Positions 1 through 64,000 of a DNA stretch of 64,000 nucleotides are shown here, one piece after another; the first letter of the stretch is position 1, and every line of letters begins with the position of its first letter. The translations under genes and the position numbers were made by a program. The DNA is from Candidatus Aenigmatarchaeota archaeon (GTDB lineage: Archaea; Aenigmatarchaeota; Aenigmatarchaeia; QMZP01; QMZT01). The notes beneath the pieces are model-generated. The model did not search any database and had not been told where the DNA came from. It was given only the letters and a program-made list of their open reading frames with translations. Where the stretch lies: contig JAZDFI010000007.1 in assembly GCA_043808015.1 (NCBI GenBank), positions 930-64,929 on the forward strand, given 5' to 3'.

Positions 1-2
1 CT

Positions 3-611
3 GCTTTTTACCCGCTTGGTGGCGGCCAAAACAGCGATACTGGGACGCTGAACGGCATACGAGTGACCAGCGTCCAGAAGGATGCGGGCGTGGTCAAGCA
101 CTTCACCGAAGCGCCGGTCCATGAGACGCTCGTAAAAGGCGCGATAGACTGGGACAAGCGCCACACGTTCATGCGCATGCACACGGCCCAGCACCTGCTT
201 TCCGCGATAGTGCTCGACCTTTGGGGTTCGTCGACAGCAGGGAACCAGATAGAGCTCGAATATTCAAGAATCGACTTCACTCCATTAACGCCTCCGACGG
301 ACTTCATAGACGTCCTGACCACGCGCTTCAACCAGGCCGTCGATAGCGCGCTGCCGGTAAAGATATATTTCACCGGACGCGAGGAAGTGCTCAAGTCCGT
401 CGATGAGCGGCGAAGGCGGCTGTTCGCGCGACTTCCGGAAGCGATAAAGGAAATACGCATCGTCGATATCGACGGCGTCGACAAGGTCCCCTGCGGCGGC
501 ACGCATGTCGCGAACACTGGAGAAATCGGCCACATGAAGATAACGAAGGTCGACAACAAGGGCAAGGATACGATACGCGTCAGGTTCGAACTGGAAAAAC
601 CAAAAGTCTAG
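3..611 (+). CDS. alaX: AlaX-like alanyl-tRNA editing protein (5' partial; frame open to window start)
   Basis: Frame from nt 3 has no stop. Carries GGGQ.SDTG, HTAQHLL (HxxxH) and CGGTHV (CxxxH) motifs of the AlaRS editing/AlaX family. Confidence 0.75.
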   Translation, partial: AFYPLGGGQNSDTGTLNGIRVTSVQKDAGVVKHFTEAPVHETLVKGAIDWDKRHTFMRMHTAQHLLSAIVLDLWGSSTAGNQIELEYSRIDFTPLTPPTDFIDVLTTRFNQAVDSALPVKIYFTGREEVLKSVDERRRRLFARLPEAIKEIRIVDIDGVDKVPCGGTHVANTGEIGHMKITKVDNKGKDTIRVRFELEKPKV

Positions 612-627
612 AAATCCAATTCTGATT

Positions 628-1575
628 TTACTTGCCGTGCCTCATGAACTGTGCCAGCAGCGCTTCCAGCTGTATCTCAGGTGAGCCGCCCTGGTTCAGG
701 CGGAACTCGAACTCGCCTATTTTCTCGGCGAGCTGTATCTTCGTCTCCTCGGCAAGCTTCAGGTCGAATATTTCCTTGTGTATCCCTTTTATGACGTCTT
801 CGCCGGAAAGGCCCTGGGTTATGAGCAACTCGTAGAGCTTCTTCCTCGCGTCCATGAACTTGCCGGCCATCGCGCTCTCTATCATGTTGCGGATGTCCTC
901 GGGCTTCGACTGCGCCGCGGCATCGTATACGCTTTCCTTTGTGACCTTGCCCAGCGCCGAGCTCGACTGGAGAAGATTCGTCGCTTTCCTCAGGTCGCCC
1001 TCTGAAATCTCGAAAATCGCGTCAAGCGCGTCGTCATTAACCTGAATCTTCTCTCCGGCCGCGATGCGCTTCATGTATTCCTTGACGCTTTCCTTGTTGA
1101 GGCGTTTAAAACGAAAGACGGAAGTTCTCGACTGAATCGGGTCGATTATCCTGCTGGAATAATTGCATGAGAGAATGAAACGGCACGAATCGGAGAATCG
1201 TTCCATCGTTCGCCTGAGCGCCTGCTGCGCCTCCTGCGTGAGCGCGTCCGACTCGTCGAGAAACACTATTTTGAAATCAGTGCCCATCGATTTCATCCGC
1301 GCGAACTCCTTGACTCGCCCGCGCACGATGTTGATGCCCCTCTCGTCGCTAGCGTTCGTTTCCTGGAAATTACTCTTCCAGTTATTGCCGAAGAGTTCGC
1401 GTGCGAGGCATAGCGCCACCGTCGTTTTCCCGACGCCTGCCGGTCCTGCGAAAAGCATGTGAGGTATCGAGCCGCTCTTGACCCACGCCTTCAGGCGCGA
1501 GACCACGTGCTTCTGGTCCACCACGTCCTCCAGCATCTTGGGCCTGTACTTCTCCGTCCATATCTCTAGATGCAT
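628..1575 (-). CDS. rfcS: Replication factor C small subunit
   Basis: Walker A GPAGVGKTT, DEAD-like FLDESD, SRC-like SCNYSSRIIDPIQSRT. 315 aa, typical RfcS length. Confidence 0.9.
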   Translation of the reverse strand: MHLEIWTEKYRPKMLEDVVDQKHVVSRLKAWVKSGSIPHMLFAGPAGVGKTTVALCLARELFGNNWKSNFQETNASDERGINIVRGRVKEFARMKSMGTDFKIVFLDESDALTQEAQQALRRTMERFSDSCRFILSCNYSSRIIDPIQSRTSVFRFKRLNKESVKEYMKRIAAGEKIQVNDDALDAIFEISEGDLRKATNLLQSSSALGKVTKESVYDAAAQSKPEDIRNMIESAMAGKFMDARKKLYELLITQGLSGEDVIKGIHKEIFDLKLAEETKIQLAEKIGEFEFRLNQGGSPEIQLEALLAQFMRHGK

Positions 1576-1649
1576 AACGACACCATCTCAACCGATATCA
1601 ATCTAATGGTTCCGTGGTTTTTAAGATTTATATTAAACTCTCCGGCTAT

Positions 1650-2396
1650 ATGAAGAGTATGCAAAAGAAAGAGATAAAAAAGATTGTGAGGAAAAGCTAC
1701 GGGAAAATAGCCGAGTCCGGCTGCTCGTGCGGATGCGGCCAGATGAACAGCAGACAGCTCTCGAAACAGCTGGGGTACTCGGAAAAGGAAACGAATCTCG
1801 TGCCTGAGGCGAACCTGGGCCTAGGCTGCGGCAATCCGACGGCGATAGGGGAGATACGCAAGGGCATGACCGTCCTTGACCTCGGATCCGGCGCCGGCTT
1901 CGACTGCTTTCTCGCCGCGGGCAAAGTCGGGAAGAGCGGCAGGGTCATAGGAGTCGACATGACCGAACAGATGATAGCCAAGGCCAGGAAGAACGCGAAG
2001 AAATACGGCTTCTCCAACGTCGAGTTCAGGCTAGGCGACATAGAAAAGCTGCCGGTCGAAAACGAGTCTGTCGACGTGATCATAAGCAACTGCGTGATAA
2101 ACCTCGCTCCAGACAAGCGAAAGGTCTTCGGGGAAGCGCACAGGGTGCTCAGGAAAGACGGCATGATATACGTCTCCGACATCGTCCTGCTCCAGCCGCT
2201 TTCAGCCAGCCAGAAAGATGATGAAAAACTGATAGCAGGCTGCGTCGGAGGGGCGATACTCAAAGAAAAATACCTGAAGATCGTCATGAATGCCGGGTTC
2301 GAAATCAGGATGCTGTCAGATGACAAAAAGATAAGCAAGCTGCAGTATAATAACATTCCCGTTGAAAGCCTTAAGATAGCGGCGGTCAAAAAGTAG
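1650..2396 (+). CDS. SAM-dependent methyltransferase, ArsM/UbiE-like
   Basis: VLDLGSGAGFDCF (motif I), DVIISNCVINL, RVLRKDGMIY, matching the arsenite methyltransferase-like family. Track start 1614 is GTG. ATG at 1650 follows TATA-like tttatattaaa by about 25 nt. Confidence 0.7.
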   Translation: MKSMQKKEIKKIVRKSYGKIAESGCSCGCGQMNSRQLSKQLGYSEKETNLVPEANLGLGCGNPTAIGEIRKGMTVLDLGSGAGFDCFLAAGKVGKSGRVIGVDMTEQMIAKARKNAKKYGFSNVEFRLGDIEKLPVENESVDVIISNCVINLAPDKRKVFGEAHRVLRKDGMIYVSDIVLLQPLSASQKDDEKLIAGCVGGAILKEKYLKIVMNAGFEIRMLSDDKKISKLQYNNIPVESLKIAAVKK

Positions 2397-2414
2397 AACG
2401 GAAAAATCTCACAT

Positions 2415-3191
2415 TCAGATTTTTATTCTGCCTGACTGGAAGTTCTTTATTATCAGCCTGCACATGCGTTCTATGTCGGGAATGCCTCCGCGCAGGAGCA
2501 TGTGCTTCTTGAGAGCGATTTCCTCGATTGTCTTCTGCTTGTCGTCGCTCACGTCCACGCCGAAATAGGCTTCTATCTTCCCGGGATGCTTGCGCATGAG
2601 CTCCGCGACCATGAGGTCCGGGTCGTGCACCTTAGTCGAATCTATCACACTCATCGAGACGTGCTTGACAGCGTCTTTTTCCATGTAGGGTATGACTCCC
2701 GGCGAGTCTATGAAATAAAGGCGGTTATCGCTGCGTATGACCTGGGTGAACTTCGTATATCCGCTGAGGCAGCTGGTCCTGGCGGAATGCTGGCCCTTCA
2801 TGTAGTTGATGAGCGACGACTTGCCCACGTTGGGATAGCCGAGCACGCCGATGTTTATCCTGGCCTTCTTGCCATAGCGCCGCTCGGCCTCGATGATTAT
2901 GCGCTCCTTGAGCTTCGCCCTGCCTGTGTGGTCTTTCGCGGAGATGAAGACACACGGGCTCATTTTGCCCTTGTTCGACTCTGCCTTCCGCTTTTCCACC
3001 ATGTCCGACTTCGTGACGACGTAAATGAGCGGCTTCCTCGCGAGCCTGACCTTGTCCTCTATCTCGATGTTTCTCGATTCGTCCACGAAACGCGCGTCAA
3101 GCAGGAGCAGCAGGACGTCTGCCAGGCGTATTACCTTCTTCACCGAATCCCAGAAGCTCCTCTTCTTGTCTTTCCTGAACATGGTATTCAT
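2415..3191 (-). CDS. Circularly permuted GTPase (YlqF/RbgA/Nug1-like ribosome biogenesis GTPase)
   Basis: Motif order G4 (VVTKSD) - G1 (GYPNVGKSSLIN) - G3 (DSPG) shows circular permutation. Start placed at internal ATG (MNTMFRK), since the N-terminal 20 aa of the track ORF look non-native. Confidence 0.7.
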   Translation of the reverse strand: MNTMFRKDKKRSFWDSVKKVIRLADVLLLLLDARFVDESRNIEIEDKVRLARKPLIYVVTKSDMVEKRKAESNKGKMSPCVFISAKDHTGRAKLKERIIIEAERRYGKKARINIGVLGYPNVGKSSLINYMKGQHSARTSCLSGYTKFTQVIRSDNRLYFIDSPGVIPYMEKDAVKHVSMSVIDSTKVHDPDLMVAELMRKHPGKIEAYFGVDVSDDKQKTIEEIALKKHMLLRGGIPDIERMCRLIIKNFQSGRIKI

Positions 3192-3257
3192 TTGAAGCGC
3201 GAACATTAAAAGCCTGCGCCGCCGCAGGATATAAGAGGGCTGGACGAACATTATTAT

Positions 3258-4265
3258 ATGATAATAGCCATCACGGGCACGCCGGGGACCGGAAAGACTG
3301 AAGTGGCGAAGTCGCTCTCGAAACGCCTGGGCTGGAACTGGTTCTCGCTGAATTACATAGCCGCGGCTAAAGGTCTGTACGAGGGTTACGACAGCGAACG
3401 CATGTCAAAGATAGTCGATATCGCACGGCTGCGCGAGGAAGTCAATCTTCTGGCAACCGAGCACGAGAATTTCATAATCGAGTCCCATTACGCGCACGAC
3501 ATGCCGTGCGACATGGTGATTGTTTTGAGGACCGACACCACCGTCCTTAGAAAGCGCATGCTGAAAAAGGGCTTCCACACCGAGAAAGTCGCGGAGAACA
3601 TCGAGGCGGAAATGATGCAGATCATTATTGACGAGGCCGTGGCGAATCACAAGAACGTCCACGAGATTGACACGACTAGAAAAAAACCGGGAGTCGTCGC
3701 CAAGGAAATCGAGGAGATAATAAACGACCAGAGCTACGTGGAAAAGGATCTGGCCGTGCCCGAGCGGCTGCTCATGGAATTCAGGATGCCCTTCGGCAAG
3801 CTCTATAAAGGAGACAAGACCGGGGCGACCAGAACGGCCGTTAAAGAACTCAGGGGATTCAGGGGCCTGCTCGTGACGGTCGGAGATTCGGCCAGCTACT
3901 CGCTCATAAAAAGCGGCCTGCGCCCTCACATGATAATCGTCGACGGCAAGGAGAAGCGCGGCAAGTTCAAGGATAAAATCCCTTTCAAGGGAACCGAGAT
4001 AAAGGTCAGGAATCCCAAGGCGCACATAACGGCCCGGCTATGGAAAGCTGTCGAGAAGTCGATAAAAACGCTCAGGAAGAAAAAAGTCAGGATTACCGTG
4101 AGCGGAGAGGAAGACCTAGCCGTCCTGCCATGCGCCATCCATCTCCCACTCGGCAGCAAAATCGTCTACGGGCAGTTCGACGAGGGGCTCGTCGTCGTCA
4201 CGCTGGACGAGGCGAAGAAACAGAGAGCCAAGGCGCTGCTCGAGAACATACTGTTCTCGCAATAA
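3258..4265 (+). CDS. Fusion protein: Fap7/AK6-type adenylate kinase domain + DUF359-like domain (candidate GTP-dependent dephospho-CoA kinase)
   Basis: N-terminal ITGTPGTGKTEVAK P-loop and VIVLRTDTTVLRKRMLKKGF resemble AK6/Fap7. C-terminal 160 aa carry TVGD...IVDGKEKRG...SGEEDLAVLP...YGQFDEGLVVV, recalled DUF359 signatures. Single uninterrupted ORF. Confidence 0.55.
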   Translation: MIIAITGTPGTGKTEVAKSLSKRLGWNWFSLNYIAAAKGLYEGYDSERMSKIVDIARLREEVNLLATEHENFIIESHYAHDMPCDMVIVLRTDTTVLRKRMLKKGFHTEKVAENIEAEMMQIIIDEAVANHKNVHEIDTTRKKPGVVAKEIEEIINDQSYVEKDLAVPERLLMEFRMPFGKLYKGDKTGATRTAVKELRGFRGLLVTVGDSASYSLIKSGLRPHMIIVDGKEKRGKFKDKIPFKGTEIKVRNPKAHITARLWKAVEKSIKTLRKKKVRITVSGEEDLAVLPCAIHLPLGSKIVYGQFDEGLVVVTLDEAKKQRAKALLENILFSQ

Positions 4266-4270
4266 AAATA

Positions 4271-4795
4271 TTATTTTCCAATGACTTTCTTCCCGCGCTC
4301 CTGCGGGATGACTGTTTTTTTGGCGCGTGTGAATTTCTTGTCCAGCTCCTTGCTGCAAAAAATCCTGTCGAGAAAAACCGCCAGCGCGGCTATTTCCGAG
4401 TGCGGCTGGCTGGTGACGGAGACGTTGTAATCGGCCATCTGGTACATCTCCCAGGGAACTTTCTCGCCGCCCACGACGACCAGAAGTTTCGCTTTCTTGC
4501 GCAAGCCGATGAGCTTCTTCTGGACGGGCATGCCGTACATGGTCAGGTGGACGATGACGTAACCTTTTCGCCTGTAATCTTTCACGACTTTCTTCCAGCT
4601 CTTCTCGTAAGCAACGGAGAATTTCCCGCCCCAGTCCTCGCGGACGCGGGTCACGCTGTCGAGAATCGCCTGGTCCGGGTCGCCGGAATAAATTATGCCG
4701 TCCGCGCCGAGCGCGCGTGATACGAGGCCGCAGTGCGTCGAGATGCGGTGGTCTCGCGAGATACGATGGCCCAGCCTGAAGACTATGACTTTCAT
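4271..4795 (-). CDS. trm56: tRNA (cytidine56-2'-O)-methyltransferase aTrm56 (SPOUT)
   Basis: MKVIVFRLGHRISRDHRISTH N-terminus and overall SPOUT pattern typical of archaeal Trm56. Start at ATG 4793-4795. Confidence 0.7.
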   Translation of the reverse strand: MKVIVFRLGHRISRDHRISTHCGLVSRALGADGIIYSGDPDQAILDSVTRVREDWGGKFSVAYEKSWKKVVKDYRRKGYVIVHLTMYGMPVQKKLIGLRKKAKLLVVVGGEKVPWEMYQMADYNVSVTSQPHSEIAALAVFLDRIFCSKELDKKFTRAKKTVIPQERGKKVIGK

Positions 4796-4817
4796 GATAA
4801 GAATTGCGAAACGATTA

Positions 4818-5327
4818 TTAAATCTTTTTGAGTTCATCGAAGATTCCGGCCTTCACCAGATTCGTGAGCATCATCGTCTTGACCTTCGTGTGCATGATGT
4901 TCAGCCAGTCCATTTTTTTCCTGTAATCCGCGACTTCCATGTATTTGCCGGATAATGCCAGGACGTCGTTGATTTCATCGGTCGAGGAAAGCCCGGATAT
5001 GCTCATGGCCAGACTGACCTTTTCCGGGGTATGGCTGCCGGAAAGGTCTCTCATAAGCTCTTTTTTGTAAATGGGCGCCAGGGTTTTTCTTACGCCGAGT
5101 ATGTAGCCAAGCGAACCCCATACGCCACAGCACTCCATGTTCTGCGAGAGCAGTGATTCCGAGGCTTTCTCGAGAAGCACGACCGCGTCGCCTTCCCTGC
5201 CTTCGCTCAGGGCCAGGTATCCATTTTCGTAAAACCGGTTGAGCGGGCATTCAGCGCATTTCGGGTTTCCAATCACTCCTGCAAAATCAAGAAGCGTCAT
5301 GTAATTCTTTTTATTAATCCCGTTCAT
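4818..5327 (-). CDS. Hypothetical protein (CxxCP and CC motifs)
   Basis: ORF with codon usage like neighbours. No recognisable family. Confidence 0.4.
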   Translation of the reverse strand: MNGINKKNYMTLLDFAGVIGNPKCAECPLNRFYENGYLALSEGREGDAVVLLEKASESLLSQNMECCGVWGSLGYILGVRKTLAPIYKKELMRDLSGSHTPEKVSLAMSISGLSSTDEINDVLALSGKYMEVADYRKKMDWLNIMHTKVKTMMLTNLVKAGIFDELKKI

Positions 5328-5362
5328 GCTTTAAAATTAGCCGGAACTTTTAAATCCGGAGT

Positions 5363-5776
5363 CTATCCTTCAGGCTTCTGCCAGACGCCCATGAACTTTT
5401 CCCTGGGGTATTTCTTTTCGGCCTTCTTCAGCTTGTCGACCGCGAGCGTCGGGATGTCTAAATCGAGATTGTTGGCGAGGCTGATGCAGTGGTTTATCAC
5501 GTCGGCCAGCTCGCCCCGTATCTTGTCCATGACCTGCCCGTTGTCCTTCACCTTCGCAATTTCGTCGGGCTGCATCCACTGGAATATCTCCAGCAGCTCG
5601 CCGGCTTCGACGGCAATCGAAATCGCAATATCTTTAGGGTTGTGGTATTTCTCCCAGTCGCGCTCGCGGACGAACTTTTTGACTTTGTCTTTCAGCGAAT
5701 CGAAGTCGACGTATTGCTCGCGCTCCTGCTCGGCCTGCTCTTCAGAACCAATCGTTTCATCGTCCACAGTATCCAT
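5363..5776 (-). CDS. MazG-like nucleotide pyrophosphohydrolase (all-alpha NTP-PPase)
   Basis: FVRERDWEKYHNPKDIAISIAVEAGELLEIFQW and ELADVINHCISLAN match MazG/HisE-type EExxE helices. Start at internal ATG (MDTVDDE). Confidence 0.7.
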   Translation of the reverse strand: MDTVDDETIGSEEQAEQEREQYVDFDSLKDKVKKFVRERDWEKYHNPKDIAISIAVEAGELLEIFQWMQPDEIAKVKDNGQVMDKIRGELADVINHCISLANNLDLDIPTLAVDKLKKAEKKYPREKFMGVWQKPEG

Positions 5777-5821
5777 GTTCTTATTTTTGGCCGCGTGGCT
5801 TATATTGTTTTTAAAGCGGTG

Positions 5822-6787
5822 ATGCGAAACATAAACATGCTTGTGAAAAACCTCGTGGCTTACGAGGCGTTCGACGGGAAATACGTCGTGAAATTTAAGA
5901 AGCCCGTCCAGAAATACGCCAAAGGTTACATGTTCCACATCCGTGTCGGCGACGCTTCTGGCGAAGTCGCTGTCAGCTACTGGGGCTCCGACAGCAAGGA
6001 CGAAGTCGAACGCATATACAACGCCATAAAGAAGGACGGAGTAGTTTACGTCTCAGGCGAAACTACCATGTATAACGGCAAGATCGCTGTCAACGTCAAC
6101 CCGCCGGTCGGCAAAATAACCGCGCTAAAGGAAAACGAATACGACAAGGCGGCTTTCGTCCCCGAAAGCGAAAAGGACACGAAGGAAATGTACGCGGAAC
6201 TGACGCGATTGTCGGATTCGATAGGCAACCGCCACCTGAAGGAAGTGGTCGAGGCGTTCATAAGGAACAAAGCGTTCTCCGAAAAATTCGTCAAGCATCC
6301 GGCCGCGATGTACAAACACCATGGCTGGCTGGGCGGACTGCTCGAGCACACGCTGAACGTCGCGAAGATATGCGACTTCCTGAGCAAAATACATCCGCAG
6401 CTCGACAGGGATCTAATGCTCACCGGGGCGATACTCCACGACATAGGCAAGATGCGCGAACTCGAAGTGACGACTCATATAAAGCCGTCCAACGAGGGCA
6501 TGCTTCTAGGGCATCTGGCCATGACATTCGAAGACGTCTCGAAGAAGATGGACCAGCTCAATACTCCTGAAGAGCTCAAGATGAAAGTGAAGCACATGCT
6601 GCTCAGCCACCACGGCAAGCTGGAGTACGGCTCGCCCAAGCAGCCGGCAATCCCTGAAGCGCTCGCGGTATTCATGGCGGACGACATCGACTCGAAGATA
6701 ACAGAGATGATTACTTACATAAGCAAGGCCGAGACGGACGACGATTACATCTTCCTGGGAAACTTCGGCAGCGTTTACCTGAAATAA
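5822..6787 (+). CDS. OB-fold + HD-domain phosphohydrolase (YhaM/Cas3-HD-like, COG3481-type)
   Basis: N-terminal OB-like region. HD motif HDIGK and LLSHHGKLEYGSP. The first 110 aa of the track ORF overlap the divergent MazG gene, so start is set at ATG 5822. Confidence 0.65.
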   Translation: MRNINMLVKNLVAYEAFDGKYVVKFKKPVQKYAKGYMFHIRVGDASGEVAVSYWGSDSKDEVERIYNAIKKDGVVYVSGETTMYNGKIAVNVNPPVGKITALKENEYDKAAFVPESEKDTKEMYAELTRLSDSIGNRHLKEVVEAFIRNKAFSEKFVKHPAAMYKHHGWLGGLLEHTLNVAKICDFLSKIHPQLDRDLMLTGAILHDIGKMRELEVTTHIKPSNEGMLLGHLAMTFEDVSKKMDQLNTPEELKMKVKHMLLSHHGKLEYGSPKQPAIPEALAVFMADDIDSKITEMITYISKAETDDDYIFLGNFGSVYLK

Positions 6788-6796
6788 GACGTTTGG

Positions 6797-7219
6797 TCAG
6801 CGCTCCAATGGGACGTATACTATCTTTTCTTTGCCGCTTCCGAAAACCGCGGAAAAGAAACCGGGAACCTTTGTCACCATCAGTATGTCCTCGGGCCTGA
6901 CTTCTGTGATCTCCCCGTCCATGGGCACTGAACCACTTTCAATTTTTACGGTTTTGCCGTCGATGCCTATCCTCGCGTCTTCTATCACGCCGCCGCATCT
7001 ATTCAAGGCGGAGCTCTTTTTGTCGGCGTTTGGAAAAAACTCGAGCTCTGTGCCACCATGTGAAATGTCAATCGTCGGGAAGCCGCATTTGTATTCCGTG
7101 ACATTGTATTCCCCGTCCCTTACCATGACATTGTATCTGGCTCCCAGCCTGAAAACGCTGGAAAGGTATCTGGCAGCGTCCTTCCATTCCGTAAAACGTG
7201 TTCCTGAGTCTTTTTGCAT
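6797..7219 (-). CDS. Hypothetical protein
   Basis: 140 aa ORF, no family recognised. Confidence 0.4.
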   Translation of the reverse strand: MQKDSGTRFTEWKDAARYLSSVFRLGARYNVMVRDGEYNVTEYKCGFPTIDISHGGTELEFFPNADKKSSALNRCGGVIEDARIGIDGKTVKIESGSVPMDGEITEVRPEDILMVTKVPGFFSAVFGSGKEKIVYVPLER

Positions 7220-7255
7220 AAGAGACTTACACCGCTAAAAAATAAAAACCGCGCG

Positions 7256-8440
7256 TTATCCAGAAACAATCGCCTTCGTTTCCTCGTCCGTCAGCTCCAC
7301 GCCGTTGCCGGCAGATTTTGGGTGATGTTTGAGTATGATTTTGAGGAATGGCAGGTATTCGTTCCTGACGAGCCGCTGGGGACTGTGCGTATACGCCGAA
7401 AGCTTCTCGTAAATCTTGCCCATCTCGGCGTTCCTGAACCTCAGCTGCGCCAGCAGGGCGAATTTCTCCGGCGGCTTGTATTGCACGTACTGGTGCGTCC
7501 CTTCGCCGGCGAGCGATATGCCGGCGAGCATGTCGACCATGTGCGCCTTGAACCTCCAGTTCTGCTGGCGGTGGACTATCTGCCTGAAAATGTCAGCTTT
7601 TGAAAGCATATCAAGCGCATTAGCCAGCGCTTCGCCTTCGAACTCGAGCGGAATGTTGTTCTCTATCCACCAGAACAGGTCATCCGCATCTTTATCGCAC
7701 GTGTTTATCGCGTTCTTCGCCGCGGTGACGTTCTTCGAGCGGAACACGATGGGCAGGACGGAGAACACGTTCGACTCGCGTTCTCGAAACCCGAGCGCAT
7801 CGAAGTCGCGCTCGCTTATCTCCTTGCGGCCCTCGCACATCATCTGCAGGTCGTTTATCGCGGAGCGCATGTCGCCTGCGGACCAGCGCGCCAGATTCTT
7901 CAGAACATCACCATCGAGCTTAATCCCTTCATGCTCGCATATCTCGCGGAGGCGCTTCTCGACGGAACGCACGTCGACCTTGGAAAGCTTGACTATTTTC
8001 GCGCAAGAGCGCAGGGGCTGCAGCTTGTGGATGTACGGGTCATTCGCCGTCACAATGATCGGGAAGCGCGATGCCTTCACTATCCTGACTATCGCCTGTA
8101 TGCCGCCCCTATCGCCGGAAGAGAGGCTGTCGACTTCGTCGATGAGAATTATCTTGCCGCTATGGAATAGGGGCTGGTTTCTCGAGACTTCTGTCAGCGT
8201 CCTCTCGACCGCCTCGGAGTTGCGCTCGTCGCTCGCGTTGACCTGCATGAGCATCCAGCCGCGTTCGCTGGCGACTGTCTCGGCTATCAGAGTCTTTCCC
8301 GTTCCGGCCGGTCCTGCGATTAGCAGCGCTTTTCCGGGCTTCCATGAGGAAAGCCATGCCTCAGCCTCGCTGAGCGCGCTGCCCTGGCTGAGTATGTCGC
8401 TAGCGCGTTTCGGCTTGTACTTGTTCACCCACAGCTCCAT
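7256..8440 (-). CDS. rfcL: Replication factor C large subunit
   Basis: LWVNKYKPK, GPAGTGKT Walker A, ILIDEVD, long C-terminal region typical of RfcL. Confidence 0.85.
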   Translation of the reverse strand: MELWVNKYKPKRASDILSQGSALSEAEAWLSSWKPGKALLIAGPAGTGKTLIAETVASERGWMLMQVNASDERNSEAVERTLTEVSRNQPLFHSGKIILIDEVDSLSSGDRGGIQAIVRIVKASRFPIIVTANDPYIHKLQPLRSCAKIVKLSKVDVRSVEKRLREICEHEGIKLDGDVLKNLARWSAGDMRSAINDLQMMCEGRKEISERDFDALGFRERESNVFSVLPIVFRSKNVTAAKNAINTCDKDADDLFWWIENNIPLEFEGEALANALDMLSKADIFRQIVHRQQNWRFKAHMVDMLAGISLAGEGTHQYVQYKPPEKFALLAQLRFRNAEMGKIYEKLSAYTHSPQRLVRNEYLPFLKIILKHHPKSAGNGVELTDEETKAIVSG

Positions 8441-8506
8441 GCTATCGTTTTCGCCTGCGGGGTTAAAAATGTTTGGAAAAGGCAATGAATTTAAAACTAA
8501 CCACGA

Positions 8507-9250
8507 ATGCTAAAAATGGGCCCAAGACTTTTGCTGCTTTACAAACCGTTGTCTGTGAAATACGACATTCTCATGGAGCATCTTGACAGTGTAATTTCTC
8601 CCGAAGCAACATACGTGGCAAAGAGGGAATGGAAAGCGCTGCCGCCTGAAAGGGTGAGCCAGCTTTACTGGCCGGATCACGGGGACAAGCCATATTTCGG
8701 CAACTTATGCGGCATGATATCCGGAAAGCCCACTACCACTTTCGTGCTCCAGCCGCGCCAGAAACTCAGCTGTGAAAAGGAGCAGAGGCAATGGGTAGAA
8801 TTCATGAGGAACGACAAGATAGGGTACAAAGACCCGGCAAAAGCAAAGCCGGGCAGCTTCAGGTGGCGCGTTCCAGAACTAATCCAAGGTTACGACTACG
8901 CCGCATTTGACCATGACAACGGCCTGCACTTCTCGGATTCCGTCGAGGCTGGAGAGAGGGAAGGCGGCATATTCTTCTGGGACTGGCCGCTCAACAAAAA
9001 GTTGGTGAGCAATCCGGAGGCGCTGAAAGAAGGCAGCCCGCTCCTGGAAGTGGCGAAAATGGGCAAAGGCATTTTTCTGGAGGAAAGAGTGAACAGATAC
9101 CTTCTGGAAAACGGGCTCGTTGACGCCGAAACGCTGGAAAAAACAACAAGCATAAGCGCGTTTAAGGGGCCTGGCGGCAAAGGCTTGTTGCTTAGCATTG
9201 AAATAGAAGAGGGTTATGACACCAGCACGGAATATATCGTAAATCTGTAG
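8507..9250 (+). CDS. Divergent nucleoside-diphosphate-kinase-fold protein with about 70-aa C-terminal extension
   Basis: Blocks align to NDK: YKPLSV (IKPDGV), KPYFGNL...SGKPTTTFVLQ (KPFF...SGPVVAMV), KPGSFRW (APGTIRGDF), NGLHFSDSVEAGEREGGIFF (NVIHGSDSxESAEREIxLFF, catalytic His kept). Confidence 0.5.
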   Translation: MLKMGPRLLLLYKPLSVKYDILMEHLDSVISPEATYVAKREWKALPPERVSQLYWPDHGDKPYFGNLCGMISGKPTTTFVLQPRQKLSCEKEQRQWVEFMRNDKIGYKDPAKAKPGSFRWRVPELIQGYDYAAFDHDNGLHFSDSVEAGEREGGIFFWDWPLNKKLVSNPEALKEGSPLLEVAKMGKGIFLEERVNRYLLENGLVDAETLEKTTSISAFKGPGGKGLLLSIEIEEGYDTSTEYIVNL

Positions 9251-9304
9251 CCACGCCACTGTGTTTTTTAAAGGCGCAAAAGACAATCTATTATAAGTGG
9301 CTTT

Positions 9305-10837
9305 ATGGTCCTGAAATTCTACAACACGCTGACGCGCTCGAAGGACGAATTCGTCCCGCTGCATGCCGGTGAAGTAAAGATGTACTCGTGCGGCCCCACG
9401 GTATACGACTACCCGCACATCGGAAACCTGCGCGCGTTCGTATTCGACGACCTGCTGCGACGCTATTTGAAATACCGCGGATTCAAACTCACTCACGTCA
9501 TGAACTTAACCGACGTAGATGACAAAACGATACGCAACTCGAAAAAAGAGGGCATGACGCTCGCCGAGTTCACGGAGAAATACGCGAAAGTATTCTTCGA
9601 GAGTCTGGAGACGATGCACGTCGAGAAGGTGGAGCATTACCCTCGCGCGACGGAGCACATAAAGGAAATGGTCGAGCTGGTAAAAATCCTTCTCGACAAA
9701 GGCGTCGCTTACAAAGGGACGGATGGTTCTGTTTATTTCAACATAAGGAAATTCCCGGATTACGGGAAGCTTTCTAAGCTCGACGTGTCCGCACTGAAGC
9801 CGGGAGCGCGCGTCTGCCAGGACGAATACGCGAAAGACGAGGCGAGGGACTTCGCTTTATGGAAGGCATGGACCGAAGACGACGGCGACGTGTTCTGGGA
9901 GACGGAGATAGGCAAAGGCCGGCCGGGCTGGCACATCGAGTGCTCGGTGATGTCGTCGAAATATCTCGGAAGGACGTTCGACATCCACACGGGCGGCGTC
10001 GACCTGATGTTCCCCCACCACGAAAACGAGATCGCGCAGTCCGAGGCGGCGTATGGAAAACAGTTCGTGAACTACTGGCTGCACAACGACCACGTCATGG
10101 TCGATGGGCAGAAGATGTCGAAATCGCTCGGCAACTACCTCACGCTCAAAGATCTGCTCGCTCGCGGCCACGACCAGCGAGCGATAAGATACGTCCTGCT
10201 CTCGACGCACTACCGCTCGAAGCTCAACGTGACCGACGAGTCGCTTTGGGCGGCGAAGCAGACGGTCGAGAGATTCGATAACTTTATTGACCTGCTAAGG
10301 GAAGTGAAAGCGACTTCTCATCATGATGTCGACAAGCTCGTCCATGATGTTGAGCACAAGTTCATGGAAGCGATGGACGACGACCTTGACGTAAACACGG
10401 CGCTAGCGACGCTTTTCGACTTCATGAAGGAAATAAACAAGCTTATTGACGCGGGAAAAATCGGCAAGGCAGGAGCGGAAAAATGCATCCATGTCATGCA
10501 GCGCTTCGACAAAATACTGGGCGTGCTGAAGAAGGAAACCAGCGTCCCGAAAGAGCTGGTGGAGAAGGCGCTGAACCTTCTGGTGGAATTTCACGAGACG
10601 CTGAAGACGAAAGACGCCGAGACGGCGAAAAGGCTCGACAAGGACGTCGCGCATCTGAAAGGGAAGGAGTACGACCCGGAGAACTTCTCGGAACTGATGG
10701 CTGTCTTCGTCGACGTGCGCGAGGCGCTGCGCAAGAAGAAGGAATACGCCTTGTCGGACAAGATACGCGCGGACCTGAAAGACGCCGGCATAACGCTGGA
10801 GGACAAGGAAGGCGGCGTCAGGTGGAGAATCGCCTGA
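9305..10837 (+). CDS. cysS: Cysteinyl-tRNA synthetase
   Basis: HIGN (HIGH-type) and KMSKS motifs. Full-length class I CysRS pattern including Zn-binding Cys/His. Confidence 0.95.
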   Translation: MVLKFYNTLTRSKDEFVPLHAGEVKMYSCGPTVYDYPHIGNLRAFVFDDLLRRYLKYRGFKLTHVMNLTDVDDKTIRNSKKEGMTLAEFTEKYAKVFFESLETMHVEKVEHYPRATEHIKEMVELVKILLDKGVAYKGTDGSVYFNIRKFPDYGKLSKLDVSALKPGARVCQDEYAKDEARDFALWKAWTEDDGDVFWETEIGKGRPGWHIECSVMSSKYLGRTFDIHTGGVDLMFPHHENEIAQSEAAYGKQFVNYWLHNDHVMVDGQKMSKSLGNYLTLKDLLARGHDQRAIRYVLLSTHYRSKLNVTDESLWAAKQTVERFDNFIDLLREVKATSHHDVDKLVHDVEHKFMEAMDDDLDVNTALATLFDFMKEINKLIDAGKIGKAGAEKCIHVMQRFDKILGVLKKETSVPKELVEKALNLLVEFHETLKTKDAETAKRLDKDVAHLKGKEYDPENFSELMAVFVDVREALRKKKEYALSDKIRADLKDAGITLEDKEGGVRWRIA

Positions 10838-10866
10838 ACCGGGAATTGCGGAAATCAAACTAAAAA

Positions 10867-11604
10867 CTAAACGGCTTCTTTGGGTATTTTCTTTTTGGCG
10901 ACGGGCTTGGCTTTTTTGGGCGCTGGTTTTGGAATTGCAGCAGGCTTTGTTGACATGGGTTTTTCATTTTCTTTCGCCTTCACCGCTTTCCTGGCGGGCT
11001 TCTTTTTCTGCTTGGTGAACTTGAAGCCGCACTTGTAGCAGAACTTGTCGTCCATCTCGTTCTCAGCGCCGCACTTAGGGCATACGAATATCTTCCTTAT
11101 TCCGGAAGGCTGTTCCGCCTGCGCCTGTTGCGCCGGCTGGACTGGCTGCTGGATTCTTGGCGTTTCGGCCGGCCTCTGCTGGACCGGCTGCGGATATGAC
11201 GGATAAGCGGGGTACGAAGGCAACGTCTGCATCGGCTGCGGCGGCGCGTCCACCGGCCTGATCTGCAGCATCTGGGCAGGGTCGACCACGTAATCCGCGA
11301 CAGCTGTCTGCCCCGCCATTTTGCGCTTGCCGTATATCGAGCCTATGGCCGTGAACAAAAGACCCATGAGCATTATGATGAAGGAGTTGGTCAGCCCCAT
11401 GTCGGGCCTGTATATCAGGCAGAAAAGACCCACGACCGCGAGAACGGCGCCAAGTAAGAACAGCCATATGCATTTTATTACGAAAAGTAGCCCGCCGGAA
11501 TCATGTTCATGATATGCACCCTGGTCAGCAGGTGCCTGCACGGGCTGCTGCGGCTGTGGTCCTGCTGAATTCTGCGGCTCTCCGGTAGCTTCCATATTTA
11601 CCAT
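10867..11604 (-). CDS. Membrane protein with P/Q-rich segments, C-terminal zinc ribbon (CPKCG...CYKCG) and Lys-rich tail
   Basis: Two TM helices then a CxxC-x13-CxxC ribbon and KKxK-rich tail. Start at ATG for MVNMEATGE. Confidence 0.5.
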   Translation of the reverse strand: MVNMEATGEPQNSAGPQPQQPVQAPADQGAYHEHDSGGLLFVIKCIWLFLLGAVLAVVGLFCLIYRPDMGLTNSFIIMLMGLLFTAIGSIYGKRKMAGQTAVADYVVDPAQMLQIRPVDAPPQPMQTLPSYPAYPSYPQPVQQRPAETPRIQQPVQPAQQAQAEQPSGIRKIFVCPKCGAENEMDDKFCYKCGFKFTKQKKKPARKAVKAKENEKPMSTKPAAIPKPAPKKAKPVAKKKIPKEAV

Positions 11605-11645
11605 ATAATTTACCCCAATATAAGTTTTACACATTTAACCGGACC

Positions 11646-12035
11646 TCAAAGTTCGACTGTCTCAGGCGTGCGCTCATCCTTCATCATCTGTCTGCCGAAG
11701 TTCAGGAAGAACAGCGCGCTCGTGTCAAGCGAGACGGCAATCGCCAGCTTGAAGAAGACGTTCGGCGTCACGGGCTTGCTGAAGAAGTCTATCAGCACGT
11801 TCGTCGAGAGGAAGCCGACCGAGAATATGAGCAGCAGGCCGATCGCTATCGCCGTGCGCGACGTGCTCTTCCATTTCGTGCCTATGAACAGGGCGAATGC
11901 CATGACGGCATAAGCGAGCGCGAAGAACGTGTCGGCGAAAAGCTGCTGGCCCTGCACGGCGACGGAGAAGACGAGGATTACGAAAATGACCGCCAGCATC
12001 TTGTAGTATCCCATCGAACCGTACGCAGAACCCAT
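11646..12035 (-). CDS. Small integral membrane protein
   Basis: Four hydrophobic helices, no family assignment. Confidence 0.4.
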   Translation of the reverse strand: MGSAYGSMGYYKMLAVIFVILVFSVAVQGQQLFADTFFALAYAVMAFALFIGTKWKSTSRTAIAIGLLLIFSVGFLSTNVLIDFFSKPVTPNVFFKLAIAVSLDTSALFFLNFGRQMMKDERTPETVEL

Positions 12036-12116
12036 TTATTAAATTTTAGGCGCGCGCCCTAAAAAATGCGAAATCTTTTAAAGCGGCTGCTCTTATATAA
12101 TTTACCCGGTGATATC

Positions 12117-13061
12117 ATGTGGCTTCAGCTTAAGATGTTCCTGCTCACGACCATACTTTTCGGCATACTTTACGCCGTGATAGCAGCTGTAGCGACGTAC
12201 ATGGGCATCGAGGGATTTTTCTTTTACGGAGTTATCGCGATAGGGATAATTTTCATACAGTACATGGTAGGCCCGAAGATAGTCGAATGGTCCATGAAGG
12301 TGCGCTACGTTTCCGAGAAAGACGCGCCCGAACTGCACAAAATGGTCGCCGAGCTGGCGGATAAGGCTGGCATGAAGAAGCCGCGCATAGGCATATCGGA
12401 TATCGCAGTCCCGAATGCCTTCGCTTTCGGGCGGTGGAAGAGCGACGGCCGCGTCTGCGTGACGAGAGGCATACTCAACATGATGAAAGAGGACGAGCTT
12501 AAGGCGGTTCTGGGTCACGAGATTTCCCACATAAACAACCGTGACGTCGCGTTCATAACTCTTCTTAGCGTCATCCCGATGATATGCTGGTTCGTGAGCA
12601 GGGGCACGCTATATTCGTCTGGCAGGAACAAGGGCAACGCCGTGCTGATAGGCATAGTCGCTTTCGTGCTTTATTTCATCACGAACCTGCTGGTCCTTTA
12701 CGCATCGAGGATACGCGAATACGGCGCCGACAAGGGCAGCGTGAAGCTGGGCAACAAGCCTTCTTCGATGGCATCGGCTCTTTACAAGCTGGTCTACGGC
12801 AGCGCAAGGGCCAACAAGGATTCGCTGAAGCAGATGGAGGGCTTCAAGGCATTCTTCGTGAACGACCCGTCAAGGGCTGTAAGCGATTTCCAGAGTTTAA
12901 AGGATCTGGACAGCGACATGAGCGGCACAATAGACAAGAACGAGCTCGAGCGCGTAAGGAACGCGAAAGTGCATGTCAGCGCTGGCGGCAAGCTCATGGA
13001 AATCCTCAGCACGCATCCCAACATGCTCAAGAGGGTGCAGCACCTTTCGACGCTCGAGTGA
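12117..13061 (+). CDS. htpX: HtpX-like M48 zinc metalloprotease
   Basis: HEISH (HExxH) zinc motif flanked by TM helices, as in M48/HtpX. Start at ATG 12117 (MWLQLK). Confidence 0.8.
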   Translation: MWLQLKMFLLTTILFGILYAVIAAVATYMGIEGFFFYGVIAIGIIFIQYMVGPKIVEWSMKVRYVSEKDAPELHKMVAELADKAGMKKPRIGISDIAVPNAFAFGRWKSDGRVCVTRGILNMMKEDELKAVLGHEISHINNRDVAFITLLSVIPMICWFVSRGTLYSSGRNKGNAVLIGIVAFVLYFITNLLVLYASRIREYGADKGSVKLGNKPSSMASALYKLVYGSARANKDSLKQMEGFKAFFVNDPSRAVSDFQSLKDLDSDMSGTIDKNELERVRNAKVHVSAGGKLMEILSTHPNMLKRVQHLSTLE

Positions 13062-13074
13062 GACGGTCGATGAA

Positions 13075-13221
13075 ATGATAAAAAACAAACTTGTCGCGCT
13101 TCTGATACTCGCGGTGCTTATATCAGGCACCGTGCTTTTCGCTTTTTACCAGTCGCCTTTCGGGCCGGTCCTGACGCTGGTCGGGATAGCGGCCTATTTC
13201 ATTTTCAACAAGAAAGACTAA
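13075..13221 (+). CDS. Small membrane protein (48 aa)
   Basis: Short ORF with two hydrophobic helices. Weak. Confidence 0.3.
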   Translation: MIKNKLVALLILAVLISGTVLFAFYQSPFGPVLTLVGIAAYFIFNKKD

Positions 13222-13242
13222 GTTGTTACTAATCTGTTAAAA

Positions 13243-13398
13243 TCAAGCTTTGAACTTGGGGAATTTCCTTTCCACGAACTGGGGACATTTGTCCTGCGGG
13301 TATATGCAACACAGGCAATTGTCAAGCTTGCATCTGCTTATTTGTCCGTAAGCACCGATGTTGTTGTTGCATTTCTTAGCTATGAAATCACCTTGCAT
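13243..13398 (-). CDS. Small Cys-rich protein (51 aa) not in ORF track
   Basis: MQGDFIAKKCNNN...CKLDNCLCCIYPQDKCPQF has 8 Cys in 51 aa and sits in an otherwise empty 215-bp gap. Confidence 0.3.
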   Translation of the reverse strand: MQGDFIAKKCNNNIGAYGQISRCKLDNCLCCIYPQDKCPQFVERKFPKFKA

Positions 13399-13436
13399 TT
13401 ATTTAACACGATGCATTATAAAGGGATATGGAACTT

Positions 13437-14075
13437 TCATTTCAGTTCCAGAACTTCGCTGAGTTTTTTTATCCTGTAGTCCGGCGCTAGCGACCTGTTC
13501 CACGGCGCATCGAGCAGAGCGACGCGTATGCCGCAGTTGCGCGCGAAGTCCGCATCCGAAGCGGTGTCGCCGACCATGAGAATCGCATTCTTGTCCGCTT
13601 TGACGCTTTCCATTATGCAGTCGAACTGGTCCGGGAACGGTTTAGGACGGCTCACGCTGTCAGCTGTGCATATCTTATCGAAATATTTCTGGATGCCTAA
13701 GTGCGGCAGGAGTATATGCGCGTGCCTTGTCATCATGTTGCTGGCGATAGCGAGCCTCACGCCTTTGCTCTTCAGCGCCTCCAGCGTCTCTTTAGCGCCC
13801 GGGTTAAGCATGACCATTGACGGCCCTAAAAGCGCGTAGTTGTCCCATGCCTTCTGCGTAATCTTTTCAGCAAGCTCTGGTGTGTACTTGCCTGCTTCCC
13901 TGAGCAGCGTCTCGGCCCATGCGCGGAAGGGTTTACCGAAGAACCTGGCGATGTCGCTTTCCCATTCGTATGGGCCCATGCCAATTCCTTCGAATGCCTT
14001 GTTGAGACTCCTGAGTATCGCATCCTCCGAACTTAGAAGAGTGCCGTCGAGGTCGAAAATCACGAGTTTGAACAT
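13437..14075 (-). CDS. HAD-superfamily hydrolase (phosphoglycolate phosphatase-like)
   Basis: DLDGTL motif I, ASN motif II, GDTASD motif IV. Confidence 0.75.
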   Translation of the reverse strand: MFKLVIFDLDGTLLSSEDAILRSLNKAFEGIGMGPYEWESDIARFFGKPFRAWAETLLREAGKYTPELAEKITQKAWDNYALLGPSMVMLNPGAKETLEALKSKGVRLAIASNMMTRHAHILLPHLGIQKYFDKICTADSVSRPKPFPDQFDCIMESVKADKNAILMVGDTASDADFARNCGIRVALLDAPWNRSLAPDYRIKKLSEVLELK

Positions 14076-14120
14076 GCAATCACGTAATAATAGCTATTGC
14101 GCGCCGCCGATAAAAAGATT

Positions 14121-14675
14121 TTACTCTTTCTCAACATACCCGGCATACTGCTGCGGGGTTATGAGCCTGCCGCTCGTCGATTCTATCGGGATTTCTGCTA
14201 CCACCCACGCGTGCGGCTCGCCATTATAGTAACCGTGGGCAATGCGTGCATTGTAACCCATATTCTCCAGCTTTTCCACGAGAAGCCCGCTGAAATCGAG
14301 ACAGTTGAAGCCGTCCTCGTCATAAACGCCCGATCTGGCGACTTCCCATGCGGACATCTCGAAGTCGTGTTGAGGCTTTTCGCACTTGTCCAGCACTATG
14401 CTTTTCAGCTCGTCCACGGAGTTCTCGCAGACGGTAAGCTCGCTTCTGCATTGCTCGGTGTCGAAAGTGGTGAAAATGATTTCAGGCTCCTGCGCCTGTT
14501 CGCCTCCGGAAACGTCGGCTTTCTCGCTGCCGCGAGCAGCCATCTGGCCCGTGAACTGCAATGGTACTGAGAAGAAGAGGCCTGCAGCGAAAACCAAAAC
14601 CATGCATGTTAAAACTGCCTCTCGTTTCGAAAAGATTGACCCCACCCGGACAATAACCCTGTTCATATATTGCAT
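14121..14675 (-). CDS. Secreted/membrane-anchored transglutaminase-like cysteine peptidase domain protein
   Basis: N-terminal TM/signal. GFNCLDFSGLLV (Cys), HAWVVAEI (His) spacing typical of the transglutaminase-like core. Start at ATG 14673-14675, so no overlap with the upstream gene. Confidence 0.5.
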   Translation of the reverse strand: MQYMNRVIVRVGSIFSKREAVLTCMVLVFAAGLFFSVPLQFTGQMAARGSEKADVSGGEQAQEPEIIFTTFDTEQCRSELTVCENSVDELKSIVLDKCEKPQHDFEMSAWEVARSGVYDEDGFNCLDFSGLLVEKLENMGYNARIAHGYYNGEPHAWVVAEIPIESTSGRLITPQQYAGYVEKE

Positions 14676-14698
14676 GCGAATTTTTTTATCCTTGACTA

Positions 14699-15100
14699 TC
14701 AATGCAGGAAAACCTCTTCCATTAGGCCGATTTCGCCTATGTACCTGTAAAGGTGCGTTTTTTTGTTGGGCATGACTCTTTTGAACCTGATGAGCCGACG
14801 TCTTGCTTCGCCTATCCTCCTTGGACTGCATTTTACCTCGACGCATATGACATAGCCGCTATTAGTTATTCCCACCAGGTCGAACTCGTTCTCTTCCGTG
14901 TAAAGGTTTATGCCTATTTCTTTCATCATGAAGCCGTTGTTCATGACTTCTAAAACGGCTTCCTTGAGGTAGTCTTCATGTCTGGTCATCTGCGGGTTGG
15001 AATGGTATCTTCCCTCTAACTTTTCGTATTCGCCTGCGGGGATAAGGAGGTTCATGTCCCGCCAGTAATCGAGGAGCTTTCTGCCTTTAAGCGTGCGCAT
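14699..15100 (-). CDS. PD-(D/E)xK nuclease, Hjc-like (candidate Holliday junction resolvase)
   Basis: FDLVGITNSGYVICVEVK aligns with Hjc VDLVAGNGKKYLCIEVK (D...E-x-K), followed by KTHLY like Hjc KDHLY. Longer N-terminus than canonical Hjc. Confidence 0.45.
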   Translation of the reverse strand: MRTLKGRKLLDYWRDMNLLIPAGEYEKLEGRYHSNPQMTRHEDYLKEAVLEVMNNGFMMKEIGINLYTEENEFDLVGITNSGYVICVEVKCSPRRIGEARRRLIRFKRVMPNKKTHLYRYIGEIGLMEEVFLH

Positions 15101-15199
15101 TGCAAACCTCCGGGAATACGTATGCCTCAGAAAAAGCGTGACGGCAAGCGCAATCAGGCATATGATTCCTTGGTTCTAAATTTTTTAAAACAGTATTGT

Positions 15200-15778
15200 T
15201 CACAGGTTTTTGCCGCCGAATTTGCCGAAGAAGAAATTTTCGCCGGGCTCCTTTCTTGTGCGCGGTTTGGCGAGCTTGTCTTTGATGCGCTCCTCTAACT
15301 TGTCGAAAATTTTCTTTACGTCCGCTTCGTAGCCGAGCGCGAAAACGACAACCACCCGAAAGTTCTCAGGGAATCCAGCGGCTTTCCTCGCCTTCGCCTC
15401 GTCCCATCCCGCCATCTGGTGGACCCGCAGACCGAGATGCTCCGCTTCGATGGTCAGGTTCATCACGCTCAGACCGAGGTCATACGCATAGTAAGGAAGG
15501 CTGTTGGTCTTGCATCCCTTGTCGGGATCCGCGCCCACGGCGACGATATAAGTCGCTTTCTTCGCCCAGCCGTTGCCCATCGATAGCGCATCCTCCATCG
15601 ATTTTCTCGTATTGTCGTTCCTGCCGAAAAAAACGTAGTTCCATTCCTGATTGTTGAAGCACGATGGCGCCCAGCGAGCCGCCTCGATAAGCGTGTCGAG
15701 CTTCACCTTCTCGACGTCTTTCGTTTCGTCGAAAACCAGCGGGCTTTTCCTTTTGGCTATTTCCGGCAGGATGTCCAT
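15200..15778 (-). CDS. Nitroreductase-family protein
   Basis: RWAPSCFNNQEW and overall nitroreductase fold pattern. Confidence 0.7.
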   Translation of the reverse strand: MDILPEIAKRKSPLVFDETKDVEKVKLDTLIEAARWAPSCFNNQEWNYVFFGRNDNTRKSMEDALSMGNGWAKKATYIVAVGADPDKGCKTNSLPYYAYDLGLSVMNLTIEAEHLGLRVHQMAGWDEAKARKAAGFPENFRVVVVFALGYEADVKKIFDKLEERIKDKLAKPRTRKEPGENFFFGKFGGKNL

Positions 15779-15820
15779 GCATTAGTCTTGAATATGGATT
15801 TTATAAAAATTAATCGCGGT

Positions 15821-16345
15821 TTATGTGCTGGGGCATTCCCCGTGGCTCCACAGGGTTATGTTATTGCTCGCGCAGGCCGAACAATCGTTTCCGTATGTTA
15901 CGCCGTTGTCTCCGCACACAGGTAAGTATTCCATTGTACATGCCTCCGCGGCTTTCTCTTCATCCGTGCAGATGTGCCTGTAAGGAGGGCATTCTCCCCT
16001 GAAATAAGTCCATTCCTCGCACGCAAAGCCGTCCTCAAAAGTGCACATGCCGCTCTGGCTGCCATCCTCGGCAGTCACGATTTCAAGCTTTCCGCCGTTG
16101 TTGATGCAGTTCACAGAAGCGGGGTTCGCTATCTGCACGCTGTCGCCATTGCTGCAGTTCTCTTCCCATGCGCGGATGCATTTCTGCTCTGCGTCGCACC
16201 AGCTGTATCCCGCCGCGATAAGGCAGCCGTGCTCGTCCTTGTCACCGCCTATTATCTGATCATTTGCCGTCACGCAGCCGGCGACACCGACGGTTATTAT
16301 TATCAGTATCATGAACAGCCCGTAAACAGGAGTTTTCCTTTCCAT
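15821..16345 (-). CDS. Secreted lipoprotein-like protein with DUF333-like and Kazal-type inhibitor domains
   Basis: Signal/TM then GC (lipobox-like). NPASVNCINNGG...CTFEDGFACEEWTYFRGEC (DUF333-like). CTMEYLPVCGDNGVTYGNDCSACASNNITLWSHGEC is a canonical Kazal C-x-PVCG-x-DG-x-TY-x-N-x-C pattern. Confidence 0.6.
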   Translation of the reverse strand: MERKTPVYGLFMILIIITVGVAGCVTANDQIIGGDKDEHGCLIAAGYSWCDAEQKCIRAWEENCSNGDSVQIANPASVNCINNGGKLEIVTAEDGSQSGMCTFEDGFACEEWTYFRGECPPYRHICTDEEKAAEACTMEYLPVCGDNGVTYGNDCSACASNNITLWSHGECPST

Positions 16346-16439
16346 AATAATAATCAGCCGAGCCGTCTTATAAACCGGCCGCTTTTTGTGCGGCAAAAAC
16401 CGAAAATCTTTTTTAAATTATGAACAACAAAACTAGTCC

Positions 16440-17363
16440 ATGAAAAACCTCACTGTCGGCGTTTTCCATGACGAGACGCTAGCCGACGAGATCGCGAAGA
16501 AAGGAACCGTCAGCGACATACGCATGTTCAACCGCAAGACAGACGATGCGATATTCACCTTTTTGCAGCCCGTGGACGACAAGCTCACAGCGAAGGCGCA
16601 GATAATGGGATGCATAGACGTCGCCGTAGTCTCGTTCGCCAGCATGACTCCTGACGTCGGCGAGACGATACTCATGCTGGACGCGATGGGAATAAAGAAA
16701 GGCATATGCATCGTGCCCGCGGGAGCCGATATCTGCCAGGCGATAAAGCTGACCAAAGACACGTCTCTGGAATCGTTCGTGGTCAAGCAGCGCAACGCGC
16801 TCGAGATAATGGCTACTCTGGAGAAGATTGACGTCGTGAGAGACGTCGCCCTGCCGACGCTGGTCACGATAGACCATTCCTTCGCAGTAAAAGGCGTCGG
16901 CGAGGTCATACTCGGTTTCGTGAAGAGAGGCGTGCTAAAAAAGCATGACAAGCTCATGCTCATGCCCGCAGGCAAAGATGTCATCGTCCGCTCGATACAG
17001 ATGCACGACAAGGATTTCGATTCTGCGGACGCGGGTTCGCGAGTCGGCCTCGCGCTCAAGGGCGCGTCCATAGACGAGCTGAGGCGAGGCGCTGTTCTTT
17101 GTGTCCCGGGAAGCGTGAAAACCGGGACCAGGGTGAAGCTGTCGTTCGAGAAGAGCAAGTTCTACGCGGAAAAGCTAGCAGAAGGGACGCTCCACGTTTC
17201 CGTGGGCATGCAGACAGTTCCCGTGAAAGTCTCTGAGATCGCTGAGAACTCGCTGGTCATAGAGGCCGAGAAGCCGCTTGCATACACGGGGAGCGACGTG
17301 TTCCTGCTGCTCGACCTGAATGCCAAGAAACTGCACCTCATCGGGAAAGGCCACGCCATCTGA
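16440..17363 (+). CDS. EF-Tu/EF-1alpha-like protein with degenerate G domain (pseudo-GTPase) and intact beta-barrel domains II/III
   Basis: N-terminus NLTVGVFHDETLADEIAKKGT replaces the GHVDHGKT P-loop. Middle region VTIDHSFAVKGVGEVILGFVKRG...DAGSRVGLALKG is the classic EF-Tu domain II. Confidence 0.55.
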   Translation: MKNLTVGVFHDETLADEIAKKGTVSDIRMFNRKTDDAIFTFLQPVDDKLTAKAQIMGCIDVAVVSFASMTPDVGETILMLDAMGIKKGICIVPAGADICQAIKLTKDTSLESFVVKQRNALEIMATLEKIDVVRDVALPTLVTIDHSFAVKGVGEVILGFVKRGVLKKHDKLMLMPAGKDVIVRSIQMHDKDFDSADAGSRVGLALKGASIDELRRGAVLCVPGSVKTGTRVKLSFEKSKFYAEKLAEGTLHVSVGMQTVPVKVSEIAENSLVIEAEKPLAYTGSDVFLLLDLNAKKLHLIGKGHAI

Positions 17364-17404
17364 GGCAACGGCTTGCTTAAAAAACTTTTTATCGAAAGCT
17401 TTTC

Positions 17405-17713
17405 ATGGCAGTGATTTACACGACCCGTGAAATAGATGATATAAGATACGCCATACATATGTCACTACCGTTTGAGTGCCTGAAAGCCTGCCTTGACATG
17501 ACGAACCCGGATGGCCAGAGGAAGGCATATGGCGTCTTTAATTATCTCGTCAGGCTCTCGAAAAGCGATCCTGAAACATGGGCAACACCGGAGGTCATGG
17601 AATACCGCAAGCTGCTCAAGAAATACTGGTATGATCACGAGGCTGGCAATGCCTATGCGCAAATTCGATACGCAATACACAAAAAGGCAGATGGAAGATC
17701 GGCCAAAAAATGA
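17405..17713 (+). CDS. Hypothetical protein
   Basis: 102 aa ORF, no family recognised. Confidence 0.35.
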   Translation: MAVIYTTREIDDIRYAIHMSLPFECLKACLDMTNPDGQRKAYGVFNYLVRLSKSDPETWATPEVMEYRKLLKKYWYDHEAGNAYAQIRYAIHKKADGRSAKK

Positions 17714-17715
17714 TT

Positions 17716-18177
17716 TTACAATTTTTCCGAGAACTCTTTTATCTTCCGGGCGCTATCGCCTTTTTTGATATCAGCTGCTGACAAGCCGAGCGTCGCTACC
17801 GGCGGCTTGCCGCAGACCTTGCTCATGTCCGGGAATATTTTGTCGTTCTGGCTGCCTGCGGTGTAGAATAAGGCGACTTTCTTGAAATTATCCTTCTTAA
17901 GATGCAGGTATGCCCTGACGGGGACCGACATCTTGCCTGCCCACACGGGAGTGCCTATTACGACGAGGTCGTATTTGGAAGGGTCTTTTTTCGGCTCCAC
18001 GAGGGTCGTTAGCGCCTCCTTCTGGGCGTCGCGGCCCGAGGAAAGATAATGCAGGATGCCTGCCCTCTTCTTGGTGTCCGCGATTTCTTCGGTCTCGCAG
18101 TTAAGCGCTTTCGCTATTTCATCAGCGACCTTCCTAGTGGTGCCCGTGCGGGAATAAAAAACGACCAGGGTTTTCAT
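17716..18177 (-). CDS. Flavodoxin-like protein
   Basis: MKTLVVFYSRTGTTRKVA (FMN phosphate-binding loop T/SxTGxT) and GTPVWAG. Confidence 0.7.
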   Translation of the reverse strand: MKTLVVFYSRTGTTRKVADEIAKALNCETEEIADTKKRAGILHYLSSGRDAQKEALTTLVEPKKDPSKYDLVVIGTPVWAGKMSVPVRAYLHLKKDNFKKVALFYTAGSQNDKIFPDMSKVCGKPPVATLGLSAADIKKGDSARKIKEFSEKL

Positions 18178-18215
18178 GAAATAATTATTGAGGTCCGAAT
18201 ATTTAAAATGAAGCG

Positions 18216-18941
18216 TCAGACGAAATCGAAAAGGTTGTTTTTCTTATCCGTTTTTTGCGCCTGTTTTTCTTCTTTATAATTCAGCTTCTCCGCCCACTGG
18301 CAGAAACCGCATTCGCTCGCTGGTTTCGGCTCTGCTCCGTTAATGCATGCAACCGCGGACAGGAAAAGCTTCTCGCCGCGCGCGCGGTCTACCGCGACTT
18401 TCACCGGGTCCGCGTCAAAGATGACGTTATGTCGCTCGTCTACGCCTGTCGGGTGGAAGAATATGAGTATCGCGAAATCCGCAGGCGCTAGCGCATTCTT
18501 CTCCAGCAGGAACGAGTATATGTCCATCTGGTGCTGGTAATACGAATGAGTATCGTCCTTCCTCGGATAGCCGCGTGTCTTGAAATCAAGCGGCGCGTAC
18601 TTCCCTTCGCTGGTCACAAACAGGTCGTCGAGCGCTCCCATCAGCATCGCGCCTGTAGCTACGTCCTTGTATCGCAGGCCCTTGTAGTTGTTGCGCCATA
18701 TTTCCATGAGTTTGAAGTCATCGAACAGCGAGCCCTGGAACTTGCCGTGCAGTTCTTCCGGAAGCGGGCGGTCCTGCCTGTGCCTGTCGAAGTGCGTCTT
18801 TAGTATCCGGTCCATGCCAGCGGGAAGCGAGGGGAAAATCGTGTCCGGCCTCTTTATGCCGCGGTTGAACCGCAGCCAGAAGCAGCGCGGACATTCCCTG
18901 AAAAGCGATATGGAAGACGGCGACAATGTAAGCGGCTTCAT
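18216..18941 (-). CDS. Cas4/RecB-like PD-(D/E)xK exonuclease with Fe-S Cys cluster (stand-alone, no CRISPR)
   Basis: N-terminal CPRCFWL Cys plus C-terminal CINGAEPKPASECGFCQW (C-x11-C-x2-C) give the four-Cys signature of Cas4/AddB-type nucleases. Confidence 0.6.
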   Translation of the reverse strand: MKPLTLSPSSISLFRECPRCFWLRFNRGIKRPDTIFPSLPAGMDRILKTHFDRHRQDRPLPEELHGKFQGSLFDDFKLMEIWRNNYKGLRYKDVATGAMLMGALDDLFVTSEGKYAPLDFKTRGYPRKDDTHSYYQHQMDIYSFLLEKNALAPADFAILIFFHPTGVDERHNVIFDADPVKVAVDRARGEKLFLSAVACINGAEPKPASECGFCQWAEKLNYKEEKQAQKTDKKNNLFDFV

Positions 18942-19002
18942 GATGTTAATAATGAATTCCGGCTTAATATGGATTTATTTCCGCCGCCCGCAAATAATAT
19001 GC

Positions 19003-19197
19003 ATGGACTACGAAAAAGAGCGCGACCTGAACTTCATGATAATACTGGTTCTGGTATCCGTCATAATGGTGCTGTGGTTCGGCTCGACGCTCGAAACGTT
19101 TCGCCAGTTTGCTCCGGCGTTTTTCGCCATAATGATGATTGCCGTCTGGATGGTCGCGATGAACGTGGGACGATTCGGAAAGAAGTGGAAAAAATAA
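19003..19197 (+). CDS. Small membrane protein (64 aa)
   Basis: Only the C-terminal ATG-initiated part of the track ORF 18688-19197 is plausible. Two TM helices, basic tail. Confidence 0.35.
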   Translation: MDYEKERDLNFMIILVLVSVIMVLWFGSTLETFRQFAPAFFAIMMIAVWMVAMNVGRFGKKWKK

Positions 19198-19224
19198 GAA
19201 AAGGCCGGAAACAAAAAAACCGGC

Positions 19225-21444
19225 TTATTTGTAAAGCATTGGCCCGTTCTCGACTGGTTTCTTTGAGAAGACCAGCTGCTTTATCTCGGACACGTCGTCC
19301 AGCGAATTCAGCTTTATCTTCATGCCGGATATGGTGTAGAGGATGTTGTCTATGTAGAGACTTCGCTTTACGGAATAGTCGTCGCCGAAGTAATAGTATC
19401 CGGCCTTCTTGAACGTGTCGTCGCTGTCGTAGTGCGTTATGCGCCCTTTAAGCTGGAAGCCATTCTCCAGCGAGATGTCGTAGACGTACGCGCCCTGGTA
19501 TGTGTACTCGCCGTATGGCATGCCCCATCCTGGCTTTAGCGCCTGCTGTTTCTGCTCCTCGCTGATTTCCGCAAGCAGTACGGGAATGACCAGCAGGTTC
19601 TTCTCCCTGTCGAACAGGAAAGCCTTGTGGTCCTGAAGCGCATATGAATCCGTTCCCCTGTCGCCTATCACGACCTTGTACATTTCTACCGGATTCGCAA
19701 CGTCAGTCACGTCGAAAATCGCCATTTTCACTCCCTGATACCATGCGAAATCCGAAGGCATGCCCTCCTGTGATTCCGCATCGACTGCTTCTTTTCCTAT
19801 GCCTATGATGTGGTTCTCGTCATACGGGTGGAGGTAGTCTGAATAACCCGGGATTTTCAGTTTGCCCAGTATCCGCGGATTCGAATGGTCGGAAAGGTCG
19901 AGCACGAAGAACGGGTCGATTTTCTTGAAAGTGACCAGATACCCTCGTCCGCCCATGAATCTCGCTGAGTAAATCGTTTCGCCGGGAGCGATGTCCTCGA
20001 GCTTGCCGGTCATCTTGAGGTCGCTGCCGAATACGTAGATGTTGTTCTTACTCTTTTCGGTCTGCTGGCCCATGCGTGACCATGTCTGGCCTATGGTCGT
20101 GGCTATGCGGAAGTGACTATCGTACTCGTCCATGGAGAACTGGTTGAGTATGTGACCGGGCGCCTCCATGTGGCCGATGTGCGTTATCTGTCCGTCGCTT
20201 AGGGCGAACTGATGAATAAGAGTCGTCTCGGTCGGCGTGACCGGGTTCGTCTCGTCGTAAGTCATCCACATCGGGTAGCTGGTCTCGGCTATGTATATGT
20301 TCGAAAGCGAGGCGTAAACGCTCTGGCCCGAGCCCATGATGACCTGCTTAGCCACGTCGGCCTGAGGATCGTCCATCGAAATCGAAGCGATGGTTATGAA
20401 GTTCTCGGGGTTGACCGGCTCGAAGTAAGCGACTTCGTTGCAGTCAACAGTGTTTACCATCCCGGTGTCTTCAGCGACTTCGCCGGCTTTTCTGTCCCTG
20501 AACTCGGGCAATATGTCTTCCGCGGTCACGGTAGCGGAAGCCTGGCCGGCGTCGGTCGCAGTCGCTCCGCTGTAGAGCACTGGCATTATGCCATAGTTCG
20601 GGTAGGAGTTAACGATGAAATAAACGTATGAGCCAATCTTCCTCGATGAAAGGTAATTGCCCTCGAAATCGACCGAGCGGACCAGCGACGGGCTGGTCCT
20701 GTCCGCGACGTCGTATATCCTCACGGTCGCTAGCTGTATATATCTGTAAGGCTGATAATAATACGGCGGCGCAACCATTTTTTCCGATGCAGTAGAGTCT
20801 GGCACTGGAGCGCCGGATGAGCCTGAACTGCCCGAGCCGCCATATGCGGCCATTTCTTCCTCAGTGAACGGAATCTGCTTGTTCGTGCTGCCGAATATGA
20901 GAACGTAATTGCCCTGTATGAACATTTCCTGCGGGTAGAAGTCGCCAAGGTCAAGCTCGCTCAGTATTGCGGCTTCCTCGGCAGGGTATGCTTTTGCTAT
21001 AACAAGAGTGCTGTTGCTTCCACCGTAATAGTACCCGGTGGTGAGGGTGTAAATATACTGGCCGTCATTCTTGACTATGTCAGCTTCGTCGACTCCCTCG
21101 ACCTGGACATTCGTCTCGGAGTAAGCGACGCCGCCGCCACCGGCGCCGTTCGCACTCGAATCTTTGGATGCGCTCTCGGCCAAGGCCATCGGAGCGCCGG
21201 CTGCGCCGAAAGTCCTCATAAGGCCGCCCTGAAGCGTGTAATAATTCTGAGTTCTGGTCTGGATGTCTTTCAGCTTGTCGGTTATCGCGTTGCACGAGCC
21301 AAACGTTTGCAGCCGTTCGACCGGCTGCGGGTTGGAAGTGTACGCATAATACGAAACCGCGCCGCTTACCAGAAGAGCCAAAACAAAAAAAACAGCTATT
21401 CCTGCGAAGCCTTTTTTTGAGCCAAGAACCATTTTGCCATTCAT
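19225..21444 (-). CDS. Large secreted beta-propeller-domain protein (COG4880-like)
   Basis: N-terminal signal/TM anchor. 739 aa, rich in Y/G/T/N with repeated blade-like segments. Recalled similarity to archaeal secreted beta-propeller proteins. Confidence 0.45.
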   Translation of the reverse strand: MNGKMVLGSKKGFAGIAVFFVLALLVSGAVSYYAYTSNPQPVERLQTFGSCNAITDKLKDIQTRTQNYYTLQGGLMRTFGAAGAPMALAESASKDSSANGAGGGGVAYSETNVQVEGVDEADIVKNDGQYIYTLTTGYYYGGSNSTLVIAKAYPAEEAAILSELDLGDFYPQEMFIQGNYVLIFGSTNKQIPFTEEEMAAYGGSGSSGSSGAPVPDSTASEKMVAPPYYYQPYRYIQLATVRIYDVADRTSPSLVRSVDFEGNYLSSRKIGSYVYFIVNSYPNYGIMPVLYSGATATDAGQASATVTAEDILPEFRDRKAGEVAEDTGMVNTVDCNEVAYFEPVNPENFITIASISMDDPQADVAKQVIMGSGQSVYASLSNIYIAETSYPMWMTYDETNPVTPTETTLIHQFALSDGQITHIGHMEAPGHILNQFSMDEYDSHFRIATTIGQTWSRMGQQTEKSKNNIYVFGSDLKMTGKLEDIAPGETIYSARFMGGRGYLVTFKKIDPFFVLDLSDHSNPRILGKLKIPGYSDYLHPYDENHIIGIGKEAVDAESQEGMPSDFAWYQGVKMAIFDVTDVANPVEMYKVVIGDRGTDSYALQDHKAFLFDREKNLLVIPVLLAEISEEQKQQALKPGWGMPYGEYTYQGAYVYDISLENGFQLKGRITHYDSDDTFKKAGYYYFGDDYSVKRSLYIDNILYTISGMKIKLNSLDDVSEIKQLVFSKKPVENGPMLYK

Positions 21445-21511
21445 GCACTAATCTTGGCAGGCCTTATTAAATAGTCTTGCGTTTTTGTTCGGCTTTGACC
21501 GAAAGCCCGGT

Positions 21512-22081
21512 TCAGAACTTCACTTCCACGTCGCGCTTCTCGGCTTCCGTCGCCTTGAAAAGTTCTTCAGGCGTGTAGCCCAGCATGCCCGCGACGAATC
21601 TATCAGGGATTGACTGTATGCGGATGTTGTACGTATTGACGGAATCGTTGTAGAATTCGCGTCGGTCAGCGAGCTCGTTCTCGATGCCGCTTATCCTCGT
21701 CTGGAGCTGTGCGAAGTTCTCGTTCGCCTTGAGGTTCGGGTAGTTCTCCGCGACCGCGAATATCGTCTTTAGCGCGCCTGATATGATGCCGTCCGCCTTC
21801 GCTTTCTCGGGCAGAGTCTTCGCGTTCATGAACTCCGTGCGCGCTTTCGTCAGTTCGGTAAGCGTGCCGCGCTCGTGTTTCATGTACCCTTTGACGGATT
21901 CGATAAGCTTCGGCAGCTCGTCGACCCTCTGCTTCAATAAGACTTCGATGTTCGAGAGCGATTTCTTTATGTTGTTCTTCAGGCGCACCAGCCCGTTGAA
22001 AACGGAAACCACATAGAAAACAATGACTAGAGCTACAAGACCGAGCACGACCATGATTATCAATTCAAGACCGAAAGCCAT
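21512..22081 (-). CDS. lemA: LemA family protein
   Basis: N-terminal TM plus conserved LemA core (NYPNLKANENFAQLQ...ENELADRREFYNDSVN..YN). Confidence 0.85.
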   Translation of the reverse strand: MAFGLELIIMVVLGLVALVIVFYVVSVFNGLVRLKNNIKKSLSNIEVLLKQRVDELPKLIESVKGYMKHERGTLTELTKARTEFMNAKTLPEKAKADGIISGALKTIFAVAENYPNLKANENFAQLQTRISGIENELADRREFYNDSVNTYNIRIQSIPDRFVAGMLGYTPEELFKATEAEKRDVEVKF

Positions 22082-22150
22082 ACGGCATCACCATCCTTGT
22101 GTTATATTATTGCAGATATATTTTAAGCTTTTGGCCGCGTTTAAACATAT

Positions 22151-22981
22151 CTACAGAAAACCTGTCTGGAAGAAAATGACGAAAAGCCCGATGGCGACGA
22201 GCGCTATGCCGCCGAAAATGCCGCCCAGCGACTTCCATCTCAGGCTCGATACGATGTCCTTCTCCTGCTTGTCCGATATGTAATAGAACTTGTCGTTTTT
22301 GCCTTTCTGTATCATGACGTCGTCCACGCTGTTCTTCGCCGTGAGTTCGTCCACGAACGGGTTGTCGCCAGCGGTGCCCATTATGTAGAGCTTGTCTTTC
22401 GGGGCTACGTAGTATTCCCGGTATCTCATGGTCTTGTTGAGGCCGAAGAAACTCTCGTGGCTGACGCCCTGGCTTTTGAGGAAATTGGTGACCTGCAACG
22501 GCGGATCCCTGCCGAAGCCCGAACTATATTCCGCGTCCTTGGGTATGTCCACTTTCGCGCCGTCCGGGTCGACCAGAACGAGAGCAGTCTCGTCCTTCAG
22601 GAAGAACTGCGTCCTCTCCTCGCCCTTGCGCACGACCGCCCACGAGCCGTTCGTGGCGAAGCCGGATGGATTCTCGCCCATGACTATGCCGCCGGGTATG
22701 CCCGGCATCCCGCCGCCCTTGCCTTTTCTCTGCTCCTCTATAGTGTATCTGTAATATACGCAGTCGTTTTCAGTGAACGGGCTTTTCAGAATTCGCCCTT
22801 TCGCCGCCACGACCTCGCCATAAATTTCGACGAGGCCCATCGCTAGCGAGCGAATCTTCGAAGTCGGCGTGTTGTCCATGAGCTGCTTCTGCCTGAACCA
22901 CTTCAGGCCAAGGATAAAAAGCACGAGCCCTCCTACAAGCCCTGCCAGTGCATAAAAGAAAACGTCCCCTTCGAGCGCCAT
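22151..22981 (-). CDS. Membrane protein flanked by TM helices, GIDE-like (common LemA partner)
   Basis: TM at both ends with about 200-aa soluble core. Immediately upstream of LemA on the same strand. Confidence 0.4.
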   Translation of the reverse strand: MALEGDVFFYALAGLVGGLVLFILGLKWFRQKQLMDNTPTSKIRSLAMGLVEIYGEVVAAKGRILKSPFTENDCVYYRYTIEEQRKGKGGGMPGIPGGIVMGENPSGFATNGSWAVVRKGEERTQFFLKDETALVLVDPDGAKVDIPKDAEYSSGFGRDPPLQVTNFLKSQGVSHESFFGLNKTMRYREYYVAPKDKLYIMGTAGDNPFVDELTAKNSVDDVMIQKGKNDKFYYISDKQEKDIVSSLRWKSLGGIFGGIALVAIGLFVIFFQTGFL

Positions 22982-23161
22982 GATTATCTTATTGGGCCTT
23001 TATTTAAAAAACGAGACAATTAGAGAATATGGTGGACGCGGACGATGGCAGGATTGAATTCTTCGAGAGCAAAAAGCGCAAGAAATACAAGGCCGTTTAC
23101 ATGAAAAAAGTTAAATACAGAAAAACTCCAATAGGTTAAATGCCGGTTTCATGGTGTCGCA

Positions 23162-23758
23162 ATGAATAACATGCTGAGTCCGTTCGATTTCACGAGGCAG
23201 GAGATAAAGGAGATACTGATATCGCTGGTCGTGCTGGCCTTCGTTTTCGCCTATCCGGAAATCCTGACTAACCCGATATTCATCCTCACGTCGCTTCTCG
23301 GAGTCGGCATAGCCTTCTTCGGCCACGAGATGGCACATCGCTACGTGGCGAGGAAGAGGGGCTTCTATTCGGCATACAAGATGTGGCCACAGGGCCTGCT
23401 GCTGGCGCTGGTCATGGCATTCGCGACCAACGGCAACATGGTCTTCGCCGCGCCGGGTGCTGTCATCTTCGCGGGCTACTGGATGTTCAGGAACCCGACC
23501 ATCGAGGACATAGGCATAATAGGCATCGCTGGCGTCGTGTTCAACCTCACCGTCATGTATTTTTCGCTGTCGCTTTACTTCTGGACCGGCTTCCCGCTGT
23601 TCTCGTTCATCGGGACCATCAATGGATGGCTGGCGATATTCAACCTCATCCCTTTCGGGCCGCTTGACGGCAAAAAAGTGATGGACTGGAACTTGAAAAT
23701 CTGGCTCGCGGCGCTGGCTCTGGCTATCACGGGCTTTGCGGCACTGCTTTTCTTCTAG
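23162..23758 (+). CDS. M50-family (site-2 protease-like) zinc metalloprotease
   Basis: HEMAH (HExxH) within TM helix and NLIPFGPLDG (LDG motif) in a later TM helix. Confidence 0.8.
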   Translation: MNNMLSPFDFTRQEIKEILISLVVLAFVFAYPEILTNPIFILTSLLGVGIAFFGHEMAHRYVARKRGFYSAYKMWPQGLLLALVMAFATNGNMVFAAPGAVIFAGYWMFRNPTIEDIGIIGIAGVVFNLTVMYFSLSLYFWTGFPLFSFIGTINGWLAIFNLIPFGPLDGKKVMDWNLKIWLAALALAITGFAALLFF

Positions 23759-24155
23759 AAACGGCTGGCTTGTAAGGCGAGTCTCTCAACAATATCTCCA
23801 CGCCGCCTTCTTCGTGCATGGCTATGGGAAGTATGGTTTTCCCTCGGCGGTTGGCCTTCATTTCAATGGCGAAAAGTTCCACGCTTGTCAGGTCGTCCAG
23901 AACAAAAACTTCCTCCATGCACAGGCCGGCTTTCTTCAGGCCTTCCAGCATATAACCCGGCATCTGTGAAATCCCGTCTTCTCCGCCGGGAACCGTTATT
24001 GTCATCGTGTTTCCTTTGACGGAAACGCCATAGCCGTGGTTCTTGCGCAGGTCGCCTGCCATTAAGTTTATCATATAGACGTTAAGCTCCTCCGGCTTAA
24101 GCGCGGAATAATCCATGGGCAGGCTTGCCCTGTAGAAGGTTTTGAGCGCCTTCAT
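23727..24155 (-). CDS. Hypothetical protein
   Basis: 142 aa ORF. 3' end overlaps the M50 gene by about 30 nt. Confidence 0.35.
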   Translation of the reverse strand: MKALKTFYRASLPMDYSALKPEELNVYMINLMAGDLRKNHGYGVSVKGNTMTITVPGGEDGISQMPGYMLEGLKKAGLCMEEVFVLDDLTSVELFAIEMKANRRGKTILPIAMHEEGGVEILLRDSPYKPAVSRRKAVPQSP

Positions 24156-24210
24156 GCTAAAATCTTCGCTGCAAGCTTTTAATCATTTATTAGGGTTCAA
24201 CTAATTAGGA

Positions 24211-24816
24211 ATGATGAGACATATTTTTTTCGCGGCCGCTGTTATAGTGGTTGTTGTATTTGCCAGCGGCTGCGTCGGCAGAGGCGTCAAGGATTTCAAC
24301 GAGACGACTGAATACGAATACTATAACAGGACGCTCGACGGTTTGGGCAATTCCACCAACGGCTCGCAGATATCCGTATCGAAAGACTTCACCTTCAAAA
24401 TAAACGGCGACGGCGTGTTCTGGCTCAAAGCGAATGATACTATCGGGTTCGACGTCGTCTTCAACAACGTCGCGGACAATCAAGAGGCGCACATGTTCGT
24501 CGCCAGAGTCTTCCCGTCCGCCGCGGATTTCGACGTGATGGCGGCTTACCAGTGCCTGCACTTCACGACGTGCGACTCGCTCCTCACCCGCATGCGGGTG
24601 ATGATTGACCAACCGGAGAACTCGACGCTCGTTAGTTACGGCTACATAGACCTTTACTCCATAAACATACGCGTCCCCGACGGCACGCCTGCCGGGACGT
24701 ACATGTACAACGTCGTCGCCTGCAAGGACATGCGCTTCGGCGAATGCCTGGAAAACACGACTAATTTCGGCCCCAACGTGCCGATAACGTTACATATTCT
24801 TAAGCCCGATGCATAA
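24211..24816 (+). CDS. Secreted protein with signal peptide/lipobox-like ASGC and many N-x-S/T sequons
   Basis: Hydrophobic N-terminus, Cys after signal. 9 N-glycosylation sequons. Confidence 0.45.
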   Translation: MMRHIFFAAAVIVVVVFASGCVGRGVKDFNETTEYEYYNRTLDGLGNSTNGSQISVSKDFTFKINGDGVFWLKANDTIGFDVVFNNVADNQEAHMFVARVFPSAADFDVMAAYQCLHFTTCDSLLTRMRVMIDQPENSTLVSYGYIDLYSINIRVPDGTPAGTYMYNVVACKDMRFGECLENTTNFGPNVPITLHILKPDA

Positions 24817-24944
24817 TCTTTATATACCAGTTAATGTATAAGATTATACATTATAGTATCAAACATTATCATCAAAATATGATAGTCATTCACTGAGAGC
24901 GCTTAACATTCAAAGCAGATAACTGGAAATTAACGTGACCGGAT

Positions 24945-25172
24945 ATGAAACGAGACCCGCTGGAAATAATGAGGGAGATACTGACGCTCCTTGAAAAGCA
25001 AGGGAACGCGGCGATGAGCCTCAACGCCATATCGGAGAAAACCGGGATTCACAACGTGACCGTGCGGCGCTACGTCGAGATAATCCAGCTGGTCAGGGAC
25101 GAGCCGGAAATCGAGGTCATCAGGACGGGCCATTCGATCATAGTCAGGATAAGAAAGGAGAAGAGAGAATGA
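24945..25172 (+). CDS. Small winged-helix DNA-binding protein (75 aa)
   Basis: HTH-like segment MSLNAISEKTGIHNVTVRRYVE then beta-hairpin wing. AT-rich promoter region upstream. Confidence 0.55.
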   Translation: MKRDPLEIMREILTLLEKQGNAAMSLNAISEKTGIHNVTVRRYVEIIQLVRDEPEIEVIRTGHSIIVRIRKEKRE

Positions 25173-25393
25173 TGCAATTGTTCGGAGGTAGTGTTATGAG
25201 AACGTTTGAGATTTTTGGTTTAGAGGCCGTGACTGGAGACAGACCGGAGAGGCCGTTCCCGCTCAGGCCCGGAACCGGGTTCGACAAGTTCCCGGTGCAG
25301 GACGCTGACCAGCTGTTATATACTATTGCAGCTAGCGCGTCCACTGCGTTTAATGATGTTTCAGGCATTCAGGGAATGCCTTATGGAGGGTGA
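25169..25393 (+). CDS. Small protein (74 aa) ending in Gly-Gly, translationally coupled between the wHTH gene and cdc48
   Basis: ATGA overlap with upstream stop. SD-like aggagaagagag. Its stop lies 5 nt before the cdc48 ATG. C-terminus ...GMPYGG*. Confidence 0.4.
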   Translation: MMQLFGGSVMRTFEIFGLEAVTGDRPERPFPLRPGTGFDKFPVQDADQLLYTIAASASTAFNDVSGIQGMPYGG

Positions 25394-25398
25394 TTTTC

Positions 25399-27822
25399 AT
25401 GGCAGAGAAAGACATATCGTTGAGAGTGGGAGAGCTGACTGACAGGAGCGAATCCGGCATGAGTATGGTAAGGCTGGAATCCAAGATGATGACCGAGCTC
25501 GGCATACGCGAGGGCGACGTCATCGAGCTCCAGGGCAAGAAGAAGACCGGAGCTATCGCCGTGCGCGCGTATCCGGCAGACATCGGACTGGGACTCGTGC
25601 GCATGGACGGCATAACCAGAACGAACATCGGCGTCGGCGTGGGAGAAACGGTCAAAATCGCGAAAGCGGACGTCAAAGAGGCGAAGAAAGTCGTCATCGC
25701 GCCAGCGCAGAAAGACGAAGTGCTGGAAATATCACAGGGCGTCGCCGACCTGCTCAGGCAGAACCTTATGGGCAGGCCGCTGATGAAAGGCGACGTGATA
25801 TCGCCGTCTCCCGCATCGAGAGGCAGGCCGAGGCAGCAGCAATCATTCGGCAACGACGACATGGATCCTTTTTTCGACATTTTCAGGAGCATGGGCATAA
25901 ACATCCAGGGAGGCGACTTCACGCCTTTCATCCCCATGCAGAGCGAGACGCGTTTGGCGATAGTTGCGACGCAGCCGGAGGGCAGCATAGTCAAGATAGC
26001 TCCGACGACGCAGATAGAGCTGCGCAAGGAAGCGGTTGATATCGACGCAGCTGGCAGGGTACCTACGATCACGTACGAGGACATAGGCGGCCTGCACGAC
26101 ATGCTGGTCAAGATAAGGGAAATGGTCGAGCTGCCGCTGCGCCATCCGGAGCTTTTCGTACGCCTGGGCATCGACCCGCCGAAAGGCGTTTTGCTCTACG
26201 GCCCGCCGGGAACCGGTAAAACATTGCTGGCGAAAGCCGTCGCTAACGAAAGCGGCGCGAACTTCTACTCCATCGCCGGTCCGGAAATAATGAGCAAGTG
26301 GTACGGCCAGACGGAAGAGAACCTGCGCAAGCTTTTCGAGGAAGCGCAGAAAAACGCGCCGTCGATAGTTTTCATAGACGAGATTGACGCCATAGCTCCT
26401 AAGAGGGAAGATGTGACAGGCGAGGTGGAGAAGCGTACGGTATCGCAACTGCTTGCGCTCATGGACGGCCTGAAGGCGCGCGGAAAAGTCATAGTCATCG
26501 CCGCGACCAACATGCCCAATTCGCTCGACCCCGCCCTCAGGAGGCCCGGGCGTTTCGACCGTGAAATCGAGATCGGAGTTCCGGACACAAGAGGACGCAA
26601 GGAAATTCTGCAAATACACACGAGAAACATGCCGCTCGAGCCCGACGTAGACCTGGACTTCCTTGCAGGCAGGACATACGGCTTTGTCGGCGCCGATTTG
26701 GAAGCGCTCGCCAAGGAAGCGGCTATGTCCGCGCTGAAGCGCCTTCTCCCCCAGATAACCTGGAGGAAAGAGGAGGAAATCCCGCAGGACGTGCTCAAGA
26801 AGCTGAAGGTCGGCAAGAAGGATTTCGATAACGGCCTTAAGATGGTCGAGCCGTCCGGCATGCGCGAAGTGATGATAGAGATTCCCAACGTTAAATGGAA
26901 CGACATCGGAGGCCTCGAAGGAGTGAAGCAGTCGCTGAAAGAGATAATCGAGTGGCCGCTCAAAAATCCAGAGGTCTTCACGAACATCGGCGTTTCGCCG
27001 CCGAAGGGAATCCTTCTTTACGGCCCGCCGGGAACCGGTAAAACATTGCTGGCGAAAGCCGTCGCCAGCGAGAGCGGCGCGAACTTCATATCGGTGCGCG
27101 GACCCGAGGTCCTTAGCAAATGGGTCGGCGAGAGCGAGAAGCACATACGCGAGATATTCAAGAGGGCGAAACAGGTCGCGCCGAGCATCATCTTCTTCGA
27201 CGAGATGGACGCGCTCGTGCCGCGAAGGGGGACGGACATGGGCACGCGCGTGGCAGAGAACGTGGTGTCGCAGATCCTCACCCACATGTCCGGCGTGGAA
27301 GAGATGCACAACGTCGTAGTCATCGGTGCGACGAACAGGCCGGACATACTCGACCCCGCGCTGCTGCGGCCAGGCCGCTTCGACAGGCAGGTGCTCGTGC
27401 CGGCTCCGGACGAGAAATCGAGGCTCGAGGTGCTCAAGATACACACCAAAAAAATGAAGATGAAGGACGTCGACCTGAAGAAGTTCGCGAAACTGACGGA
27501 CGGTTATTCAGGCGCTGACCTTGAGGCGCTCGTCAGAGAGGCCGGCATAAACGCCATAAGGGAGATAATGGCGAAGGAGAAGCCAGTCGAAACTGCTGTC
27601 AAAACGGCCAAGACCAAGAAAGCGAAAACCGAGAAGCCCGCCGATAATAAGGAAGAATACTTCGTGACCAAAAAGCATTTCGACGAGGCGCTGAAGAATT
27701 CGCGGCCTTCGATAACGCCCGACATGCTACGCTACTACGAGAAGATAATCGAGAGCTTCAGGAGCAGGGGCATGGAGATGAAGAAAGGCAGCAAAAAAGA
27801 GGACACCGACTATCTCGAGTAG
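25399..27822 (+). CDS. cdc48: Cdc48/VCP-like AAA+ ATPase (two AAA domains)
   Basis: N-domain plus two Walker A sites ([15 protein letters not shown] x2), Walker B DEIDA/DEMDA, SRH regions. Start at ATG 25399 (track 25390 is GTG). Confidence 0.95.
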
Positions 27823-27893
27823 CCGCTGTCAGCGAAAACTCTGGTTACAGAAGGGGAAATTGGTTTTTAAAATTCCCCGCTTAATTATTTAAC

Positions 27894-28286
27894 ATGAGGA
27901 TGGTCTACAACCCGCACGGCATAGGCGACAAAAAGCAGGCGTGGAAATGTTTCCTTACGGGCAGCCTTGTAACGTCCTCGTTCATTTATCTCGCGCTGAC
28001 CGAAAGCGTGATTGCGTTTTTCTGCTGTCTCGCGCTGATAGCCGCCGGCATCATACTTTTCATAGACACTAACATCAGCTACCGCAAAGAAGTGTTCCTT
28101 TTCCAGAATTTCGTTTTCGCTGGTCTGGGCCTGGTCTTGTCGCTGGTCCTCCATGTATGGGGCTTTTTGCTTTTATGGCTGGGCGTAACGGCCATTCTTG
28201 TCCTGGTCACGTGGCTGCAGAAGTTCATGGCCGGAGGCAAAAGCAAAAAGGAAAAGCGCGAGGAAAAAGAGCAGCACAAGCAGTGA
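27894..28286 (+). CDS. Integral membrane protein with Lys/Glu-rich tail
   Basis: Four hydrophobic helices. Confidence 0.4.
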   Translation: MRMVYNPHGIGDKKQAWKCFLTGSLVTSSFIYLALTESVIAFFCCLALIAAGIILFIDTNISYRKEVFLFQNFVFAGLGLVLSLVLHVWGFLLLWLGVTAILVLVTWLQKFMAGGKSKKEKREEKEQHKQ

Positions 28287-28333
28287 GACTGACGCCTGAC
28301 GCGCTTAAAACGGAAAAATAAAGTAAGGGATTC

Positions 28334-28504
28334 TACGTCTTGGATTTCTCCGGGCTGGCCCACTTTATGTTTTTCTCCGCCCTGCCCATTTTCCAGTTCT
28401 TATGGCACTTGGAGCCACAGAAGTAAAATATGCGTCCGTCGTTGCGAACGTACATCTTTCCCGTCCCTCTCGCCATGTTTGTCTTGCACATCGAGCATTT
28501 CATG
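28334..28504 (-). CDS. rpl24e: Ribosomal protein L24e
   Basis: MKCSMCKTNMARGTGKMYVRNDGRIFYFCGSKCHKNW is the C4 zinc-ribbon L24e signature. Not in ORF track (56 aa). Confidence 0.8.
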
Positions 28505-28520
28505 TTTTCACTTTCCCGGC

Positions 28521-28718
28521 TTAACCGGACATCCTGCCTGAGGCGTCCATCTCGGTGTCTTTGAGCAATATGATGTCGCCTTTCCTTATCGGGCCGGAGA
28601 CGTTGCGCATCAGAACCTTGCCTTTATCCCTGCCTTCAAGGACTTTGCAGCGGACTTTGGTTACGCCTTTTACTCCAAGCTTCTCCAATACCTGAATGAT
28701 TTCAGCAGTAACTACCAT
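28521..28718 (-). CDS. rps28e: Ribosomal protein S28e
   Basis: [48 protein letters not shown] matches S28e throughout. Confidence 0.9.
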
Positions 28719-28729
28719 GGTTCATCCTC

Positions 28730-29107
28730 TTAAGCCTGAACGGCGTGTCCTTCAAGCTTCCTTTTTATGTCGTCGACGAGCTTCTTCGAGTCTCCCACCT
28801 CTTCGATGGCGATGCTCGAGGTGCCGACTTCAAGGCCCGCGGCCTTGCCAAGTTCGAGTTTAGAAGGCACTTCAACGCAAAGAACTTTCTTCTCGTTGCA
28901 AATCACGGGAAGGTGCATTACGACTTCTTCTGGCGTCACATCCGTCGCGAGTATGACCATCTTGGCCATGCCGCGCTCTATGCACTTTGTCGTCTCATTG
29001 ACGCCTTTTCTCAGTTTGCCCGTGCTGCTTGCAGCTTCTATCGCTTCGTAAATCTTGTCCGTAAGATCCTTGGATATCTCGATTTTCACGAATTTTGCCA
29101 TATTCAT
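28730..29107 (-). CDS. rpl7ae: Ribosomal protein L7Ae (K-turn binding)
   Basis: GKLRKGVNETTKCIERGMAKMVILATDVTPEEVVMHLPVICNEKKV is the L7Ae/L30e/Nhp2 core. Start may be 29101 (MAKF). Confidence 0.9.
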   Translation of the reverse strand: MNMAKFVKIEISKDLTDKIYEAIEAASSTGKLRKGVNETTKCIERGMAKMVILATDVTPEEVVMHLPVICNEKKVLCVEVPSKLELGKAAGLEVGTSSIAIEEVGDSKKLVDDIKRKLEGHAVQA

Positions 29108-29287
29108 CCCTCCTCGCTGCCCGCTTTCTTCGACAGACGGCTTGGATTTAAGTCCCAGGCCGTCATACGCCAGCGAACAACTCAGTCATATATTAATACA
29201 CTAATTAATGCTGTATTGTATTTAAATATATCGCCCTACAATTATTGTAAATCACCGGTTAGCGTTACCGGACCAGAGAGGATAAAT

Positions 29288-29473
29288 ATGAAAAGCGAAA
29301 CCAGCGCGGATTCAATGAAATGCTCAAGCTGCGGCGTCAGGATAGAGAACCAGAAGAACTGGGTCCAGTTCGAGTGCCCCGGCTGCGGCAAGGCGAAGAT
29401 AATAAGGTGCGAGAAGTGCAGGAGCCTCATGAACGTTTACGAGTGCTCGAACTGCAGTTTCAGGGGCCCTTAA
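29288..29473 (+). CDS. Zinc-ribbon protein (61 aa), conserved partner of EF-1beta
   Basis: Three CxxC pairs (CSSCG, CPGCG, CEKC...CSNC). GAGG SD 6 nt upstream. Confidence 0.6.
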   Translation: MKSETSADSMKCSSCGVRIENQKNWVQFECPGCGKAKIIRCEKCRSLMNVYECSNCSFRGP

Positions 29474-29521
29474 GCGCTCGCGCCTGAATTCGGATTTTAT
29501 AATACTTGTGAGGTGTTTCAG

Positions 29522-29773
29522 ATGGGAGACGTAATAGTTGTTTTCAGGATAACGCCGGATGACATGATTCATTTCGATAAAATTAAGCACGAGCTGGAGA
29601 AGTTCAAGCCGCAGCGCCTCGAAGAGGAGCCGCTTGCCTTCGGCATCAAGGCGTGGAAGTTCACAATAATAATACCCGACGCAGAGGGGACGCTTCCGGC
29701 CATGGAAGAAAAGCTCGCGAAAATCAGCGGCGTGCAGAACGCCGAAACCGTCGAGATTTCAAGAAGCCTTTGA
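29522..29773 (+). CDS. ef1b: Translation elongation factor 1-beta (aEF-1B)
   Basis: MGDVIVVFRITPDD...EEEPLAFGIKAWKFTIIIPDAEG matches aEF-1beta (89-aa family). Start at ATG 29522 (track 29513 is GTG). Confidence 0.85.
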   Translation: MGDVIVVFRITPDDMIHFDKIKHELEKFKPQRLEEEPLAFGIKAWKFTIIIPDAEGTLPAMEEKLAKISGVQNAETVEISRSL

Positions 29774-29840
29774 GCCACGCTTAGACTTTATCGCGGCATT
29801 TTTCTGCTTTTTTAAACCCACTTGAACCAATATATTCTAT

Positions 29841-30785
29841 ATGAAATTCAGTAAAATCTCAGGCATGATATTGTTCATCCTTGCTCTTAATTGTTTCATC
29901 TTGCCTGTAAATGCTTTAAACCTAGATTACTATGGCATAGAGAGCCGCGTTCAGGAAGATACGACCGTTTCGAACGTCGTTACGCTTACGATGGACCAGA
30001 ATGTCACCAATTTCGAATACAAAATGAAATACATGGCGTTAAACCTAAATTTCGAGTCCGACCAGTCTCCAATCGACTGCCAGACCAAGGTGACGGACAC
30101 GACGCTCATCTCGTGCAGTTTCGTAAACCCCAGGCCGGGTGTGAAGGCGAACGTCAGGATAACTTTCGAGGCGACAGGCCTCGTGGAAAAGAAAAACGAT
30201 GATTACCAGTTCTCCAATTTCGTCTCGATGGATGCGAACGCGAAAAGGTTCTTCAACGTTATCTACCTGCCGACGTCGTCGTCGCTCGCTACAGACATCT
30301 CGAACGAATCGTTCTCGCCGCGCAACGGCAAAACGCTTAGCGACGGCAAGCACATAATGGTCTACTGGGACAAGGAGAACGTCGAAGCGGGCGATGACCT
30401 GTATTTCTCCGCGACCTACAGGACAGCGGCCGCCAACATGATGGGCGTTTACGGCGTGGGCATAATGGTCGTGATAGCGGTCGTGATAATCGCTTCGCTG
30501 GGCATGTATTACGTGCGCTCGATCCGCAGGCAGGATTCCGTAAAGGTGGTCATGCCTCTGCTCAAGAGGGACGAGAAGATGATCGTCGACATCATGAGAA
30601 AGCACGGCGACACCGTCAACCAGAAGATCATCGTGCGCGAAAGCGATTTCTCGAAGGCCAAGGTTTCGAGAATAATCGCCGACCTGAAGGAGCGCGAAGT
30701 CGTCGAAGTGGAAAGCATGGGCAGGACCAACAAGATAACGCTGAAAATAAAGAAGTGGACAAAAGAAGACAATAAGCCGCAATAA
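29841..30785 (+). CDS. Membrane-anchored putative transcription regulator: signal peptide, extracellular domain, TM, cytoplasmic winged-HTH
   Basis: Signal ILFILALNCFILPVNA. TM GVGIMVVIAVVIIASLGMYY. C-terminal EKMIVDIMRKHGDTVNQKIIVRESDFSKAKVSRIIADLKEREVVE is a MarR/TrmB-like wHTH. Confidence 0.5.
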   Translation: MKFSKISGMILFILALNCFILPVNALNLDYYGIESRVQEDTTVSNVVTLTMDQNVTNFEYKMKYMALNLNFESDQSPIDCQTKVTDTTLISCSFVNPRPGVKANVRITFEATGLVEKKNDDYQFSNFVSMDANAKRFFNVIYLPTSSSLATDISNESFSPRNGKTLSDGKHIMVYWDKENVEAGDDLYFSATYRTAAANMMGVYGVGIMVVIAVVIIASLGMYYVRSIRRQDSVKVVMPLLKRDEKMIVDIMRKHGDTVNQKIIVRESDFSKAKVSRIIADLKEREVVEVESMGRTNKITLKIKKWTKEDNKPQ

Positions 30786-30787
30786 AA

Positions 30788-31657
30788 CTATTTGCTTTTT
30801 TCCTTCATGCTCTTGACGAGATCCGCCAGCGAGCGCATCGATTCGAGCATCGGTGACAAAGAGTCTTTAAGTGCCTTCTCCATCGATTCCATCCGGCCGT
30901 TTATCTCGTCCATGTTCCTGGAGTAGCCGTCTATCTTGCCCTCGATGCCCTTTACCTCATTGCTCTTTTCCATGCGCACCCTGTTCATCTCATCCGAAAT
31001 CGAGTCGACTTTTCTGGTCACCTGCTGGAACTGCATGTCTATCGCCTTGAAGTGTTCCTTGAGCTCGCGCAGCTTCTCCTCGACTATGACTTCGGCGAGC
31101 TCCTCGATTTCGCGCCTGTCAACACCCTTCGTCTGGCCTCTCATGCCCATTGCCGGCGCGGGCCTTCTCGGGGCGGGCTCGTTGAAGTAATCGCCTTCCG
31201 GCATGTCAGGGTATTGCGGCTCTCTCTGTTCCGCCGGCGAATCGTAAGGCGGCGGCGTTATGTCATCATCGTCCATGTCGGCTCCCGGATAGGCAAGTCC
31301 CTTGGGTATTTCCTCCCTTTCCGGCGCCTCTTCCGGCGGAGGCCCTAATGACGCCTCGCCGTATTCGTTGACCATGGGTTTGTTGTTGTAGAAGTTGCCG
31401 GAGACCCTGCTGCGCAGCGCCTCCTTCATGGCCTGGTCTATCTCGCCCGTGGCATACCCTTCTCTTCGAAGATTCCTTATTATGTCGGGCTCCGACATCC
31501 CCCTCGACGACCATGCCCTCACCTCATCGGTGGGTACGATGCGCCTTTCGGGGGGACCTCTCGCAGGGGCCGGCGGACCGAAAGCTTCGCCACCCATGCC
31601 CGGTGGGCCTTTACTCTTTTTTTTGCCGCCAAAAGGATTAAGATTCACTGCGAACAC
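30788..31657 (-). CDS. Pro-rich / coiled-coil protein
   Basis: N-terminal G/P-rich low complexity, acidic middle, C-terminal about 110-aa heptad-repeat region. Track start is GTG. ATG alternatives at 31597 and 31498. Confidence 0.45.
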   Translation of the reverse strand: MFAVNLNPFGGKKKSKGPPGMGGEAFGPPAPARGPPERRIVPTDEVRAWSSRGMSEPDIIRNLRREGYATGEIDQAMKEALRSRVSGNFYNNKPMVNEYGEASLGPPPEEAPEREEIPKGLAYPGADMDDDDITPPPYDSPAEQREPQYPDMPEGDYFNEPAPRRPAPAMGMRGQTKGVDRREIEELAEVIVEEKLRELKEHFKAIDMQFQQVTRKVDSISDEMNRVRMEKSNEVKGIEGKIDGYSRNMDEINGRMESMEKALKDSLSPMLESMRSLADLVKSMKEKSK

Positions 31658-31695
31658 CCCGTCTATTATATTCTTTGTAGCATCCTCTTAAAATA

Positions 31696-32094
31696 CTATT
31701 TTGAAAGCTTTTCCTCGACAAACCTTTCCATCTCTTCCCTGGTGACGAAACTCGATTTCATCGGGTCGTATATCGAGACGAGCTGCTTAAGCTCATCGAG
31801 ATTCGCCCTGGTGGCGACGAGCTTCAGCTGCTTGAGTATCTCCTTGTACGCGGTCTCTATCTTCTCTATCCTATCGTCTATCTGGGATATGGTCGTGTTC
31901 TTGTCCGAGAGCTCCTTCTGCATGTTCTTGGTGTAAGAAACGACGTTCTGCTCGGCGGAATTTATCCTGAGGTCGGCCGCCTGCATCTTTTGCTCTATGA
32001 CCCTCAGCCGCTGCACGTTCTCGTTGACCCTGTTTATCAGGTCCACCATTATCCTTTCCTGTTTCTCGTCTGGCGATTTGCCGAAAACAGCCAT
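31696..32094 (-). CDS. Coiled-coil protein (132 aa)
   Basis: Heptad-rich throughout. Start at internal ATG (MAVFGKSPDEK). Tandem with the preceding coiled-coil gene. Confidence 0.45.
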   Translation of the reverse strand: MAVFGKSPDEKQERIMVDLINRVNENVQRLRVIEQKMQAADLRINSAEQNVVSYTKNMQKELSDKNTTISQIDDRIEKIETAYKEILKQLKLVATRANLDELKQLVSIYDPMKSSFVTREEMERFVEEKLSK

Positions 32095-32184
32095 ATTTAG
32101 ATTATATCCCGGTTTATTAATAAATCCGGAAAAAGGCGGGTTATGACAATACGCAAATAAAAAATTACATGCGAGTAGTTGTAA

Positions 32185-32448
32185 ATGGACGTTTTCATCC
32201 ATTCCAATAGCGACTTGAAATGCCTGGGAAAATACACAGGCTACAACGCCGCCTTCAACTACAAGCCGCCGTTCGCGAAAGAAATTAATGTCGAGGGAAG
32301 GCTGCTTGGAGCGGGCAGGTCTTACAATCCATTCAGAAAATACCCGGCGCTCAGTGTCGAGATGAAGGATGGCGGCACCAGAAGGTTTTACGCCGGCCGG
32401 ATAAAGGACAGCGGCTTATATTACATGAGCCTCTGGAGCGGCTTCTGA
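32185..32448 (+). CDS. Hypothetical small protein
   Basis: 87 aa ORF, no family recognised. Confidence 0.3.
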   Translation: MDVFIHSNSDLKCLGKYTGYNAAFNYKPPFAKEINVEGRLLGAGRSYNPFRKYPALSVEMKDGGTRRFYAGRIKDSGLYYMSLWSGF

Positions 32449-32461
32449 CACAACTAGCGAT

Positions 32462-33409
32462 TCACTGGAAATAAACTATCTTGTGTATTTTGGAATAGAT
32501 GAAATAGTTGACTTCTCTTATCTCGTCACCGAAAAGCGACCTCATCTCCTTGAGTATGTTCTGGAAATCTATGTGGTTCGCCACCAGAATCTCGACTTCA
32601 AAATCCGCAAAGACGACAGTTTCATCCATGTAAACAATGTTCGGATGGGCGTTGGCGTACTGGACCATCTCCTCGTATTTTTCGCGGTCCTTGAGTTTCA
32701 GGTTCAGCTTATAGAGGCAGTAGCCTATTTTCTCTGAGTTTATTTTGGCCCTGAATCCCTTTATGACGCCGTCCCTCACCAGCTTCTGTATCTGGTATCT
32801 CACTATGCCCGGAGTGTATCCCGTCGCCCTCGCAATCTCCGTCTCGGAAAGCCTGGCCTTCGCGCCCAGTATCCTGAGTATATTTTCCGCCTTCGCGTTT
32901 ATGTGGACTTTGCCCTGGTTGCTGCCTATCTGACTGATTATCTTTCTTTCACCGTTGAGGAAGCCGTAGCTGTGGTCGTAAGCCCTGGTATACGGCGTGA
33001 GTATGTAACGGTTGACATGTCTCTGGTAAATGGACATGAAGCTTATCCAGAAGTCCCTCAGCTCGTAAATGTTTTTTGTCCACAGGACGAAGCCCAGGTC
33101 CCATTCCCCGTCAATGCTGCCGGCCCACCAGACGCAGTGGTTTCTGACCAGAAAATTTATCATTTTCTTCTCGAGCTCGGGGTTCACAAGATGCCACTTG
33201 AAATAACCCTTGTATCCCTGATATCCGAGCCTCGTTGTATCTATGACCGTGAAGAAGCCTTCTATTATCCCGTTTTTCAGCATATTCTTGATTCTGTAGT
33301 TGACTATCGACTTGTTTATTCTGAGTCGTCGGGCTATGTCCGTGTTGGTCCGCCTGCAATTGCGGTCCAGTTCGAACAGTATCTTTTTGTCCGTGGCGTC
33401 GAGCTGCAT
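32462..33409 (-). CDS. Tandem Lrp/AsnC-type HTH transcriptional regulator
   Basis: Two HTH_AsnC-like segments (KKILFELDRNCRRTNTDIARRLRINKSIVNYRIKNM and ENILRILGAKARLSETEIARATGYTPGIVRYQIQKL). Divergent from the radical SAM gene. Confidence 0.65.
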   Translation of the reverse strand: MQLDATDKKILFELDRNCRRTNTDIARRLRINKSIVNYRIKNMLKNGIIEGFFTVIDTTRLGYQGYKGYFKWHLVNPELEKKMINFLVRNHCVWWAGSIDGEWDLGFVLWTKNIYELRDFWISFMSIYQRHVNRYILTPYTRAYDHSYGFLNGERKIISQIGSNQGKVHINAKAENILRILGAKARLSETEIARATGYTPGIVRYQIQKLVRDGVIKGFRAKINSEKIGYCLYKLNLKLKDREKYEEMVQYANAHPNIVYMDETVVFADFEVEILVANHIDFQNILKEMRSLFGDEIREVNYFIYSKIHKIVYFQ

Positions 33410-33500
33410 ATTAAATAATTGAAAATGGTATTTAAATGTTTTTAGTTTTGATGCAAAAAATGGCTTAAAAACTTATTAATTTTTAAAAAATAGCCTAACA

Positions 33501-34886
33501 ATGAAAGTGCTCGCCGTCAACGCGCCGAACGTTCCCAACACCGACCGCGACATCCTGATGCCGCAGATAGACCTGATGCAGGGAGCGGGCCTGCTCGAAA
33601 GGCTGGGCCACGAGGTCGCTTTCTACGACATGGATGCCAAGAGGCACGACGAGGCGGACCTGCAGAATAAGCTCGTGGATTACAAGCCGGATTTCATGTA
33701 CATGCTTTTCGACGAGGTGGTGCAGATACATTCCCACGAAGGCCTCGACGAGGCGATGAAGATGTCAAAGGCCGCCAGAAAGACCGGGACAAAGGTGCTG
33801 ATGGGCGGCACGATACCGAGCTTTTTTCACGAGCGCATACTCGGGCGCGGCGAAGCCGACGCGGTCCTCATAGGGCCGCCGGGGCCGGCGCTGCTCGAGC
33901 TTTTTTCAGATTCGAAGGCTGGATTCGAAGGCAAGCGCAGGCTGGCCCGCCTACAGAACGGAAAAGTTGCGGGACCGGGCATAATGGAAAAATGGCTCAC
34001 CGAAGGGTTCACGCTGGACGAAAGCTACGGCCTCGCCGCGAGGCATCTCGTCGACGAGTCGGACTATCCCATCGACGTGAGATCCATCGCGACCAGCAGG
34101 GGATGCAGGCCGAGGGGCAAAGGCTGCAGCTTCTGCCCTTATTCGACTTTCTGGGGAGCGAGAAAGGAGTTCTCTACAGAGCACGTCCTCCGCGACATAG
34201 GCCAGGTCCTGGAGCGCGGCCATGGAAAAATAATTTTGCTCGATTCCACATTCACGTACAATCCGGAGAGCATGAAAAGGATGGCGGAAGGCATAGTTGA
34301 AAGGGGCTACAAGGTAAAATTCGGCGACCTCAGCAGGGCGGACATGGACCTCAGATACCTTGACGCGCTGCAGAAAGCCGGCCTGTCGTTCATACACTAC
34401 GGTGTGGAATCAGGAGACGACGCCACTCTTTACGAGCTGAGAAAGGGCATCACGACGGACCAGATAAGGCACGCGTTCGACGAGGCGAAGCAGAGGGGCC
34501 TCCGGACAAGAGCCTCCATAATAATAGACGCCGGCAAAACCAGAACGTCCGTGGACAGAACCGTCGACCTGATGCTGGAAGTGAAACCCGATGAAATAAA
34601 GGCGCACTTCCTTTCGCCGCGCATCTATTCAGAGCACGGCAAGGAAATAACGTGGGACAGGCAGAGCATATTCGGCGACAAAACAACTGTGGAAAACCCG
34701 ATAAAGGAATACGCCCGCGAAAGGCTTGACGGCATGTGCAGCGAGCTTGGGAAGGAAGGCTATGTCCAATTGCTTGATTCTTATGCTGCCCCGGGGTTCT
34801 GGAAAGGCCTCTGGGAGAAGGGGGAGATGGGCGAAAATGTCAGGTTCATATCCGTTGCGCCGGCAAGATACGGCATCTGCTGGTAG
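33501..34886 (+). CDS. B12-binding-domain radical SAM protein
   Basis: N-terminal Rossmann-like B12-binding-type region. Cys cluster CRPRGKGCSFC (Cx6CxxC variant of the rSAM motif) followed by TIM-barrel-like rSAM core. Confidence 0.7.
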   Translation: MKVLAVNAPNVPNTDRDILMPQIDLMQGAGLLERLGHEVAFYDMDAKRHDEADLQNKLVDYKPDFMYMLFDEVVQIHSHEGLDEAMKMSKAARKTGTKVLMGGTIPSFFHERILGRGEADAVLIGPPGPALLELFSDSKAGFEGKRRLARLQNGKVAGPGIMEKWLTEGFTLDESYGLAARHLVDESDYPIDVRSIATSRGCRPRGKGCSFCPYSTFWGARKEFSTEHVLRDIGQVLERGHGKIILLDSTFTYNPESMKRMAEGIVERGYKVKFGDLSRADMDLRYLDALQKAGLSFIHYGVESGDDATLYELRKGITTDQIRHAFDEAKQRGLRTRASIIIDAGKTRTSVDRTVDLMLEVKPDEIKAHFLSPRIYSEHGKEITWDRQSIFGDKTTVENPIKEYARERLDGMCSELGKEGYVQLLDSYAAPGFWKGLWEKGEMGENVRFISVAPARYGICW

Positions 34887-34979
34887 GCGAATCGCCAAAA
34901 AGAAGGAAGACAAGTGGGAAACGTGCTATTTTTTCATGTGAGCTGCTTTTTGGCGTGACCGTGAAAATATAAAAAGTCA

Positions 34980-35136
34980 TGCGGGAGCAGGGATTCGAAC
35001 CCTGGAAGCTACTAAAGCACTAGGCTTTTCCATGGCTTTTTCAGCCACACCTGAACTTAGCCATACCTAAACTTGGCCATACCAGTCGAAGCGAACTTAG
35101 GTATTCTAGCCCCTTTGACCGCTTGGGTACCCCCGC
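34980..35136 (-). tRNA. Intron-containing tRNA (157 nt), probably type II Leu-like (GCGGGGG acceptor, A73, 3-bp D-stem with GGUCAAAGG loop); anticodon unresolved
   Basis: Perfect acceptor stem GCGGGGG/CUCCCGC, T-arm CAGGG-UUCGAAU-CCCUG, D-arm CCC-AAGCGGUCAAAG-GGG. About 70-nt insertion containing a tandem repeat GGUAUGGCYAAGUU x2. Confidence 0.5.
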
Positions 35137-35178
35137 GATTGTTTCGAGTGATTTTTCACATGGCACATTCGATGCGTC

Positions 35179-35340
35179 TTACTTGAGCCACATTTTTCTG
35201 AGTTTCGCTTTCCTCGTGAGCTCCTCGTCCTCTTCGAAATGCACGCCGCGGCACTTGGCGCATATCATCCTGCCGTTGACGTTCTTGAGGCTCGTGGAAG
35301 GCTCTCCGCACTTGTCGCAGTATTTTTCAAACACGGGCAT
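35179..35340 (-). CDS. Small zinc-ribbon protein (53 aa) not in ORF track
   Basis: MPVFEKYCDKCGEPSTSLKNVNGRMICAKCRGVHFEE has CxxC-x15-CxxC. It is antisense to a spurious track ORF. Confidence 0.45.
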   Translation of the reverse strand: MPVFEKYCDKCGEPSTSLKNVNGRMICAKCRGVHFEEDEELTRKAKLRKMWLK

Positions 35341-35406
35341 TTGCTATCACTGTAGAATACATAGTATTTCACAGTTTAAAAACTTGAGCGCCCGTGACCA
35401 GCGACG

Positions 35407-36174
35407 CTAGAATCTCTTGGCGTTCCACTCGAAAAAATGTTTCGCAAGCGACTTCGCGTCGCGCGGCTCCGCGTCCTTTATCGCGTAGAAATACGCCAGC
35501 AACATCTCGGGCAGATTGTGGTTGCGGCCCTCGCCCTTCAGAAGCATTGAGCGCAGCTCGCCGATGAAAGCGGCCGAGTCAAAGTTTTTTCTTTTCTGCA
35601 CCGCGGAGAATTCCGCGATGTCGTCGCTCCTGACTTTCGCCCTGGCCAGTTTTATCGCACTTCTCCTCGCGAATGCTTTGCGCAATTCAGAATGATGCTT
35701 GTTGTCATTGTAATTGAACGTGTCTATGTAGGACGCTTTTTGTTTTCTCAGCTTCTCAAGGCGGAAGAGAAGCGACTTGAAAAGCTCGCTTTCATGGACG
35801 TTTTTCATCGACGCCAGGATATTGGCCAGCACGTCGCGCGAAAGCGTCTTGCCGCCGTATTTGAAGAATCTGTAATCCCTTTGCCCGAGGGTTTCGGATG
35901 TTATCTTCGGGTAATGCCTGCACGTGTGGGGCTTCGCCGCGTGGCCGTGGCGGCTGTGTATGACGCATAGGTTTTTGCGGTCGAGAAAAATGCATCTCCT
36001 CTTGCCCGGGCTCGTCTTAAGGATTGGCACGTGCCTTGTCTCCAGAAAATCGTCGAGCTTGTAGCCCAGTGAAACGAGCGAGCGGATGTCCTCTTTGGAG
36101 AGCTCGATGTCCAGGCCCGTGCAGCATGCGCCGCAGTTGGTGCACCTGTCGCGACTGCCGCAGCCGTAGTTCAT
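35407..36174 (-). CDS. YkgJ/UPF0153-family Fe-S/Zn-chelating protein (CxxCxxCC)
   Basis: CTNCGACC motif and further Cys/His (CIFLDRKNLCVIHSRHGHAAKPHTCRHYP). Confidence 0.6.
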   Translation of the reverse strand: MNYGCGSRDRCTNCGACCTGLDIELSKEDIRSLVSLGYKLDDFLETRHVPILKTSPGKRRCIFLDRKNLCVIHSRHGHAAKPHTCRHYPKITSETLGQRDYRFFKYGGKTLSRDVLANILASMKNVHESELFKSLLFRLEKLRKQKASYIDTFNYNDNKHHSELRKAFARRSAIKLARAKVRSDDIAEFSAVQKRKNFDSAAFIGELRSMLLKGEGRNHNLPEMLLAYFYAIKDAEPRDAKSLAKHFFEWNAKRF

Positions 36175-36213
36175 GTAATATTATTGTCGTCAAATTTTAA
36201 AAAGAATAAAACA

Positions 36214-36358
36214 TGCCCCGGCCGGGATTTGAACCCGGGTCACCGGCTTTCTTCGTGAAGTCATTGTCTCGCATGGGTCATCCAGCGAAACTCTTACCTT
36301 TCGAGACTTCGAAAAGCACCCGAAAGGCCGGTATCCTTGGCCACTAGACTACCGGGGC
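36214..36358 (-). tRNA. tRNA-Glu(UUC) with about 72-nt intron after position 37
   Basis: Acceptor GCCCCGG/CCGGGGC+A, T-arm CCGGG-UUCAAAU-CCCGG, anticodon stem CCGGC/GCCGG, loop CUUUCG|intron|A. Confidence 0.75.
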
Positions 36359-36444
36359 GTGCCTGATAACAATAATCACTGTGTCTTTTATTTATATATT
36401 GATAAGAGGCGCTGGAAAAAAGCACGTCAAAGCTTTGGAAAAAG

Positions 36445-36517
36445 ATGGGTCCAGCCGGACTCGAACCAGCGATCTTCTGCACGTCAAGCAGACGTCATAG
36501 CCACTAGACCATGGACC
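36445..36517 (-). tRNA. tRNA-Val(GAC), no intron
   Basis: 73 nt cloverleaf: acceptor GGGUCCA/UGGACCC+A, anticodon arm UCUGC-UUGACGU-GCAGA, T-arm GCUGG-UUCGAGU-CCGGC. Confidence 0.8.
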
Positions 36518-36608
36518 CGTGACCAGCGAAGGACGCAGGCAAGCCCGCGTCGAAATGCCGCCGGTTTACAACATATTATTCCAATGCGTTTTTATAAATT
36601 CGGCGTGA

Positions 36609-36680
36609 TGGGCCGGAAGGGAATTGAACCCTTGATCTTCGCCGTGTGAAGGCGACGTCATGCCACTAGACCACCAGCCC
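36609..36680 (-). tRNA. tRNA-Val(CAC), no intron
   Basis: 72 nt: acceptor GGGCUGG/CCGGCCC+A, anticodon arm UCGCC-UUCACAC-GGCGA, T-arm AAGGG-UUCAAUU-CCCUU. Confidence 0.8.
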
Positions 36681-36694
36681 GCCGGCACTATCAA

Positions 36695-37375
36695 TTATTG
36701 CAATTTATCTTTTAAAAGTAATTCTCCGTTGGCTTCTGTCCTGATCCTGACCAGATCCTTGAGCTGATCCCTGGTGACAATGCTTATCATGGCTCCGCTG
36801 CTGCCAGGCAAGAGAAGTTCCATGTCAGAGAAATCGAGGCCTTCGGCTATTTTCCTGAATTTTTCCACGTATGCATTTTTTTCCTCGGGTTTTTTGTCGG
36901 AGAACCCCCAGAACGGGTCAAAAACGAACCAGCTGCCGTCGTCCATGGAAACTTCATTTAACGCATGAAACCTGAATCTATTCTTTGTGATAAGCCTTTC
37001 AAAGTCCACGTTTTCGGTATATTTTACCGGAATATCAAAGGCCCTGATAAGCGTGGCGGCAAGCAGCGCGTAATCCAGGCAGTTATGGGCAAAGCCTCTC
37101 GGCGTTCCCGGCTCGCCGTATTTGCCGGCAGACTCTATCACCTGCGAGATTGTCCTTTCCCTGCCGAGTCGACCGCCTATGTTGTTTTTGGTCTCGAAAT
37201 TCCGGCCCATAAAACTTCTAACGCCCGCCATAACGGCGCGCTTGTGCGACAGGCCTGAATCGCTTTTGCTCCTGTAAGAAGTGTTATATATGTAGTCTGC
37301 CGCACGCTTCACTACCTCGTCTCTCTGCGAAAATCTTCCCTCGCCGAGATAGTAAGATGCGTTGTATGGACTCAT
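36695..37375 (-). CDS. Transglutaminase-like cysteine protease-fold protein
   Basis: GFAHNCLDYALLAATLIRAFDIPV (Cys), HALNEV (His), FDPFW (Asp) with the spacing of the transglutaminase-like superfamily. Confidence 0.6.
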   Translation of the reverse strand: MSPYNASYYLGEGRFSQRDEVVKRAADYIYNTSYRSKSDSGLSHKRAVMAGVRSFMGRNFETKNNIGGRLGRERTISQVIESAGKYGEPGTPRGFAHNCLDYALLAATLIRAFDIPVKYTENVDFERLITKNRFRFHALNEVSMDDGSWFVFDPFWGFSDKKPEEKNAYVEKFRKIAEGLDFSDMELLLPGSSGAMISIVTRDQLKDLVRIRTEANGELLLKDKLQ

Positions 37376-37455
37376 ATTACTACTTATAAGTTAATAATTT
37401 ATAAACACTGTTTTGGCTGAAATCCGGCTAAAATTCAGCCATGAAAAAGAAAATA

Positions 37456-37577
37456 CGCTGGGAGCAGGATTTGAACCTGCGCGGGCAGAAGCCCAATGGA
37501 TTTCACGCAATCACAGGCTTTCGCCTCTTCTTATCCATTCGAGTCCATCGCCTTGAACCTAGCTCGGCCATCCCAGC
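37456..37577 (-). tRNA. tRNA-Ser(CGA) with about 36-nt intron in the anticodon loop
   Basis: Type II: acceptor GCUGGGA/UCCCAGC+G, D-arm GCC-GAGCUAGGUUCAAG-GCG, anticodon stem AUGGA/UCCAU with loop CUCGAA(U), variable arm GGGC-UUCU-GCCC, T-arm GCAGG-UUCAAAU-CCUGC. Confidence 0.7.
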
Positions 37578-37644
37578 ATTGTTTAGTGTTATGCTCCAGT
37601 TTGCAGTTTTACAGTATTTATTATAAATCTCTTTTATATTAGTT

Positions 37645-37845
37645 ATGAAAATCATCGCCGAGTTCCAGGGCAGGAAACACACGCTCGTCCTGCCGGATAA
37701 AGCGAAAGCGATAGACGCCGTGCAAAAGCTCGGCGTGAACCCGGAAACAGTCCTCGTCAAGCGCGGCAGGGAGATAATAACTGACGACGAGCCGCTGGCG
37801 AACAACGATAAAATAGAGCTGATAAAAGTCGTTTCAGGCGGATGA
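37645..37845 (+). CDS. samp: Ubiquitin-like small archaeal modifier protein / MoaD-ThiS-like sulfur carrier (C-terminal GG)
   Basis: 66 aa, beta-grasp-like pattern, ends ...ELIKVVSGG*. TATA-like cttttatatt upstream. NcsA/TtuA homolog two genes away. Confidence 0.75.
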   Translation: MKIIAEFQGRKHTLVLPDKAKAIDAVQKLGVNPETVLVKRGREIITDDEPLANNDKIELIKVVSGG

Positions 37846-38796
37846 TTGCCCGGCCATGAAGCCGAGCGCCTTTTCAGCGAGCGTGTTGTAAATCCTGATC
37901 TCGTCTTTTGTAAGCTCGTAAATCCGCCCTCCGGGCAGATACATTTTGTTGGCGAATCTTTGCTCGTATATGGGGTGGCACGTCTCGCCGAAAAGATCGT
38001 CGAGGAAGCTGTATATGCCAAGCACCTGGAACGAAACCGGATCCTGCGGTGAATACTCCAGTAGCGTGTTTCTGATGTCAACTTTGTGGTGCGGGTATGG
38101 CTTTTCCTTGTATTCGAGATGTGGTTGGTCAAGTTGTCTCATCACTATGTTTGCTCTGCCCATCTGTCGTTCTCGTCTGCTTTCGTCTCCCATGAGCACG
38201 AGCCTTATCTTGGCCCAGTCGTTTATCGAGGCCACGTTTCTCACGTAGTCCCTGATTGCCTTCGGGTCCTCGAGGCCTTCTGCCGGCGCGCTTTTGTAAT
38301 GGGCTACTCTTTTGGCCACCTTGCGCACGCCCCTGTCCGTCATCTTAAGGCCTGTGAAAATCATCATGTTCTCCTTTGCAGGCACGCACAATTTCAGGTT
38401 GAGGTTTTCCCCGGAAAGGTAAGGTGTTTTTTCATTTTTCATTCTTGCCTGTTCGTCATCGAGAAGCCTCTTGTAGTGTGAAAGGTCCGCGTCGAGGTTG
38501 TACGCAGTTTTGCCTATCCTGTCAATCATTCTCTTTCTGAAAGCGTGATAATTGGCGAATTTTTCTTCTTCCTTGGATGCACAGTGGTTGCCCATGAGCA
38601 TGCCGCCGATGCGCTGCACGTTTTCCAGGTTCTCGTGCCTCCTTTCTTCGAGCTGCTTTCTTATGATATCACCGTGGGACGAAGCGATGCCTATGCCCCA
38701 AGGGTCCATTACCTCCATCATGAGCTGGGACGTGTTGAGCGTTTCGAGGTATTTCTTCACGTCTTCCTCATGCCTAGGTAGTTCTATTTCTGACAT
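37834..38796 (-). CDS. Hypothetical protein (320 aa), convergent with samp and divergent from ncsA
   Basis: Long ORF with native codon usage. No family recognised. Confidence 0.5.
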   Translation of the reverse strand: MSEIELPRHEEDVKKYLETLNTSQLMMEVMDPWGIGIASSHGDIIRKQLEERRHENLENVQRIGGMLMGNHCASKEEEKFANYHAFRKRMIDRIGKTAYNLDADLSHYKRLLDDEQARMKNEKTPYLSGENLNLKLCVPAKENMMIFTGLKMTDRGVRKVAKRVAHYKSAPAEGLEDPKAIRDYVRNVASINDWAKIRLVLMGDESRRERQMGRANIVMRQLDQPHLEYKEKPYPHHKVDIRNTLLEYSPQDPVSFQVLGIYSFLDDLFGETCHPIYEQRFANKMYLPGGRIYELTKDEIRIYNTLAEKALGFMAGQSSA

Positions 38797-38879
38797 AATT
38801 TTAGTATGTTTTAGTAGTTAATAAAGCTTCATTTTAGCTTCGGGGCGGCATTTTTATATAATCCGCGCCTTCTCTAATT

Positions 38880-39830
38880 ATGGCCAAAATAAAGAGCGGA
38901 TTCGCATCCGCAACATGCACAAAATGCGGGAAAAAAGCGGTATACCACAGGCGATACGAGGGGACGTATCTCTGCCGCGGCCACTTCATCCAGAGCGTGG
39001 AAGACAAGGTGCGCAAGACCATGCGCAAGGGCAGGATGATAGGGCACGGAGAGACTGTCGCCTTCGCCGTTTCAGGAGGCAAGGATTCGACGGCCGCGTT
39101 GTACATGCTGCACAAAATCCTGCGCAAGCGGCGAGACGTAGCGATGTTTGCCATAACCATAGACGAGGGCATCCCCGGTTACCGCGACGAGAGCCTGAAA
39201 ATCGCGGGCAAGCTGTGCAAAAAACTCGGCATAAAGCATCATGTTTTTTCATTCGAAAGCGAGTTCGCCAGGCCGCTGAGCGACGTCGTCAAGGGTCTTA
39301 AAAAATCCGGCAAGTGGGAGGGGACGGCATGCACCTATTGCGGGCTCGCCCGCCGCTGGCTGCTGAACAGGAAAGCGAGGGAGCTTGGGGCGAACAAGAT
39401 CGTGTTCGGCATGAACCTCGACGACGAGGTGCAGGGCATAATGATGGACTACATACGCGGCGACCTGATGCGCCTGGCGCGCATGGGAGGCGAGCCGCTG
39501 GTCCAGAGCAGGCTTTTCGTGCCGCGCATAAAGCCTTTCCGCGAAATCCCGGAGCGCGAGATCGGGCTTTACGCCATACTAAACGGACTCGAAATACAGG
39601 AGAACGAGTGCCCTTATATCGAAGGGCCGCGGTTCAAGGTGCGCGACTTCCTGAACACGCTCGAATCAGAGAGCCCGGGCACGAAATTCTCGGTGCTCAA
39701 CACGTTCCTGCGCTTGGCTCCTGGCATACGAGACGTCATAAAGCGCGACGGCTTCGAGCTGCTGCGCTGCGAGAAGTGCGGCGAGCCCAGCTCGCAGAAG
39801 GTATGCAAGACGTGCGAGCTGTGGAGATAG
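38880..39830 (+). CDS. ncsA: NcsA/TtuA/Ncs6-family tRNA 2-thiolation protein (PP-loop ATPase with Zn fingers and Fe-S Cys)
   Basis: N-terminal CTKCG...CRGH zinc finger, PP-loop SGGKDS, CTYCG Fe-S ligands, C-terminal CEKCG...CKTC. Confidence 0.8.
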   Translation: MAKIKSGFASATCTKCGKKAVYHRRYEGTYLCRGHFIQSVEDKVRKTMRKGRMIGHGETVAFAVSGGKDSTAALYMLHKILRKRRDVAMFAITIDEGIPGYRDESLKIAGKLCKKLGIKHHVFSFESEFARPLSDVVKGLKKSGKWEGTACTYCGLARRWLLNRKARELGANKIVFGMNLDDEVQGIMMDYIRGDLMRLARMGGEPLVQSRLFVPRIKPFREIPEREIGLYAILNGLEIQENECPYIEGPRFKVRDFLNTLESESPGTKFSVLNTFLRLAPGIRDVIKRDGFELLRCEKCGEPSSQKVCKTCELWR

Positions 39831-39900
39831 CCGCCTGAACGGTCAAAAACGGCTAAATAACCTTTTTAAATATATTTTCACTATTTAATGATGATAACAT

Positions 39901-40179
39901 ATGGACACGATGAAAAAATACAGAATGCCCAATAATTTAACACAAATAACAATCAATGGCATCACGATACCGCTGAACCAAGAAGCGAATATGCTGATTT
40001 TGCAGTATGATGATGTTTCAATCGGAATATATCAGCAGAGAGTTGTAGACCATCCGGAAACAGGAAAGATAGATGGCGTTGCCCAGAATTTCGGCCACAA
40101 CGTAAGGAAAATCGGCATTGAATACAAAGAAAATCTTATGCAATTTCTCAGAGAGAATGAATTCGTAGAAATAATATAA
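39901..40179 (+). CDS. Hypothetical protein on an AT-rich islet
   Basis: 92 aa ORF in an about 380-bp segment of markedly lower GC than flanks. Confidence 0.35.
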   Translation: MDTMKKYRMPNNLTQITINGITIPLNQEANMLILQYDDVSIGIYQQRVVDHPETGKIDGVAQNFGHNVRKIGIEYKENLMQFLRENEFVEII

Positions 40180-40213
40180 GCAACTTATTAAATCATCGTT
40201 TAATCTTATTCTC

Positions 40214-40849
40214 ATGCAATACGAAGATGCGAATGCGTCCAGTAAAAAAATAATCCAGCGGGGCGCTGAGGCGATTCTCTACATGAGAGACGGCGAGCTG
40301 GTGAAGGAGCGCGTCGCCAAAGGCTATCGAATAGCACAGCTCGACGTGAAGATACGCAGACAGCGGACGCGCGCCGAAGCGAAGCTCATGGAGCGGGCGA
40401 GGACGAGCGAGGTGAAGGTCCCGCACGTGCGCATCGAGGGCGACTACTCGCTCGTCATGGATTACATAAACGGCAGGAAACTTAAGGACGTTCTCAACGC
40501 GATGGACACGGAGACGCGCAGTAAGACGTGCGAGGAAGTCGGCGCGCTTATCGCTGGCCTCCACATCGCGGGCATCATACACGGCGACCTGACGACCTCG
40601 AACATGATTCTGAGCGGAAGCGATAACCGCGTTTACCTTATAGACTTCGGCCTCGGGAAATTCTCGCAATCGGCCGAGGACCGCGCGGTAGACCTTTTCC
40701 TGCTTTATGAAGCGCTGAAATCCACGCATTTCGTCATTCTCGACGAATGCTGGGAAAGCGTGCTGGCCGCTTATGTGGATTGTTTTACTGCTTCGAAAGA
40801 CGTCCTGGCGAGGATGGAAACTATTAAAAAAAGGCGAAGATATAAATAA
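40214..40849 (+). CDS. bud32: KEOPS kinase Bud32 (RIO-type)
   Basis: IIHGDLTTSNMIL (catalytic loop) and YLIDFGLGK (DFG). Short 211-aa atypical kinase as in archaeal Bud32. Confidence 0.8.
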   Translation: MQYEDANASSKKIIQRGAEAILYMRDGELVKERVAKGYRIAQLDVKIRRQRTRAEAKLMERARTSEVKVPHVRIEGDYSLVMDYINGRKLKDVLNAMDTETRSKTCEEVGALIAGLHIAGIIHGDLTTSNMILSGSDNRVYLIDFGLGKFSQSAEDRAVDLFLLYEALKSTHFVILDECWESVLAAYVDCFTASKDVLARMETIKKRRRYK

Positions 40850-40926
40850 GTATCCTTTTATATAATGTGTATATCTATAATAACCAATAAAATTATCATT
40901 TAGGATTCAGGATTGCAGGTGGAAAA

Positions 40927-41811
40927 GTGACTAAAAAGAAACTCAAGCATGAAGAAACCGGAGCGGAAATGGAGAAGAAGGAAGAAAACCTGGAAGACGC
41001 AGCCCAGGAAACTGCCCAGACCGAACTCGAAGTTGCAGAGGAGAAAGTCCAGGAAGCTGTCGAGGGAACGGCCGAGAAAAAGGAAGCCGTGACCGAAGAG
41101 GTTGAGGAGCAGATAAAGAAAGGCCCCGAATACGATTCGCCGCAGAGGCGAAGGGCTGTGGAAAGGGTTTCCTCATGGATGCCGAGGACTGAACTGGGAA
41201 AAGAAGTGGTCAGCGGCAAGTTCAAGGACATCAAAGACCTGCTTTCAAAAGGCAAAATAATTCTCGAGTCACAGATTGTCGATTATCTTGTTCCGGACCT
41301 GCAGGAAGAGCTTATTCACATAGGCGGCACGCCCGGCAAGGGAGGCGGTATTCGCAGGACGCCTACCAGAATGACAGCCAGGATGCACAAATCGGGCAGG
41401 AGATTCAAGCTCACAGCGGTCGTCGCAGTAGGGAATGGCGACGGTGTTATAGGCATAGGCAAGGCCTCGTCAAACGAACACAGGACTGCTATCGAAAAAG
41501 CGTTGCAACAGGCGAAACTGAGCGTCATAAGCGTCCGCAGGGGCTGCGGCTCGTGGGAGTGCAACTGCGGCGGGGCGCATTCTATTCCTTTCAAGACGAG
41601 GGGCAAGACAGGCTCCGTCGTGATAGTGCTCACGCCCACGCCGATGGGTGTAGGCATAGTGGCCGACAAGGAAAGCAAGAAGATGCTCAAGCTCGCCGGC
41701 GTAAAAGACATCCGCTCAAAGATTTCAGGCCAGTCGTGCACGAGGATAAACCTCGCACTGGCTATGTTCGAGGCCCTGAAGAACCTGAGCAGGACGAAGG
41801 GTGATATCTGA
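40927..41811 (+). CDS. rps5: Ribosomal protein S5 (uS5) with acidic N-terminal extension
   Basis: GGIRRTPTRMTARMHKSGRRFKLTAVVAVGNGDGVIGIGKAS...GSVVIV. GTG start at 40927 preceded by aggtgg SD. ATG alternative at 40969. Confidence 0.9.
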   Translation: MTKKKLKHEETGAEMEKKEENLEDAAQETAQTELEVAEEKVQEAVEGTAEKKEAVTEEVEEQIKKGPEYDSPQRRRAVERVSSWMPRTELGKEVVSGKFKDIKDLLSKGKIILESQIVDYLVPDLQEELIHIGGTPGKGGGIRRTPTRMTARMHKSGRRFKLTAVVAVGNGDGVIGIGKASSNEHRTAIEKALQQAKLSVISVRRGCGSWECNCGGAHSIPFKTRGKTGSVVIVLTPTPMGVGIVADKESKKMLKLAGVKDIRSKISGQSCTRINLALAMFEALKNLSRTKGDI

Positions 41812-42242
41812 TGATGATAGCTGTCATAAGGGTCCGCGGCACAGTCGACAAGAAAAAGGAAATCAACGACACGATGAAGATGATGCGCCTCACGCGCGTG
41901 AACCACTGCGTCATCGTCAGGAAAGAGCCGCAGATCGAGGGTATGATAAAAAAGGTCAAGGACTTCGTCACGTGGGGCGAGATCAGCGAGGCGACGCTCG
42001 AGAAGCTGGTCGCTGCCCGCGGCCGCATGGAAGGCGACAGGAAGCTTGACGAAACAACTGCGAAAGAAATCGCCGGCACTATAAAGAAAAATAAAAACAT
42101 GAATGGTATCAAGGGTTTCAAGCCTCTTTTCAGGCTCAGCCCGCCGAAGAAGGGATACGAAGGCATTAAGCGCGCGTTCCCGAAGGGCGCGCTGGGCTAC
42201 AGGGGCGACAAGATAAACAAGCTTATTGAAAGGATGATGTAA
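41811..42242 (+). CDS. rpl30: Ribosomal protein L30 (uL30)
   Basis: IAVIRVRGTVDKKKEINDTMKMMRLTRVNHCVIV... as in the archaeal L30 family. Starts directly at the S5 stop. Confidence 0.85.
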   Translation: MMIAVIRVRGTVDKKKEINDTMKMMRLTRVNHCVIVRKEPQIEGMIKKVKDFVTWGEISEATLEKLVAARGRMEGDRKLDETTAKEIAGTIKKNKNMNGIKGFKPLFRLSPPKKGYEGIKRAFPKGALGYRGDKINKLIERMM

Positions 42243-42668
42243 ATGGCGAACAGGAAAAAGAAGATAGAAAAGAAGCGCGGCACGCGCACATGCGGCTACG
42301 GCGGCATGCGCAAGCGAAGGGGTAAAGGCGTGCGCGGCGGCAAGGGTTACTCCGGCGGTTTCAAGCACATGAAGTCATGGCTTCAAAAGCATGAGCCGAA
42401 CCATCTCGGCAAGCGCGGCTTCACGCCCAAGAGCGACAAATGCGTCAAGGAAGTGAGGTTCATCAACCTCAGCAGCCTCGAAGATCTGGCGCTGAAAAAC
42501 GGCAAGACCGAGATAAACCTGGCTGAATTCGGCTTCGACAAGGTCCTCGGCTCCGGCTTGATAACAAAGGCTTTGTCAGTGACGGCGAAGGCGTTCTCGG
42601 TGCACGCGAAGGAAAAGATAGAGGAAGCCGGCGGCAAGGCCATCGCAGAAGGCGAAGGCAGCGAGTGA
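42243..42668 (+). CDS. rpl15: Ribosomal protein L15 (uL15)
   Basis: KKKRGTRTCGYGGMRKRRGKGVRGGKGYSGGFKHM... is the Gly/basic-rich L15 N-terminus. Confidence 0.9.
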   Translation: MANRKKKIEKKRGTRTCGYGGMRKRRGKGVRGGKGYSGGFKHMKSWLQKHEPNHLGKRGFTPKSDKCVKEVRFINLSSLEDLALKNGKTEINLAEFGFDKVLGSGLITKALSVTAKAFSVHAKEKIEEAGGKAIAEGEGSE

Positions 42669-42678
42669 TTTTTTCATA

Positions 42679-42819
42679 ATGCACGCCAAGAAATGCCCGG
42701 TATGCGGGTCGGATGACATAACTTTCTGGATGGGCGCGAAGCTGGGCGTCCAGTACGCGTGCAAGAAATGCGGTTACCACGGACCGCTGATAGTTGAAGA
42801 AGACCTCCGCGAAAAATGA
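42679..42819 (+). CDS. Small zinc-ribbon protein (46 aa) between rpl15 and secY, not in ORF track
   Basis: MHAKKCPVCGSDDITFWMGAKLGVQYACKKCGYHG has CxxC-x17-CxxC. Confidence 0.45.
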   Translation: MHAKKCPVCGSDDITFWMGAKLGVQYACKKCGYHGPLIVEEDLREK

Positions 42820-42916
42820 ACAAAACCTATTTTAGCAAACCTTATAAATATATTTATCAATTTAACAGAATAATTGAATTTAACTTAATCAGTAAATACT
42901 TGATTTAGGTTTTTGC

Positions 42917-44464
42917 ATGGGACTTGAAGATGGATATATCGGCGTGCTGAAGAGGCTGCCAGGCGTATCAGAGCCTCTGAAGCGACAGAGTTTCAAGGAA
43001 AAGCTGAAGTGGACGGGCATCGCGCTGCTGATTTACTTCGCGATGACGCAGGTCACCATCTTCGGCATATCGAAGACGAACTACGAATATTTCAAATACC
43101 TTGAAATCCTGCTCGGCTCGACCTTCGGCTCGCTGGTCACCTTGGGTATCGGCCCCATAGTCACGGCGTCCATTATTCTTCAGCTGCTTGTCGGCTCCAA
43201 GATAATACCATGGAACCTCGCGGAGCAGAAGGGCAAGACTCTTTTCCAGGGCACGCAGAAGCTTCTCGCCATAGCGCTCTGCCTCATAGAAGGTTATGTT
43301 TACGTAGCCTTCGGCGCGATAAGCGCTGCGTCCGGAATGGCTCCTCTGGTTGTGTTACAACTAGCGATGGGCGGATGGATAGTCCTGTTCATGGACGAGG
43401 TCGTCTCGAAATGGGGCTTCGGCTCGGGCATAAGCCTTTTCATAGTCGCCGGCGTAGCGAAGACGATGGTCATCCGCGCCTTCAATCCCCTCACGTCGGA
43501 CGGCTCGATTTCGACGGGCATCCAGAACCCGCCGTCTGGAGCGATACCCAACGCAGCCGTCCTCATGGGCGCGGGCGAACCGCTCAGCGCGTTCTTAGTC
43601 CTTCTTCCCGTCATAGCGACGGTGATCGTTTTCCTGTTAGTCGTTTACGTTCAGGCTATTCGCGTCGAGATTCCGCTCGCTTTTTCGACGGTGCGCGGCT
43701 TCGGCAGGCGCTGGCCTCTCAAGTTCCTTTACACTTCAAACATCCCGGTCATACTCATAGGCGCGCTGCTGGCGAACGTGCAGGTGTTTGCTAAGATGCT
43801 CGCGCAGCAGGGCGGCAACGAATGGCTCGGCACCTTCGATACGAGCGGCCAGATAACCGGAGGCCTGATATTTTTCCTTTCACATCCGCGAACGACCGCG
43901 ATTGCGGGCACGATGATATCAATAGGCCTTTTCGCTTTGCTCGGGGCGCTGCTCGTTTATTACACCAAGAAGAAGATGAGCGCCGGCATTAAGATAGTGT
44001 TCGGCTTCGGCGTGCTGGGTGCGCTTGTGTGGTATTTCTCCATGCTTTCCATGGGTCTGACGTCGCTGGTCAACATAGCCCCCATAGACATAGTCAGGCT
44101 CATAACGTACGCGCTGTTCATGATAGTCGGCTCGGTCATATTCTCGTATTTCTGGGTCAGCACTGCGGGCATGGACTCCAAGACAGTCGCGTCGCAGATA
44201 GAATCGACGGGCATGCAAATCCCGGGCTTCAGGCGCGACATCAGGATTATAGAAAAGGTGCTGGACCGTTACATACCTGCGCTTTCCGTGCTTGGTGGTG
44301 CGACTGTCGGGTTCCTTGCTTCGTTCGCCGACTTCACAGACGCGCTCGGAACTGGAACCGGCATACTTTTGGCAGTCATGATAATATACCAGCTTTACGA
44401 GCAGATATCGATGCAGCACATGGAAGACATGCACCCGGCCCTCAAGAGATTCTTCTCGAAGTAA
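42917..44464 (+). CDS. secY: Preprotein translocase SecY
   Basis: 10-TM topology with conserved SecY segments (GIGPIVTASIILQLL, plug region, C-terminal half). 515 aa. Confidence 0.95.
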   Translation: MGLEDGYIGVLKRLPGVSEPLKRQSFKEKLKWTGIALLIYFAMTQVTIFGISKTNYEYFKYLEILLGSTFGSLVTLGIGPIVTASIILQLLVGSKIIPWNLAEQKGKTLFQGTQKLLAIALCLIEGYVYVAFGAISAASGMAPLVVLQLAMGGWIVLFMDEVVSKWGFGSGISLFIVAGVAKTMVIRAFNPLTSDGSISTGIQNPPSGAIPNAAVLMGAGEPLSAFLVLLPVIATVIVFLLVVYVQAIRVEIPLAFSTVRGFGRRWPLKFLYTSNIPVILIGALLANVQVFAKMLAQQGGNEWLGTFDTSGQITGGLIFFLSHPRTTAIAGTMISIGLFALLGALLVYYTKKKMSAGIKIVFGFGVLGALVWYFSMLSMGLTSLVNIAPIDIVRLITYALFMIVGSVIFSYFWVSTAGMDSKTVASQIESTGMQIPGFRRDIRIIEKVLDRYIPALSVLGGATVGFLASFADFTDALGTGTGILLAVMIIYQLYEQISMQHMEDMHPALKRFFSK

Positions 44465-44509
44465 AAGCAACCGGAACGCCGTGTTTTTAGCGGTTGCGGA
44501 TTTGATAGA

Positions 44510-44974
44510 ATGAAAAAACCAAAAATAGCCATCAAGAATCCCCGCGATGGAAAAATCGCCGAACTAGCAAAGAAGACCGGCCACAAGGTGCTGGCAACGT
44601 GGGCCCTTGACTGCGCCGAGCGCGTATTGCCTTATTTTGAGAGCAAGTATCCGGAAGACGAACGTCCGCGGACCGCGATTGAAGCGGGCCGGGCCTGGGT
44701 CAGGACGGGTGTGTTCAGTATGGCGGTAATACGCAAGGCAGCGCTTGATTCGCATGCCGCGGCACGCGAGGCGAAGGATGATGCAGCCCACTCAGCCGCC
44801 CGCGCCGCAGGACAAGCCGTCGCGGCAGCGCACGTCCCTGCTCACGCTCTCGCCGCCGCAGCATATGCGGCCACTGTTATTCGTGACGCCGAACCAGCGG
44901 GTGACGCTGCTGTGGCCAAAGAACGGGAATGGCAGTATCAGCATTTGGTAAAACTTGGAAAAATAAAAAAATAA
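44510..44974 (+). CDS. Ala-rich all-alpha protein resembling bacterial Imm5-like putative immunity proteins
   Basis: LATWALDCAERVLPYFE...DERPRTAIEAGRAWVRT...AAHSAARAAGQAVAAAHVPAHALAAAAYAATV pattern recalled from the actinobacterial Imm-5-like family. About 68% GC, Ala-rich, atypical for this window. Confidence 0.4.
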   Translation: MKKPKIAIKNPRDGKIAELAKKTGHKVLATWALDCAERVLPYFESKYPEDERPRTAIEAGRAWVRTGVFSMAVIRKAALDSHAAAREAKDDAAHSAARAAGQAVAAAHVPAHALAAAAYAATVIRDAEPAGDAAVAKEREWQYQHLVKLGKIKK

Positions 44975-44977
44975 TTA

Positions 44978-46888
44978 TCACGCGAACTTATCGAGGTCGT
45001 CGACGTCTTCGGAAACGACCGTCGTCTTCCTGAACTTGAAGTACCAGAGGAAGACGCCTGCGACCACCACGATCACGGTTATGATGATTATCCACGTGAG
45101 GTCAATCGCTGGAGCGGCTCCGCCAGCTTCGAGCATGTCCATTTTAGCCTGCGCCTTCTGGTAGTATTCGTTCGCCTGGGCGTAGTTGCCCAGCACCAGG
45201 GCGCTTTCAGCCTTGGAAATGTCCGAGCCGATATCGCTTCTCACGGTTTCGGAAATGCTCTTGCCCGCAAGCGCGTAGGAAAGGTCTGTTATGTCCCCGG
45301 AAATGTTGTCGTAGCAGTTGAGAACCACCAGTACGCTAGCAGTCTCGCCTCCTGCCTTTATGTTTATCAGGCCCTCGTATTTTCCGGCGCCGGACGGGGT
45401 GATGGATATCTCGACTGTCTCGTAATCGCCTGCCGCGACGGAAAGATCGGAAACAGGGACGTCAATGTAGCCGCTCATATCGAGCGTCTCGAGGTACTGG
45501 TCGCCGCCTCCGGTGTCCTCCACGTCGTAGCTGAAGCCCGTGAGGCCGGCAGCGCCGCTGTTGCTGACGCGGATTTCGTGATAAACAGGATCGCCGTCTA
45601 TGCAATCCCTGGAGAGAATCATCGTCTCTTTGCTGATAGACAAACTCTTGCTGCCCGTGCATGCCTGCCCGGGTTTCATCACCGTTATTGAAACGGGTAT
45701 CGCGAGTTCGAGGCCGTCACCGGATTTGACCGTCACCTTGCCATCGACATCCGCTTTGATGTTAGGCACGTCTATGCTTATCGTCGTGGCTTCGAGCGGG
45801 CCTAAAGACGATTTACCCAGGTCGACGTAGCTGTCCTTCAGGTCGCCTGACACGGAAACTGATATGTTCGTCGAGTTCTGCCTGAGATTCCTTATTTGTA
45901 TGGTTTGCGAGAAATCTTTAGACTCGTTGACGACGGCATAAATGGAATCCGGTATGAGCTCGAAGAATTCCACTATCGAAAATTTCGCCGTCTTGGCAAG
46001 CGGGCTGAGCGTGCGGATCTCGTATTCGCCCTCGGGCCAGTTGCCCTCGGACACGAAATCGTAAGAGAACGTGTGGTCGGAAGCGACTGAAACAGAAAAA
46101 TCTTTCGCCTTTTTCCCGTCCGGGTAACGTATTTCTCCCGTTACGCTGGCGGCGCTTGACGTGCCTGTCACAACGACCTTCTCCCCGGTCCAGTATTCAG
46201 CCTTGCCGGCTTGCATGGTGAGATAGTCGCCTGAAGGGATCTCGATTCTTTTTAACGTGCTGCCATACGTTCCGGACTCGTTGACCATGAACGTGAAGTA
46301 GTATACACCCGGGTTGAGCGTGATGTTGCCGGCATAGCGGGCCTGGATGACATCGTATTCTAGCGGGCGCTCGGTCTGGTATATGCTCAGGTCCTCCTTG
46401 TATATGCTGTATTTCATCCAGGCTTTCTGGGCCATGTAGAAGAACATGTATACGGTGTTGTCCACCTTGTTCACGCCCGTGAGCGGGACTGAGACTGTCG
46501 ATATGTTAAGCGGGATGGTCTTGTTAGTCGCGCCGCTGGGTGTTATGACGTTGATATACATCTCGGTCGGGCCCGCATTGAAGAAGGGCGACGGTCCGCA
46601 GGTCGCGTTGCCGTCGCTGTTGGAGAAATAACAGAGTCCCTTGCCGTCCGTTGTTGTCGGGAAAGAGCCGAGGCCTATGCTGCCCGTATTATATACTGAC
46701 CACGTGATGCGCATCGGCTTTTCAGTCGTCTTCGGATCGACTTTTATCAGGACCGCCGAGTTGACGGAAAGCACCTTCTCGTCAGGCAGTATGATGACAT
46801 CGGGGCTGTCGGCGCGGGCAAAACCCGGCACCAGCAAAAAAGCAACGGCTAAAAGTAAAACTAACCCAAAAATCCAACCCCTTTTCAT
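44978..46888 (-). CDS. Large cell-surface (S-layer-like) glycoprotein with N-terminal signal peptide and C-terminal TM anchor
   Basis: Signal GLVLLLAVAFLLVPGFARA. Over 20 N-x-S/T sequons. C-terminal TM WIIIITVIVVVAGVFLWYF plus short cytoplasmic tail. Confidence 0.55.
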   Translation of the reverse strand: MKRGWIFGLVLLLAVAFLLVPGFARADSPDVIILPDEKVLSVNSAVLIKVDPKTTEKPMRITWSVYNTGSIGLGSFPTTTDGKGLCYFSNSDGNATCGPSPFFNAGPTEMYINVITPSGATNKTIPLNISTVSVPLTGVNKVDNTVYMFFYMAQKAWMKYSIYKEDLSIYQTERPLEYDVIQARYAGNITLNPGVYYFTFMVNESGTYGSTLKRIEIPSGDYLTMQAGKAEYWTGEKVVVTGTSSAASVTGEIRYPDGKKAKDFSVSVASDHTFSYDFVSEGNWPEGEYEIRTLSPLAKTAKFSIVEFFELIPDSIYAVVNESKDFSQTIQIRNLRQNSTNISVSVSGDLKDSYVDLGKSSLGPLEATTISIDVPNIKADVDGKVTVKSGDGLELAIPVSITVMKPGQACTGSKSLSISKETMILSRDCIDGDPVYHEIRVSNSGAAGLTGFSYDVEDTGGGDQYLETLDMSGYIDVPVSDLSVAAGDYETVEISITPSGAGKYEGLINIKAGGETASVLVVLNCYDNISGDITDLSYALAGKSISETVRSDIGSDISKAESALVLGNYAQANEYYQKAQAKMDMLEAGGAAPAIDLTWIIIITVIVVVAGVFLWYFKFRKTTVVSEDVDDLDKFA

Positions 46889-47006
46889 AATAATAATTGT
46901 CTTACAGAGGTTAATAAATGGCGCGAGGAATGACGCGAGCCGGTGGATGCCCGGACCCCGCTCAGCAATTTAAATCGGGCCGCCACCCTATTATTGAGGG
47001 GATTTT

Positions 47007-47330
47007 ATGGAAATTGAAATGAAAGATTTCGAGAAAATCGAACTGAAAGTTGGGGAGATAATAAGGGCCGACGAGATAGCGGGTTCGGACAAGCTTTACA
47101 AGCTCGAAGTCGACGTTGGCGGCAAGCAGATAACCTTGGTGGCCGGCGTGAAGAATCATTACGAAAAAGAGAAGCTGGCCGGCAAGAAGATAGTCGTGCT
47201 CACCAACCTCAGGCCGACGCTCATAAAAGGCGTGACGTCCGAGGGCATGCTGCTCGCGGCTGTCAAGAACGACACGGTCCATCTCGTCACCGTCGACAAA
47301 GGCGCCGAGGTCGGAGCAGACGTCGCATAA
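47007..47330 (+). CDS. tRNA-binding domain protein (Trbp111/CsaA/EMAP-like OB fold)
   Basis: IELKVGEIIRADEIAGSDKLYKLEVDVGG...IVVLTNLRPTLIKGVTSEGMLLAA is the MetRS C-terminal/Trbp111 family signature. Confidence 0.75.
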   Translation: MEIEMKDFEKIELKVGEIIRADEIAGSDKLYKLEVDVGGKQITLVAGVKNHYEKEKLAGKKIVVLTNLRPTLIKGVTSEGMLLAAVKNDTVHLVTVDKGAEVGADVA

Positions 47331-47396
47331 AGGCGCGCGAAAACCTGGCTAACCATCCGTTTTTAAAATTTATTCTTATCGTATTCTTTGGTGCAC

Positions 47397-48077
47397 ATGC
47401 ATACAGCACAAGATGCGTTGAAAGTCGCGAAGGATGTTTTTCTGGCGACTTACGATTTTGGGGACAGAAACCTGGATTTCGGCCTCAACGCGAACCTGAT
47501 GAGAGAACTGGGCTATAAAGGAACGCTTAGCCTGAGGCAGATGTCTTACACGCCAGAAAACCGGCTGAGAATGGGCCTGATTTTTTCCGAAGGCGAGCCG
47601 CTCGGCCTCACCCTTCTCGACAGCTATAATGACTGCGATGGCAGGACTGTACTGCGCACAGACGAAAGGGAAGCTGTTCAGGGCAGGTGCCATGAGGGAA
47701 ACTGCGACCTGGGTATTTATGCGATTACATGGATTCCCGGCGGGCAAGACTGTGGGAGTGTTTACATGGCTTCTCGCTTCCAGAAAAGCACTGTCGAATT
47801 CATCAACGGAATGTTGTTATGTCCGGATGGGAGCCTGAAAAAAATCAGCAGCTACCGCAGGACCAGCGAAACCCCGGAATGCATGGTCGATTCCGGCATG
47901 GCGCTGGACTGGACAGGCCGGGACATGAGCGCTAAAAGATTCATTGAACTCATGGACACGCAAGATCTTAGCGTGGTGGGCGATTCCAGCAAAAGGCAGC
48001 AGGAAATGTGCTTTGCCATGTCATCCATTCTAAAAGGATATTTTAACGGCAGGCCGGGCAAACCGCTGCACGAGTAA
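47397..48077 (+). CDS. Hypothetical Cys-rich protein immediately upstream of hydrogenase large subunit
   Basis: About 10 Cys (NDCDG, GRCHEGNCD, QDCGS, LLCPDG, PECMVD, EMCFAM). No NuoB/NuoC motifs. Track start 47388 is TTG; ATG at 47397. Confidence 0.4.
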   Translation: MHTAQDALKVAKDVFLATYDFGDRNLDFGLNANLMRELGYKGTLSLRQMSYTPENRLRMGLIFSEGEPLGLTLLDSYNDCDGRTVLRTDEREAVQGRCHEGNCDLGIYAITWIPGGQDCGSVYMASRFQKSTVEFINGMLLCPDGSLKKISSYRRTSETPECMVDSGMALDWTGRDMSAKRFIELMDTQDLSVVGDSSKRQQEMCFAMSSILKGYFNGRPGKPLHE

Positions 48078-48118
48078 GCCCGGTAAAATTACTTATAACA
48101 GAAGAGCAAAATAATTAT

Positions 48119-49330
48119 ATGCATGATTTTGTTCTGCCGTTCGGGCCGCAGCATCCCGCGCTGGTCGAGCCGGCGCACATAAAGCTGCGCGTCGAGGGCG
48201 AAACGATAAAAGGGGCGGAGCTCGTCCTTGGATACAATCACAAGGGCATCGAGAAGTCGTTCGAGAACAGGCCGTGGGCGAAAGGCGTCTTTCTGAGCGA
48301 GCGCGTGTGCGGCATATGCGGCCACTACCACACGGCGTGCTACTGCCAGGGCATCGAGCAGATGCTCGGCATCGAGATTCCGGACCGCGCTAAGCACATA
48401 CGCACGCTCGTCAGCGAGCTGGAGCGCATGCATTCGCACATGCTCGCGCTGGGCCTGGTTGCATGGGAAGTGGGCCTCGATACACTGTTTCATTATCTGT
48501 TCCGCGACCGCGAGCTCGTCATGGATATGCAGGAGGCGCTTACCGGCGGACGCGTGCACTTCGCGATGAACGTGATAGGCGGCGTACGAAGGGACGTGGG
48601 TCAGGAAAACTACGGCAGGATGGCCAAAAACCTCGACGCGCTTGAAGAGCGCATGAAACATTATCTGAGCGTTTTCAGGAATGATTCTTTGATGAAAATC
48701 AGGACCAGAAACGTGGGGCATCTGTCTCGAATGAAAGCGAAGGAGCTGAACCCGGTCGGCCCGAACCTGCGCGCTTCCGGAATCGATTACGACGTGCGCG
48801 AAACCGGCTACATGGCATACAAGGACCTCAAGTTCAGGGCCGTGACCGGCGAGGGCGGCGACGCGCAGGAGCGCTGCATAGTCCGCGTGAAGGAATGCCT
48901 CGAATCGATACGCATGATCCGGCTGTCGCTGACTACTCTGACTGAAATAAAGGGCGACATATCGCTCAAGCTCCCGGCAGCCGTAAGCGTAAAAGAAGGC
49001 CTCGAAACCGTGTCGCGGGTTGAGGCACCGCGCGGCGAGCTGTTCTATTATCTGCAGTCCGCAGGCGCGAAGCCGTCGAGGGTGCGCATACGCACGCCTA
49101 CATACCAGACCTTCCACGTCCTGGAGGAAATACTGAAAGGCCACACGATATCCGACGTGCCCGTAATAGTCGCATCGCTGGATCCATGCTTCTCGTGCAC
49201 GGACAGGATGACCATAATCGACACTAAATCGCGCAAGGAGAAAATAATAACCAAGCACGAAATCCTGCACATGCGAGACGACGCACACGGAGCGCATGAA
49301 CACAGCCACGGAGGCCACAAGCATGTTTGA
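48119..49330 (+). CDS. Group 4 [NiFe]-hydrogenase large subunit (Ech/Mbh/HycE-like) with His-rich C-terminal extension
   Basis: L1 motif RVCGICGHYH (RxCGxCxxxH) and L2 motif DPCFSCTDR (DPCxxCxxR), followed by 38-aa tail MTIIDTK...HGAHEHSHGGHKHV, a putative HycI-cleaved extension. Confidence 0.8.
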   Translation: MHDFVLPFGPQHPALVEPAHIKLRVEGETIKGAELVLGYNHKGIEKSFENRPWAKGVFLSERVCGICGHYHTACYCQGIEQMLGIEIPDRAKHIRTLVSELERMHSHMLALGLVAWEVGLDTLFHYLFRDRELVMDMQEALTGGRVHFAMNVIGGVRRDVGQENYGRMAKNLDALEERMKHYLSVFRNDSLMKIRTRNVGHLSRMKAKELNPVGPNLRASGIDYDVRETGYMAYKDLKFRAVTGEGGDAQERCIVRVKECLESIRMIRLSLTTLTEIKGDISLKLPAAVSVKEGLETVSRVEAPRGELFYYLQSAGAKPSRVRIRTPTYQTFHVLEEILKGHTISDVPVIVASLDPCFSCTDRMTIIDTKSRKEKIITKHEILHMRDDAHGAHEHSHGGHKHV

Positions 49331-50249
49331 ATCGCTTTTGACGCCTCAGCTGGCGCAGAATGTTTTCAATATGCTCGTCTTTCCGGGATTCCTCGCCGCC
49401 TTCATAATCGGCTTCCTTTACATGGGCATAGTGCGCAAGGTCAGCGCCCGCATGCAGCATCGGGTCGGACCGCCGTTGTGGCAGCCGTTCTTCGACTTCT
49501 TCAAACTGCTTTCCAAGGAGAACATAACCACGCGCGACGCGACGGGCGCGCTAGCTACGCTCTGCCCGGTGGTCTCGTTCGCGTCGCTGATGACGGTCGC
49601 GCTTTTCATACCCATCGCCGGTATTCCCGGTTTGTTCAGCGTCGAACCCATATCGTTCCAGGGCAGCCTTTTTGTCGTGCTTTACTTCCTGATAATGTCT
49701 TCCGTATTTTTCGCTGTCGCCGGTTTCGCTGCCGGCAATCCTTTCGCTTCGCTCGGCAGCATACGCGAGCTGACGCAGCTGTTCGCTTACGAATTCCCCT
49801 TCGTCATTTCCCTGGTCACGCTGGGCATATTCACGGGCTTTCGTATCGTGCCGCTTTTCGCCCTGCAGCTGCCGTTCGCGTTCTTCGCATTTCTCATGGG
49901 CGTGCTGGGAAAACTCTCGCTTCCTCCGTTCCACATACCGGACGCGGAGCAGGAGATAGTCGCAGGCCCCACGACGGAATACAGCGGTCCCAGACTAGCG
50001 ATGTTCGAGCTGGCCAAAGCGGCGGGATTCTGGGTGCTGATATCGCTGGGCGCGGTCCTTTACCTCGGAGCGGACAGCCTTCTCGCCTTCGCAGTTTATT
50101 CGCTCGCGTTACTGGCGGTACTGATCGTATTCCGCGTCGTGTTCGCCAGGCTGCAGATAGCCCAGGCTTTCAGGTTTTACTGGTTCGTCGTAGGGCCGCT
50201 TGCGCTCATCGACCTCGCCAGGGTCCTGCTCGGATATTATGTTATGTAG
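49323..50249 (+). CDS. Hydrogenase membrane subunit, NuoH/HycD/EchB-like
   Basis: 8 TM helices, RKVSARMQHRVGPP...PFFDFFKLL is NuoH-family. Start taken at ATG 49323 (8-nt overlap with upstream stop). Confidence 0.7.
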   Translation: MFESLLTPQLAQNVFNMLVFPGFLAAFIIGFLYMGIVRKVSARMQHRVGPPLWQPFFDFFKLLSKENITTRDATGALATLCPVVSFASLMTVALFIPIAGIPGLFSVEPISFQGSLFVVLYFLIMSSVFFAVAGFAAGNPFASLGSIRELTQLFAYEFPFVISLVTLGIFTGFRIVPLFALQLPFAFFAFLMGVLGKLSLPPFHIPDAEQEIVAGPTTEYSGPRLAMFELAKAAGFWVLISLGAVLYLGADSLLAFAVYSLALLAVLIVFRVVFARLQIAQAFRFYWFVVGPLALIDLARVLLGYYVM

Positions 50250-50260
50250 GTGTATGTGAA

Positions 50261-50599
50261 ATGAATCTGCTACCAGAGGCGTTGCAAAGGCTTTTTTCCA
50301 GGCCTGCGACCAGGCGCTATCCGAAACAGCATGCGTCGCTAGCTCCTGGCTTCAGGGGCAAGGTGGAATGGAAAAAGGAAACGTGCATCTTCTGCATGCT
50401 CTGCGCCATAAACTGTCCCACAAACGCGATAGTCGTCGACAGGGAGCATAAGACTTGGACGATAGACGTCGGCAAGTGCATCTTCTGCGGCAAATGCCAC
50501 GACGTCTGTCCGACGAAACCGAAGTCCGTCGATAATTCGAACAAGTTCGAACTCGCCGGCCCTGACAAGGACAGGTTCAAAGAAACGCACAAGAAATAA
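50261..50599 (+). CDS. 2x[4Fe-4S] ferredoxin subunit, NuoI/HycF/EchF-like
   Basis: CIFCMLCAINCP and CIFCGKCHDVCP (two CxxCxxCxxxCP motifs). Only the last 112 codons of the track ORF 49478-50599. Confidence 0.75.
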   Translation: MNLLPEALQRLFSRPATRRYPKQHASLAPGFRGKVEWKKETCIFCMLCAINCPTNAIVVDREHKTWTIDVGKCIFCGKCHDVCPTKPKSVDNSNKFELAGPDKDRFKETHKK

Positions 50600-51307
50600 T
50601 TATCCATCTTTATGTTTGCCGTTTTTCCCACCAGAGAAAGCGCTCCCTATTCTACTGATGGCGCTTGACTGGCGCTCGAATTCCTTCTCCAGCATGGTGC
50701 CGAGCATCTTCTTTTTGTAAAGGCTGCTTATGATTTCCGCTACCTTGTCGCCAGCGGCTCTGGCCTCGCTGCCGAGGGGCTGGCCGAACTCGTTGCTTTT
50801 CTTCTGTATGCCGATTATGGTGACCGGGCTTTTCACCGGCTGGTCGGCATTGTAAAGGCGCAGGAAAATGCTGAGCGGCGTGATGTGCGTCGACATGGCC
50901 GTGTCGCTTAACTCGTAGTCCCTTATCACTTTAAGGCTTCCGGGCCTCCTGCCGAAATCCGCGGCGTCGACGATTATGAGAAGCGTGGGGGTGAACGCCT
51001 TCAGCTCGCGTACGTGATCTTCGGGCATCGCCGTCTTTATGAAAAGGAAATATTCGTCTTTGCCTATCAGTTTCTTTAGTTTTTCAGCTACGTACGGGCC
51101 GACGCCATCGTCGCCTTTCAGGTCGTTGCCAACGCCGAGAATGGCGAAGCGCTCCTTGCGCAGCTTATCCTCCTTGAAATTCCTGTATATATCGTTTATG
51201 GACTCGATGAATTTCTTGTCTTCGGCTGGCTTGCCGTCCTTCGCAGGCGCCTTAGCGTCCTTAGAACCCCTGTGAAAAATGTTCCTGCCTGGCTTCGGGA
51301 ACTTCAT
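50600..51307 (-). CDS. hycI: Hydrogenase maturation endopeptidase (HycI/HyaD family) with N-terminal Lys-rich extension
   Basis: ILGVGNDLKGDDGVG (conserved GxGNxLxxDDGxG) and downstream D/H residues. Confidence 0.7.
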   Translation of the reverse strand: MKFPKPGRNIFHRGSKDAKAPAKDGKPAEDKKFIESINDIYRNFKEDKLRKERFAILGVGNDLKGDDGVGPYVAEKLKKLIGKDEYFLFIKTAMPEDHVRELKAFTPTLLIIVDAADFGRRPGSLKVIRDYELSDTAMSTHITPLSIFLRLYNADQPVKSPVTIIGIQKKSNEFGQPLGSEARAAGDKVAEIISSLYKKKMLGTMLEKEFERQSSAISRIGSAFSGGKNGKHKDG

Positions 51308-51393
51308 GATTATATTCTGCCTGCCCGGCCTTAAATCGCTTCAGACGACGCTAGCGAACAACAGATTAAAATGCATGCGGCCATAATAATATT

Positions 51394-52212
51394 ATGCTCG
51401 AGTCAATCCTCAGCTTCAGGGAAGTCGATAAGTCCCCTTACCTGACGTTCATCTGGGCGCTGCTCATAACGACGGTGGGCGTGCTTCTCTCGACGCAGCT
51501 TTTCTACAAGGTTACGATTTCAGGCGTGTCTTTCAACCTGACGGGCATGTTCGCGGTCATATTCACCATCATGCCGTCGGTCTACTTCCTGACCAGGGTA
51601 ATAATGAAGGAAGAAAAAATGGAGGAAGATGCATGCATAAACCATTACAAAAAGGACTTCTTCAAGCGCCACGAAAAGGACATACTGATGTTTCTTTTCT
51701 ATTTTCTCGGCGTGACCGTCGCTTTCGCCGCGTGGTCCTTCATCCTGCCGCAGGATTTCTTCCAGGTGCAGCTCGTAAAGATAACCGAGATACGCGCTGC
51801 GGTCTCGGGCCAGTTCACGGGCAGGATAATAAAAGGCAACTTCGACTCGTTCCTGGCGGTGTTCGCGAACAACATGGAAGTGATGATATTCTCCTTCATA
51901 TTCTCGCTGCTCTACGGAGCGGGCGCAGTGTTCATAATCGTGTGGAACGCTTCCATCCTGGGCACGTGCATAGGCGAGCTGTCGAAGTCGATAACAGACA
52001 TTCCCATGGTCACGCTATCGTTTCTCCCGCACGGCATACCCGAGGTCGTCGGCTACCTTTGCGCCAGCATCGCGGGCGGACTGCTGTCGGCAGCGATACT
52101 CAGGTGCAGGAGCACGAAAGTCATGGAAATCATATTTCTCGACTCGTTAAAGATAATAGCCATAGGCGCGTTGTTCATTCTCGTCGCCGCAGGCATAGAA
52201 GTCTATTTATAA
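51394..52212 (+). CDS. SpoIIM-like (DUF95) membrane protein
   Basis: 6-TM topology with the conserved pattern of the stage II sporulation protein M family. Confidence 0.55.
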   Translation: MLESILSFREVDKSPYLTFIWALLITTVGVLLSTQLFYKVTISGVSFNLTGMFAVIFTIMPSVYFLTRVIMKEEKMEEDACINHYKKDFFKRHEKDILMFLFYFLGVTVAFAAWSFILPQDFFQVQLVKITEIRAAVSGQFTGRIIKGNFDSFLAVFANNMEVMIFSFIFSLLYGAGAVFIIVWNASILGTCIGELSKSITDIPMVTLSFLPHGIPEVVGYLCASIAGGLLSAAILRCRSTKVMEIIFLDSLKIIAIGALFILVAAGIEVYL

Positions 52213-52285
52213 ACATGCGAGCCGCCAGACTCAGGCGAGGATTTATATTGGGGTCGGGACCAATTATTTAACAAGGGGTGTTCAA

Positions 52286-52552
52286 ATGATAGACATATGG
52301 CTTGCCATTGCAACGCTGCTAACACCAGTTTTTGCAGAGTACGCGAAAATCAGAAGTAAAGCAGAGCGACAGTTCAACTTCATAGCGGCCGCGGGGGTTT
52401 TCTTCCTCGTATCGATAGCATTTACAGCGAGTTTGTTCACTAACATGCTTGGAAGCTCTTACATATTCGGAGTATACATATTCGAGTTTCTTGGCTGGCT
52501 TTTCTTGGTGGTTGGTGCAGTGTGGGCAGTGTTCAGTGGCCTAATAAAATAA
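52286..52552 (+). CDS. Small membrane protein (88 aa)
   Basis: Three hydrophobic helices. SD aaggggtg 6 nt upstream. Confidence 0.35.
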   Translation: MIDIWLAIATLLTPVFAEYAKIRSKAERQFNFIAAAGVFFLVSIAFTASLFTNMLGSSYIFGVYIFEFLGWLFLVVGAVWAVFSGLIK

Positions 52553-52629
52553 AGTAACCAAGAATTGGGAAGCATTTTAACACTTCCCATTTTTCTTTTT
52601 ATTCCCTTCCGAGAAACCTGCATTCTACT

Positions 52630-53151
52630 TTACAGTCTTATGGTCTCGATGTAGCAGGAGCTCGGGACTTTCGAAGAAGCGATTTTCAGGGCGTGCCTGC
52701 ACGCAGCCTCGTGTATGGGGGCGACTTTCGCCTCCAGAATGCGCTGGTTCTTCTTGGTGCGCGCGGCCGTGCCTATGGGCCTGCCAAACGCCTTGCGCAT
52801 GCCCGTCTGGAATCTGTCGGCGCCTGCGCCCGTCGCTAGAGGGTTCTCCCTTAGAACATGATGGGGGAATATGAGAATCTTGGCAAAGAATCCGTCAACT
52901 CCGGCCTTCTTTTCAAGCTCCTTCGTCGCCGACAGCCTCATCGCCTCGAGCGCGTTGTTCCTCATCTGGACCGCGTTCTTGATGACGAGATACATCTTTA
53001 TCGTGAATTCCGGCTTGTCGACGCCTGAGTTGAACCTGTGTATCTTCGAAGGGGGGACGCCTTTCACGTAGCTTTTCCTGGGCTTGCTTATCGAGATGCG
53101 CGTGTTCGGCCTCTCAAGCTTTCTGTAGCATTTTGCTGGTCTCAATCCCAT
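52630..53151 (-). CDS. rpl10e: Ribosomal protein L10e (uL16)
   Basis: MGLRPAKCYRKLERPNTRISISKPRKSY... matches L10e/L16 over its full 173 aa. Confidence 0.9.
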   Translation of the reverse strand: MGLRPAKCYRKLERPNTRISISKPRKSYVKGVPPSKIHRFNSGVDKPEFTIKMYLVIKNAVQMRNNALEAMRLSATKELEKKAGVDGFFAKILIFPHHVLRENPLATGAGADRFQTGMRKAFGRPIGTAARTKKNQRILEAKVAPIHEAACRHALKIASSKVPSSCYIETIRL

Positions 53152-53243
53152 GATATCACTCTGTCAATCGGATATTATATTCCTTATATATAATCATAAT
53201 GGTTTAAATACGTGCTATATGGGCTTACCTGCTTTTAAATTTT

Positions 53244-53825
53244 TCACGTACCGATTACCATGTAATCGCCCTCGCACGCTGAAGCGTAGCCGGCCTCTTT
53301 CATGCTATCTTCGAGCGGGATTTTTGCCAGAACGGCCTGCGAATCGCCGTCCAAGTATGCCACAGGACACAGACTTTTACCGGCCTGCGTGAACGCGGCG
53401 TTGCCGGAAAACCCCCAGTGCATGCTTCTGGCATAACCTATAATTTCGCCTTTCTTCACAACCTGACCTTCAATCACAAGCGACTTGTGCAGGTAATAAT
53501 ACATCGTGGTATAGGCGCCGTGGTCGATTTCTATCTTAAAATTGGTTTCCTCGGAAAACTTCATGTACGCAACCTTTCCGTCCGCCGAAGCCATTATTTT
53601 ATTGCTGGTGTTGTTGCCCCACGCGAAGTCGATGCCATTATGCCCACCTTTCACCATTTCAGCCGGATGATTGAGCGTTTCTCCCATAGGCACCAGAAAT
53701 AAAGGTGTGTTATCTGTGTCGAACGGCAGTCTCAACGTGACTGCTGAAGAAACGCAGCCGCTCGTGAAAATGACTGATGCTAAAACCAGAAATAACAGCG
53801 CATTGCCAATGAAATGCGTCCTCAT
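53244..53825 (-). CDS. Secreted M23-family metallopeptidase
   Basis: Signal/lipobox (SGC). HNGIDF (HxxxD) and IEIDHGAYTTMYYH (HxH). Confidence 0.75.
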   Translation of the reverse strand: MRTHFIGNALLFLVLASVIFTSGCVSSAVTLRLPFDTDNTPLFLVPMGETLNHPAEMVKGGHNGIDFAWGNNTSNKIMASADGKVAYMKFSEETNFKIEIDHGAYTTMYYYLHKSLVIEGQVVKKGEIIGYARSMHWGFSGNAAFTQAGKSLCPVAYLDGDSQAVLAKIPLEDSMKEAGYASACEGDYMVIGT

Positions 53826-53871
53826 GATTCTAAGTTATTATTTTATTTAAAAAGACTTTTAACTTGGAGCT

Positions 53872-53927
53872 TACTCCGTCCTGACACCCTTCCAGTATGT
53901 TGTATGCTCATTCTGGATATTTAAAAC
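53872..53927. repeat. Direct repeat copy A (att-like core tactccgtcctgacacccttcca plus conserved 33-nt extension with hairpin and TATA-like box)
   Basis: 56/58 identical to copy B. Core 23 nt matches the 3' end of the nucleotidyltransferase gene at 54778-54800. Confidence 0.75.
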
Positions 53928-53946
53928 TAGCATTTTGATAACAATC

Positions 53947-54264
53947 ATGGAGAAGTATTTGAAGGTTGATGTTGATAAAATAAAGGCTTATTTCGAGGCG
54001 AAATTCGAAGGCCTCAGGGATTATATAAAACAAAATCCGCCCACGAATATGAACGCCAATAAACTTGACGATGAAATTGAACAGACTAAACTCTGGTGCG
54101 GAGGTAACGTGGAAAAATTCAGGCACGGAATTCTCGCGCTGCAGCAATTCGAGCTCGAGCCATCAAAGGAAATGGAAATGATTTTTGGACTGAAAAGGCA
54201 CATCACATACGCCAAAAATAACTACGCGATCATGGAAAGGCTGGTTCACGACGAATGCGGGTAG
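53947..54264 (+). CDS. Cassette ORF A, hypothetical protein (105 aa), lower GC
   Basis: ATG about 25 nt downstream of TATA-like atatttaaaa inside repeat A. Track start 53935 is TTG. Confidence 0.45.
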   Translation: MEKYLKVDVDKIKAYFEAKFEGLRDYIKQNPPTNMNANKLDDEIEQTKLWCGGNVEKFRHGILALQQFELEPSKEMEMIFGLKRHITYAKNNYAIMERLVHDECG

Positions 54265-54270
54265 AAATTG

Positions 54271-54330
54271 TTTCTACTCCGTCCTGACACCCTTCCAGTA
54301 TGTTGTCTGCTCATTCTGGATTTTTAAAAC
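54271..54330. repeat. Direct repeat copy B (tttctactccgtcctgacacccttcca + extension)
   Basis: 27-nt core matches copy C with 1 mismatch (A/G). The further 33 nt match copy A. Confidence 0.75.
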
Positions 54331-54349
54331 TTCTTTTCGGACGTCTAAT

Positions 54350-54790
54350 ATGGAAAGCCAAATGCTCGGGAAAATACCTGAAGAATGTGAGATGCGATGC
54401 TTGGGGCTTTCGAAAGCCAATTACATCAGAGAGACAATAAAGGTCATAGGCATAGACATATCTGATGCCAAAAAAATATACAAGAGTGTCCGAAAAAATT
54501 TCAATGACGAAGAATGGCGTCTTACAGGAGAAAATTTTATTCACATCGGAGATTATTTAAGAGGTTTGAAGGTTTATGCAGAAGCCAGAGAAGTCATAGA
54601 CCGCGGCTTCATTACACCCGAGACGGAGGATAAAGTCGGTGTATTATTTCTTGGTTGTATAAATGGAAGGGAAAAACTGGCACGCTTGAATTATGGAATC
54701 AGGCGCCATATTTTAGGCATACGGGAATTGTACAACGGAATTAAACCCATTCTGGAAAAATACGACCCTGCAATTTCTACTCCGTCCTGA
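54350..54790 (+). CDS. Cassette ORF B, hypothetical protein (146 aa)
   Basis: ATG about 22 nt downstream of tttttaaaac in repeat B. Its last 5 codons and stop lie within repeat copy C. Confidence 0.45.
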   Translation: MESQMLGKIPEECEMRCLGLSKANYIRETIKVIGIDISDAKKIYKSVRKNFNDEEWRLTGENFIHIGDYLRGLKVYAEAREVIDRGFITPETEDKVGVLFLGCINGREKLARLNYGIRRHILGIRELYNGIKPILEKYDPAISTPS

Positions 54791-54800
54791 CGCCCTTCCA
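54774..54800. repeat. Direct repeat copy C (native copy inside the 3' end of the nucleotidyltransferase gene)
   Basis: tttctactccgtcctgacgcccttcca. On the minus strand it encodes ...WKGVRTE* of gene 54777-55619. Confidence 0.75.
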
Positions 54801-55619
54801 CGCCTTGAGCGCGTGCTCGTAGCGCTCCATCGTGCCCGTGTCGAACCACTGGCCGCTGAAAGGGAAACCGAAAAGCCTGCCCATCTTCGCGAGCTTTGGG
54901 AATATCTCCTTCTCGAGCGAGCACTGGCCCTTGGGAATCATCTCGACGACTTCGGGCTCCATTATGTAGAAGCCGGCGTTTATCAGGTTCGTCGGGGCCT
55001 TGCCCTTCTTTGGCTTCTCCACGAACTCGAGTATGCGTTCTCCCTCGAGCTTGGCCACGCCGTACTGGCTGGGGTCATCGACAGTCGTGAGAGCGATGGT
55101 GACCAGCGCGCGGTTCTTCTTGTGCGCCTCGTACATGTCGACTATGTTTATGTCCTTCAGCTCGTCGCCGTTGGAAACTATGAAAGTCTTGGTAAGCCTG
55201 TCTTTCGCGAACCGTAGCGGTCCGCCGGTCCCCAGCGGCGTGTTCTCTTCGACATACGAGATGTTGAGTCCCAGCTTGGACCAGCCGTTCTTCTCCGCTA
55301 TTATCTTCTCCTTCAGGTAGCCTACCGAGATTATGACGTCGTTTATGTTGTATTTCTTGAGCAGGTCGAACATGTGCTCTATGAGCGGCTTGCCCTGGAC
55401 GGGGACCAGCGCCTTAGGCGTCTCGTATGTTATCGGCCTCAGCCGCGTGCCCTCGCCTCCGCAGAGGATGAGCGCCGTCTTCAGTTCCCGCATGCTCAGG
55501 AACTTGGAAAGCACGAGCTCTATCGCATGCGAGCGGTTGCGCACGTCGAGCCCGTCGACCATCGTGTCTATCTTCTCGAGAATGTGCCTGTCTATCGTGA
55601 GCGTTATGCGTTCCTTCAT
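54777..55619 (-). CDS. Ribbon-helix-helix (CopG-like) domain fused to sugar-phosphate nucleotidyltransferase (G1P thymidylyl/uridylyltransferase-like)
   Basis: N-terminal RITLTIDRHILEKIDTMVDGLDVRNRSHAIELVLSKFL (RHH). Then ILCGGEGTRLRPIT (GxGTRxxP) and NTP-transferase core. Confidence 0.75.
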   Translation of the reverse strand: MKERITLTIDRHILEKIDTMVDGLDVRNRSHAIELVLSKFLSMRELKTALILCGGEGTRLRPITYETPKALVPVQGKPLIEHMFDLLKKYNINDVIISVGYLKEKIIAEKNGWSKLGLNISYVEENTPLGTGGPLRFAKDRLTKTFIVSNGDELKDINIVDMYEAHKKNRALVTIALTTVDDPSQYGVAKLEGERILEFVEKPKKGKAPTNLINAGFYIMEPEVVEMIPKGQCSLEKEIFPKLAKMGRLFGFPFSGQWFDTGTMERYEHALKAWKGVRTE

Positions 55620-55681
55620 AACATCATACCGGGTATTATTTGCTCATACGATATAAAAAGATTTCCTACGCCTTCGCTGGC

Positions 55682-56137
55682 CTACTTCCTCGCCTGAAAA
55701 ATGTTCTCTATTTCCGCGAGCTTCTTTAGCCGCTTGATGTGGCGCTCTTCGTTGCTGAACTTCGTCTCCAAAAACGCCTTCACTATCTTCTTCGCTTCGA
55801 TGTCCGTGGTGAACCTCGCGGCGAGCGTGAGGATGTTCGCGTTGTTGTGCTCGCGGCTCGCCACAGCGAGCGCGTGGTTCATGCAGAAGGCCGCGCGGAT
55901 CCCGGGAAACTTGTTAGCCGCGATGGACATGCCAATCCCGGAACCGCAAATAAGGATGCCGAACTCGAAGCCGCTGATCACGGCCTCGGAGACTTTCTTG
56001 GCGTACTCCGGGTAGTCGGCCGATTCTTCAGAGTTCGTGCCGAAGTCCTCGAAGTGGTAGCCGTTCGCCTGTAAAAACTCCTTGAGCTTCTCCTTCAGCT
56101 CGAAGCCCGCATGGTCAGAACCTATCGCAACTTTCAT
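55682..56137 (-). CDS. rpiB: Ribose-5-phosphate isomerase B
   Basis: KVAIGSDHAGFELK, ICGSGIGMSIAANK, RpiB/LacAB signature. 151 aa. Confidence 0.9.
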   Translation of the reverse strand: MKVAIGSDHAGFELKEKLKEFLQANGYHFEDFGTNSEESADYPEYAKKVSEAVISGFEFGILICGSGIGMSIAANKFPGIRAAFCMNHALAVASREHNNANILTLAARFTTDIEAKKIVKAFLETKFSNEERHIKRLKKLAEIENIFQARK

Positions 56138-56194
56138 AATTATGATTATCGCTGGCCGGTATAAAAATATAAAGCGTGAAGCTAAATCTTCAAA

Positions 56195-56851
56195 ATGGTT
56201 AAGATTTCGCCTTCCATCCTTTCAGCCAATTTCGCCTGCCTGCAGAGCGAGCTGGAAAAGGTCAGCGAGGCAGAATGGATTCACGTCGACGTGATGGACG
56301 GCCGCTTCGTGCCTAGCATAACCATAGGCCCGCTCGTAGTGAAGGCTCTGCGCAAGATAACGCAACAGGTTCTCGACGTCCACCTCATGATAGAGCACCC
56401 GGAAAAGCACGTGGCGGCGTTCGCGGAAGCGGGCGCGGACATAATCGTCGTGCACGCTGAAGCGTGCAAGGATATTGGCGCTGTCATGGAGCAGATAAAG
56501 GGTCTCGGGTGCAAAGCGGGCGTTTCGATAAAACCGGGAACCAGCGTTTCTGAAATAGAGCATGTTTTACATCTGGCGGACGTCGTGCTGGTCATGACGG
56601 TCGAGCCGGGCTTCGGCGGCCAGAAGTTCATGCCGCATTCGCTAGCTAAGGTGACGCAGCTCAAGGAAATCGCCCTGGAGAAAAATCTCCACTTCGAGAT
56701 AGAAGTCGACGGCGGCATAAACAAGGACAACTGCTTCGACGTCGCTAGCGCCGGAGCGGACGTGCTCGTGGCGGGCTCTGCGATATTCTACAGCGATGAC
56801 CCGGCAGCCATGCTGAGAACGATAAGGGAAAAGGCCGACGCATCGGCTTGA
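56195..56851 (+). CDS. rpe: Ribulose-phosphate 3-epimerase
   Basis: SPSILSANF, HVDVMDGRFVP, DVHLMIE, VMTVEPGFGGQKF. Confidence 0.9.
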   Translation: MVKISPSILSANFACLQSELEKVSEAEWIHVDVMDGRFVPSITIGPLVVKALRKITQQVLDVHLMIEHPEKHVAAFAEAGADIIVVHAEACKDIGAVMEQIKGLGCKAGVSIKPGTSVSEIEHVLHLADVVLVMTVEPGFGGQKFMPHSLAKVTQLKEIALEKNLHFEIEVDGGINKDNCFDVASAGADVLVAGSAIFYSDDPAAMLRTIREKADASA

Positions 56852-56875
56852 GAGTCTAAACGGAATGGTGATTTT

Positions 56876-57700
56876 ATGAAAATTTTTGTGGATTCAGCGG
56901 AAATCGACGAGATAAACAAGGCGAAGGAATACGGCATGTGCGACGGCGTGACTACGAACCCCTCGCTCATAAAGAAAGCGGTAGACAAGCTGAAAATCGC
57001 TGGTAAAAAAGTCGACATGGTGAATTACATTTCAGACATATGCAAGATCGCCGGCAGGGACAGCCCTGTAAGTCTCGAGGTTGTCAGTCTCAAGGCGGAG
57101 GACATGGCCAAGGAAGGCGTGATGCTTTACGGCAAGTTCAACGGCCTCATGGGCAACGTCGTGATAAAGGTCCCGATTAGCACTTCCCGCGACGATACAG
57201 GAGAGCATTACGAGGGGCTGAAAGCGATAAAGGATCTCAGCCGCAGGAAAATCCCGGTCAACGCCACGCTTGTAATGACGCCGGAGCAGGCGCTGCTCGC
57301 GGCGAAAGCGGGAGCGGCGTACGTAAGCCCTTTCGCCGGCAGGATTGACGATTATATAAGAACGGGAATGAACGAGAGCTTCGGCAAGGCGGACTATTTC
57401 CCGGCGGAGGGGAAGCACAAGGACAATTCGCTGGTTCACGACAAGGGCATAGCGAGCGGCGTCGAGCTGGTCAAAAGGACGATGGAAATACTGGAGAAAT
57501 ACGACCTCAAAACCGAAGTCATCGCGGCTTCGCTGCGCAACGCCAGGCAGGTGCGAGAGGTCGCGCTCGCCGGGGCTCACATAGCTACCATACCTTTCGA
57601 CGTGCTCGAGGAAATGATAAAGCACCCGAAGACGTTCGAGGGCATAGTCAAGTTCTCGGAAGACGTCGTGCCCGAATACAGGCGGATTTTCGAGCAGTAA
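56876..57700 (+). CDS. tal: Transaldolase / fructose-6-phosphate aldolase family (archaeal TalC-like, extended)
   Basis: MKIFVDSAEIDEINKA...GVTTNPSL and Schiff-base Lys region IKVP. Confidence 0.85.
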   Translation: MKIFVDSAEIDEINKAKEYGMCDGVTTNPSLIKKAVDKLKIAGKKVDMVNYISDICKIAGRDSPVSLEVVSLKAEDMAKEGVMLYGKFNGLMGNVVIKVPISTSRDDTGEHYEGLKAIKDLSRRKIPVNATLVMTPEQALLAAKAGAAYVSPFAGRIDDYIRTGMNESFGKADYFPAEGKHKDNSLVHDKGIASGVELVKRTMEILEKYDLKTEVIAASLRNARQVREVALAGAHIATIPFDVLEEMIKHPKTFEGIVKFSEDVVPEYRRIFEQ

Positions 57701-57749
57701 GCCGTTTCCGGGGCAAAAGCATAAATTTAAGCAAAACAATCTGTTTTCT

Positions 57750-59042
57750 ATGAAAATCTCCATAATGGGCACGGGTTACGTCGGTCTCTCGACCGGCGTG
57801 GGCTTCGCTGTCAAAGGCAACGACGTCATCTGCGTCGACATAGACCATAAGAAAGTCGAGACCATAAACAGCGGCGTCTCGCCGATATTCGAGCCTCACC
57901 TCGACGGCCACCTCAGGGAAGCGCTTAAGAAAGGGAATCTCAAGGCAACGACGGACGTGAAAGGCGCGGTAGAAGCGACGGAAGTCAGCTTCATTTCTGT
58001 CGGCACGCCATCCAGCGAGGACGGCTCCATAGACCTGAGCTTCATCGAAACGGTAGCGAGGCAGATAGGAGAAGTCCTGAAGACGAAGGATGAGTATCAT
58101 GTCGTCGTCGTAAAGTCGACAGTCGTTCCAGGCACGACCGAAGGCATTGTCAAGCACAACATAGAAAAGGCGTCGGGCAAGAAGGCCGGAAATGATTTCG
58201 GCCTGTGCATGAACCCCGAGTTCCTGCGCGAGGGCCGCGCTATCGAAGACTTCCTCAAGCCAGACAGGGTAGTCATAGGCGAGTCCGACAAGAGAGCGGG
58301 CAACGTCATAGAGAAATTATATTCCAATTTCATGGCGCCGGTCCTCAGGACGGACCTGAAGACGGCGGAAATGATAAAGTACGCGAGCAACGCGTTCCTC
58401 GCGACGAAGATTTCCTACACGAACGAGATGGGCAACATATGCAAGCGCCTTGGCATCGACGTGAACGAAGTGATGAAAGGCGTCGGCATGGACCACCGCA
58501 TCTCACCGCACTTCCTCAACGCGGGCGTCGGCTACGGTGGCTCGTGCTTCCCCAAGGACGTGGAAGCGCTGATATGGAAGGCGAGGGACGCTGGTTACGA
58601 ACCGAAGCTGCTCGAAGAGGTCCATCGTTTGAACGACAGGCAGAAAGTCATGATAGTCGAACATCTCGAAAGGCGGATCCCGAACCTTAAAGGTAAGACG
58701 ATCTGCCTGCTCGGGCTCGCGTTCAAGCCCGACTCCGACGACATCCGGGAGGCGTCGTCGATATACATAATAGAGCGACTCTTGCAGAAGGGCGCGAAAG
58801 TCAAAGCATACGACCCTCAGGCGATGGAGCACATGAGGAAGATACACCCGTCCGTCGACTACATGAAGAGCGCGCAGGACGCGCTCGATAACAGCGACGC
58901 TTGCATAGTCGTGACCGAGTGGAACGAGTTCAAACGCCTTACGGATGCGGATTTCTCGAAGATGAAAAGCAGGGTCATTCTCGAGGGCAGGCGCATCCTC
59001 GACCGGGATAAAGTCTCGAAGTTCGAGGGCATCTGCTGGTAA
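57750..59042 (+). CDS. ugd: UDP-glucose 6-dehydrogenase
   Basis: N-terminal GTGYVGL Rossmann. Catalytic GGSCFPKD. C-terminal UDP-binding domain. 430 aa. Confidence 0.9.
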   Translation: MKISIMGTGYVGLSTGVGFAVKGNDVICVDIDHKKVETINSGVSPIFEPHLDGHLREALKKGNLKATTDVKGAVEATEVSFISVGTPSSEDGSIDLSFIETVARQIGEVLKTKDEYHVVVVKSTVVPGTTEGIVKHNIEKASGKKAGNDFGLCMNPEFLREGRAIEDFLKPDRVVIGESDKRAGNVIEKLYSNFMAPVLRTDLKTAEMIKYASNAFLATKISYTNEMGNICKRLGIDVNEVMKGVGMDHRISPHFLNAGVGYGGSCFPKDVEALIWKARDAGYEPKLLEEVHRLNDRQKVMIVEHLERRIPNLKGKTICLLGLAFKPDSDDIREASSIYIIERLLQKGAKVKAYDPQAMEHMRKIHPSVDYMKSAQDALDNSDACIVVTEWNEFKRLTDADFSKMKSRVILEGRRILDRDKVSKFEGICW

Positions 59043-59118
59043 AAGGAAAATTGCAGAAATTTTTTCTGGAAAATTTAAAAGAAAAATGAAGGCCTGAAAA
59101 ACCAGGCCCGAAACGAAC

Positions 59119-59406
59119 TTAAATCTTGTTGACTTTCTCTATGCCAACCTTCTTGACGAATGCCTTCTTAATCCTTGCAGGCAACCACTCCGGCCTCTTC
59201 TCGGGGGCGTCCACAACCTTCACGCTTCCCTTGAAGACGTGGATTGTGTAAGTTCTGTCCTTGTTTCTCCTGCCTCTTTCGCGGAGCTTTATGTCAGCTA
59301 TGCCCCTCGCCGCGGCCTTAAGAGCGGCCTGTCTCGGAGACCTGCCTGTGAATACAGACACGTTGTTGCCTTTCTTAAGAAGGTAATACTTTTTTCTCGA
59401 AGCCAT
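59119..59406 (-). CDS. Chromosomal protein MC1
   Basis: VFTGRSPRQAALKAAARG, IKLRERG, HVFKGSVKVVDAPEKRPEWLPARIKKAFVKKVGIEKV align block for block with Methanosarcina MC1. Confidence 0.8.
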   Translation of the reverse strand: MASRKKYYLLKKGNNVSVFTGRSPRQAALKAAARGIADIKLRERGRRNKDRTYTIHVFKGSVKVVDAPEKRPEWLPARIKKAFVKKVGIEKVNKI

Positions 59407-59599
59407 CCGGACACCTCCACTTAGCTAACCCATTTTTTTGAAAACCTGTTCGCGTTTGTGTGTTTTCTGTTTAAATTAGTGAAGGAGTATTTAAATCTTT
59501 TTCCCGAAAACCGCTCGATATTGCTCGAATTGCGCAATTTTATCGCGGGTTTTATGCTGCACAGAACCAACTTTTAAAACTTATTCTCTTCGTTTAAAC

Positions 59600-59983
59600 A
59601 TGAATGAAGCGACGCGCGAGGCAATGAGGAACGGCAATTACATTTTCGTGAACGAGAAGAAAGATGATAATTTTTACCGCTTTCTCAACGCAATCACGAA
59701 TAACCCGGCGGCAATACTGAGGGCCCTTGACAAGTACTGGAACGACGCGCATGAAATCGATGGAAAAATAAATCAAATACAGCAGGAAGTGGGAATAAAA
59801 GTGGAAGACTTGTACGTGCCTTCGGTGGCATTCACGTGCATCGTGCCAAACCTCAAGGAAATCGGAAAGGTGGCGGAAAGGATTAAAATGGACGACTTCG
59901 GCTATGACGCAGCGCTCACGGCCGCGCGCCTCAGGACAGTGAAAGACTGCGTGACAAGCATGAAAAAAAAGTTCGGGCTGTGA
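59600..59983 (+). CDS. Hypothetical protein upstream of pilin cluster
   Basis: 127 aa ORF, no family recognised. Confidence 0.4.
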   Translation: MNEATREAMRNGNYIFVNEKKDDNFYRFLNAITNNPAAILRALDKYWNDAHEIDGKINQIQQEVGIKVEDLYVPSVAFTCIVPNLKEIGKVAERIKMDDFGYDAALTAARLRTVKDCVTSMKKKFGL

Positions 59984-60025
59984 AAAATCAGATGGTTTTT
60001 ATTCGGGCTCCAACATTAATTAACT

Positions 60026-60700
60026 ATGGACTTCGACTGGATAATAGGCGTTTTCGTGTTCATGGTTTTCATCGGCTGGTCTTTCTCGTATTATTTCGCC
60101 ATGTTTCAGGTACAGGGCTCCAGCTTCGAGCTCGCCGCGGACAGCGGCCAGCAGAAGGTCATGGACTTCCTGGCAGTCGATGTATACGAAGCGCCGGTTA
60201 AGTATTATTCATCCGGCACCGTCGCCGATGGTGTGCTTAAAGCGAAGTCGCTGTGGTATGCGGGCGAGCGCAACTCGACGATAGTTTTCGGCGGCGGCTC
60301 GCTGCCGTGCAGACTCGATGGGAATGACGTCTACTGGCAGGCTAACGTCGGAGCCGGATACAACTATTACACCATAATGTTCGCCGATGTCAACACGACG
60401 CTGAACTGCACCGGCACATTCGCCACGACCGGAGCGAACCTCACGTCGCCCTGGGCGCTTGAGAAGAGAGAGATGATTTCAACGGCGAAGATAAGCGAGA
60501 TGGAAGGCATGAGCTACAGCAGCTTCCGCAATGGCATCTCGCTGAGGCACAATTTCATGATAACGATAGAGAAGACGTCTGGTAACGTGGAATACGGGAA
60601 GGCGATTCCTTCCGGACCAGTTAATGTAAACAGCAGGAAGACGGAGCGCAAGGTCTTCGAGACGGGCGAGCTGGCGAATATTACGATAGCTGTGTGGTAA
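60026..60700 (+). CDS. N-terminally membrane-anchored extracellular protein (pilus-cluster member)
   Basis: N-terminal hydrophobic IIGVFVFMVFIGWSFSYYFAMF, then Thr/Asn/Gly-rich extracellular region with N-x-T sequons. Confidence 0.4.
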   Translation: MDFDWIIGVFVFMVFIGWSFSYYFAMFQVQGSSFELAADSGQQKVMDFLAVDVYEAPVKYYSSGTVADGVLKAKSLWYAGERNSTIVFGGGSLPCRLDGNDVYWQANVGAGYNYYTIMFADVNTTLNCTGTFATTGANLTSPWALEKREMISTAKISEMEGMSYSSFRNGISLRHNFMITIEKTSGNVEYGKAIPSGPVNVNSRKTERKVFETGELANITIAVW

Positions 60701-60701
60701 C

Positions 60702-61070
60702 ATGAAGGGCTTCTGGAGGATAGTGGAAAGCGTGATGGCGGTCATCATAGTCATGGGTTTCCTCTTGTCGGCCGGGTCCGTTTATCTCAGCAGGACTGAT
60801 CCGCAGGAGCTGGTCCCGGCCGGTTACGAGCGATTGAAGGACCTGGATGCGCGCGGCCTGCTGCGGTCTCTAGCGTCAGCGAACGACTACGAAGGGATAA
60901 GCGCGCTGGTCGAGATGCCTGGCTACAGCCACGCTGTCCAGTTATGCGGCTTCGACGGCGCATGCACCGGCAATTACACGGAGGGCAGCAACGTTGCGGT
61001 CTCGACTTACATCATTGCCGGACACGGGTCATACAGCCCGCAAGAGATAAGGCTTTACATGTGGAGATGA
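60702..61070 (+). CDS. Pilin-like protein with class III (type IV prepilin-like) signal peptide
   Basis: MKG|FWRIVESVMAVIIVMGFLL has KG then hydrophobic helix, with Glu at +6. Confidence 0.5.
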   Translation: MKGFWRIVESVMAVIIVMGFLLSAGSVYLSRTDPQELVPAGYERLKDLDARGLLRSLASANDYEGISALVEMPGYSHAVQLCGFDGACTGNYTEGSNVAVSTYIIAGHGSYSPQEIRLYMWR

Positions 61071-61642
61071 ATATGAGAACGACGAAAAGAATGAAAGGAC
61101 AGTTCTTCTTAATCGGAGCTTTCCTCATACTCCTGCTTTTCTACATGGGCATATCGACTTTTTTCGCGCCCGCCTACACGCAGAAGGGCATAAAGGGCGA
61201 GATGGCTAACTTTTTTTCTAACGTGAGAGACGAATACCCGGCGGCGCTGAACCTTGGGCTTAATTCGACTGGAGGCGCGCAGGCGCTCGTAAATTTCACG
61301 GGCATAGTCGTCAATGCCTCCAAGAGCAGAGGAGCGTCGCTAGCGGCGCTGTGGATACTCACCCAGAACTCCAGCGACAATCTTAACGTAACCATCGGCA
61401 ACTACATGGGCGCGGCGCTGAACGTCACGCTGAACGTCTCTGACGAGATGAGCACGCTGGAAATTGGCGACGGCGAAACTGCGTCGGTGGTATTCGCTTC
61501 GCCGCTGTCGGAACTGGATTTCCGGGCAAGCTTTAATACGACCGAAAAGAATCTATTATTAGAGAAATACAAGACAAACCTCTATGTTTTTCTAGACATG
61601 AGGAAGGGCAGCGACAAGATAACGGGGGAGACTGTTGCATGA
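61067..61642 (+). CDS. Archaeal type IV pilin-like protein
   Basis: MNMRTTKRMKG|QFFLIGAFLILLLFYMGI is a class III signal peptide with KGQ cleavage context. ATGA overlap with upstream gene. Confidence 0.6.
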   Translation: MNMRTTKRMKGQFFLIGAFLILLLFYMGISTFFAPAYTQKGIKGEMANFFSNVRDEYPAALNLGLNSTGGAQALVNFTGIVVNASKSRGASLAALWILTQNSSDNLNVTIGNYMGAALNVTLNVSDEMSTLEIGDGETASVVFASPLSELDFRASFNTTEKNLLLEKYKTNLYVFLDMRKGSDKITGETVA

Positions 61643-62349
61643 AGGGCATCAGCCTGATCTCAGGCGTATTGTTCATGGGCTTCCTGATAGCCGCTACTAG
61701 CATAGTCTACTGGACTGCGCTGCCTACGATTCAGAAAATGCAGTGTTCGATAACTATGGACAAGATGAAATCGACGTTCACGAGCCTCGACGGCGTCATA
61801 CAGACCGTCGCTTCCGAAGGCGAAGGGTCGAAGCGCACGGTCTCGCTCAACGTGGAGGACGGCGAACTGCACGTCGACGGCGACAACGACACGATTTACT
61901 GGGAATACGAGTGCAGCGCCCCCATCATTTCGCCGAGGACGTTCCAGACTTTCGGCAACGTCATATTCGGAGCGAACCTCGACACCAGCGCACAAGAAGC
62001 GACGTGCGGCGGACAAGCTGGATTCCTGCTCGAGAACGAGCACCTCACAGTCTGCCTGAGGAAAATCGGCTCCGCGGGCAACAACACGGCCTACAACATA
62101 TCCAGCGTTCTGGTCTCGGTCTACCAGAAGGACCTTGAACAGGCGATGCCCATAGAGTATCTTGAGATAACGCTCGACAACAACGCGACGTCGTCGACCG
62201 GCGAGGGTTACACGCAGCTCGAGCGGAGCGGCATGCACCTGCCTTACGGAGAAGTCACGGCGCACATGGAATCGGACTACGGTATAACATACGACATAAA
62301 ATTCATACTCGAGTCGGGAGAGGACTTCCTCATCATAAAAGGTGAGTGA
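61639..62349 (+). CDS. Pilin-like protein with class III signal peptide
   Basis: MKG|ISLISGVLFMGFLIAATSIVYW. ATGA overlap with upstream gene. Confidence 0.5.
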   Translation: MKGISLISGVLFMGFLIAATSIVYWTALPTIQKMQCSITMDKMKSTFTSLDGVIQTVASEGEGSKRTVSLNVEDGELHVDGDNDTIYWEYECSAPIISPRTFQTFGNVIFGANLDTSAQEATCGGQAGFLLENEHLTVCLRKIGSAGNNTAYNISSVLVSVYQKDLEQAMPIEYLEITLDNNATSSTGEGYTQLERSGMHLPYGEVTAHMESDYGITYDIKFILESGEDFLIIKGE

Positions 62350-62359
62350 CACAGGTGAT

Positions 62360-62887
62360 ATGATGAAATACCGCACGAAATTCCACACGAGAAAGGGCAT
62401 TTCACCGCTGATAGCGACGGTGATGCTCATAGGCATAACCATTCTAATGGCCGTCGCTGTCGGACCGTGGGCCATGAAACTCGCGACCGACGCGACCCAG
62501 GGAGCGACGAACAGCGCGAACCAGGACATGCTATGCAGGTCGACGGCGTATGGCTTCGATTCAGATTACGGCAACTCCGGTGTTTCGTGGAACTTCAACG
62601 GCACCAACGGCACGGTCACCGTGAAAATAATCAACACTGGCTCGCAGAACCTCTACAACTTCTCGCTCGAGCTGACCATGCAGACGCCCACAGGGACGAA
62701 ACTTATAGTCTATCCCGAGATAAACATAACGTCCGAGACGCAGCGCACGCTCACGAACCCGCTCAAACCCGGCTACGACTGGATAATCGAGGCGGAAGTG
62801 GAAAGCATAAACGACACGTGGTCGCTGACCAAGGTGAAGGTGATAAACGAGGTATGCCCGCGCATATCGCCTTCGGCGGACGTGTGA
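62360..62887 (+). CDS. Archaeal type IV pilin (DUF361-type N-terminus)
   Basis: MMKYRTKFHTRKG|ISPLIATVMLIGITILMAVAV is the canonical archaeal pilin N-terminal domain. SD aggtga upstream. N-x-T sequons in the body. Confidence 0.75.
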   Translation: MMKYRTKFHTRKGISPLIATVMLIGITILMAVAVGPWAMKLATDATQGATNSANQDMLCRSTAYGFDSDYGNSGVSWNFNGTNGTVTVKIINTGSQNLYNFSLELTMQTPTGTKLIVYPEINITSETQRTLTNPLKPGYDWIIEAEVESINDTWSLTKVKVINEVCPRISPSADV

Positions 62888-62937
62888 AATTTAAGACTTA
62901 TATGACCAGTGACAATATTTAATTAGACGTGGTGTTA

Positions 62938-64000
62938 ATGGACGAAGATTCAAATTTGACAAAGGACCTCACGGATAAGCTATCGACTCTCGAGGACCTG
63001 CAGAACCTCACGCAGCTCGACATACTCAACATGAAGAACGAGGTCGAGAAGCTCAAGCTCACTTCGTCGTCTCCGCTTCCCAAGGAAACCGAGGAAAGGA
63101 TAATGATGCTCCAGTCCATCGCTAAAGACGTAGAGATGTTCAAGCGGTGGAAGCAGACGGTCGAGGAAGTCAAGTTCCTGCGCGACAGGCTGATGGGCAT
63201 TTCGCCTGTCAATGTCACGCCAGAGGACGCCGGAGACTTCGAACAGATGAAAAGGAGCATAGAGGAAATGCGCGCCGAGATCGCCTCGAAGAAGAGCGCG
63301 CCAATCGACCTGGACGACATAAAGCTGGCCATACAGGAGAACAGGAAGGCCGTGGAGAATCTCAAGTTAATGATAACCGACAAGCCGAAGGGCGCGATGC
63401 CCGACGCCGAGCCGCTGAGGAAGATGGTGACCGAGAACAGGAGAATCGTCGACGACCTCAAGATGAAGATGGACGTTTCCAATTTCGAAGTCCCGGCAGG
63501 CATGCGGCGGGATATCGAAAGCCTTCACGCTGAAATAAACAACCTCGAGGGCGAGGTCAGGAAAATCAAAACCGACAAAATCGTTCCTCGCTCGAATGAC
63601 GACATGGACCACCTGAGAAACGAGCTGTTCAGCAAGCTGGACGATCTCAACGTCAAATTCGGGCCGAAGAGCTCAGAAGAAGTGAAAAAGGCGATGGAAG
63701 CCAACAAGGCGAGCATCGACAAGCTGAAGGCGCTCATATCCGGGGAGGAGATGAGCATCGAGAGCCTGAAGCAGGAGATGGGCGAGAACAGGAAGTTCAT
63801 GACGGAGATAAAGAGCGTCCTGCTTTCCAAAAGCGCGACTACAGGCAAGAAAATCACTCTTACGCAGGACCCTGACATAAAGACCAAGCTTTCGAAGATG
63901 GAGCAGAGAATCGAGATGCTGGCCGCCAGGATGGAGAAGCTTAACGACCTTAAGCCGATAAAGCTGCCCGACTTCGAGCCGTCTCCAGCGGCGGCGAAGG
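62938..64000 (+). CDS. Long coiled-coil protein (3' partial; open to window end), not in ORF track
   Basis: ATG at 62938. 354 codons with no stop through nt 64000. Heptad-rich (LEDLQNLTQLDILNMKNEVEKLKL..., repeated K/E-rich segments). Confidence 0.55.
   Translation, partial: MDEDSNLTKDLTDKLSTLEDLQNLTQLDILNMKNEVEKLKLTSSSPLPKETEERIMMLQSIAKDVEMFKRWKQTVEEVKFLRDRLMGISPVNVTPEDAGDFEQMKRSIEEMRAEIASKKSAPIDLDDIKLAIQENRKAVENLKLMITDKPKGAMPDAEPLRKMVTENRRIVDDLKMKMDVSNFEVPAGMRRDIESLHAEINNLEGEVRKIKTDKIVPRSNDDMDHLRNELFSKLDDLNVKFGPKSSEEVKKAMEANKASIDKLKALISGEEMSIESLKQEMGENRKFMTEIKSVLLSKSATTGKKITLTQDPDIKTKLSKMEQRIEMLAARMEKLNDLKPIKLPDFEPSPAAAK

Follow-up and report, generated by a model that had tools for sequence, protein, structure and literature searches.

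A group 4 [NiFe]-hydrogenase locus as the probable distal half of a split Mbh-type operon in Aenigmatarchaeota

Results and discussion

The hydrogenase genes of the analysed window, a stretch of DNA of 64 kb, most probably (probability about 0.85) form the distal half of a split Mbh-type, Mrp-linked group 4 operon of the Aenigmatarchaeota (DPANN), comprising mbhL, mbhM, mbhN and a hycI-type gene, with mbhD to mbhK located at a distant locus. The evolution of this arrangement would have involved an ancestral mbh(A-C)DEFGHIJKLMN operon being cut exactly between mbhK and mbhL in the window's lineage. Since relatives keep the small subunit and the rest of the complex at a distant locus, the genes are best read as part of an ordinary membrane-bound hydrogenase whose genes lie at two separate places. 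The original prediction had offered either a missing gene located elsewhere or a reduced or novel arrangement; the former agrees with the presence of mbhD-K at a second locus in relatives, and the latter is not supported, the prediction itself having named as evidence against it a co-varying small-subunit gene elsewhere, which is seen here in the genomes of relatives.

Catalytic genes and protease in the window

The large-subunit gene mbhL (window positions 48119-49330, + strand) encodes a group 4 protein of 403 aa that belongs to both PF00346 (3.1e-62, 210.5 bits, cut-off 24) and PF00374 (7.3e-11, 42.1 bits, cut-off 25.8). It carries the two Ni-Fe ligand motifs that had been predicted, RVCGICG (residues 62-68) and DPCFSCTDR (residues 355-363), and all four Ni-Fe cysteines are invariant in an alignment of 118 relatives. 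The C-terminal extension, present in 118 of these 118 relatives, has the His-rich end previously described but comprises 40 aa after R363 (residues 364-403) rather than 38. Among solved structures, the closest match is Pyrococcus furiosus MbhL (6CFW_L, 3.9e-73), followed by HycE (7Z0S_E, 1.2e-71). The additional cysteines of the TACYCQG segment were considered as a possible built-in cluster, which was rejected as their positions vary among relatives, including those with contiguous operons.

The membrane subunit mbhM (49296-50249, + strand; PF00146 NADHdh, 5.2e-57) is NuoH-like and 317 aa long when read from the first ATG, although translation may in fact begin at the ATG at 49323, since its relatives have 286-303 aa; the L001 homologue is 71% identical and lies at the equivalent position. 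It is followed by mbhN (50258-50599, + strand; 113 aa; Fer4, 1.5e-13), a NuoI-like 2x[4Fe-4S] ferredoxin-type subunit with exactly eight cysteines in two CxxCxxCxxxCP motifs, which is kept 3' of mbhM in L001, L003, L005, L006, L009 and L010. In the window, mbhM and mbhN thus both follow mbhL, the order used here to recognise the Mbh type. Placement in group 4d is expected from two proxies, namely the best PDB match to MbhL and the fact that relatives have an Mbh-type gene content.

The hycI-type maturation endopeptidase gene (50600-51307, - strand; 235 aa) is convergent with mbhN and abuts it with zero spacer, confirming the convergent protease described immediately downstream; the gene identities proposed for the large subunit and its three neighbours likewise hold. 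The HycI domain (PF01750, 6.8e-17) spans residues 72-194 and is preceded by a Lys-rich N-terminal extension of ~70 aa. The window therefore encodes both a cleavable-type MbhL tail and its cognate PF01750 protease, and cleavage of the tail is predicted. A convergent hycI after mbhN is ancestral, since Hadarchaeota and others have it in their contiguous operons as well.

Absence of small-subunit and NuoC-like genes from the window

The small subunit and the NuoC-like subunit were sought in the 64 kb by four approaches, comprising regular expressions, tblastn with two query sets and a Pfam survey of open reading frames, and the predicted absence of both NuoB-like and NuoC-like genes was upheld by each of these methods. 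Group 4 small subunits carry the motif CNGCxxE; CCxxE, the motif for which the original prediction had looked, is the complex-I form. In six frames of the window, GCPP and GxCxxxGG gave zero matches, the CNGCxxE form was likewise missing, and CxxCxxE/CCxxE gave five isolated matches, none of which (0/5) lay in a small-subunit context. No match in the window was obtained by tblastn with NuoA, NuoB and NuoC of a related Bathyarchaeota locus, or with MbhD-K of an Aenigmatarchaeota locus at either E<=1e-5 or E<=1e-3, and the Mrp-derived membrane module MbhD-H was not found in the 64 kb. The Pfam survey of ~70/80 greedily picked window ORFs revealed no small-subunit or NuoC-like protein. The ORF directly 5' of mbhL (47388-48077, 229 aa) was considered as a divergent NuoB/NuoC substitute and was excluded from the system because it matches no Pfam family and related loci contain no homologue of it.

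The same truncated locus in relatives

The mbhL-mbhM-mbhN locus with hycI and without mbhJ or mbhK recurs in independent assemblies (L001, L003, L005, L006, L009 and L010), with large-subunit identities of 48-74%, and synteny between the window and L001 extends over >20 kb. Pyruvate:ferredoxin oxidoreductase genes were also observed near the hydrogenase locus in relatives.

A second locus, in which the small subunit and the NuoC-like subunit are intact, was detected, in the order prefoldin-mbhDEFGHIJK-Memo, in each of the three related genomes open to such a check. One of these is GCA_012975005.1, the assembly of L003, which holds L011 with its MbhJ (P0189); another is CAYYKJ010000003.1 (L036), which shares an assembly with L005; the third is contig_22876 (CAVSBQ010000002.1; 1,105,251 bp), which carries both L001 and L019, with MbhJ at about 718.5 kb and MbhL at about 1,046.6 kb, ~328 kb apart. 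On this 1.1 Mb contig the pairing is a physical linkage, and in the other two of the three genomes it rests on MAG binning. The existence of the second locus in the window's own organism can be inferred from these relatives, which share 59-74% large-subunit identity with the window.

The Pfam content of L019 follows the Mbh order, comprising MbhD, MbhE, MnhB, Oxidored_q2, Proton_antipo_M, Oxidored_q6 and Complex1_30kDa, with membrane-module families PF13244, PF20501, PF04039, PF00420 and PF00361, and a PF00329 protein, the NuoC-like MbhK, lies after MbhJ in L011, L019 and L036. In total, 13 loci (L011-L015, L018-L023 and L036, with L020 5'-truncated at mbhG) carry mbhD to mbhK with no mbhL, mbhM or mbhN in the 4-10 kb covered downstream; L016 and L017 contain the same mbhD to mbhK genes on contigs that stop too close to mbhK to show what follows. 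The [4Fe-4S] ligands of MbhJ (C43, C46, C110 and C140) are invariant, and the small subunit of one relative contains an intein. The invariance of these ligands and of the Ni-Fe cysteines of MbhL indicates that both halves are under purifying selection.

The split loci form one clade in the MbhL tree and likewise in the MbhJ tree, and the pairwise identities of the large subunit and MbhJ run parallel (70/68, 61/67 and 62/70%), showing that the two halves co-vary. Together the halves add up to one full operon in which no subunit is duplicated. Outside this clade, contiguous operons of the type mbhA/D..J-K-L-M-N with a convergent hycI are present in Hadarchaeota, other Aenigmatarchaeota and one Nanoarchaeota MAG. 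L008 has the contiguous order MnhE-F-G-MbhD-E-F-G-H-..-J-K-L-M, and the Bathyarchaeota locus L007 has NuoA-B-C-D-H-I.

Alternative explanations

A true reduction, in which the small and NuoC-like subunits have been lost and MbhL-M-N acts as a minimal three-subunit enzyme, recruits an unrelated partner or is decaying, would account for the lack of both genes throughout the 64 kb, and it drew some support from the 1.1 Mb contig, whose MbhJ is not among the best 120 matches to P0189; no protein of this contig appeared among the matches listed in the searches with P0189 and the small subunit of L008, a contiguous sister operon. A genome scan nevertheless found an intact MbhJ on that contig, on which loss in the window's subclade was rejected, and the recovery of the second locus in each genome checked argues in the same direction. 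In the known architecture of Mbh and complex I (6CFW), the MbhN clusters would be too distant from the Ni-Fe site without the cluster of MbhJ, which agrees with the predicted dependence of the large subunit on a small subunit for electron transfer; the conservation of the Ni-Fe ligands, cleavable tail and dedicated protease further opposes decay. Reduction is accordingly considered improbable. Even less credible, and the least probable of the explanations considered, is that a misassembly or contig break mimics truncation of an operon that is really contiguous. The window probably comes from a metagenome-assembled genome, a kind of assembly that can be chimeric, but unrelated genes rather than mbhK precede mbhL in each of six independent assemblies produced by different studies, one of them the 1.1 Mb contig. 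The SecY-surface protein-(tRNA_bind)-mbhL junction is shared by L001 and L003, a surface protein lies directly 5' of mbhL in L005, L011 and L019 show that the complementary junction, mbhK-Memo, is conserved too, and a composition break was looked for at the locus and none was seen.

It is also very unlikely that the two halves function independently, with mbhD-K forming an Mrp-like antiporter or an Ehr-like module that lacks a hydrogenase, and mbhLMN having another partner. Their separate transcription units would fit this view, as would the failure to find mbhA-C nearby and the fluid Mbh gene order of DPANN, in which the clusters of L055 and L057 stop at mbhJ and 2.7 kb of inserted sequence separates mbhK from mbhL in L060. 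To our knowledge, however, the only role of MbhJ and MbhK is docking a NuoD/MbhL-type subunit, and all four cluster cysteines of MbhJ are kept. The exact complementarity of the halves and their co-inheritance within one clade also favour a single complex, as does the fact that P0004 is the only relative from the 1.1 Mb contig among the matches listed for the window's large subunit.

Proposed function and subunit composition

In the split Mbh-type operon, the proximal half would encode the Mrp-like small membrane subunits MbhD-G, the antiporter-like MbhH, MbhI, the small subunit MbhJ, whose four cysteines would bind the proximal [4Fe-4S] cluster, and the NuoC-like MbhK. By analogy with the structure and biochemistry of P. 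furiosus Mbh, the products of both transcription units would assemble into one complex, in which electrons from reduced ferredoxin, for example from pyruvate:ferredoxin oxidoreductase, would travel along both clusters of MbhN and that of MbhJ to reach the Ni-Fe site of MbhL. Protons would be reduced to H2 at this site, with the membrane arm coupling the reaction to ion translocation, and, once the metal is inserted, the HycI-type protease would cut off the C-terminal extension of MbhL. Ferredoxin-dependent H2 evolution with ion translocation is thus a function inferred from homology to this enzyme.

The complex may fall short of a full canonical Mbh, since mbhA-C were found neither beside the split proximal loci nor in the window. 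Searches by tblastn with MnhE, MrpF and MnhG (mbhA-C) of L008 gave no match in the sequence covered for the window, L011-L023 and L036, so that these genes may be encoded at other sites of the genome; in contiguous operons, the same queries match immediately 5' of mbhD. It is possible, though doubtful, that the clade possesses a streamlined two-locus Mbh without the MrpE/F/G-like MbhA-C, an 11-subunit MbhD-N enzyme whose catalytic L-M-N module and protease are transcribed apart. If so, it would represent a naturally occurring minimal variant of the Mbh/complex-I ancestor within a DPANN genome that is itself reduced, and separate transcription would permit independent control of the catalytic module. 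Should mbhA-C be truly missing genome-wide, this would provide a natural minimal Mbh for testing which Mrp-derived subunits are dispensable.

Implications and comparison with known systems

The seemingly incomplete hydrogenase locus would thus reflect operon fragmentation and not loss of function, a lesson for the annotation of reduced DPANN genomes, and metabolic reconstructions need a genome-wide look before an enzyme is labelled defective or novel. The findings support the view that non-thermal Aenigmatarchaeota can shed ferredoxin electrons as H2, possibly conserving energy through an Mbh-type complex. Non-thermal 'Ca. Aenigmarchaeota' MAGs have already been reported to carry membrane-bound group 4 hydrogenases (Li et al. 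2021, PMC8407114), of the same phylum and enzyme class as the window; the passages of that study considered here describe neither subunit content nor a split gene organisation. The literature search returned reports of group 4 hydrogenases in Aenigmarchaeota, and nothing was found in it about which subunits are present or about an operon being split.

The window shares with P. furiosus Mbh (MbhA-N; 6CFW; HydDB group 4d type) the L-M-N order and a hydrogenase protease at the locus, and the second locus of its relatives shares the MbhD to Complex1_30kDa families in Mbh order. It differs in the split between mbhK and mbhL into two distant loci, in the lack of mbhA-C (MrpE/F/G) adjoining the split proximal locus and in its host, which is a DPANN archaeon with a small genome and not a member of the Thermococcales. 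Hydrogenase 3 of the Escherichia coli formate hydrogenlyase (HycE/HycG/HycD/HycF with HycI; 7Z0S) resembles the window in its cleavable C-terminal extension after CxxR and its HycI-type endopeptidase, but the window's large subunit has neither a NuoC-like N-terminal fusion nor a formate dehydrogenase partner, and the membrane arm in its clade is Mrp-type, in contrast to the HycC/HycD-only arm of E. coli. The contiguous operons of other Aenigmatarchaeota, Hadarchaeota and Nanoarchaeota (L008, L026-L035 and L042), whose large subunits are 42-48% identical to that of the window, contain the same subunit families with hycI convergent after mbhN, and differ from the split operons of the window's clade in being uninterrupted, with mbhA-C upstream.

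Hydrogenase genes of the window

The hydrogenase locus comprises mbhL, encoding a large subunit of 403 aa (window positions 48119-49330, + strand; Complex1_49kDa, 3.1e-62; NiFeSe_Hases, 7.3e-11), mbhM, encoding a NuoH-like membrane protein (49296-50249, +; PF00146, 5.2e-57), mbhN, encoding a ferredoxin-like protein of 113 aa with two CxxCxxCxxxCP motifs (50258-50599, +), and a gene for a HycI-family endopeptidase of 235 aa (50600-51307, -; 6.8e-17), which is convergent with the ferredoxin-like gene and abuts it with no spacer. These assignments agree with the NuoH-like, 2x[4Fe-4S] and convergent protease genes of the original prediction. Both Ni-Fe ligand motifs that it ascribed to the large subunit are also present, RVCGICG from residue 62 and DPCFSCTDR from residue 355, and their four Ni-Fe cysteines are invariant in an alignment of 118 relatives. 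The predicted His-rich C-terminal tail exists, with a length of 40 residues past R363 rather than 38; all 118 aligned relatives have some such extension, the His-rich end being found only in the window and the relatives nearest to it. The best solved-structure match of the large subunit is Pyrococcus furiosus MbhL (6CFW_L, 3.9e-73), with Escherichia coli HycE next. In the protease, the Pfam domain spans residues 72-194 only and is preceded by a Lys-rich N-terminal extension of ~70 aa; the protein measures 227-264 aa in close relatives versus 148-158 aa in remoter loci of the split clade.

The predicted lack of a small subunit anywhere in the 64 kb held under a six-frame regular-expression search, two tblastn query sets and a Pfam survey. 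The motifs GCPP and GxCxxxGG had no six-frame match in the window, and none of the five isolated matches to CxxCxxE/CCxxE lay in a small-subunit context. Group 4 small subunits carry CNGCxxE, as opposed to the complex-I form CCxxE sought originally, and this form was also not found in the 64-kb window. NuoA, NuoB and NuoC of a related Bathyarchaeota operon gave no tblastn match beyond that operon itself, and MbhD-K of an Aenigmatarchaeota locus matched nothing in the window but the four genes already known. Oxidored_q6, Complex1_30kDa, Mrp and hyp genes were all missing from the Pfam survey of ~70 window ORFs, which returned housekeeping archaeal genes, including RFC, CysRS, CDC48, ribosomal proteins, SecY and pentose-phosphate enzymes.

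Conservation of the truncated locus

The database proteins most similar to the large subunit (60-94% identity) belong to the DPANN phylum Aenigmatarchaeota. Synteny with the window extends over >20 kb on a 1.1 Mb contig of "Candidatus Aenigmarchaeota archaeon MFD04408.bin.2.45", which carries the related locus L001; the shared order is TtuA, RIO kinase, S5, L30, L15, SecY, a ~635-aa surface protein, a tRNA-binding protein and the hydrogenase genes, followed by HycI, SpoIIM, L16, RpiB, epimerase, transaldolase and UDP-glucose dehydrogenase. The same large subunit-NuoH-ferredoxin genes with HycI, lacking NuoB and NuoC, are found in independent assemblies with 48-74% large-subunit identity, namely at L001, L003, L005, L006, L009 and, in a Micrarchaeota MAG, L010. 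The truncated locus is a conserved arrangement, not an artefact.

In a neighbour-joining tree of the large subunit, the truncated loci form one clade. Its sister clade is represented by L008, a canonical Mbh operon with the order MnhE-MrpF-MnhG-MbhD-MbhE-MnhB-Oxidored_q2-antiporter-...-Oxidored_q6-Complex1_30kDa-large subunit-NuoH. Contiguous D..K-L-M-N operons, with a convergent HycI past mbhN, occur in Hadarchaeota, other Aenigmatarchaeota and one Nanoarchaeota MAG; they identify the window genes as mbhL, mbhM and mbhN, and the convergent protease is an ancestral trait of this operon type. Gene orders also differ in other DPANN and archaeal lineages: Mbh-type clusters stop after mbhJ in L055 and L057, ~2.7 kb is inserted between mbhK and mbhL in L060 (CP070662.1), and mbhJ is displaced from mbhK-L in L058 and L067.

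The second operon half in relatives

The small subunit of L008, used as a query, retrieved P0189, an MbhJ protein labelled Aenigmarchaeota, whose contig (L011) belongs to GCA_012975005.1, the assembly that also carries the truncated locus L003. L011 has the order MbhD-E-MnhB-Oxidored_q2-Proton_antipo_M-MbhI-Oxidored_q6-Complex1_30kDa and ends there, followed by a convergent Memo gene. An alignment of the P0189 small-subunit family, used to scan one genome per GTDB species, brought up L019 and L036. L019 lies on the same contig as L001 (CAVSBQ010000002.1 contig_22876, 1,105,251 bp), where MbhJ, at about 718.5 kb, is ~328 kb from MbhL, at about 1,046.6 kb on the same strand; its MbhJ is intact, every subunit family was confirmed by Pfam, and prefoldin and Memo genes flank it as in L011. 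L036, on CAYYKJ010000003.1, is from the same assembly as L005. Both operon halves are thus present in each of the three genomes for which a pairing was possible, two of these pairings depending on binning.

Altogether 13 loci (L011-L015, L018-L023, L036) carry mbhD..K, L020 being truncated at mbhG, and no mbhL, mbhM or mbhN was found within 4-10 kb downstream in them; L016 and L017 have the same mbhD..K genes on contigs that end within ~1.5 kb of mbhJ. MrpE/F/G-like mbhA-C genes were found neither beside the split mbhD-K loci (L011-L023, L036) nor in the window. Prefoldin precedes mbhD in the split loci, the place directly upstream that mbhA-C occupy in contiguous operons, and in the split lineage mbhA-C may lie elsewhere in the genome or have been lost.

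The original prediction left two readings, a small-subunit gene located elsewhere or a reduced or novel arrangement. The latter was not borne out, as mbhD..K including the small subunit stand at a second locus in 3/3 paired relatives; the former was, L011, L019 and L036 carrying both mbhJ and mbhK. A co-varying small-subunit gene elsewhere, named beforehand as the observation that would reduce the case to a split operon, was found in these relatives: in a tree of MbhJ that mirrors the large-subunit tree, the small subunits of the split loci group as a single clade, and pairwise identities of large subunit and MbhJ across the three paired genomes run in parallel (70/68, 61/67 and 62/70%). All four cysteines that bind the MbhJ cluster are invariant. 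Together the two loci hold the subunits of one operon, none duplicated, with the break exactly between mbhK and mbhL. By sequence comparison, the window genes are most probably one half of a split Mbh-type operon whose missing small-subunit gene lies elsewhere, and the window's own organism would, judging from its relatives, carry the second locus. The locus thus belongs to a conventional Mbh-type hydrogenase, and only its split gene order is peculiar to the lineage. Group 4 hydrogenases have already been reported in non-thermal Aenigmarchaeota (Li et al. 2021, PMC8407114); no description of a split of the Mbh operon was found in the literature searched.

Proposed electron path

The electron and ion route of P. 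furiosus Mbh is established and served as the model. By homology, electrons from reduced ferredoxin would reach the Ni-Fe site of MbhL by way of the MbhN clusters and then the MbhJ cluster, forming H2, and MbhM with the Mrp-like arm would couple H2 production to ion translocation. The products of both loci would presumably assemble in trans into an active enzyme. In L003 and L009, pyruvate:ferredoxin oxidoreductase genes lie near the hydrogenase locus, as would fit a supply of ferredoxin from fermentation.

Inteins and neighbouring genes

MbhJ of L036 (8243-10399) contains an intein of 535 aa that includes a LAGLIDADG homing endonuclease, Pfam placing Intein_splicing and LAGLIDADG_3 within Oxidored_q6; its insertion point coincides exactly with the first cysteine that ligates the cluster (HLGAGG|C...intein...VVKN|CNGCSIE). 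In the same genome, a gene for a 1781-aa T2SSE-type ATPase with two inteins adjoins the hydrogenase locus (L005:11325-16670).

Upstream of mbhL, the ~790-bp gap from the tRNA-binding protein gene (~200 bp in L001) is occupied by a 229-aa ORF (47388-48077, +) with a TTG start, or 226 aa if read from the ATG at 47397. It has no Pfam match and no homologue among the loci compared; it could be an insertion specific to this lineage, or no gene at all. A secreted or anchored protein of 636 aa (44978-46888, -) has a signal peptide, a C-terminal TM helix and no Pfam domain; L001, L003 and L005 conserve it directly upstream of their hydrogenase genes. Between its gene and SecY lies that of a 154-aa Imm5-like putative immunity protein (44510-44974, +; PF21805, 1.5e-42), of a polymorphic-toxin immunity family unexpected for a DPANN archaeon; none was called at the matching position in L001 or L003. 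A 174-aa protein (15821-16345, -) has DUF333 together with a Kazal-type serine protease inhibitor domain, the latter unusual for an archaeon.

Follow-up and report, generated by a model that had tools for sequence, protein, structure and literature searches.

Two single-gene cassettes at the 3' end of an Aenigmatarchaeota nucleotidyltransferase gene: possible gap alleles joined head to tail and stacked

How did two short single-gene units come to be stacked against the 3' end of a nucleotidyltransferase (NTase) gene, each preceded by a copy of that gene end? The locus lies in a metagenome-assembled genome of Aenigmatarchaeota, a tiny symbiotic archaeon, of which a 64-kb stretch (the window) was analysed. 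Little is understood of how DPANN archaea, with their very small genomes and their dependence on hosts, gain and exchange accessory genes. A first-pass annotation had described the locus as the footprint of site-specific integration into a gene 3' end; the footprint is upheld here, and a different origin is favored at somewhat better than even confidence, in which the cassettes would be gap alleles of related strains, closed head to tail and stacked by recombination in a 23-nt identity.

The NTase gene (Table 1) encodes an intact 280 aa protein with a weak RHH_1 match; its C-terminus is the same as that of its relatives, its identity to eight cluster mates is 95-98%, and it is both the target gene and the conserved right flank of the locus. 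The 23-mer TACTCCGTCCTGACRCCCTTCCA occurs three times, always on the + strand (53872-53894, 54275-54297 and 54778-54800), and is unique to these sites within the window; the count stays at three with up to 3 mismatches and is 0 in 100 dinucleotide shuffles, confirming the three direct-orientation core copies of the first-pass annotation. A 27-mer formed by a TTTC prefix and the core is common to copies B and C. Copy C does lie inside the last NTase codons as had been proposed, being the reverse complement of ...TGG AAG GGC GTC AGG ACG GAG TAG, the last seven codons and stop of the gene (WKGVRTE*). The first-pass annotation missed a longer stretch common to copies A and B, 57 nt made of the core and GTATGTTGTMTGCTCATTCTGGATWTTTAAAACT, of which 55/57 positions are identical; the longest exact stretch between any two copies is 32 nt, and the repeats are spaced by 403 and 503 nt.

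Table 1. Features between the L10e and NTase genes, in window positions.
Feature	Positions	Strand	Basis	Remark
Ribosomal protein L10e gene	52630..53151	-	ORF; PF00252 on orthologues	Conserved left flank of hot spot
L10e promoter block and degenerate native ext copy	53152..53243		Alignment with relatives	
M23 metallopeptidase gene	53244..53825	-	Pfam PF01551, E = 1.3e-13	
Stretch downstream of copy A	53826..53871		Alignment with empty sites	Also bears M23 promoter
Copy A, 23-nt core, GACACCC type	53872..53894	+		attL-like hybrid copy
ext A, 34-nt promoter-like element	53895..53928	+		Homologous to L10e-proximal element of L001, L016
ORF1, 105 aa, cassette 1 cargo	53947..54264	+		Predicted three helices
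Copy B, TTTC and core, GACACCC type	54271..54297	+		Complete donor-type junction between both cassettes
ext B, second promoter-like element copy	54298..54331	+	Repeat comparison	
ORF2, 146 aa, cassette 2 cargo	54350..54790	+		Orphan, predicted all-helical
Copy C, TTTC and core, GACGCCC type	54774..54800	+		Real NTase 3' end; attR-like hybrid copy
RHH and NTP_transferase (sugar-phosphate nucleotidyltransferase, NTase) gene	54777..55619	-	Pfam PF00483, E = 9e-41	

The repeat copies are found only in the window, as the relatives compared have no duplicated NTase ends. Among the matches listed, metagenome hits to the repeat are NTase ends and chance hits, the donor-type core (GACACCC) has none in JGI metagenome contigs, and the junction, core and ext have no copy in viral, phage or plasmid collections; a generic terminator motif, the alternative that had been raised for the repeat, fails on these matches and on its uniqueness in the window. 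One rumen-type contig (L024) with a 19-mer of the repeat twice was set aside as a chance match, being an unrelated high-GC gene pair ending ...WFKWKGVRTEI. An Rfam search of 53100-54900 gave no match.

The order RpiB-NTase-[gap]-L10e is kept in all relatives compared, and the comparison of the gap covers eleven lineages, six empty and five occupied. In the six the gap is only 88-192 nt long (L046, whose NTase is 98% identical; L030, 97%; L016/L031-34, 89%; L035-40; L041-43), and against L046 the homology of the window ends at 54781 and restarts at 53208. The occupied gaps carry a 173-aa ORF in L001, a homologue of ORF1 in L002, and further cargo in L022, L003 and L044/45, all mutually unrelated, and these other occupied alleles have no repeats. 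As read from gene order and alignment, the gap is a strain-variable cargo hot spot of this Aenigmatarchaeota lineage, usually empty. An empty site in close relatives had been predicted and is present; the neighbor expected there was the M23 peptidase gene, and the NTase gene instead adjoins L10e, the M23 gene being absent from this gap in every relative compared. The M23 protein has an N-terminal signal/lipobox-like segment, a GC3 of 0.59 and a cluster to itself, and no repeat flanks its gene; by this comparison the gene is a separate cargo insertion into the same hot spot. Between it and copy A, the NTase-orientation sequence GAGTAAGCTCCAAGTTAAAAG aligns with moderate similarity to GAATGAGACTCCATTAGCAAAG of the empty sites L046 and L030, and this stretch is probably the original NTase downstream flank.

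Both cassettes share one layout, namely an NTase-end core, the 34-nt promoter-like element, 18 nt, an ORF and a short flank; the distance from the ext element to the ATG is exactly 18 nt in both, and both ORFs are on the + strand. The TATA-like sequence of ext A is ATATTTAAAA at 53917-53926, some 25 nt ahead of the ORF1 ATG, and that of ext B is TTTTTAAAA at 54321-54329, 25 nt ahead of the ORF2 ATG; with this spacing, both cassettes would be transcribed from their own putative promoters into leaderless mRNAs. The pairing of one short, lower-GC ORF with each upstream copy stands, since the 906-bp block 53895-54800 has a GC of 0.41 versus 0.52 for the window, and GC3 is 0.55 for ORF1 and 0.40 for ORF2 versus 0.83 for the NTase gene and 0.74-0.83 for the flanking genes; this composition fits foreign DNA. 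ORF2 runs into copy C, whose TTTC and core take in its last 5 codons and its stop, and it overlaps the NTase gene by 14 nt.

ORF1 and ORF2 have no reliable Pfam, PHROG, PADLOC or PDB match and none to a recombinase, and single-sequence AlphaFold (AF2) models reach a pLDDT of 56 for ORF1 and 38 for ORF2, too poor for a fold search. Searched against 5.8e9 proteins each retrieved itself only, neither has a relative in viral contigs, and exhaustive HMMER of ORF2 against 1.84e9 representatives gave just spurious repeat-protein matches inflated by their repeats; exact-protein look-ups of the window ORF1, ORF2, NTase and L10e returned no record. ORF2 has a weak TPR-like motif at residues 53-85. Weak matches of the two ORFs include AbiEii at E = 0.013. 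ORF1 and ORF2 show no significant similarity to one another, and an RH motif near both C-termini, spotted by eye, was unsupported in comparison. The homologue of ORF1 in L002 (29% identity, E = 5e-16) lies in the same gap in the same orientation with no repeat, the only related pair when the gap ORFs of the relatives were compared all-against-all; what the first-pass annotation had named as counting against its own reading, the same ORFs in related genomes with no flanking repeats, is seen for one of the two.

The 34 nt after copies A and B (ext34) match the L10e-end gap sequence of sister lineages (24/27 in L001, 18/21 in L016); the matching elements share their orientation and their distance from the L10e start, and 0/300 shuffles did as well; the ext 18-mer has no further occurrence in the 64-kb window or in 313 kb of related loci. 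Because ext34 matches the L10e end of the gap, the 57-nt repeat is interpreted as a head-to-tail joint of the whole gap, and what would serve as 'attP' is, on this homology, a junction of the locus itself, in circular or tandem form, with no signature of an independent integrating element; the cassette-side flank of the repeat has its homologue at the other end of this gap in sister genomes. The closest relatives, L046 and L030, lack the ext element, and the junction was therefore not made in place. In the window, the L10e promoter block is conserved to about 53215 (ggtttaaatacgtgc) and is followed at 53218-53244 by a degenerate native ext copy, tatgggcttacctgcttttaaattttt, whose resemblance to ext34 is not significant taken alone. 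The donor junction reads CCCTTCCAGTATGTTGT... and the joint falls between CCCTTCCAG and TATGT, with a microhomology of at most 1 nt (CCAG[T]ATGT).

Under the favored reading, the block would have come in when the NTase 3' end recombined reciprocally with the same 23-27 nt on the donor, an exchange that would leave three copies and rebuild the NTase reading frame exactly. Copy A would be the left hybrid, with the native downstream flank, the TAA stop (copy and flank read ...ACG GAG TAA on the minus strand) and the donor-type A at core position 15; copy B would be the pure donor junction; and copy C would be the right hybrid, with the donor TTTC flank and the chromosomal G. Codon and flank markers are consistent with a donor of this kind: the Gly codon is GGT in copies A and B versus GGC, GGA or GGG in the NTase ends of 12/12 relatives, the TAG-AAA flank of copies B and C matches L022, and the flank of copy B in NTase orientation, TAGAAACAATTT, is similar to TAGAAAATACAACAATTT, the flank in L022. 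For Glu, the three window copies have GAG and the closest relatives GAA, which leaves the exchange point and the recipient state uncertain; the whole M23-plus-array segment may have been built in another lineage and then imported via flank recombination.

The donor junction joins the NTase 3' end to an element from the opposite, L10e-proximal end of the gap in sister lineages, a joint most likely made once, by illegitimate tandem duplication or circularisation, in a lineage bearing the ext element. It could then have spread, since the repeated short flanks allow circles to be released and reinserted, or cargo to be swapped between copies, by recombination; stacking would probably have proceeded through circular or tandem intermediates and relied on the homologous recombination of the host acting on short homology. 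We infer this spread from a single instance of the array. The topology is that of Campbell-type single-crossover integration, in which a circle with short homology is inserted and the homology is duplicated; the window differs in that its homology is very short (14-23 nt uninterrupted) and that one junction serves two unrelated cargos. To our knowledge DNA uptake and short-homology recombination are both uncharacterised in DPANN archaea, and we know of no demonstration there of homologous recombination on only 14-23 nt.

The joint itself looks like the illegitimate head-to-tail join of a tandem duplication, and a route with no circle can be drawn from it: an illegitimate tandem duplication and then triplication of the gap by unequal crossing-over, copies overwritten by allelic exchange (with one long flank, NTase or L10e, and one short flank, core or ext), and import of the finished array by flank recombination. 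The junction is the exact product of a head-to-tail [ext...core] duplication, microhomology this short is typical of illegitimate joins, repeat-free cargo replacement is the usual outcome at this gap, and the presence of GAG in each of the copies agrees with the segment having been imported whole. This route is nevertheless judged quite unlikely, as it takes more steps (duplication, triplication and then as many as three replacements, of which the middle one would use two 23-34-nt arms), and the contrast between copy A, with its empty-site-like flank and TAA, and copies B and C, with TAG-AAA, is directly predicted by one or two single-crossover insertions.

A dedicated site-specific system, close to the view of the first-pass annotation, would equally be expected to give unrelated cargos the same breakpoints: promoter-bearing mini-circles with a conserved attP (a core of about 27 nt and a 34-nt arm), integrated serially at the NTase 3' end (attB) by a recombinase from elsewhere in the genome or from another element, as an integron-like or satellite-like platform of DPANN archaea. 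Such a system would account for two unrelated cargos that share breakpoints and a 57-61-nt junction 96% identical, for both exchanges falling within the same 14-nt part of the core, for the single orientation of the cassettes, and for a target gene rebuilt exactly, as by elements integrating at tRNA or gene 3' ends; integron attC clusters have also been reported in Aenigmatarchaeota MAGs (PMC9668308). It is considered unlikely all the same, given that the supposed attP arm is a homologue of chromosomal L10e-proximal gap sequence, which a self-contained element would not need, that the other occupied gap alleles have no repeats, and that core and ext are absent, among the matches listed, from viral, phage and plasmid collections and from metagenome sequence outside NTase ends. 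The 20 otherwise unassigned ORFs at 30.8-64 kb hold no integrase, transposase or resolvase domain, in agreement with the recombinase-free neighborhood already described, and the remaining neighbors of the array are housekeeping genes; several nearby ORFs with no Pfam match may be novel recombinases. An inverted repeat of core type at the junction is not significant, occurring at chance frequency, and with the missing integrase and attC fold this tells against the recombinase mechanism that had been put forward.

Integron attC sites are imperfect palindromes, about 55-140 nt long, whose single strand forms a hairpin by pairing R''-L'' with L'-R'; the R' box GTTRRRY marks the edge of the cassette. 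DNA folds of copies A and B on both strands give only an 8-bp hairpin (CCAGTATG/CATTCTGG, -6 to -7.5 kcal/mol, z about -2), with the 23-nt core unpaired, and there is no GTTRRRY or RYYYAAC box at the cassette boundaries, so that an attC site was rejected; a complete integron is likewise not seen, with no IntI-type tyrosine recombinase domain in the same 20 ORFs. In geometry alone the array resembles a CALIN, with at least 2 sites less than 4 kb apart and short ORFs in the same orientation. Archaeal integron cassettes and CALINs have been described (PMC9668308); the window shares with them tandem short single-ORF units in one orientation, a conserved repeat between units, the lack of an adjacent integrase seen in CALINs, and a circular cassette with one junction as the natural intermediate, but its repeat lacks the attC fold and the R''/L''/L'/R' boxes and is made of chromosomal flanks, each cassette has its own putative promoter, and insertion is at the 3' end of a housekeeping gene rather than at attI.

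Two further classes were considered and rejected. The L10e upstream block and the junction may resemble dif; a scan of 53100-54850 for 11-(5..8)-11 dyads stood at chance level, with 9 observed versus 8.9 expected, and a dif/XerA role for these sequences was dropped. Transposons and casposons are marked by terminal inverted repeats and a short target-site duplication of fixed length (15 bp or less); no inverted repeats bound the units here, whose duplicated sequence measures 23-27 nt and is shared together with a 34-nt arm. IMEX-like elements are flanked by duplicated dif-like sites with 11-nt inverted arms and a 6-nt spacer (PMC2958812); the duplicated sequence of the window is the NTase end with no such dyad, which speaks against an Xer/dif-exploiting element.

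The array has more in common with integrative elements that target gene 3' ends, including archaeal tandem integrations (PMC8371274): direct repeats at a gene 3' end with the target gene intact, hybrid outer copies and a donor-type inner copy, an empty site in close relatives, and tandem stacking. The part of the original claim that concerned an integration footprint with target duplication accordingly holds, the NTase frame being intact and the site empty in relatives. The differences lie in the units, which measure 403 and 503 bp, hold a single ORF apiece and have no integrase or integrase remnant and no replication or structural genes, in the identity segment of only 23-27 nt, and in the arm, which comes from the same chromosomal locus. 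It might be supposed that one or two larger elements (a provirus or plasmid with an integrase) once targeted the NTase 3' end and later lost nearly everything by deletion, the units being what is left; att-like direct repeats beside low-GC orphan genes and no integrase would suit this, post-integration loss of the integrase and tandem integration are both known in archaeal elements (PMC8371274), and a PHROG of unknown function is matched marginally by ORF2 (E = 4.6e-4). This origin is regarded as very improbable, since both units would have to decay to the same layout of 34-nt arm, 18 nt, single ORF and next core, the arm beside the core is chromosomal gap sequence, the ORF1 family resides in the same gap of L002, and neither ORF is related to viral contigs.

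For a strain-variable locus in a metagenome-assembled genome, the more so as the contigs of several relatives stop near it (e.g. L022), it has to be asked whether the array is an artefact of assembly or binning, with the assembler chaining alleles that belong to different strains at a hypervariable locus. The join of core and ext is in no single-cassette allele, meaning that k-mers spanning it must be from real reads, and it was assembled twice with 2 differences; the longest exact repeat of 32 nt is below the usual final k, and the flanks are colinear with five independent assemblies. From the repeat length and the absence of the junction in single-cassette alleles it follows that the tandem could not be created by an assembler, and an artefact is held to be extremely improbable.

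Among known systems, minimal mobile elements of Neisseria (MMEs; Saunders & Snyder 2002; Snyder et al. 2007, via PMC3787668) offer a close parallel to the gap, as that source describes them: they occupy a defined gap between two conserved genes, which is empty or filled with unrelated whole-gene cargo among closest relatives, and they carry no mobility gene, their exchange being ascribed to homologous recombination in the conserved flanks. The gap compared here likewise differs in content and composition among closest relatives across the eleven lineages; in the window its cargo is low in GC3 and the 20 ORFs named above hold no mobility domain. The other alleles are repeat-free and the window allele has repeats. 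In the same account MMEs replace one another, whereas the window has two stacked alleles, a duplicated piece of a flanking gene and a head-to-tail junction; stacking with such a junction is not a product of simple double-crossover replacement.

The window locus is a sequence-level record of two-allele stacking, with a junction drawn from both conserved edges of the gap. If the junction is recurrent, it would provide a simple route for mobilising single genes, possibly with no recombinase; if it is a one-off, it would be a clean case, from an uncultured archaeon, in which very short homology served for a single-crossover or tandem insertion. The far-reaching form of the recurrent case is quite doubtful: a DPANN platform for cassette stacking, unlike integrons, in which any gap allele, circularised via a conserved ~60-nt junction of gene 3' end and promoter, would be put back at the 3' end of the gene, whether by the recombination of the host alone or with an undiscovered recombinase in trans, so that promoter-equipped single-gene cassettes would be shuffled between strains and accumulated with no element-encoded machinery. 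The cargo of the hot spot differs between near-identical strains; the gap of L044/45 holds 3.7 kb with TatA, TatC, dockerin and beta-helix genes, and host interaction is a plausible function both for these Tat-secreted dockerin and beta-helix proteins and for the M23 peptidase of the window.

The core repeat TACTCCGTCCTGACRCCCTTCCA is a 23-nt sequence present in three direct copies (A, B and C, starting at 53872, 54275 and 54778 on the + strand); no further match with up to 3 mismatches occurs in the 64 kb, nor in 100 shuffles. Reverse-complemented, copy C reads TGG AAG GGC GTC AGG ACG GAG TAG, the C-terminus (WKGVRTE*) of the nucleotidyltransferase (NTase), a 280 aa protein that PF00483 (NTP_transferase) matches strongly (E = 9e-41) and RHH weakly. 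B and C have four additional bases in common, TTTC; A and B have 57 nt in common (55/57 identical), consisting of the core and a 34-nt promoter-like element, GTATGTTGTMTGCTCATTCTGGATWTTTAAAACT (ext34). The first-pass annotation had described three same-orientation repeats of the NTase end, which are confirmed here and are longer than claimed. Each ext34 precedes one ORF (ORF1 in cassette 1, ORF2 in cassette 2; Table), and the stop codon of ORF2 falls within copy C. Both copies of ext34 contain a TATA-like box whose centre lies ~25 nt 5′ of the ATG, a spacing that would fit a leaderless promoter of the archaeal type. The 906-bp block has a GC content of 0.41, below the 0.52 of the window; ORF1 and ORF2 have GC3 values of 0.55 and 0.40, compared to 0.83 for NTase, 0.82 for RpiB and 0.74 for L10e.

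Table. Features of the window and of related loci (L-numbers), with the state of the NTase-L10e gap in each relative; positions are window coordinates unless a locus is named
Feature or locus	Position	Strand	Description	NTase identity
ORF1	53947-54264	+	105 aa; ATG exactly 18 nt past ext34	
ORF2	54350-54790	+	146 aa; ATG exactly 18 nt past ext34	
M23 metallopeptidase	53244-53825	-	N-terminal hydrophobic, lipobox-like segment (…VIFTSGC)	
Imm5-like immunity protein	44510-44974	+	PF21805, E = 1.5e-42	
Convergent 636-aa protein	44978-46888	-	signal peptide; no Pfam match; adjoins Imm5-like gene	
Tandem tRNA-Val genes	36446-36518, 36609-36680	-	anticodons GAC and CAC	
Transglutaminase-like ORF	36695-37375		adjoins tandem tRNA-Val genes	
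807-aa ORF	25399-27822		47-nt exact direct repeat at 26197-26243 and 27019-27065	
L046 gap			empty, 92 nt	98%
L030 gap			empty, 103 nt	97%
L016/L031-34 gap			empty, 152 nt	89%
L035-40 gap			empty, 192 nt	82%
L041/42 gap			empty, about 120 nt	84% and 83%
L043 gap			empty, 88 nt	81%
L001 gap			occupied: 173-aa ORF, NTase strand	96%
L002 gap			occupied: convergent 121-aa ORF	83%
L022 gap			occupied: a different convergent ORF	
L003 gap			occupied: convergent ORF abutting stop codon	74%
L044/45 gap	4844-8570 (L044)		occupied: convergent 3.7-kb insertion; TatA, TatC, dockerin-like protein, 544-582-aa beta-helix (pectate-lyase-like) protein	80%
L031, Rpe-RpiB gap	3103-3444 (L031)		113-aa ORF	
L035, RpiB-NTase gap	3338-3961 (L035)		207-aa ORF	
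L044, another variable gap	2474-3785 (L044)		inositol-phosphatase gene and 114-aa ORF	

By its NTase protein the source of the window, a MAG, belongs to the Aenigmatarchaeota (DPANN archaea). All relatives have RpiB, NTase, the gap, L10e, an 88-aa membrane protein gene, SpoIIM-like and HycI in this order; six lineages have an empty gap, and five others hold unrelated cargo in it. The empty site was expected to set the M23 peptidase gene next to the NTase 3′ end, but it is in fact NTase-L10e. Nucleotide homology to L046 stops at 54781 and restarts at 53208, so that 1,572 nt (the M23 gene and both cassettes) stand in place of ~40 nt. The last 27 NTase nt of each locus were also sought downstream, with up to 6 mismatches; among the loci compared, extra copies are present in the window only. 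The gap ORF of L002 is homologous to ORF1 (29% identity, E = 5e-16) and has the same position and orientation, but lacks the repeats. The occurrence of the two ORFs in relatives without flanking repeats had been named as evidence against integration; this is seen for ORF1, while no relative of ORF2 was found. In the definition given in PMC3787668, a minimal mobile element is variable content between conserved flanks without mobility genes; the gap would behave like such a site.

The M23 gene is itself inserted in the gap and is missing from all 11 related lineages; its protein cluster is a singleton, and its promoter region CTTTTTAAATAAAATAATAAC is similar to the 5′ part of the L10e promoter block as found in empty sites. 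That block, ~50 nt 5′ of L10e (53160-53215 in the window, with counterparts in L001, L002, L016, L030 and L046), is nearly invariant (cggatattatattccttatatataa.cataatggtttaaata.gtgc) among relatives whose proteins are just 80-97% identical, and is probably a strong promoter. It may resemble an archaeal dif site; its dyad is weak (8/11, 5-nt spacer).

In the gap alignment ext34 matches the sequence directly after the L10e promoter block of sister lineages: TTGTATGCACATCCTGGATTTTTAAAA from L001 is identical to TTGTCTGCTCATTCTGGATTTTTAAAA from the window at 24/27 positions, and L016 matches ext34 at 18/21. Both matches have the same orientation and a distance of 76-108 nt to the L10e start; 0/300 shuffles scored as well. 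The 18-mer CATYCTGGATWTTTAAAA (up to 3 mismatches) has no other occurrence in the window and is found in 313 kb of related loci solely at the L10e-proximal position, so ext34 is not a generic promoter consensus. The match to the L10e-proximal gap edge rules out ext34 as element-specific sequence and leaves the autonomous attP-bearing element proposed earlier unsupported. By this homology the 57-nt repeat joins the last 23 NTase nt to the opposite edge of the gap, next to L10e; it would be the junction expected from head-to-tail closure of the whole gap, as a circle or a tandem duplication. At the join between CCCTTCCAG and TATGT microhomology amounts to 1 base at most, suggesting that the join was illegitimate in origin. 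The ext element is wholly missing from the closest relatives, L046 and L030, and the native copy in the window (53218-53244) is degenerate; the junction was therefore not made in place and came with foreign DNA.

The Gly codon of the repeat is GGT in A and B, and GGC, GGA or GGG in C and in 12/12 NTase ends of relatives. On the NTase strand A continues as TAA-GCTCCAAGTTAAAAG, similar to the empty-site spacer TGA-GACTCCATTAGCAAAG of L046 and L030; B and C continue as TAG-AAA, and the B flank TAGAAACAATTT is similar to the L022 flank TAGAAAATACAACAATTT. This pattern of codons and flanks appears as predicted for reciprocal exchange within the first 14 nt of the core, which would leave hybrid copies on the left and right with a donor-type copy between them; the donor could be a single 906-bp circle carrying both cassettes, or a pair of circles with one cassette each that entered one after the other. 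An integration footprint with target duplication at the NTase 3′ end, as first annotated, is supported. Glu is encoded by GAG in each of the three window copies and by GAA in the three closest relatives, so the exact exchange point and the recipient lineage are uncertain; the entire M23-plus-array segment may have been built elsewhere and imported via recombination in the flanks.

On balance we favour a reading in which the gap is a minimal-mobile-element-like site where two foreign gap alleles were stacked head to tail via one inherited junction and entered the NTase 3′ end by recombination inside a 14-23-nt stretch of identity; circular intermediates would be the simplest route, and the host's own recombination is the default candidate for the agent. 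A scheme in which a tandem duplication was later overwritten by other alleles would dispense with circles; it is unlikely as a full account, and overlaps partly with the favoured reading as the origin of the junction, which either closure could yield. An assembly artefact or chimera is very unlikely indeed: the join of core and ext is in no single-cassette allele and must derive from reads, its two assembled copies differ at two positions, exact repeats do not exceed 32 nt, and five independent assemblies are colinear with the window in the flanks.

A Pfam scan of the 20 ORFs between 30.8 and 64 kb without obvious housekeeping identity detected no domain of an integrase, resolvase or transposase, in agreement with the first-pass annotation that no recombinase is nearby, and the other ORFs there are housekeeping genes. 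The junction dyad TTCCAGTATGT-TGTMTGC-TCATTCTGGAT pairs at 8/11, a quality reached by 9 dyads in the region versus 8.9 expected, which is chance frequency; the site-specific recombinase mechanism is thus not supported. Several scanned ORFs have no Pfam match and the scope is 64 kb, so a recombinase could act in trans; a dedicated site-specific cassette system of this kind is conceivable but doubtful. An attC-like site is ruled out, as A and B fold as single strands into an 8-bp hairpin at most with the core unpaired. The unit boundaries carry no inverted terminal repeats, an Rfam search of the region gave no match, and the core, ext34 and the 906-bp block were not found in viral, phage and plasmid collections. 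Descent from larger integrated elements that have since decayed is quite improbable. Among the matches listed for JGI metagenome contigs, a 19-nt stretch of the core falls only in NTase ends of relatives, apart from GC-rich chance matches. L024 (Ga0247611_10006009) is an unrelated high-GC contig matched by chance; at 5903-6403 two neighbouring small genes are identical over 63 nt that span the 3′ end and the intergenic region (…WFKWKGVRTEI*), and a 34-nt palindromic repeat, TCCCCGGTACTACAGACAGGGTACCTCCCGGGAA, lies between small genes at 1841, 3940, 4916 and 5455. This stretch may represent an independent phage or cassette-array region.

Predicted structures show three helices for ORF1 (pLDDT 56) and helices throughout for ORF2 (pLDDT 38). 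Family, defence-system and PDB searches gave neither an assignment that holds; no relatives of either are present in viral contigs, and among 1.84e9 representative proteins ORF2 has only repeat-protein matches inflated by their repeats. ORF1 at least represents a conserved family linked to the NTase-L10e gap. The array combines known kinds, namely a hot-spot islet, gene-3′-end integration and a cassette array, in a single instance; its significance would rise sharply if the junction proves recurrent.

The insertion in L044 and L045 has no NTase-end repeat; its cargo suggests that the gap gathers secreted or surface functions. Other gaps of the syntenic block also vary among relatives, with ORFs in L031, L035 and L044 (Table). 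Elsewhere in the window, the Imm5-like gene and its convergent neighbour may be a toxin/immunity or contact-dependent pair, and no repeats or integrase are found near the tandem tRNA-Val genes (36446-36680). The 47-nt repeat in the 807-aa ORF would correspond to the pair of Walker-A regions in a double AAA ATPase of the CDC48 type; it looks like an unusually recent homogenisation of both domains.

Follow-up and report, generated by a model that had tools for sequence, protein, structure and literature searches.

A candidate pilin module for a type IV pilus-like filament in an Aenigmarchaeota archaeon

A co-directional gene array at the end of the window

The window, which is the whole 64 kb stretch of DNA analysed here, ends in six co-directional plus-strand genes, P2 to P7, lying between positions 60026 and 64000 (the ORF coordinates are those of the first-pass annotation). 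P2 (60026-60700, 224 aa), P3 (60702-61070, 122 aa), P4 (61067-61642, 191 aa), P5 (61639-62349, 236 aa) and P6 (62360-62887, 175 aa) are complete, while the frame of P7 opens at an ATG at 62938 and is cut by the window end at 64000, after 354 codons. A single, tightly packed array of archaeal type IV pilin-like genes had been proposed for this region, and this is borne out by a TIGR02537 match, profile matches to solved pilins, structural models and TadC-linked homologues, all described below. The accompanying statement that the genes overlap by ATGA is correct for the P3/P4 and P4/P5 junctions only; P2 and P3 are separated by 1 nt, P5 and P6 by 10 nt, and P6 and P7 by 50 nt. A TATA-like box (TTTTTATT, 59996-60003, plus strand) is centred approximately 26 nt 5' of the P2 ATG, from which we infer a putative archaeal promoter that would give a leaderless operon transcript. 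The promoter-region stretch TGGTTTTTATTCGGGCTCCAACATTAATTAA is kept in a close syntenic relative (L058), where the whole intergenic region is 81% identical.

Four of the proteins have N-termini of class III type (slashes mark the putative cleavage site): MKG/FWRIVESVMAVIIVMGFLL in P3, ..RMKG/QFFLIGAFLILLLFYMG in P4, MKG/ISLISGVLFMGFLIAAT in P5 and ..HTRKG/ISPLIATVMLIGITILMAV in P6. P2, which begins MDFDWIIGVFVFMVFIGW, has the helix without a K/R-G leader. Under a class III-like rule, [KR][GA] within the first 22 residues followed by 20 residues with a mean Kyte-Doolittle value of at least 1.7, eight ORFs match in the 64 kb window and four of these are the consecutive P3 to P6, against 0-1 passing ORFs in codon-shuffled windows. 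The description of all four as K/R-G followed by 20 hydrophobic residues is accurate for the motif, but the stretch in P3 holds an invariant Glu at +6. Acidic residues are found in the N-terminal helix of P2 (Asp) and P3 (Glu +6) only, and are absent from the candidate major subunit. N-glycosylation sequons occur at 1.7-4.2 per 100 aa in P2, P4, P5 and P6 versus 0-0.7 in cytoplasmic neighbours, and this density, together with paired conserved cysteines, reads as an extracellular signature of the pilin-like proteins.

The pilin-like proteins

P6 (..RKG/ISPLIATVMLIG) has a CARDB-like beta-sandwich head and an invariant cysteine pair, Cys59/Cys166. It scores 22.7 bits against TIGR02537 (cutoff 20), and its homologues match Pilin_N in 18 of 30 cases (best 4e-7) and CARDB in 8 of 30; the Pfam scores of the window's own P5 and P6 lie under the gathering thresholds. 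Searched against PDB sequences, the P6 family profile recovered 8fk7 (4.1e-6), 8gi2 (Natrinema PilA2; 1e-4) and 8fj5 (1.8e-3). The AF2 model (pLDDT 71.5) consists of a helix (residues 16-62) and a beta-sandwich; the top Foldseek matches include 8fk7 and FlaF (4p94), all at E>1e-3, with no PDB match at E≤1e-3. Judged by its sequence P6 is a PilA/Pilin_N-type pilin, and by analogy it is predicted to be the major filament subunit. Compared with the solved PilA-type pilins (Pyrobaculum calidifontis 8fk7, Natrinema PilA2 8gi2, and 8fj5), P6 shows homology in the N-terminal domain (E=4e-6 to 2e-3), with a common motif of [K/R]-G/A followed by hydrophobic-S-P-[LIV]-I and the same helix plus beta-sandwich architecture, whereas its head is only weakly similar (Foldseek E=0.011) and has the invariant cysteine pair and CARDB-like sandwich. 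P6 had been called a textbook DUF361-type pilin. Members of that class have Q at +1 and the motif QxSxExxxL; P6 instead has a PilA/DUF1628 (Pilin_N) N-terminus and does not match PF04021 at E≤1, and the DUF361 assignment was rejected.

P5 starts MKG/ISLISG and is modelled by AF2 (pLDDT 88) as a 59-residue helix (residues 2-60) followed by a beta domain, that is, as a pilin 'lollipop' with a novel, DUF7289-like beta head that has no Foldseek match in the PDB at E≤1e-3. The window's P5 reaches 16.9 bits against DUF7289, under the gathering threshold of 27, and 17 of 27 homologues match this family at E≤0.01 (best 4e-8). The N-termini of P5 and P6 align with a probability of 94% in hhalign (E=1e-7), and at the sequence level we regard them as homologous. 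A P5-family profile search returned 1238 cluster representatives, some of which have adhesin-like extensions and reach 1485 aa, and the Laminin_G_3 and beta-propeller modules borne by paralogues suggest binding functions. By analogy P5 is predicted to be a signature minor pilin, acting at the tip or as an adaptor.

P2 has an N-terminal hydrophobic helix (MDFDW...) followed by an extracellular-type domain with five sequons and two conserved cysteines. Its ATG is preceded, three codons upstream, by an in-frame TAA, which fixes the start. In 16 members of the orthologue set (n=18, with the L044 N-terminus not recovered) the ORF as called begins with M-[DERQ]-[IV]-D-[WS], this motif lies at an internal Met in the L003 orthologue, and a K/R-G leader is present in none. 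Weak DUF7287 matches were obtained for 6 of 16 family members (best E=0.011). The positional counterparts 5' of P3 in two other Aenigmatarchaeota genomes (L054 and L056) carry KG leaders, and P2 aligns to them at low probability (hhalign E=3.6e-4 and 7e-4). The earlier description of P2 as a membrane-anchored protein is supported by its helix, but P2 appears to be more than this, namely a pilin-like protein whose leader has been lost, and is probably a leaderless pilin-like subunit or anchor.

In the family alignment of P3 (MKG/FWRIVES), two cysteines are conserved and the residues at -1 (G), +2 (W) and +6 (E) are invariant. L054 has a homologue (blastp 1.7e-19) directly 3' of its TadC genes, and so does L056 (tblastn 1.4e-7), within its T2SSE-KaiC-TadC2 locus; DUF7288 is matched by only 2 of 20 family members (E=0.045), and a search for PDB relatives found none. 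P4 (..MKG/QFFLIGA) has eight sequons and, across its family, an invariant G and Q in the cleavage motif; homologues are found with gene order unchanged in L054 (8.8e-8) and L056 (hhalign 92%, E=5e-7), and no Pfam family was matched. Both are predicted, by analogy, to be minor pilins, and for P2, P3 and P4 there was no significant family or structure match.

The coiled-coil protein, conservation of the array and location of the motor

An ORF of more than 354 codons encoding a heptad-repeat coiled coil had been reported after the pilin genes, and P7 fits this account: its frame stays open throughout 62938-64000 and, by a home-made measure, heptad-like periodicity extends over 41% of its length versus approximately 10% in shuffles. 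Full-length relatives are approximately 481-492 aa long and share with P7 a conserved N-module (..LDILNMKNEVEK..) as well as having an additional conserved C-module that ends the protein with G-P-[VM]-F-I-E. The P7 motif [LM][DN]xxNxxxE.. occurs once per locus, right after P6, in 26 of 57 loci, and nowhere else in approximately 0.7 Mb of sequence. Pfam searches gave only sub-threshold coiled-coil noise. P7 has neither a signal peptide nor a TM segment (its maximum 19-residue hydropathy is below 0.7), which makes an accessory role in the cytoplasm most likely and the suggested pilus-associated fibre or adhesin unlikely.

The order of P2 to P7 is conserved across many Aenigmatarchaeota, being colinear in approximately 20 loci, and the P5-P6 pair is present in approximately 40 of the first 53 related loci. 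Both P5 and P6 are conserved to the same degree as neighbouring metabolic enzymes (58-83% identity for P5 in the compared syntenic relatives). Pilins that are exposed and evolve fast do not typically show such housekeeping-like conservation.

The first-pass annotation saw no assembly ATPase, platform protein or PibD before the window end. This proved correct, as the T2SSE-type Walker A motif (G..G[SAT]GK[TS][TS]) is absent from all frames of the 64 kb window, and its multi-TM ORFs are all of other kinds: NuoH-type, SpoIIM, M50, M48 and one judged SecY-like by sequence. In the first 53 related loci (643 kb), too, no gene for an ATPase, platform or prepilin peptidase lay within 10 kb of P5. The machinery had been taken to be either beyond 64 kb or shared. 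In the three closest syntenic relatives (L001, L003 and L058) the sequence up to 10 kb downstream of P7 contains only housekeeping genes, including RNase HII and AspRS, and no ATPase or platform genes; DUF2179 and AsnA are each encoded 3' of P7 in two of the three. A motor just beyond the window is therefore improbable, and it is most likely encoded elsewhere in the genome, acting in trans. Homologues of P3, P4, P5 and P6 do lie directly 3' of a KaiC-TadC-TadC module in two other Aenigmatarchaeota genomes. In L054, genes for a KaiC-like protein and two T2SSF proteins are followed by homologues of P3 and P4, a P6-like gene and a P5 homologue (4.6e-26), while in L056, the complete chromosome CP066684.1, T2SSE, KaiC-like and two T2SSF genes are followed by P2-like, P3, P4, three P6-like and P5-like genes. 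T2SSE precedes KaiC-TadC-TadC where the sequence is visible, and TadC homologues are widely labelled Aenigmatarchaeota.

A pilin module and its possible alternatives

We consider it probable, at roughly three chances in four, that P2-P7 constitute the pilin (structural-subunit) module from which an Aenigmarchaeota (DPANN) archaeon builds a type IV pilus-like surface filament. Besides one PilA-type pilin, the operon encodes three other pilin-like proteins, a leaderless membrane-anchored relative and a predicted cytoplasmic coiled-coil protein; the system is of a known kind, with subunit families that are mostly uncharacterised. According to the model, the preproteins would be inserted into the membrane and cut after the conserved Gly by a prepilin peptidase encoded elsewhere. 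The translation start of P2 would lie close to the position where its leader-bearing counterparts begin in their mature form, so that no peptidase would be needed. A motor whose genes, in this lineage, would likewise lie elsewhere would pull out the subunits and polymerise P6 as the major subunit, with P2 to P5 forming a low-abundance priming or tip complex in which P5 would be the signature minor pilin, its paralogues having large adhesin-like extensions. P7, with its coiled coil, may be an accessory or regulatory partner in the cytoplasm, and the filament would likely serve in cell-cell or host attachment. Bacteria have minor-pilin priming or tip complexes, GspH-I-J-K of the T2SS and FimU-PilV-W-X of T4aP. 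As there, four divergent pilin-like proteins are co-encoded with one predicted major pilin, and one member family has large adhesin-type additions; the parallel is a general analogy, and helix acidic residues are here confined to P2 and P3 rather than the major subunit.

Parallels among archaea are the euryarchaeal multi-pilin T4P of the Haloferax volcanii PilB4-type locus and of subclades 4C/4F, as described by Makarova, Koonin & Albers (2016; PMC4858521). In that account a PilA-family pilin lies beside a variable-length 'signature' minor pilin (arCOG02911, 250-550 aa, all-beta; likened to P5 by description), several further distinct pilins are present, a KaiC-like ATPase belongs to the motor locus, and the ATPase/TadC module can stand apart from the pilins, as documented for Haloferax and Halobacterium. 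The same text gives ATPase, TadC, arCOG02911 and PilA as the ancestral euryarchaeal plan, and its 4F loci encode an intracellular coiled-coil protein, arCOG07564, that resembles P7 by description. Weak colinear Pfam hints (P2 to DUF7287, P3 to DUF7288, P5 to DUF7289) point the same way. By contrast, the present host belongs to the DPANN, no described family is matched significantly by P2-P4 or P7, P2 is without a leader, and the cluster is unusually conserved and set among housekeeping genes. DPANN 'dark matter' T4P islands, as shown in Fig. 2A of Makarova, Wolf & Koonin (2019; PMC6393860), combine a FliI-like ATPase, TadC and surface proteins with unrecognisable signal-peptide proteins read as pilins. 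In gene layout L054 and L056 look like these islands, while in the window the pilin set is on its own and the signature motor genes are absent.

It is conceivable, though unlikely, that P2-P6 make up not a long adhesive pilus but a short pseudopilus, or piston, belonging to an apparatus for secretion or competence-like DNA uptake. The set would then consist of one major pseudopilin and four minor ones, like those of the bacterial T2SS (GspG plus GspHIJK) or ComG. The single operon with one PilA-like and four divergent pilin-like proteins would suit such a device, as would the very high conservation of P5 and P6, which is closer to that of core machinery than of exposed antigenic fibres. DPANN archaea rely on scavenged biomolecules. 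Ultra-small archaea have also been reported to have pilin and competence genes (PMC9938205). However, ComEC/ComEA, secretin-like or substrate genes are absent from the locus and its relatives, and the adhesin-like modules of the P5 family suggest binding instead. We know of no T2SS-like piston in archaea.

Less likely again is that P5 and P6, and perhaps P2, are ArlF/ArlG-like, stator-type envelope anchors of an archaellum-like rotary machine. Some P6 homologues are named 'FlaG/FlaF family flagellin' by JGI, the P6 model resembles the FlaF soluble domain (4p94; probability 1.0, TM 0.53 on target, E=0.019), P6 weakly matches the ArlF NCBIfam (E=0.1), the P2 anchor is uncleaved, and an ArlH-like KaiC ATPase lies between the T2SSE and TadC genes in the motor operon of relatives. 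KaiC-like ATPases also partner non-archaellum archaeal T4P, according to PMC4858521, and the window has no archaellin gene, with Arch_flagellin matched by only 2 of 30 P6 relatives (E~1e-3). In P6, moreover, the cleavage motif is the canonical PilA one, and the proteins matching P6 best in sequence are pilins that form filaments. We give hardly any weight to the idea that there is no pilus and that the N-terminal similarity arose by coincidence among small membrane or secreted proteins, unrelated to one another and cleaved by ordinary signal peptidase, an idea for which the lack of significant family assignments for P2-P4 and of a nearby peptidase or ATPase might speak. Four consecutive motif genes, set against 0-1 per shuffled window, argue against it, and it is effectively refuted by the colinear homologues adjoining T2SSE/TadC in L054 and L056 and by the matches obtained at family level, to solved pilins for P6 and to DUF7289 for P5.

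A conserved array of pilin-like genes

Five co-directional genes on the forward strand encode pilin-like proteins: P2 (60026-60700, 224 aa), P3 (60702-61070, 122 aa), P4 (61067-61642, 191 aa), P5 (61639-62349, 236 aa) and P6 (62360-62887, 175 aa). They are followed on the same strand by P7, a coiled-coil ORF that begins with an ATG at 62938 and is still open after 354 codons at the window end. The first-pass annotation had described these genes as overlapping by ATGA, which holds for P3/P4 and P4/P5 but not for P2/P3 or P5/P6, where there are gaps of 1 nt and 10 nt; P6 and P7 are 50 nt apart. Reading of the sequence places a TATA-like element, TTTTTATT, about 26 nt 5' of the P2 ATG. Upstream of the array lie a pentose-phosphate/UDP-glucose-dehydrogenase block and a divergent gene for an MC1 chromatin protein (59119-59406, reverse strand), and an Rfam scan of 55-64 kb gave zero matches.

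Two further ORFs overlap or adjoin the array. P1 (59600-59983, forward strand, 127 aa), between the MC1 gene and P2, has its own TATA-like box. No homologue of it was found in 57 related loci, and in the closest relative, L058, the corresponding DNA is present at 81% identity with the reading frame disrupted. We rejected P1 as a member of the system on these grounds; it is either a small gene confined to this lineage or an ORF in decay. An antisense ORF of 289 aa (61660-62529, reverse strand) overlapping P5 and P6 is presumably spurious, because the proteins of the forward strand are those that are conserved.

The named homologues come almost entirely from Candidatus Aenigmarchaeota/Aenigmatarchaeota. 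The order P2-P3-P4-P5-P6-P7 is kept in about 20 of the first 53 related loci fetched from other genomes, and the P5-P6 pair in about 40. A stand-alone cluster is also present on the 1.1-Mb contig_22876 / CAVSBQ010000002.1, and CP070801.1 has a P5 gene on its own, no P6 having been detected there. Identity to the relatives compared is 58-83% for P5 and 52-83% for P6, similar to that of RPE, transaldolase and UDP-glucose dehydrogenase from the same loci, which is noteworthy because pilins as a rule evolve fast. Divergence is faster in P2-P4 (37-69% identity) and in P7 (27-73%).

Class III-type N-termini had been proposed for four genes, and this proposal is borne out for P3, P4, P5 and P6, each of which has a short basic leader running to [K/R]-[G/A/S] and then a hydrophobic stretch of about 20 residues. 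A simple class-III-like rule selects eight ORFs in the whole window, four of them being P3 to P6 in succession, compared with 0-1 ORFs in each of 20 codon-shuffled control windows. Motifs around the predicted cleavage site (slash) are invariant within families: KG/FWRxxES for P3, in which Gly, Trp(+2) and Glu(+6) never vary, KG/QFF for P4, KG/ISLISG for P5 and [KR]G/[IV]SP[LI]I for P6. N-glycosylation sequons number 1.7-4.2 per 100 residues in P2, P4, P5 and P6, compared with 0-0.7 in cytoplasmic neighbours, and these four proteins also have conserved paired cysteines; both features would be expected of extracellular domains.

Subunit families and the leaderless P2

DUF361 (Class_IIIsignal, PF04021) proteins have Gln at +1 within an N-terminal motif QxSxExxxL. 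P6 had been called a DUF361-type pilin, and this assignment does not stand: its predicted mature form starts ISPLIATVM, and no PF04021 match was found in it at E ≤ 1. Gln at +1 occurs only in P4, where the rest of the motif is absent. P6 does pass the NCBIfam archaellin/type IV pilin N-terminal model TIGR02537 (22.7 bits, cutoff 20), and although the window protein falls under the gathering threshold of Pfam Pilin_N (PF07790; 18.6 bits against 25.2), 18 of 30 family members match Pilin_N at E ≤ 0.01 (best 4e-7) and eight of 30 match CARDB. The top matches of the P6 family profile among PDB sequences are solved archaeal pilins (Pyrobaculum calidifontis 8fk7, 4.1e-6; Natrinema PilA2 8gi2, 1e-4; 8fj5, 1.8e-3). 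Therefore P6 is a PilA/DUF1628-type pilin rather than a DUF361 protein. Its AF2 model, of moderate confidence (pLDDT 71.5), has a helix at residues 16-62 followed by a beta-sandwich; a Foldseek search of the PDB with this model found no match at E ≤ 1e-3, the top hits, none of them significant, including 8fk7 (E=0.011) and the soluble domain of FlaF.

P5 is homologous to P6 at the N-terminus (hhalign 94%, E=1e-7). Its AF2 model (pLDDT 88) consists of a 59-residue helix (residues 2-60) and a beta head, for which no solved relative was found by Foldseek against the PDB at E ≤ 1e-3 or by profile search of PDB sequences. The window protein scores 16.9 bits (E=0.005) against DUF7289 (PF23960), over residues 7-81 only and below the gathering threshold of 27 bits. 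Matches to this family at E ≤ 0.01 (best 4.2e-8) are seen in 17 of 27 P5 homologues, and PF23960 is precomputed on several database homologues, strongly on a 1454-aa relative. A P5 profile search of 1.84 billion cluster representatives recovered 1238 relatives, many with long C-terminal additions (Laminin_G_3, beta-propeller and Flg_new_2 among them) that bring them to as much as 1485 aa. An exact-sequence look-up of the window P5 returned no record, a tblastn search of PLSDB plasmids with a divergent DUF7289-positive homologue gave no match, and a literature search on DUF7287, DUF7288 and DUF7289 found nothing. In its variable length and its proximity to PilA, the P5 family may be likened to arCOG02911, which is described as the variable-length 'signature' minor pilin accompanying PilA in euryarchaeal pili (PMC4858521).

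P2, P3 and P4 have no significant family or structure match, P3 and P4 matching neither TIGR02537 nor Pilin_N, and profiles of P2 to P5 found nothing meaningful among PDB sequences. Comparisons by hhalign of P2 with P3 and of P4 with P6 were not significant. Below threshold, P2 resembles DUF7287 (PF23958; best E=0.011, six of 16 members, N-terminal helix only) and P3 resembles DUF7288 (PF23959; E=0.045, in two of 20 members), so that P2, P3 and P5 would follow the order DUF7287, DUF7288, DUF7289, a suggestive lead rather than a result.

The N-terminus of the window P2 is fixed by an in-frame TAA three codons 5' of its ATG, and wherever the N-terminus was recovered in the P2 family a K/R-G leader was never seen. 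Orthologues open with M-[DERQ]-[IV]-D-[WS] and continue into a hydrophobic helix; in 16 of 18 this is where the ORF was called to start, whereas in L003 the motif lies at an internal Met. In the two more distant loci L054 and L056, the product of the gene directly 5' of P3 is larger and has a normal leader (MKG/AFEVDY.. and ..KKG/FNQVDL.., respectively). These proteins terminate in ..LW/..WIW and P2 in ..AVW, and their C-terminal parts align with the P2 family weakly but concordantly (hhalign E=3.6e-4 and 7e-4, probability 26-37%). If they are orthologues, P2 would have lost its leader in the lineage of the window and would start 2-3 residues past the ancestral cleavage site, its Asp corresponding to +5 of the leader-bearing forms. 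A terminal strand ..[LIV]x[VLY][YAT][VIL]W is shared by the P2 and P3 families and their distant counterparts (window 60680-60700 and 61050-61067; L054 5272-6982; L056 16301-17615; L006 1-6914; L050 1068-4086). L006 and L050 have, in the place of P2, a very large surface protein ending ..KIYTWME; it is called as 2076 aa in L006, where the contig end cuts it, and is visible over more than 700 aa in L050.

The coiled-coil protein and the location of the motor

Full-length relatives of P7 range from about 360 to 700 aa, the closest being 481-492 aa, and have two conserved parts, an N-module and a C-module that ends in G/S-P-hydrophobic-hydrophobic-I-E and the stop codon, separated by a variable, heptad-rich middle. 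The N-module motif [LM][DN]xxNxxxE.. is found in 26 of 57 loci, exactly once in each and immediately behind P6, and was not found anywhere else in about 0.7 Mb. The modules are split in some lineages (L007 11357-13475; L022 2651-3136; L026; L041; L005 11257-14472; L025 11204-11908): the N-module is then a small protein with a terminal Zn-ribbon (CPxCG...CxxCG), and a downstream coiled-coil protein bears the C-module and retains the tail ..P-x-[VI]-I-E. Their occurrence on separate proteins argues that the two modules work together. For P7, its full-length relatives and the isolated modules, the matches in Pfam and NCBIfam all stayed below threshold and amount to coiled-coil noise (DUF7310, FlaC_arch, HalX, Spectrin and others).

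The maximum 19-residue hydropathy of P7 is below 0.7 and 37% of its residues are charged; lacking a hydrophobic segment, it is most likely cytoplasmic. The suggested pilus-associated fibre or adhesin is thus unlikely, and an extracellular fibre was rejected, there being no export signal. The nearest described analogue, to which P7 may be likened, is arCOG07564, an intracellular coiled coil of subclade-4F pilus loci for which a regulatory role is proposed (PMC4858521).

As the first reading had indicated, no assembly ATPase is in view: T2SSE ATPase, TadC/FlaJ platform and A24-family prepilin peptidase genes are all absent from the window, and T2SSE, TadC and A24 peptidase genes were not found in the first 53 related loci, which together span 643 kb. 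It had been supposed that the machinery might lie beyond 64 kb or be shared. In the syntenic loci L001, L003 and L058, the last of which is 83% identical to the window in both P5 and P6, only housekeeping genes are found within 10 kb after P7 (RNase HII and AspRS in every one of them, DUF2179 and AsnA each in two), and therefore the motor is probably not just beyond the window end.

Physical linkage of these families to a motor was found only in other Aenigmatarchaeota, in the loci L054 and L056. The order in L054 is KaiC-like ATPase, two T2SSF platform genes, a surface protein, class-III proteins, homologues of P3 (1.7e-19), P4 (8.8e-8) and P6, and a P5 homologue of 1084 aa (4.6e-26). L056, on the complete chromosome CP066684.1, has T2SSE, KaiC-like and two T2SSF genes, a 1388-aa protein and a class-III protein, and then a pilin set comprising a P2-like gene, P3 (1.4e-7), P4 (hhalign 92%), three P6-like genes and a P5-like gene (1.7e-27). 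In a further locus, L057, a motor lies near five PilA-like genes in tandem, and the minor-pilin set is absent. We infer that the motor would act in trans on the pilin set of the window; in haloarchaea, pilin sets located away from the ATPase/TadC module are well documented (PMC4858521).

Next to the P5-P6-P7 cluster in L005 (10001-16457) and L007 (10001-15852) lies a housekeeping block, Pus10 - ribosomal L21e - Rpb4, which also flanks a 1454-aa P5 relative in L055 (14827-16825) and the T2SSE-KaiC-TadC2 motor with its tandem PilA array in L057 (7501-17457). This hints that motor and pilins were ancestrally linked around the block.

A model for assembly, its alternatives and other genes of the window

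DPANN archaea are thought to rely on host contact, and pili are the usual suspects, with subunits that are mostly unrecognisable 'dark matter'. The pilin-type N-termini, the pilin fold and homology of P5 and P6, the conserved operon and the linkage to a type IV pilus motor in relatives point to a type IV pilin set. According to the model that we favour, the preproteins would insert into the membrane and be cut after Gly by a peptidase encoded elsewhere, and P6 would be polymerised as the major subunit by a T2SSE/KaiC-like/TadC2 motor in trans. P2-P5 may form a priming or tip complex, with P5 as an adaptor or adhesin-type subunit, and P7 would be a cytoplasmic accessory. The structure would serve to attach the organism to other cells, a function that DPANN pili are generally proposed to have (PMC9938205, PMC6393860).

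A coincidental likeness of the N-termini is effectively excluded. A pseudopilus of an uptake or secretion device is unlikely, and so is an ArlF/G-like anchoring complex. Archaellum membership, whether as archaellin or ArlF/ArlG, was rejected: the ArlF NCBIfam score is 12.7 bits against a cutoff of 110, and PF01917 (Arch_flagellin) has no match in the window proteins and is seen in only two of 30 P6 relatives, at E about 1e-3. Bindosome-type substrate-binding proteins were rejected, there being no SBP domain.

More speculatively, and in our judgement doubtfully, P2-P7 would be a DPANN-specific, near-housekeeping attachment organelle in which P2 is not processed by the prepilin peptidase and P7 is an obligatory cytoplasmic coiled-coil partner linking the motor to another cellular system. 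Translation of P2 could then begin approximately at the mature N-terminus, its invariant Asp matching the +5 Asp in L054 and L056, and the P7 N-module (LDIINLKNEIEK, sometimes Zn-ribbon-fused) and G-P-hydrophobic-hydrophobic-I-E tail could couple to the T2SSE/KaiC-like motor. If true, an unprocessed P2 and an obligatory P7 would both go beyond what is described of archaeal type IV pili.

Type IV pilin operons are already described in archaea, as are motors acting in trans, KaiC-like partners and coiled-coil accessories, and DPANN 'dark-matter' pilin islands have been pointed out (PMC6393860). The points of interest here are the unusually conserved P5 and P6, the leaderless pilin-like P2 and the always-adjacent, uncharacterised P7. 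Our analysis defines a phylum-wide Aenigmatarchaeota pilin set in which a PilA-type subunit and a DUF7289-type signature pilin are joined by three further families, and loci elsewhere in the phylum tie this set to a T2SSE/KaiC/TadC motor. P7 and the leaderless P2 stand out as candidate accessory components that can be tested, and the degree of conservation in the P5 and P6 families would allow their use as markers or antigens with which to find the attachment structures of these organisms.

Elsewhere in the window, a 739-aa Beta_propel protein (PF09826, E=6e-165; 19225-21444, reverse strand) has an N-terminus, MNGKMVLGSKKG/FAGIAVFFVLALLV, that resembles a class III signal peptide, and it may be another prepilin-peptidase substrate or a surface protein. 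A 636-aa protein (44978-46888, reverse strand) is a candidate S-layer or surface protein: it has a Sec-type signal peptide, nine N-glycosylation sequons and a hydrophobic segment at the C-terminus, and it matches no Pfam family. Finally, an apparent membrane-bound hydrogenase or complex-I-like module at 48119-50249 and about 50600-51307, with a NuoH-type 317-aa subunit (PF00146) and, in relatives, the HycI maturation protease beside SpoIIM, would be notable metabolic equipment for a DPANN genome.
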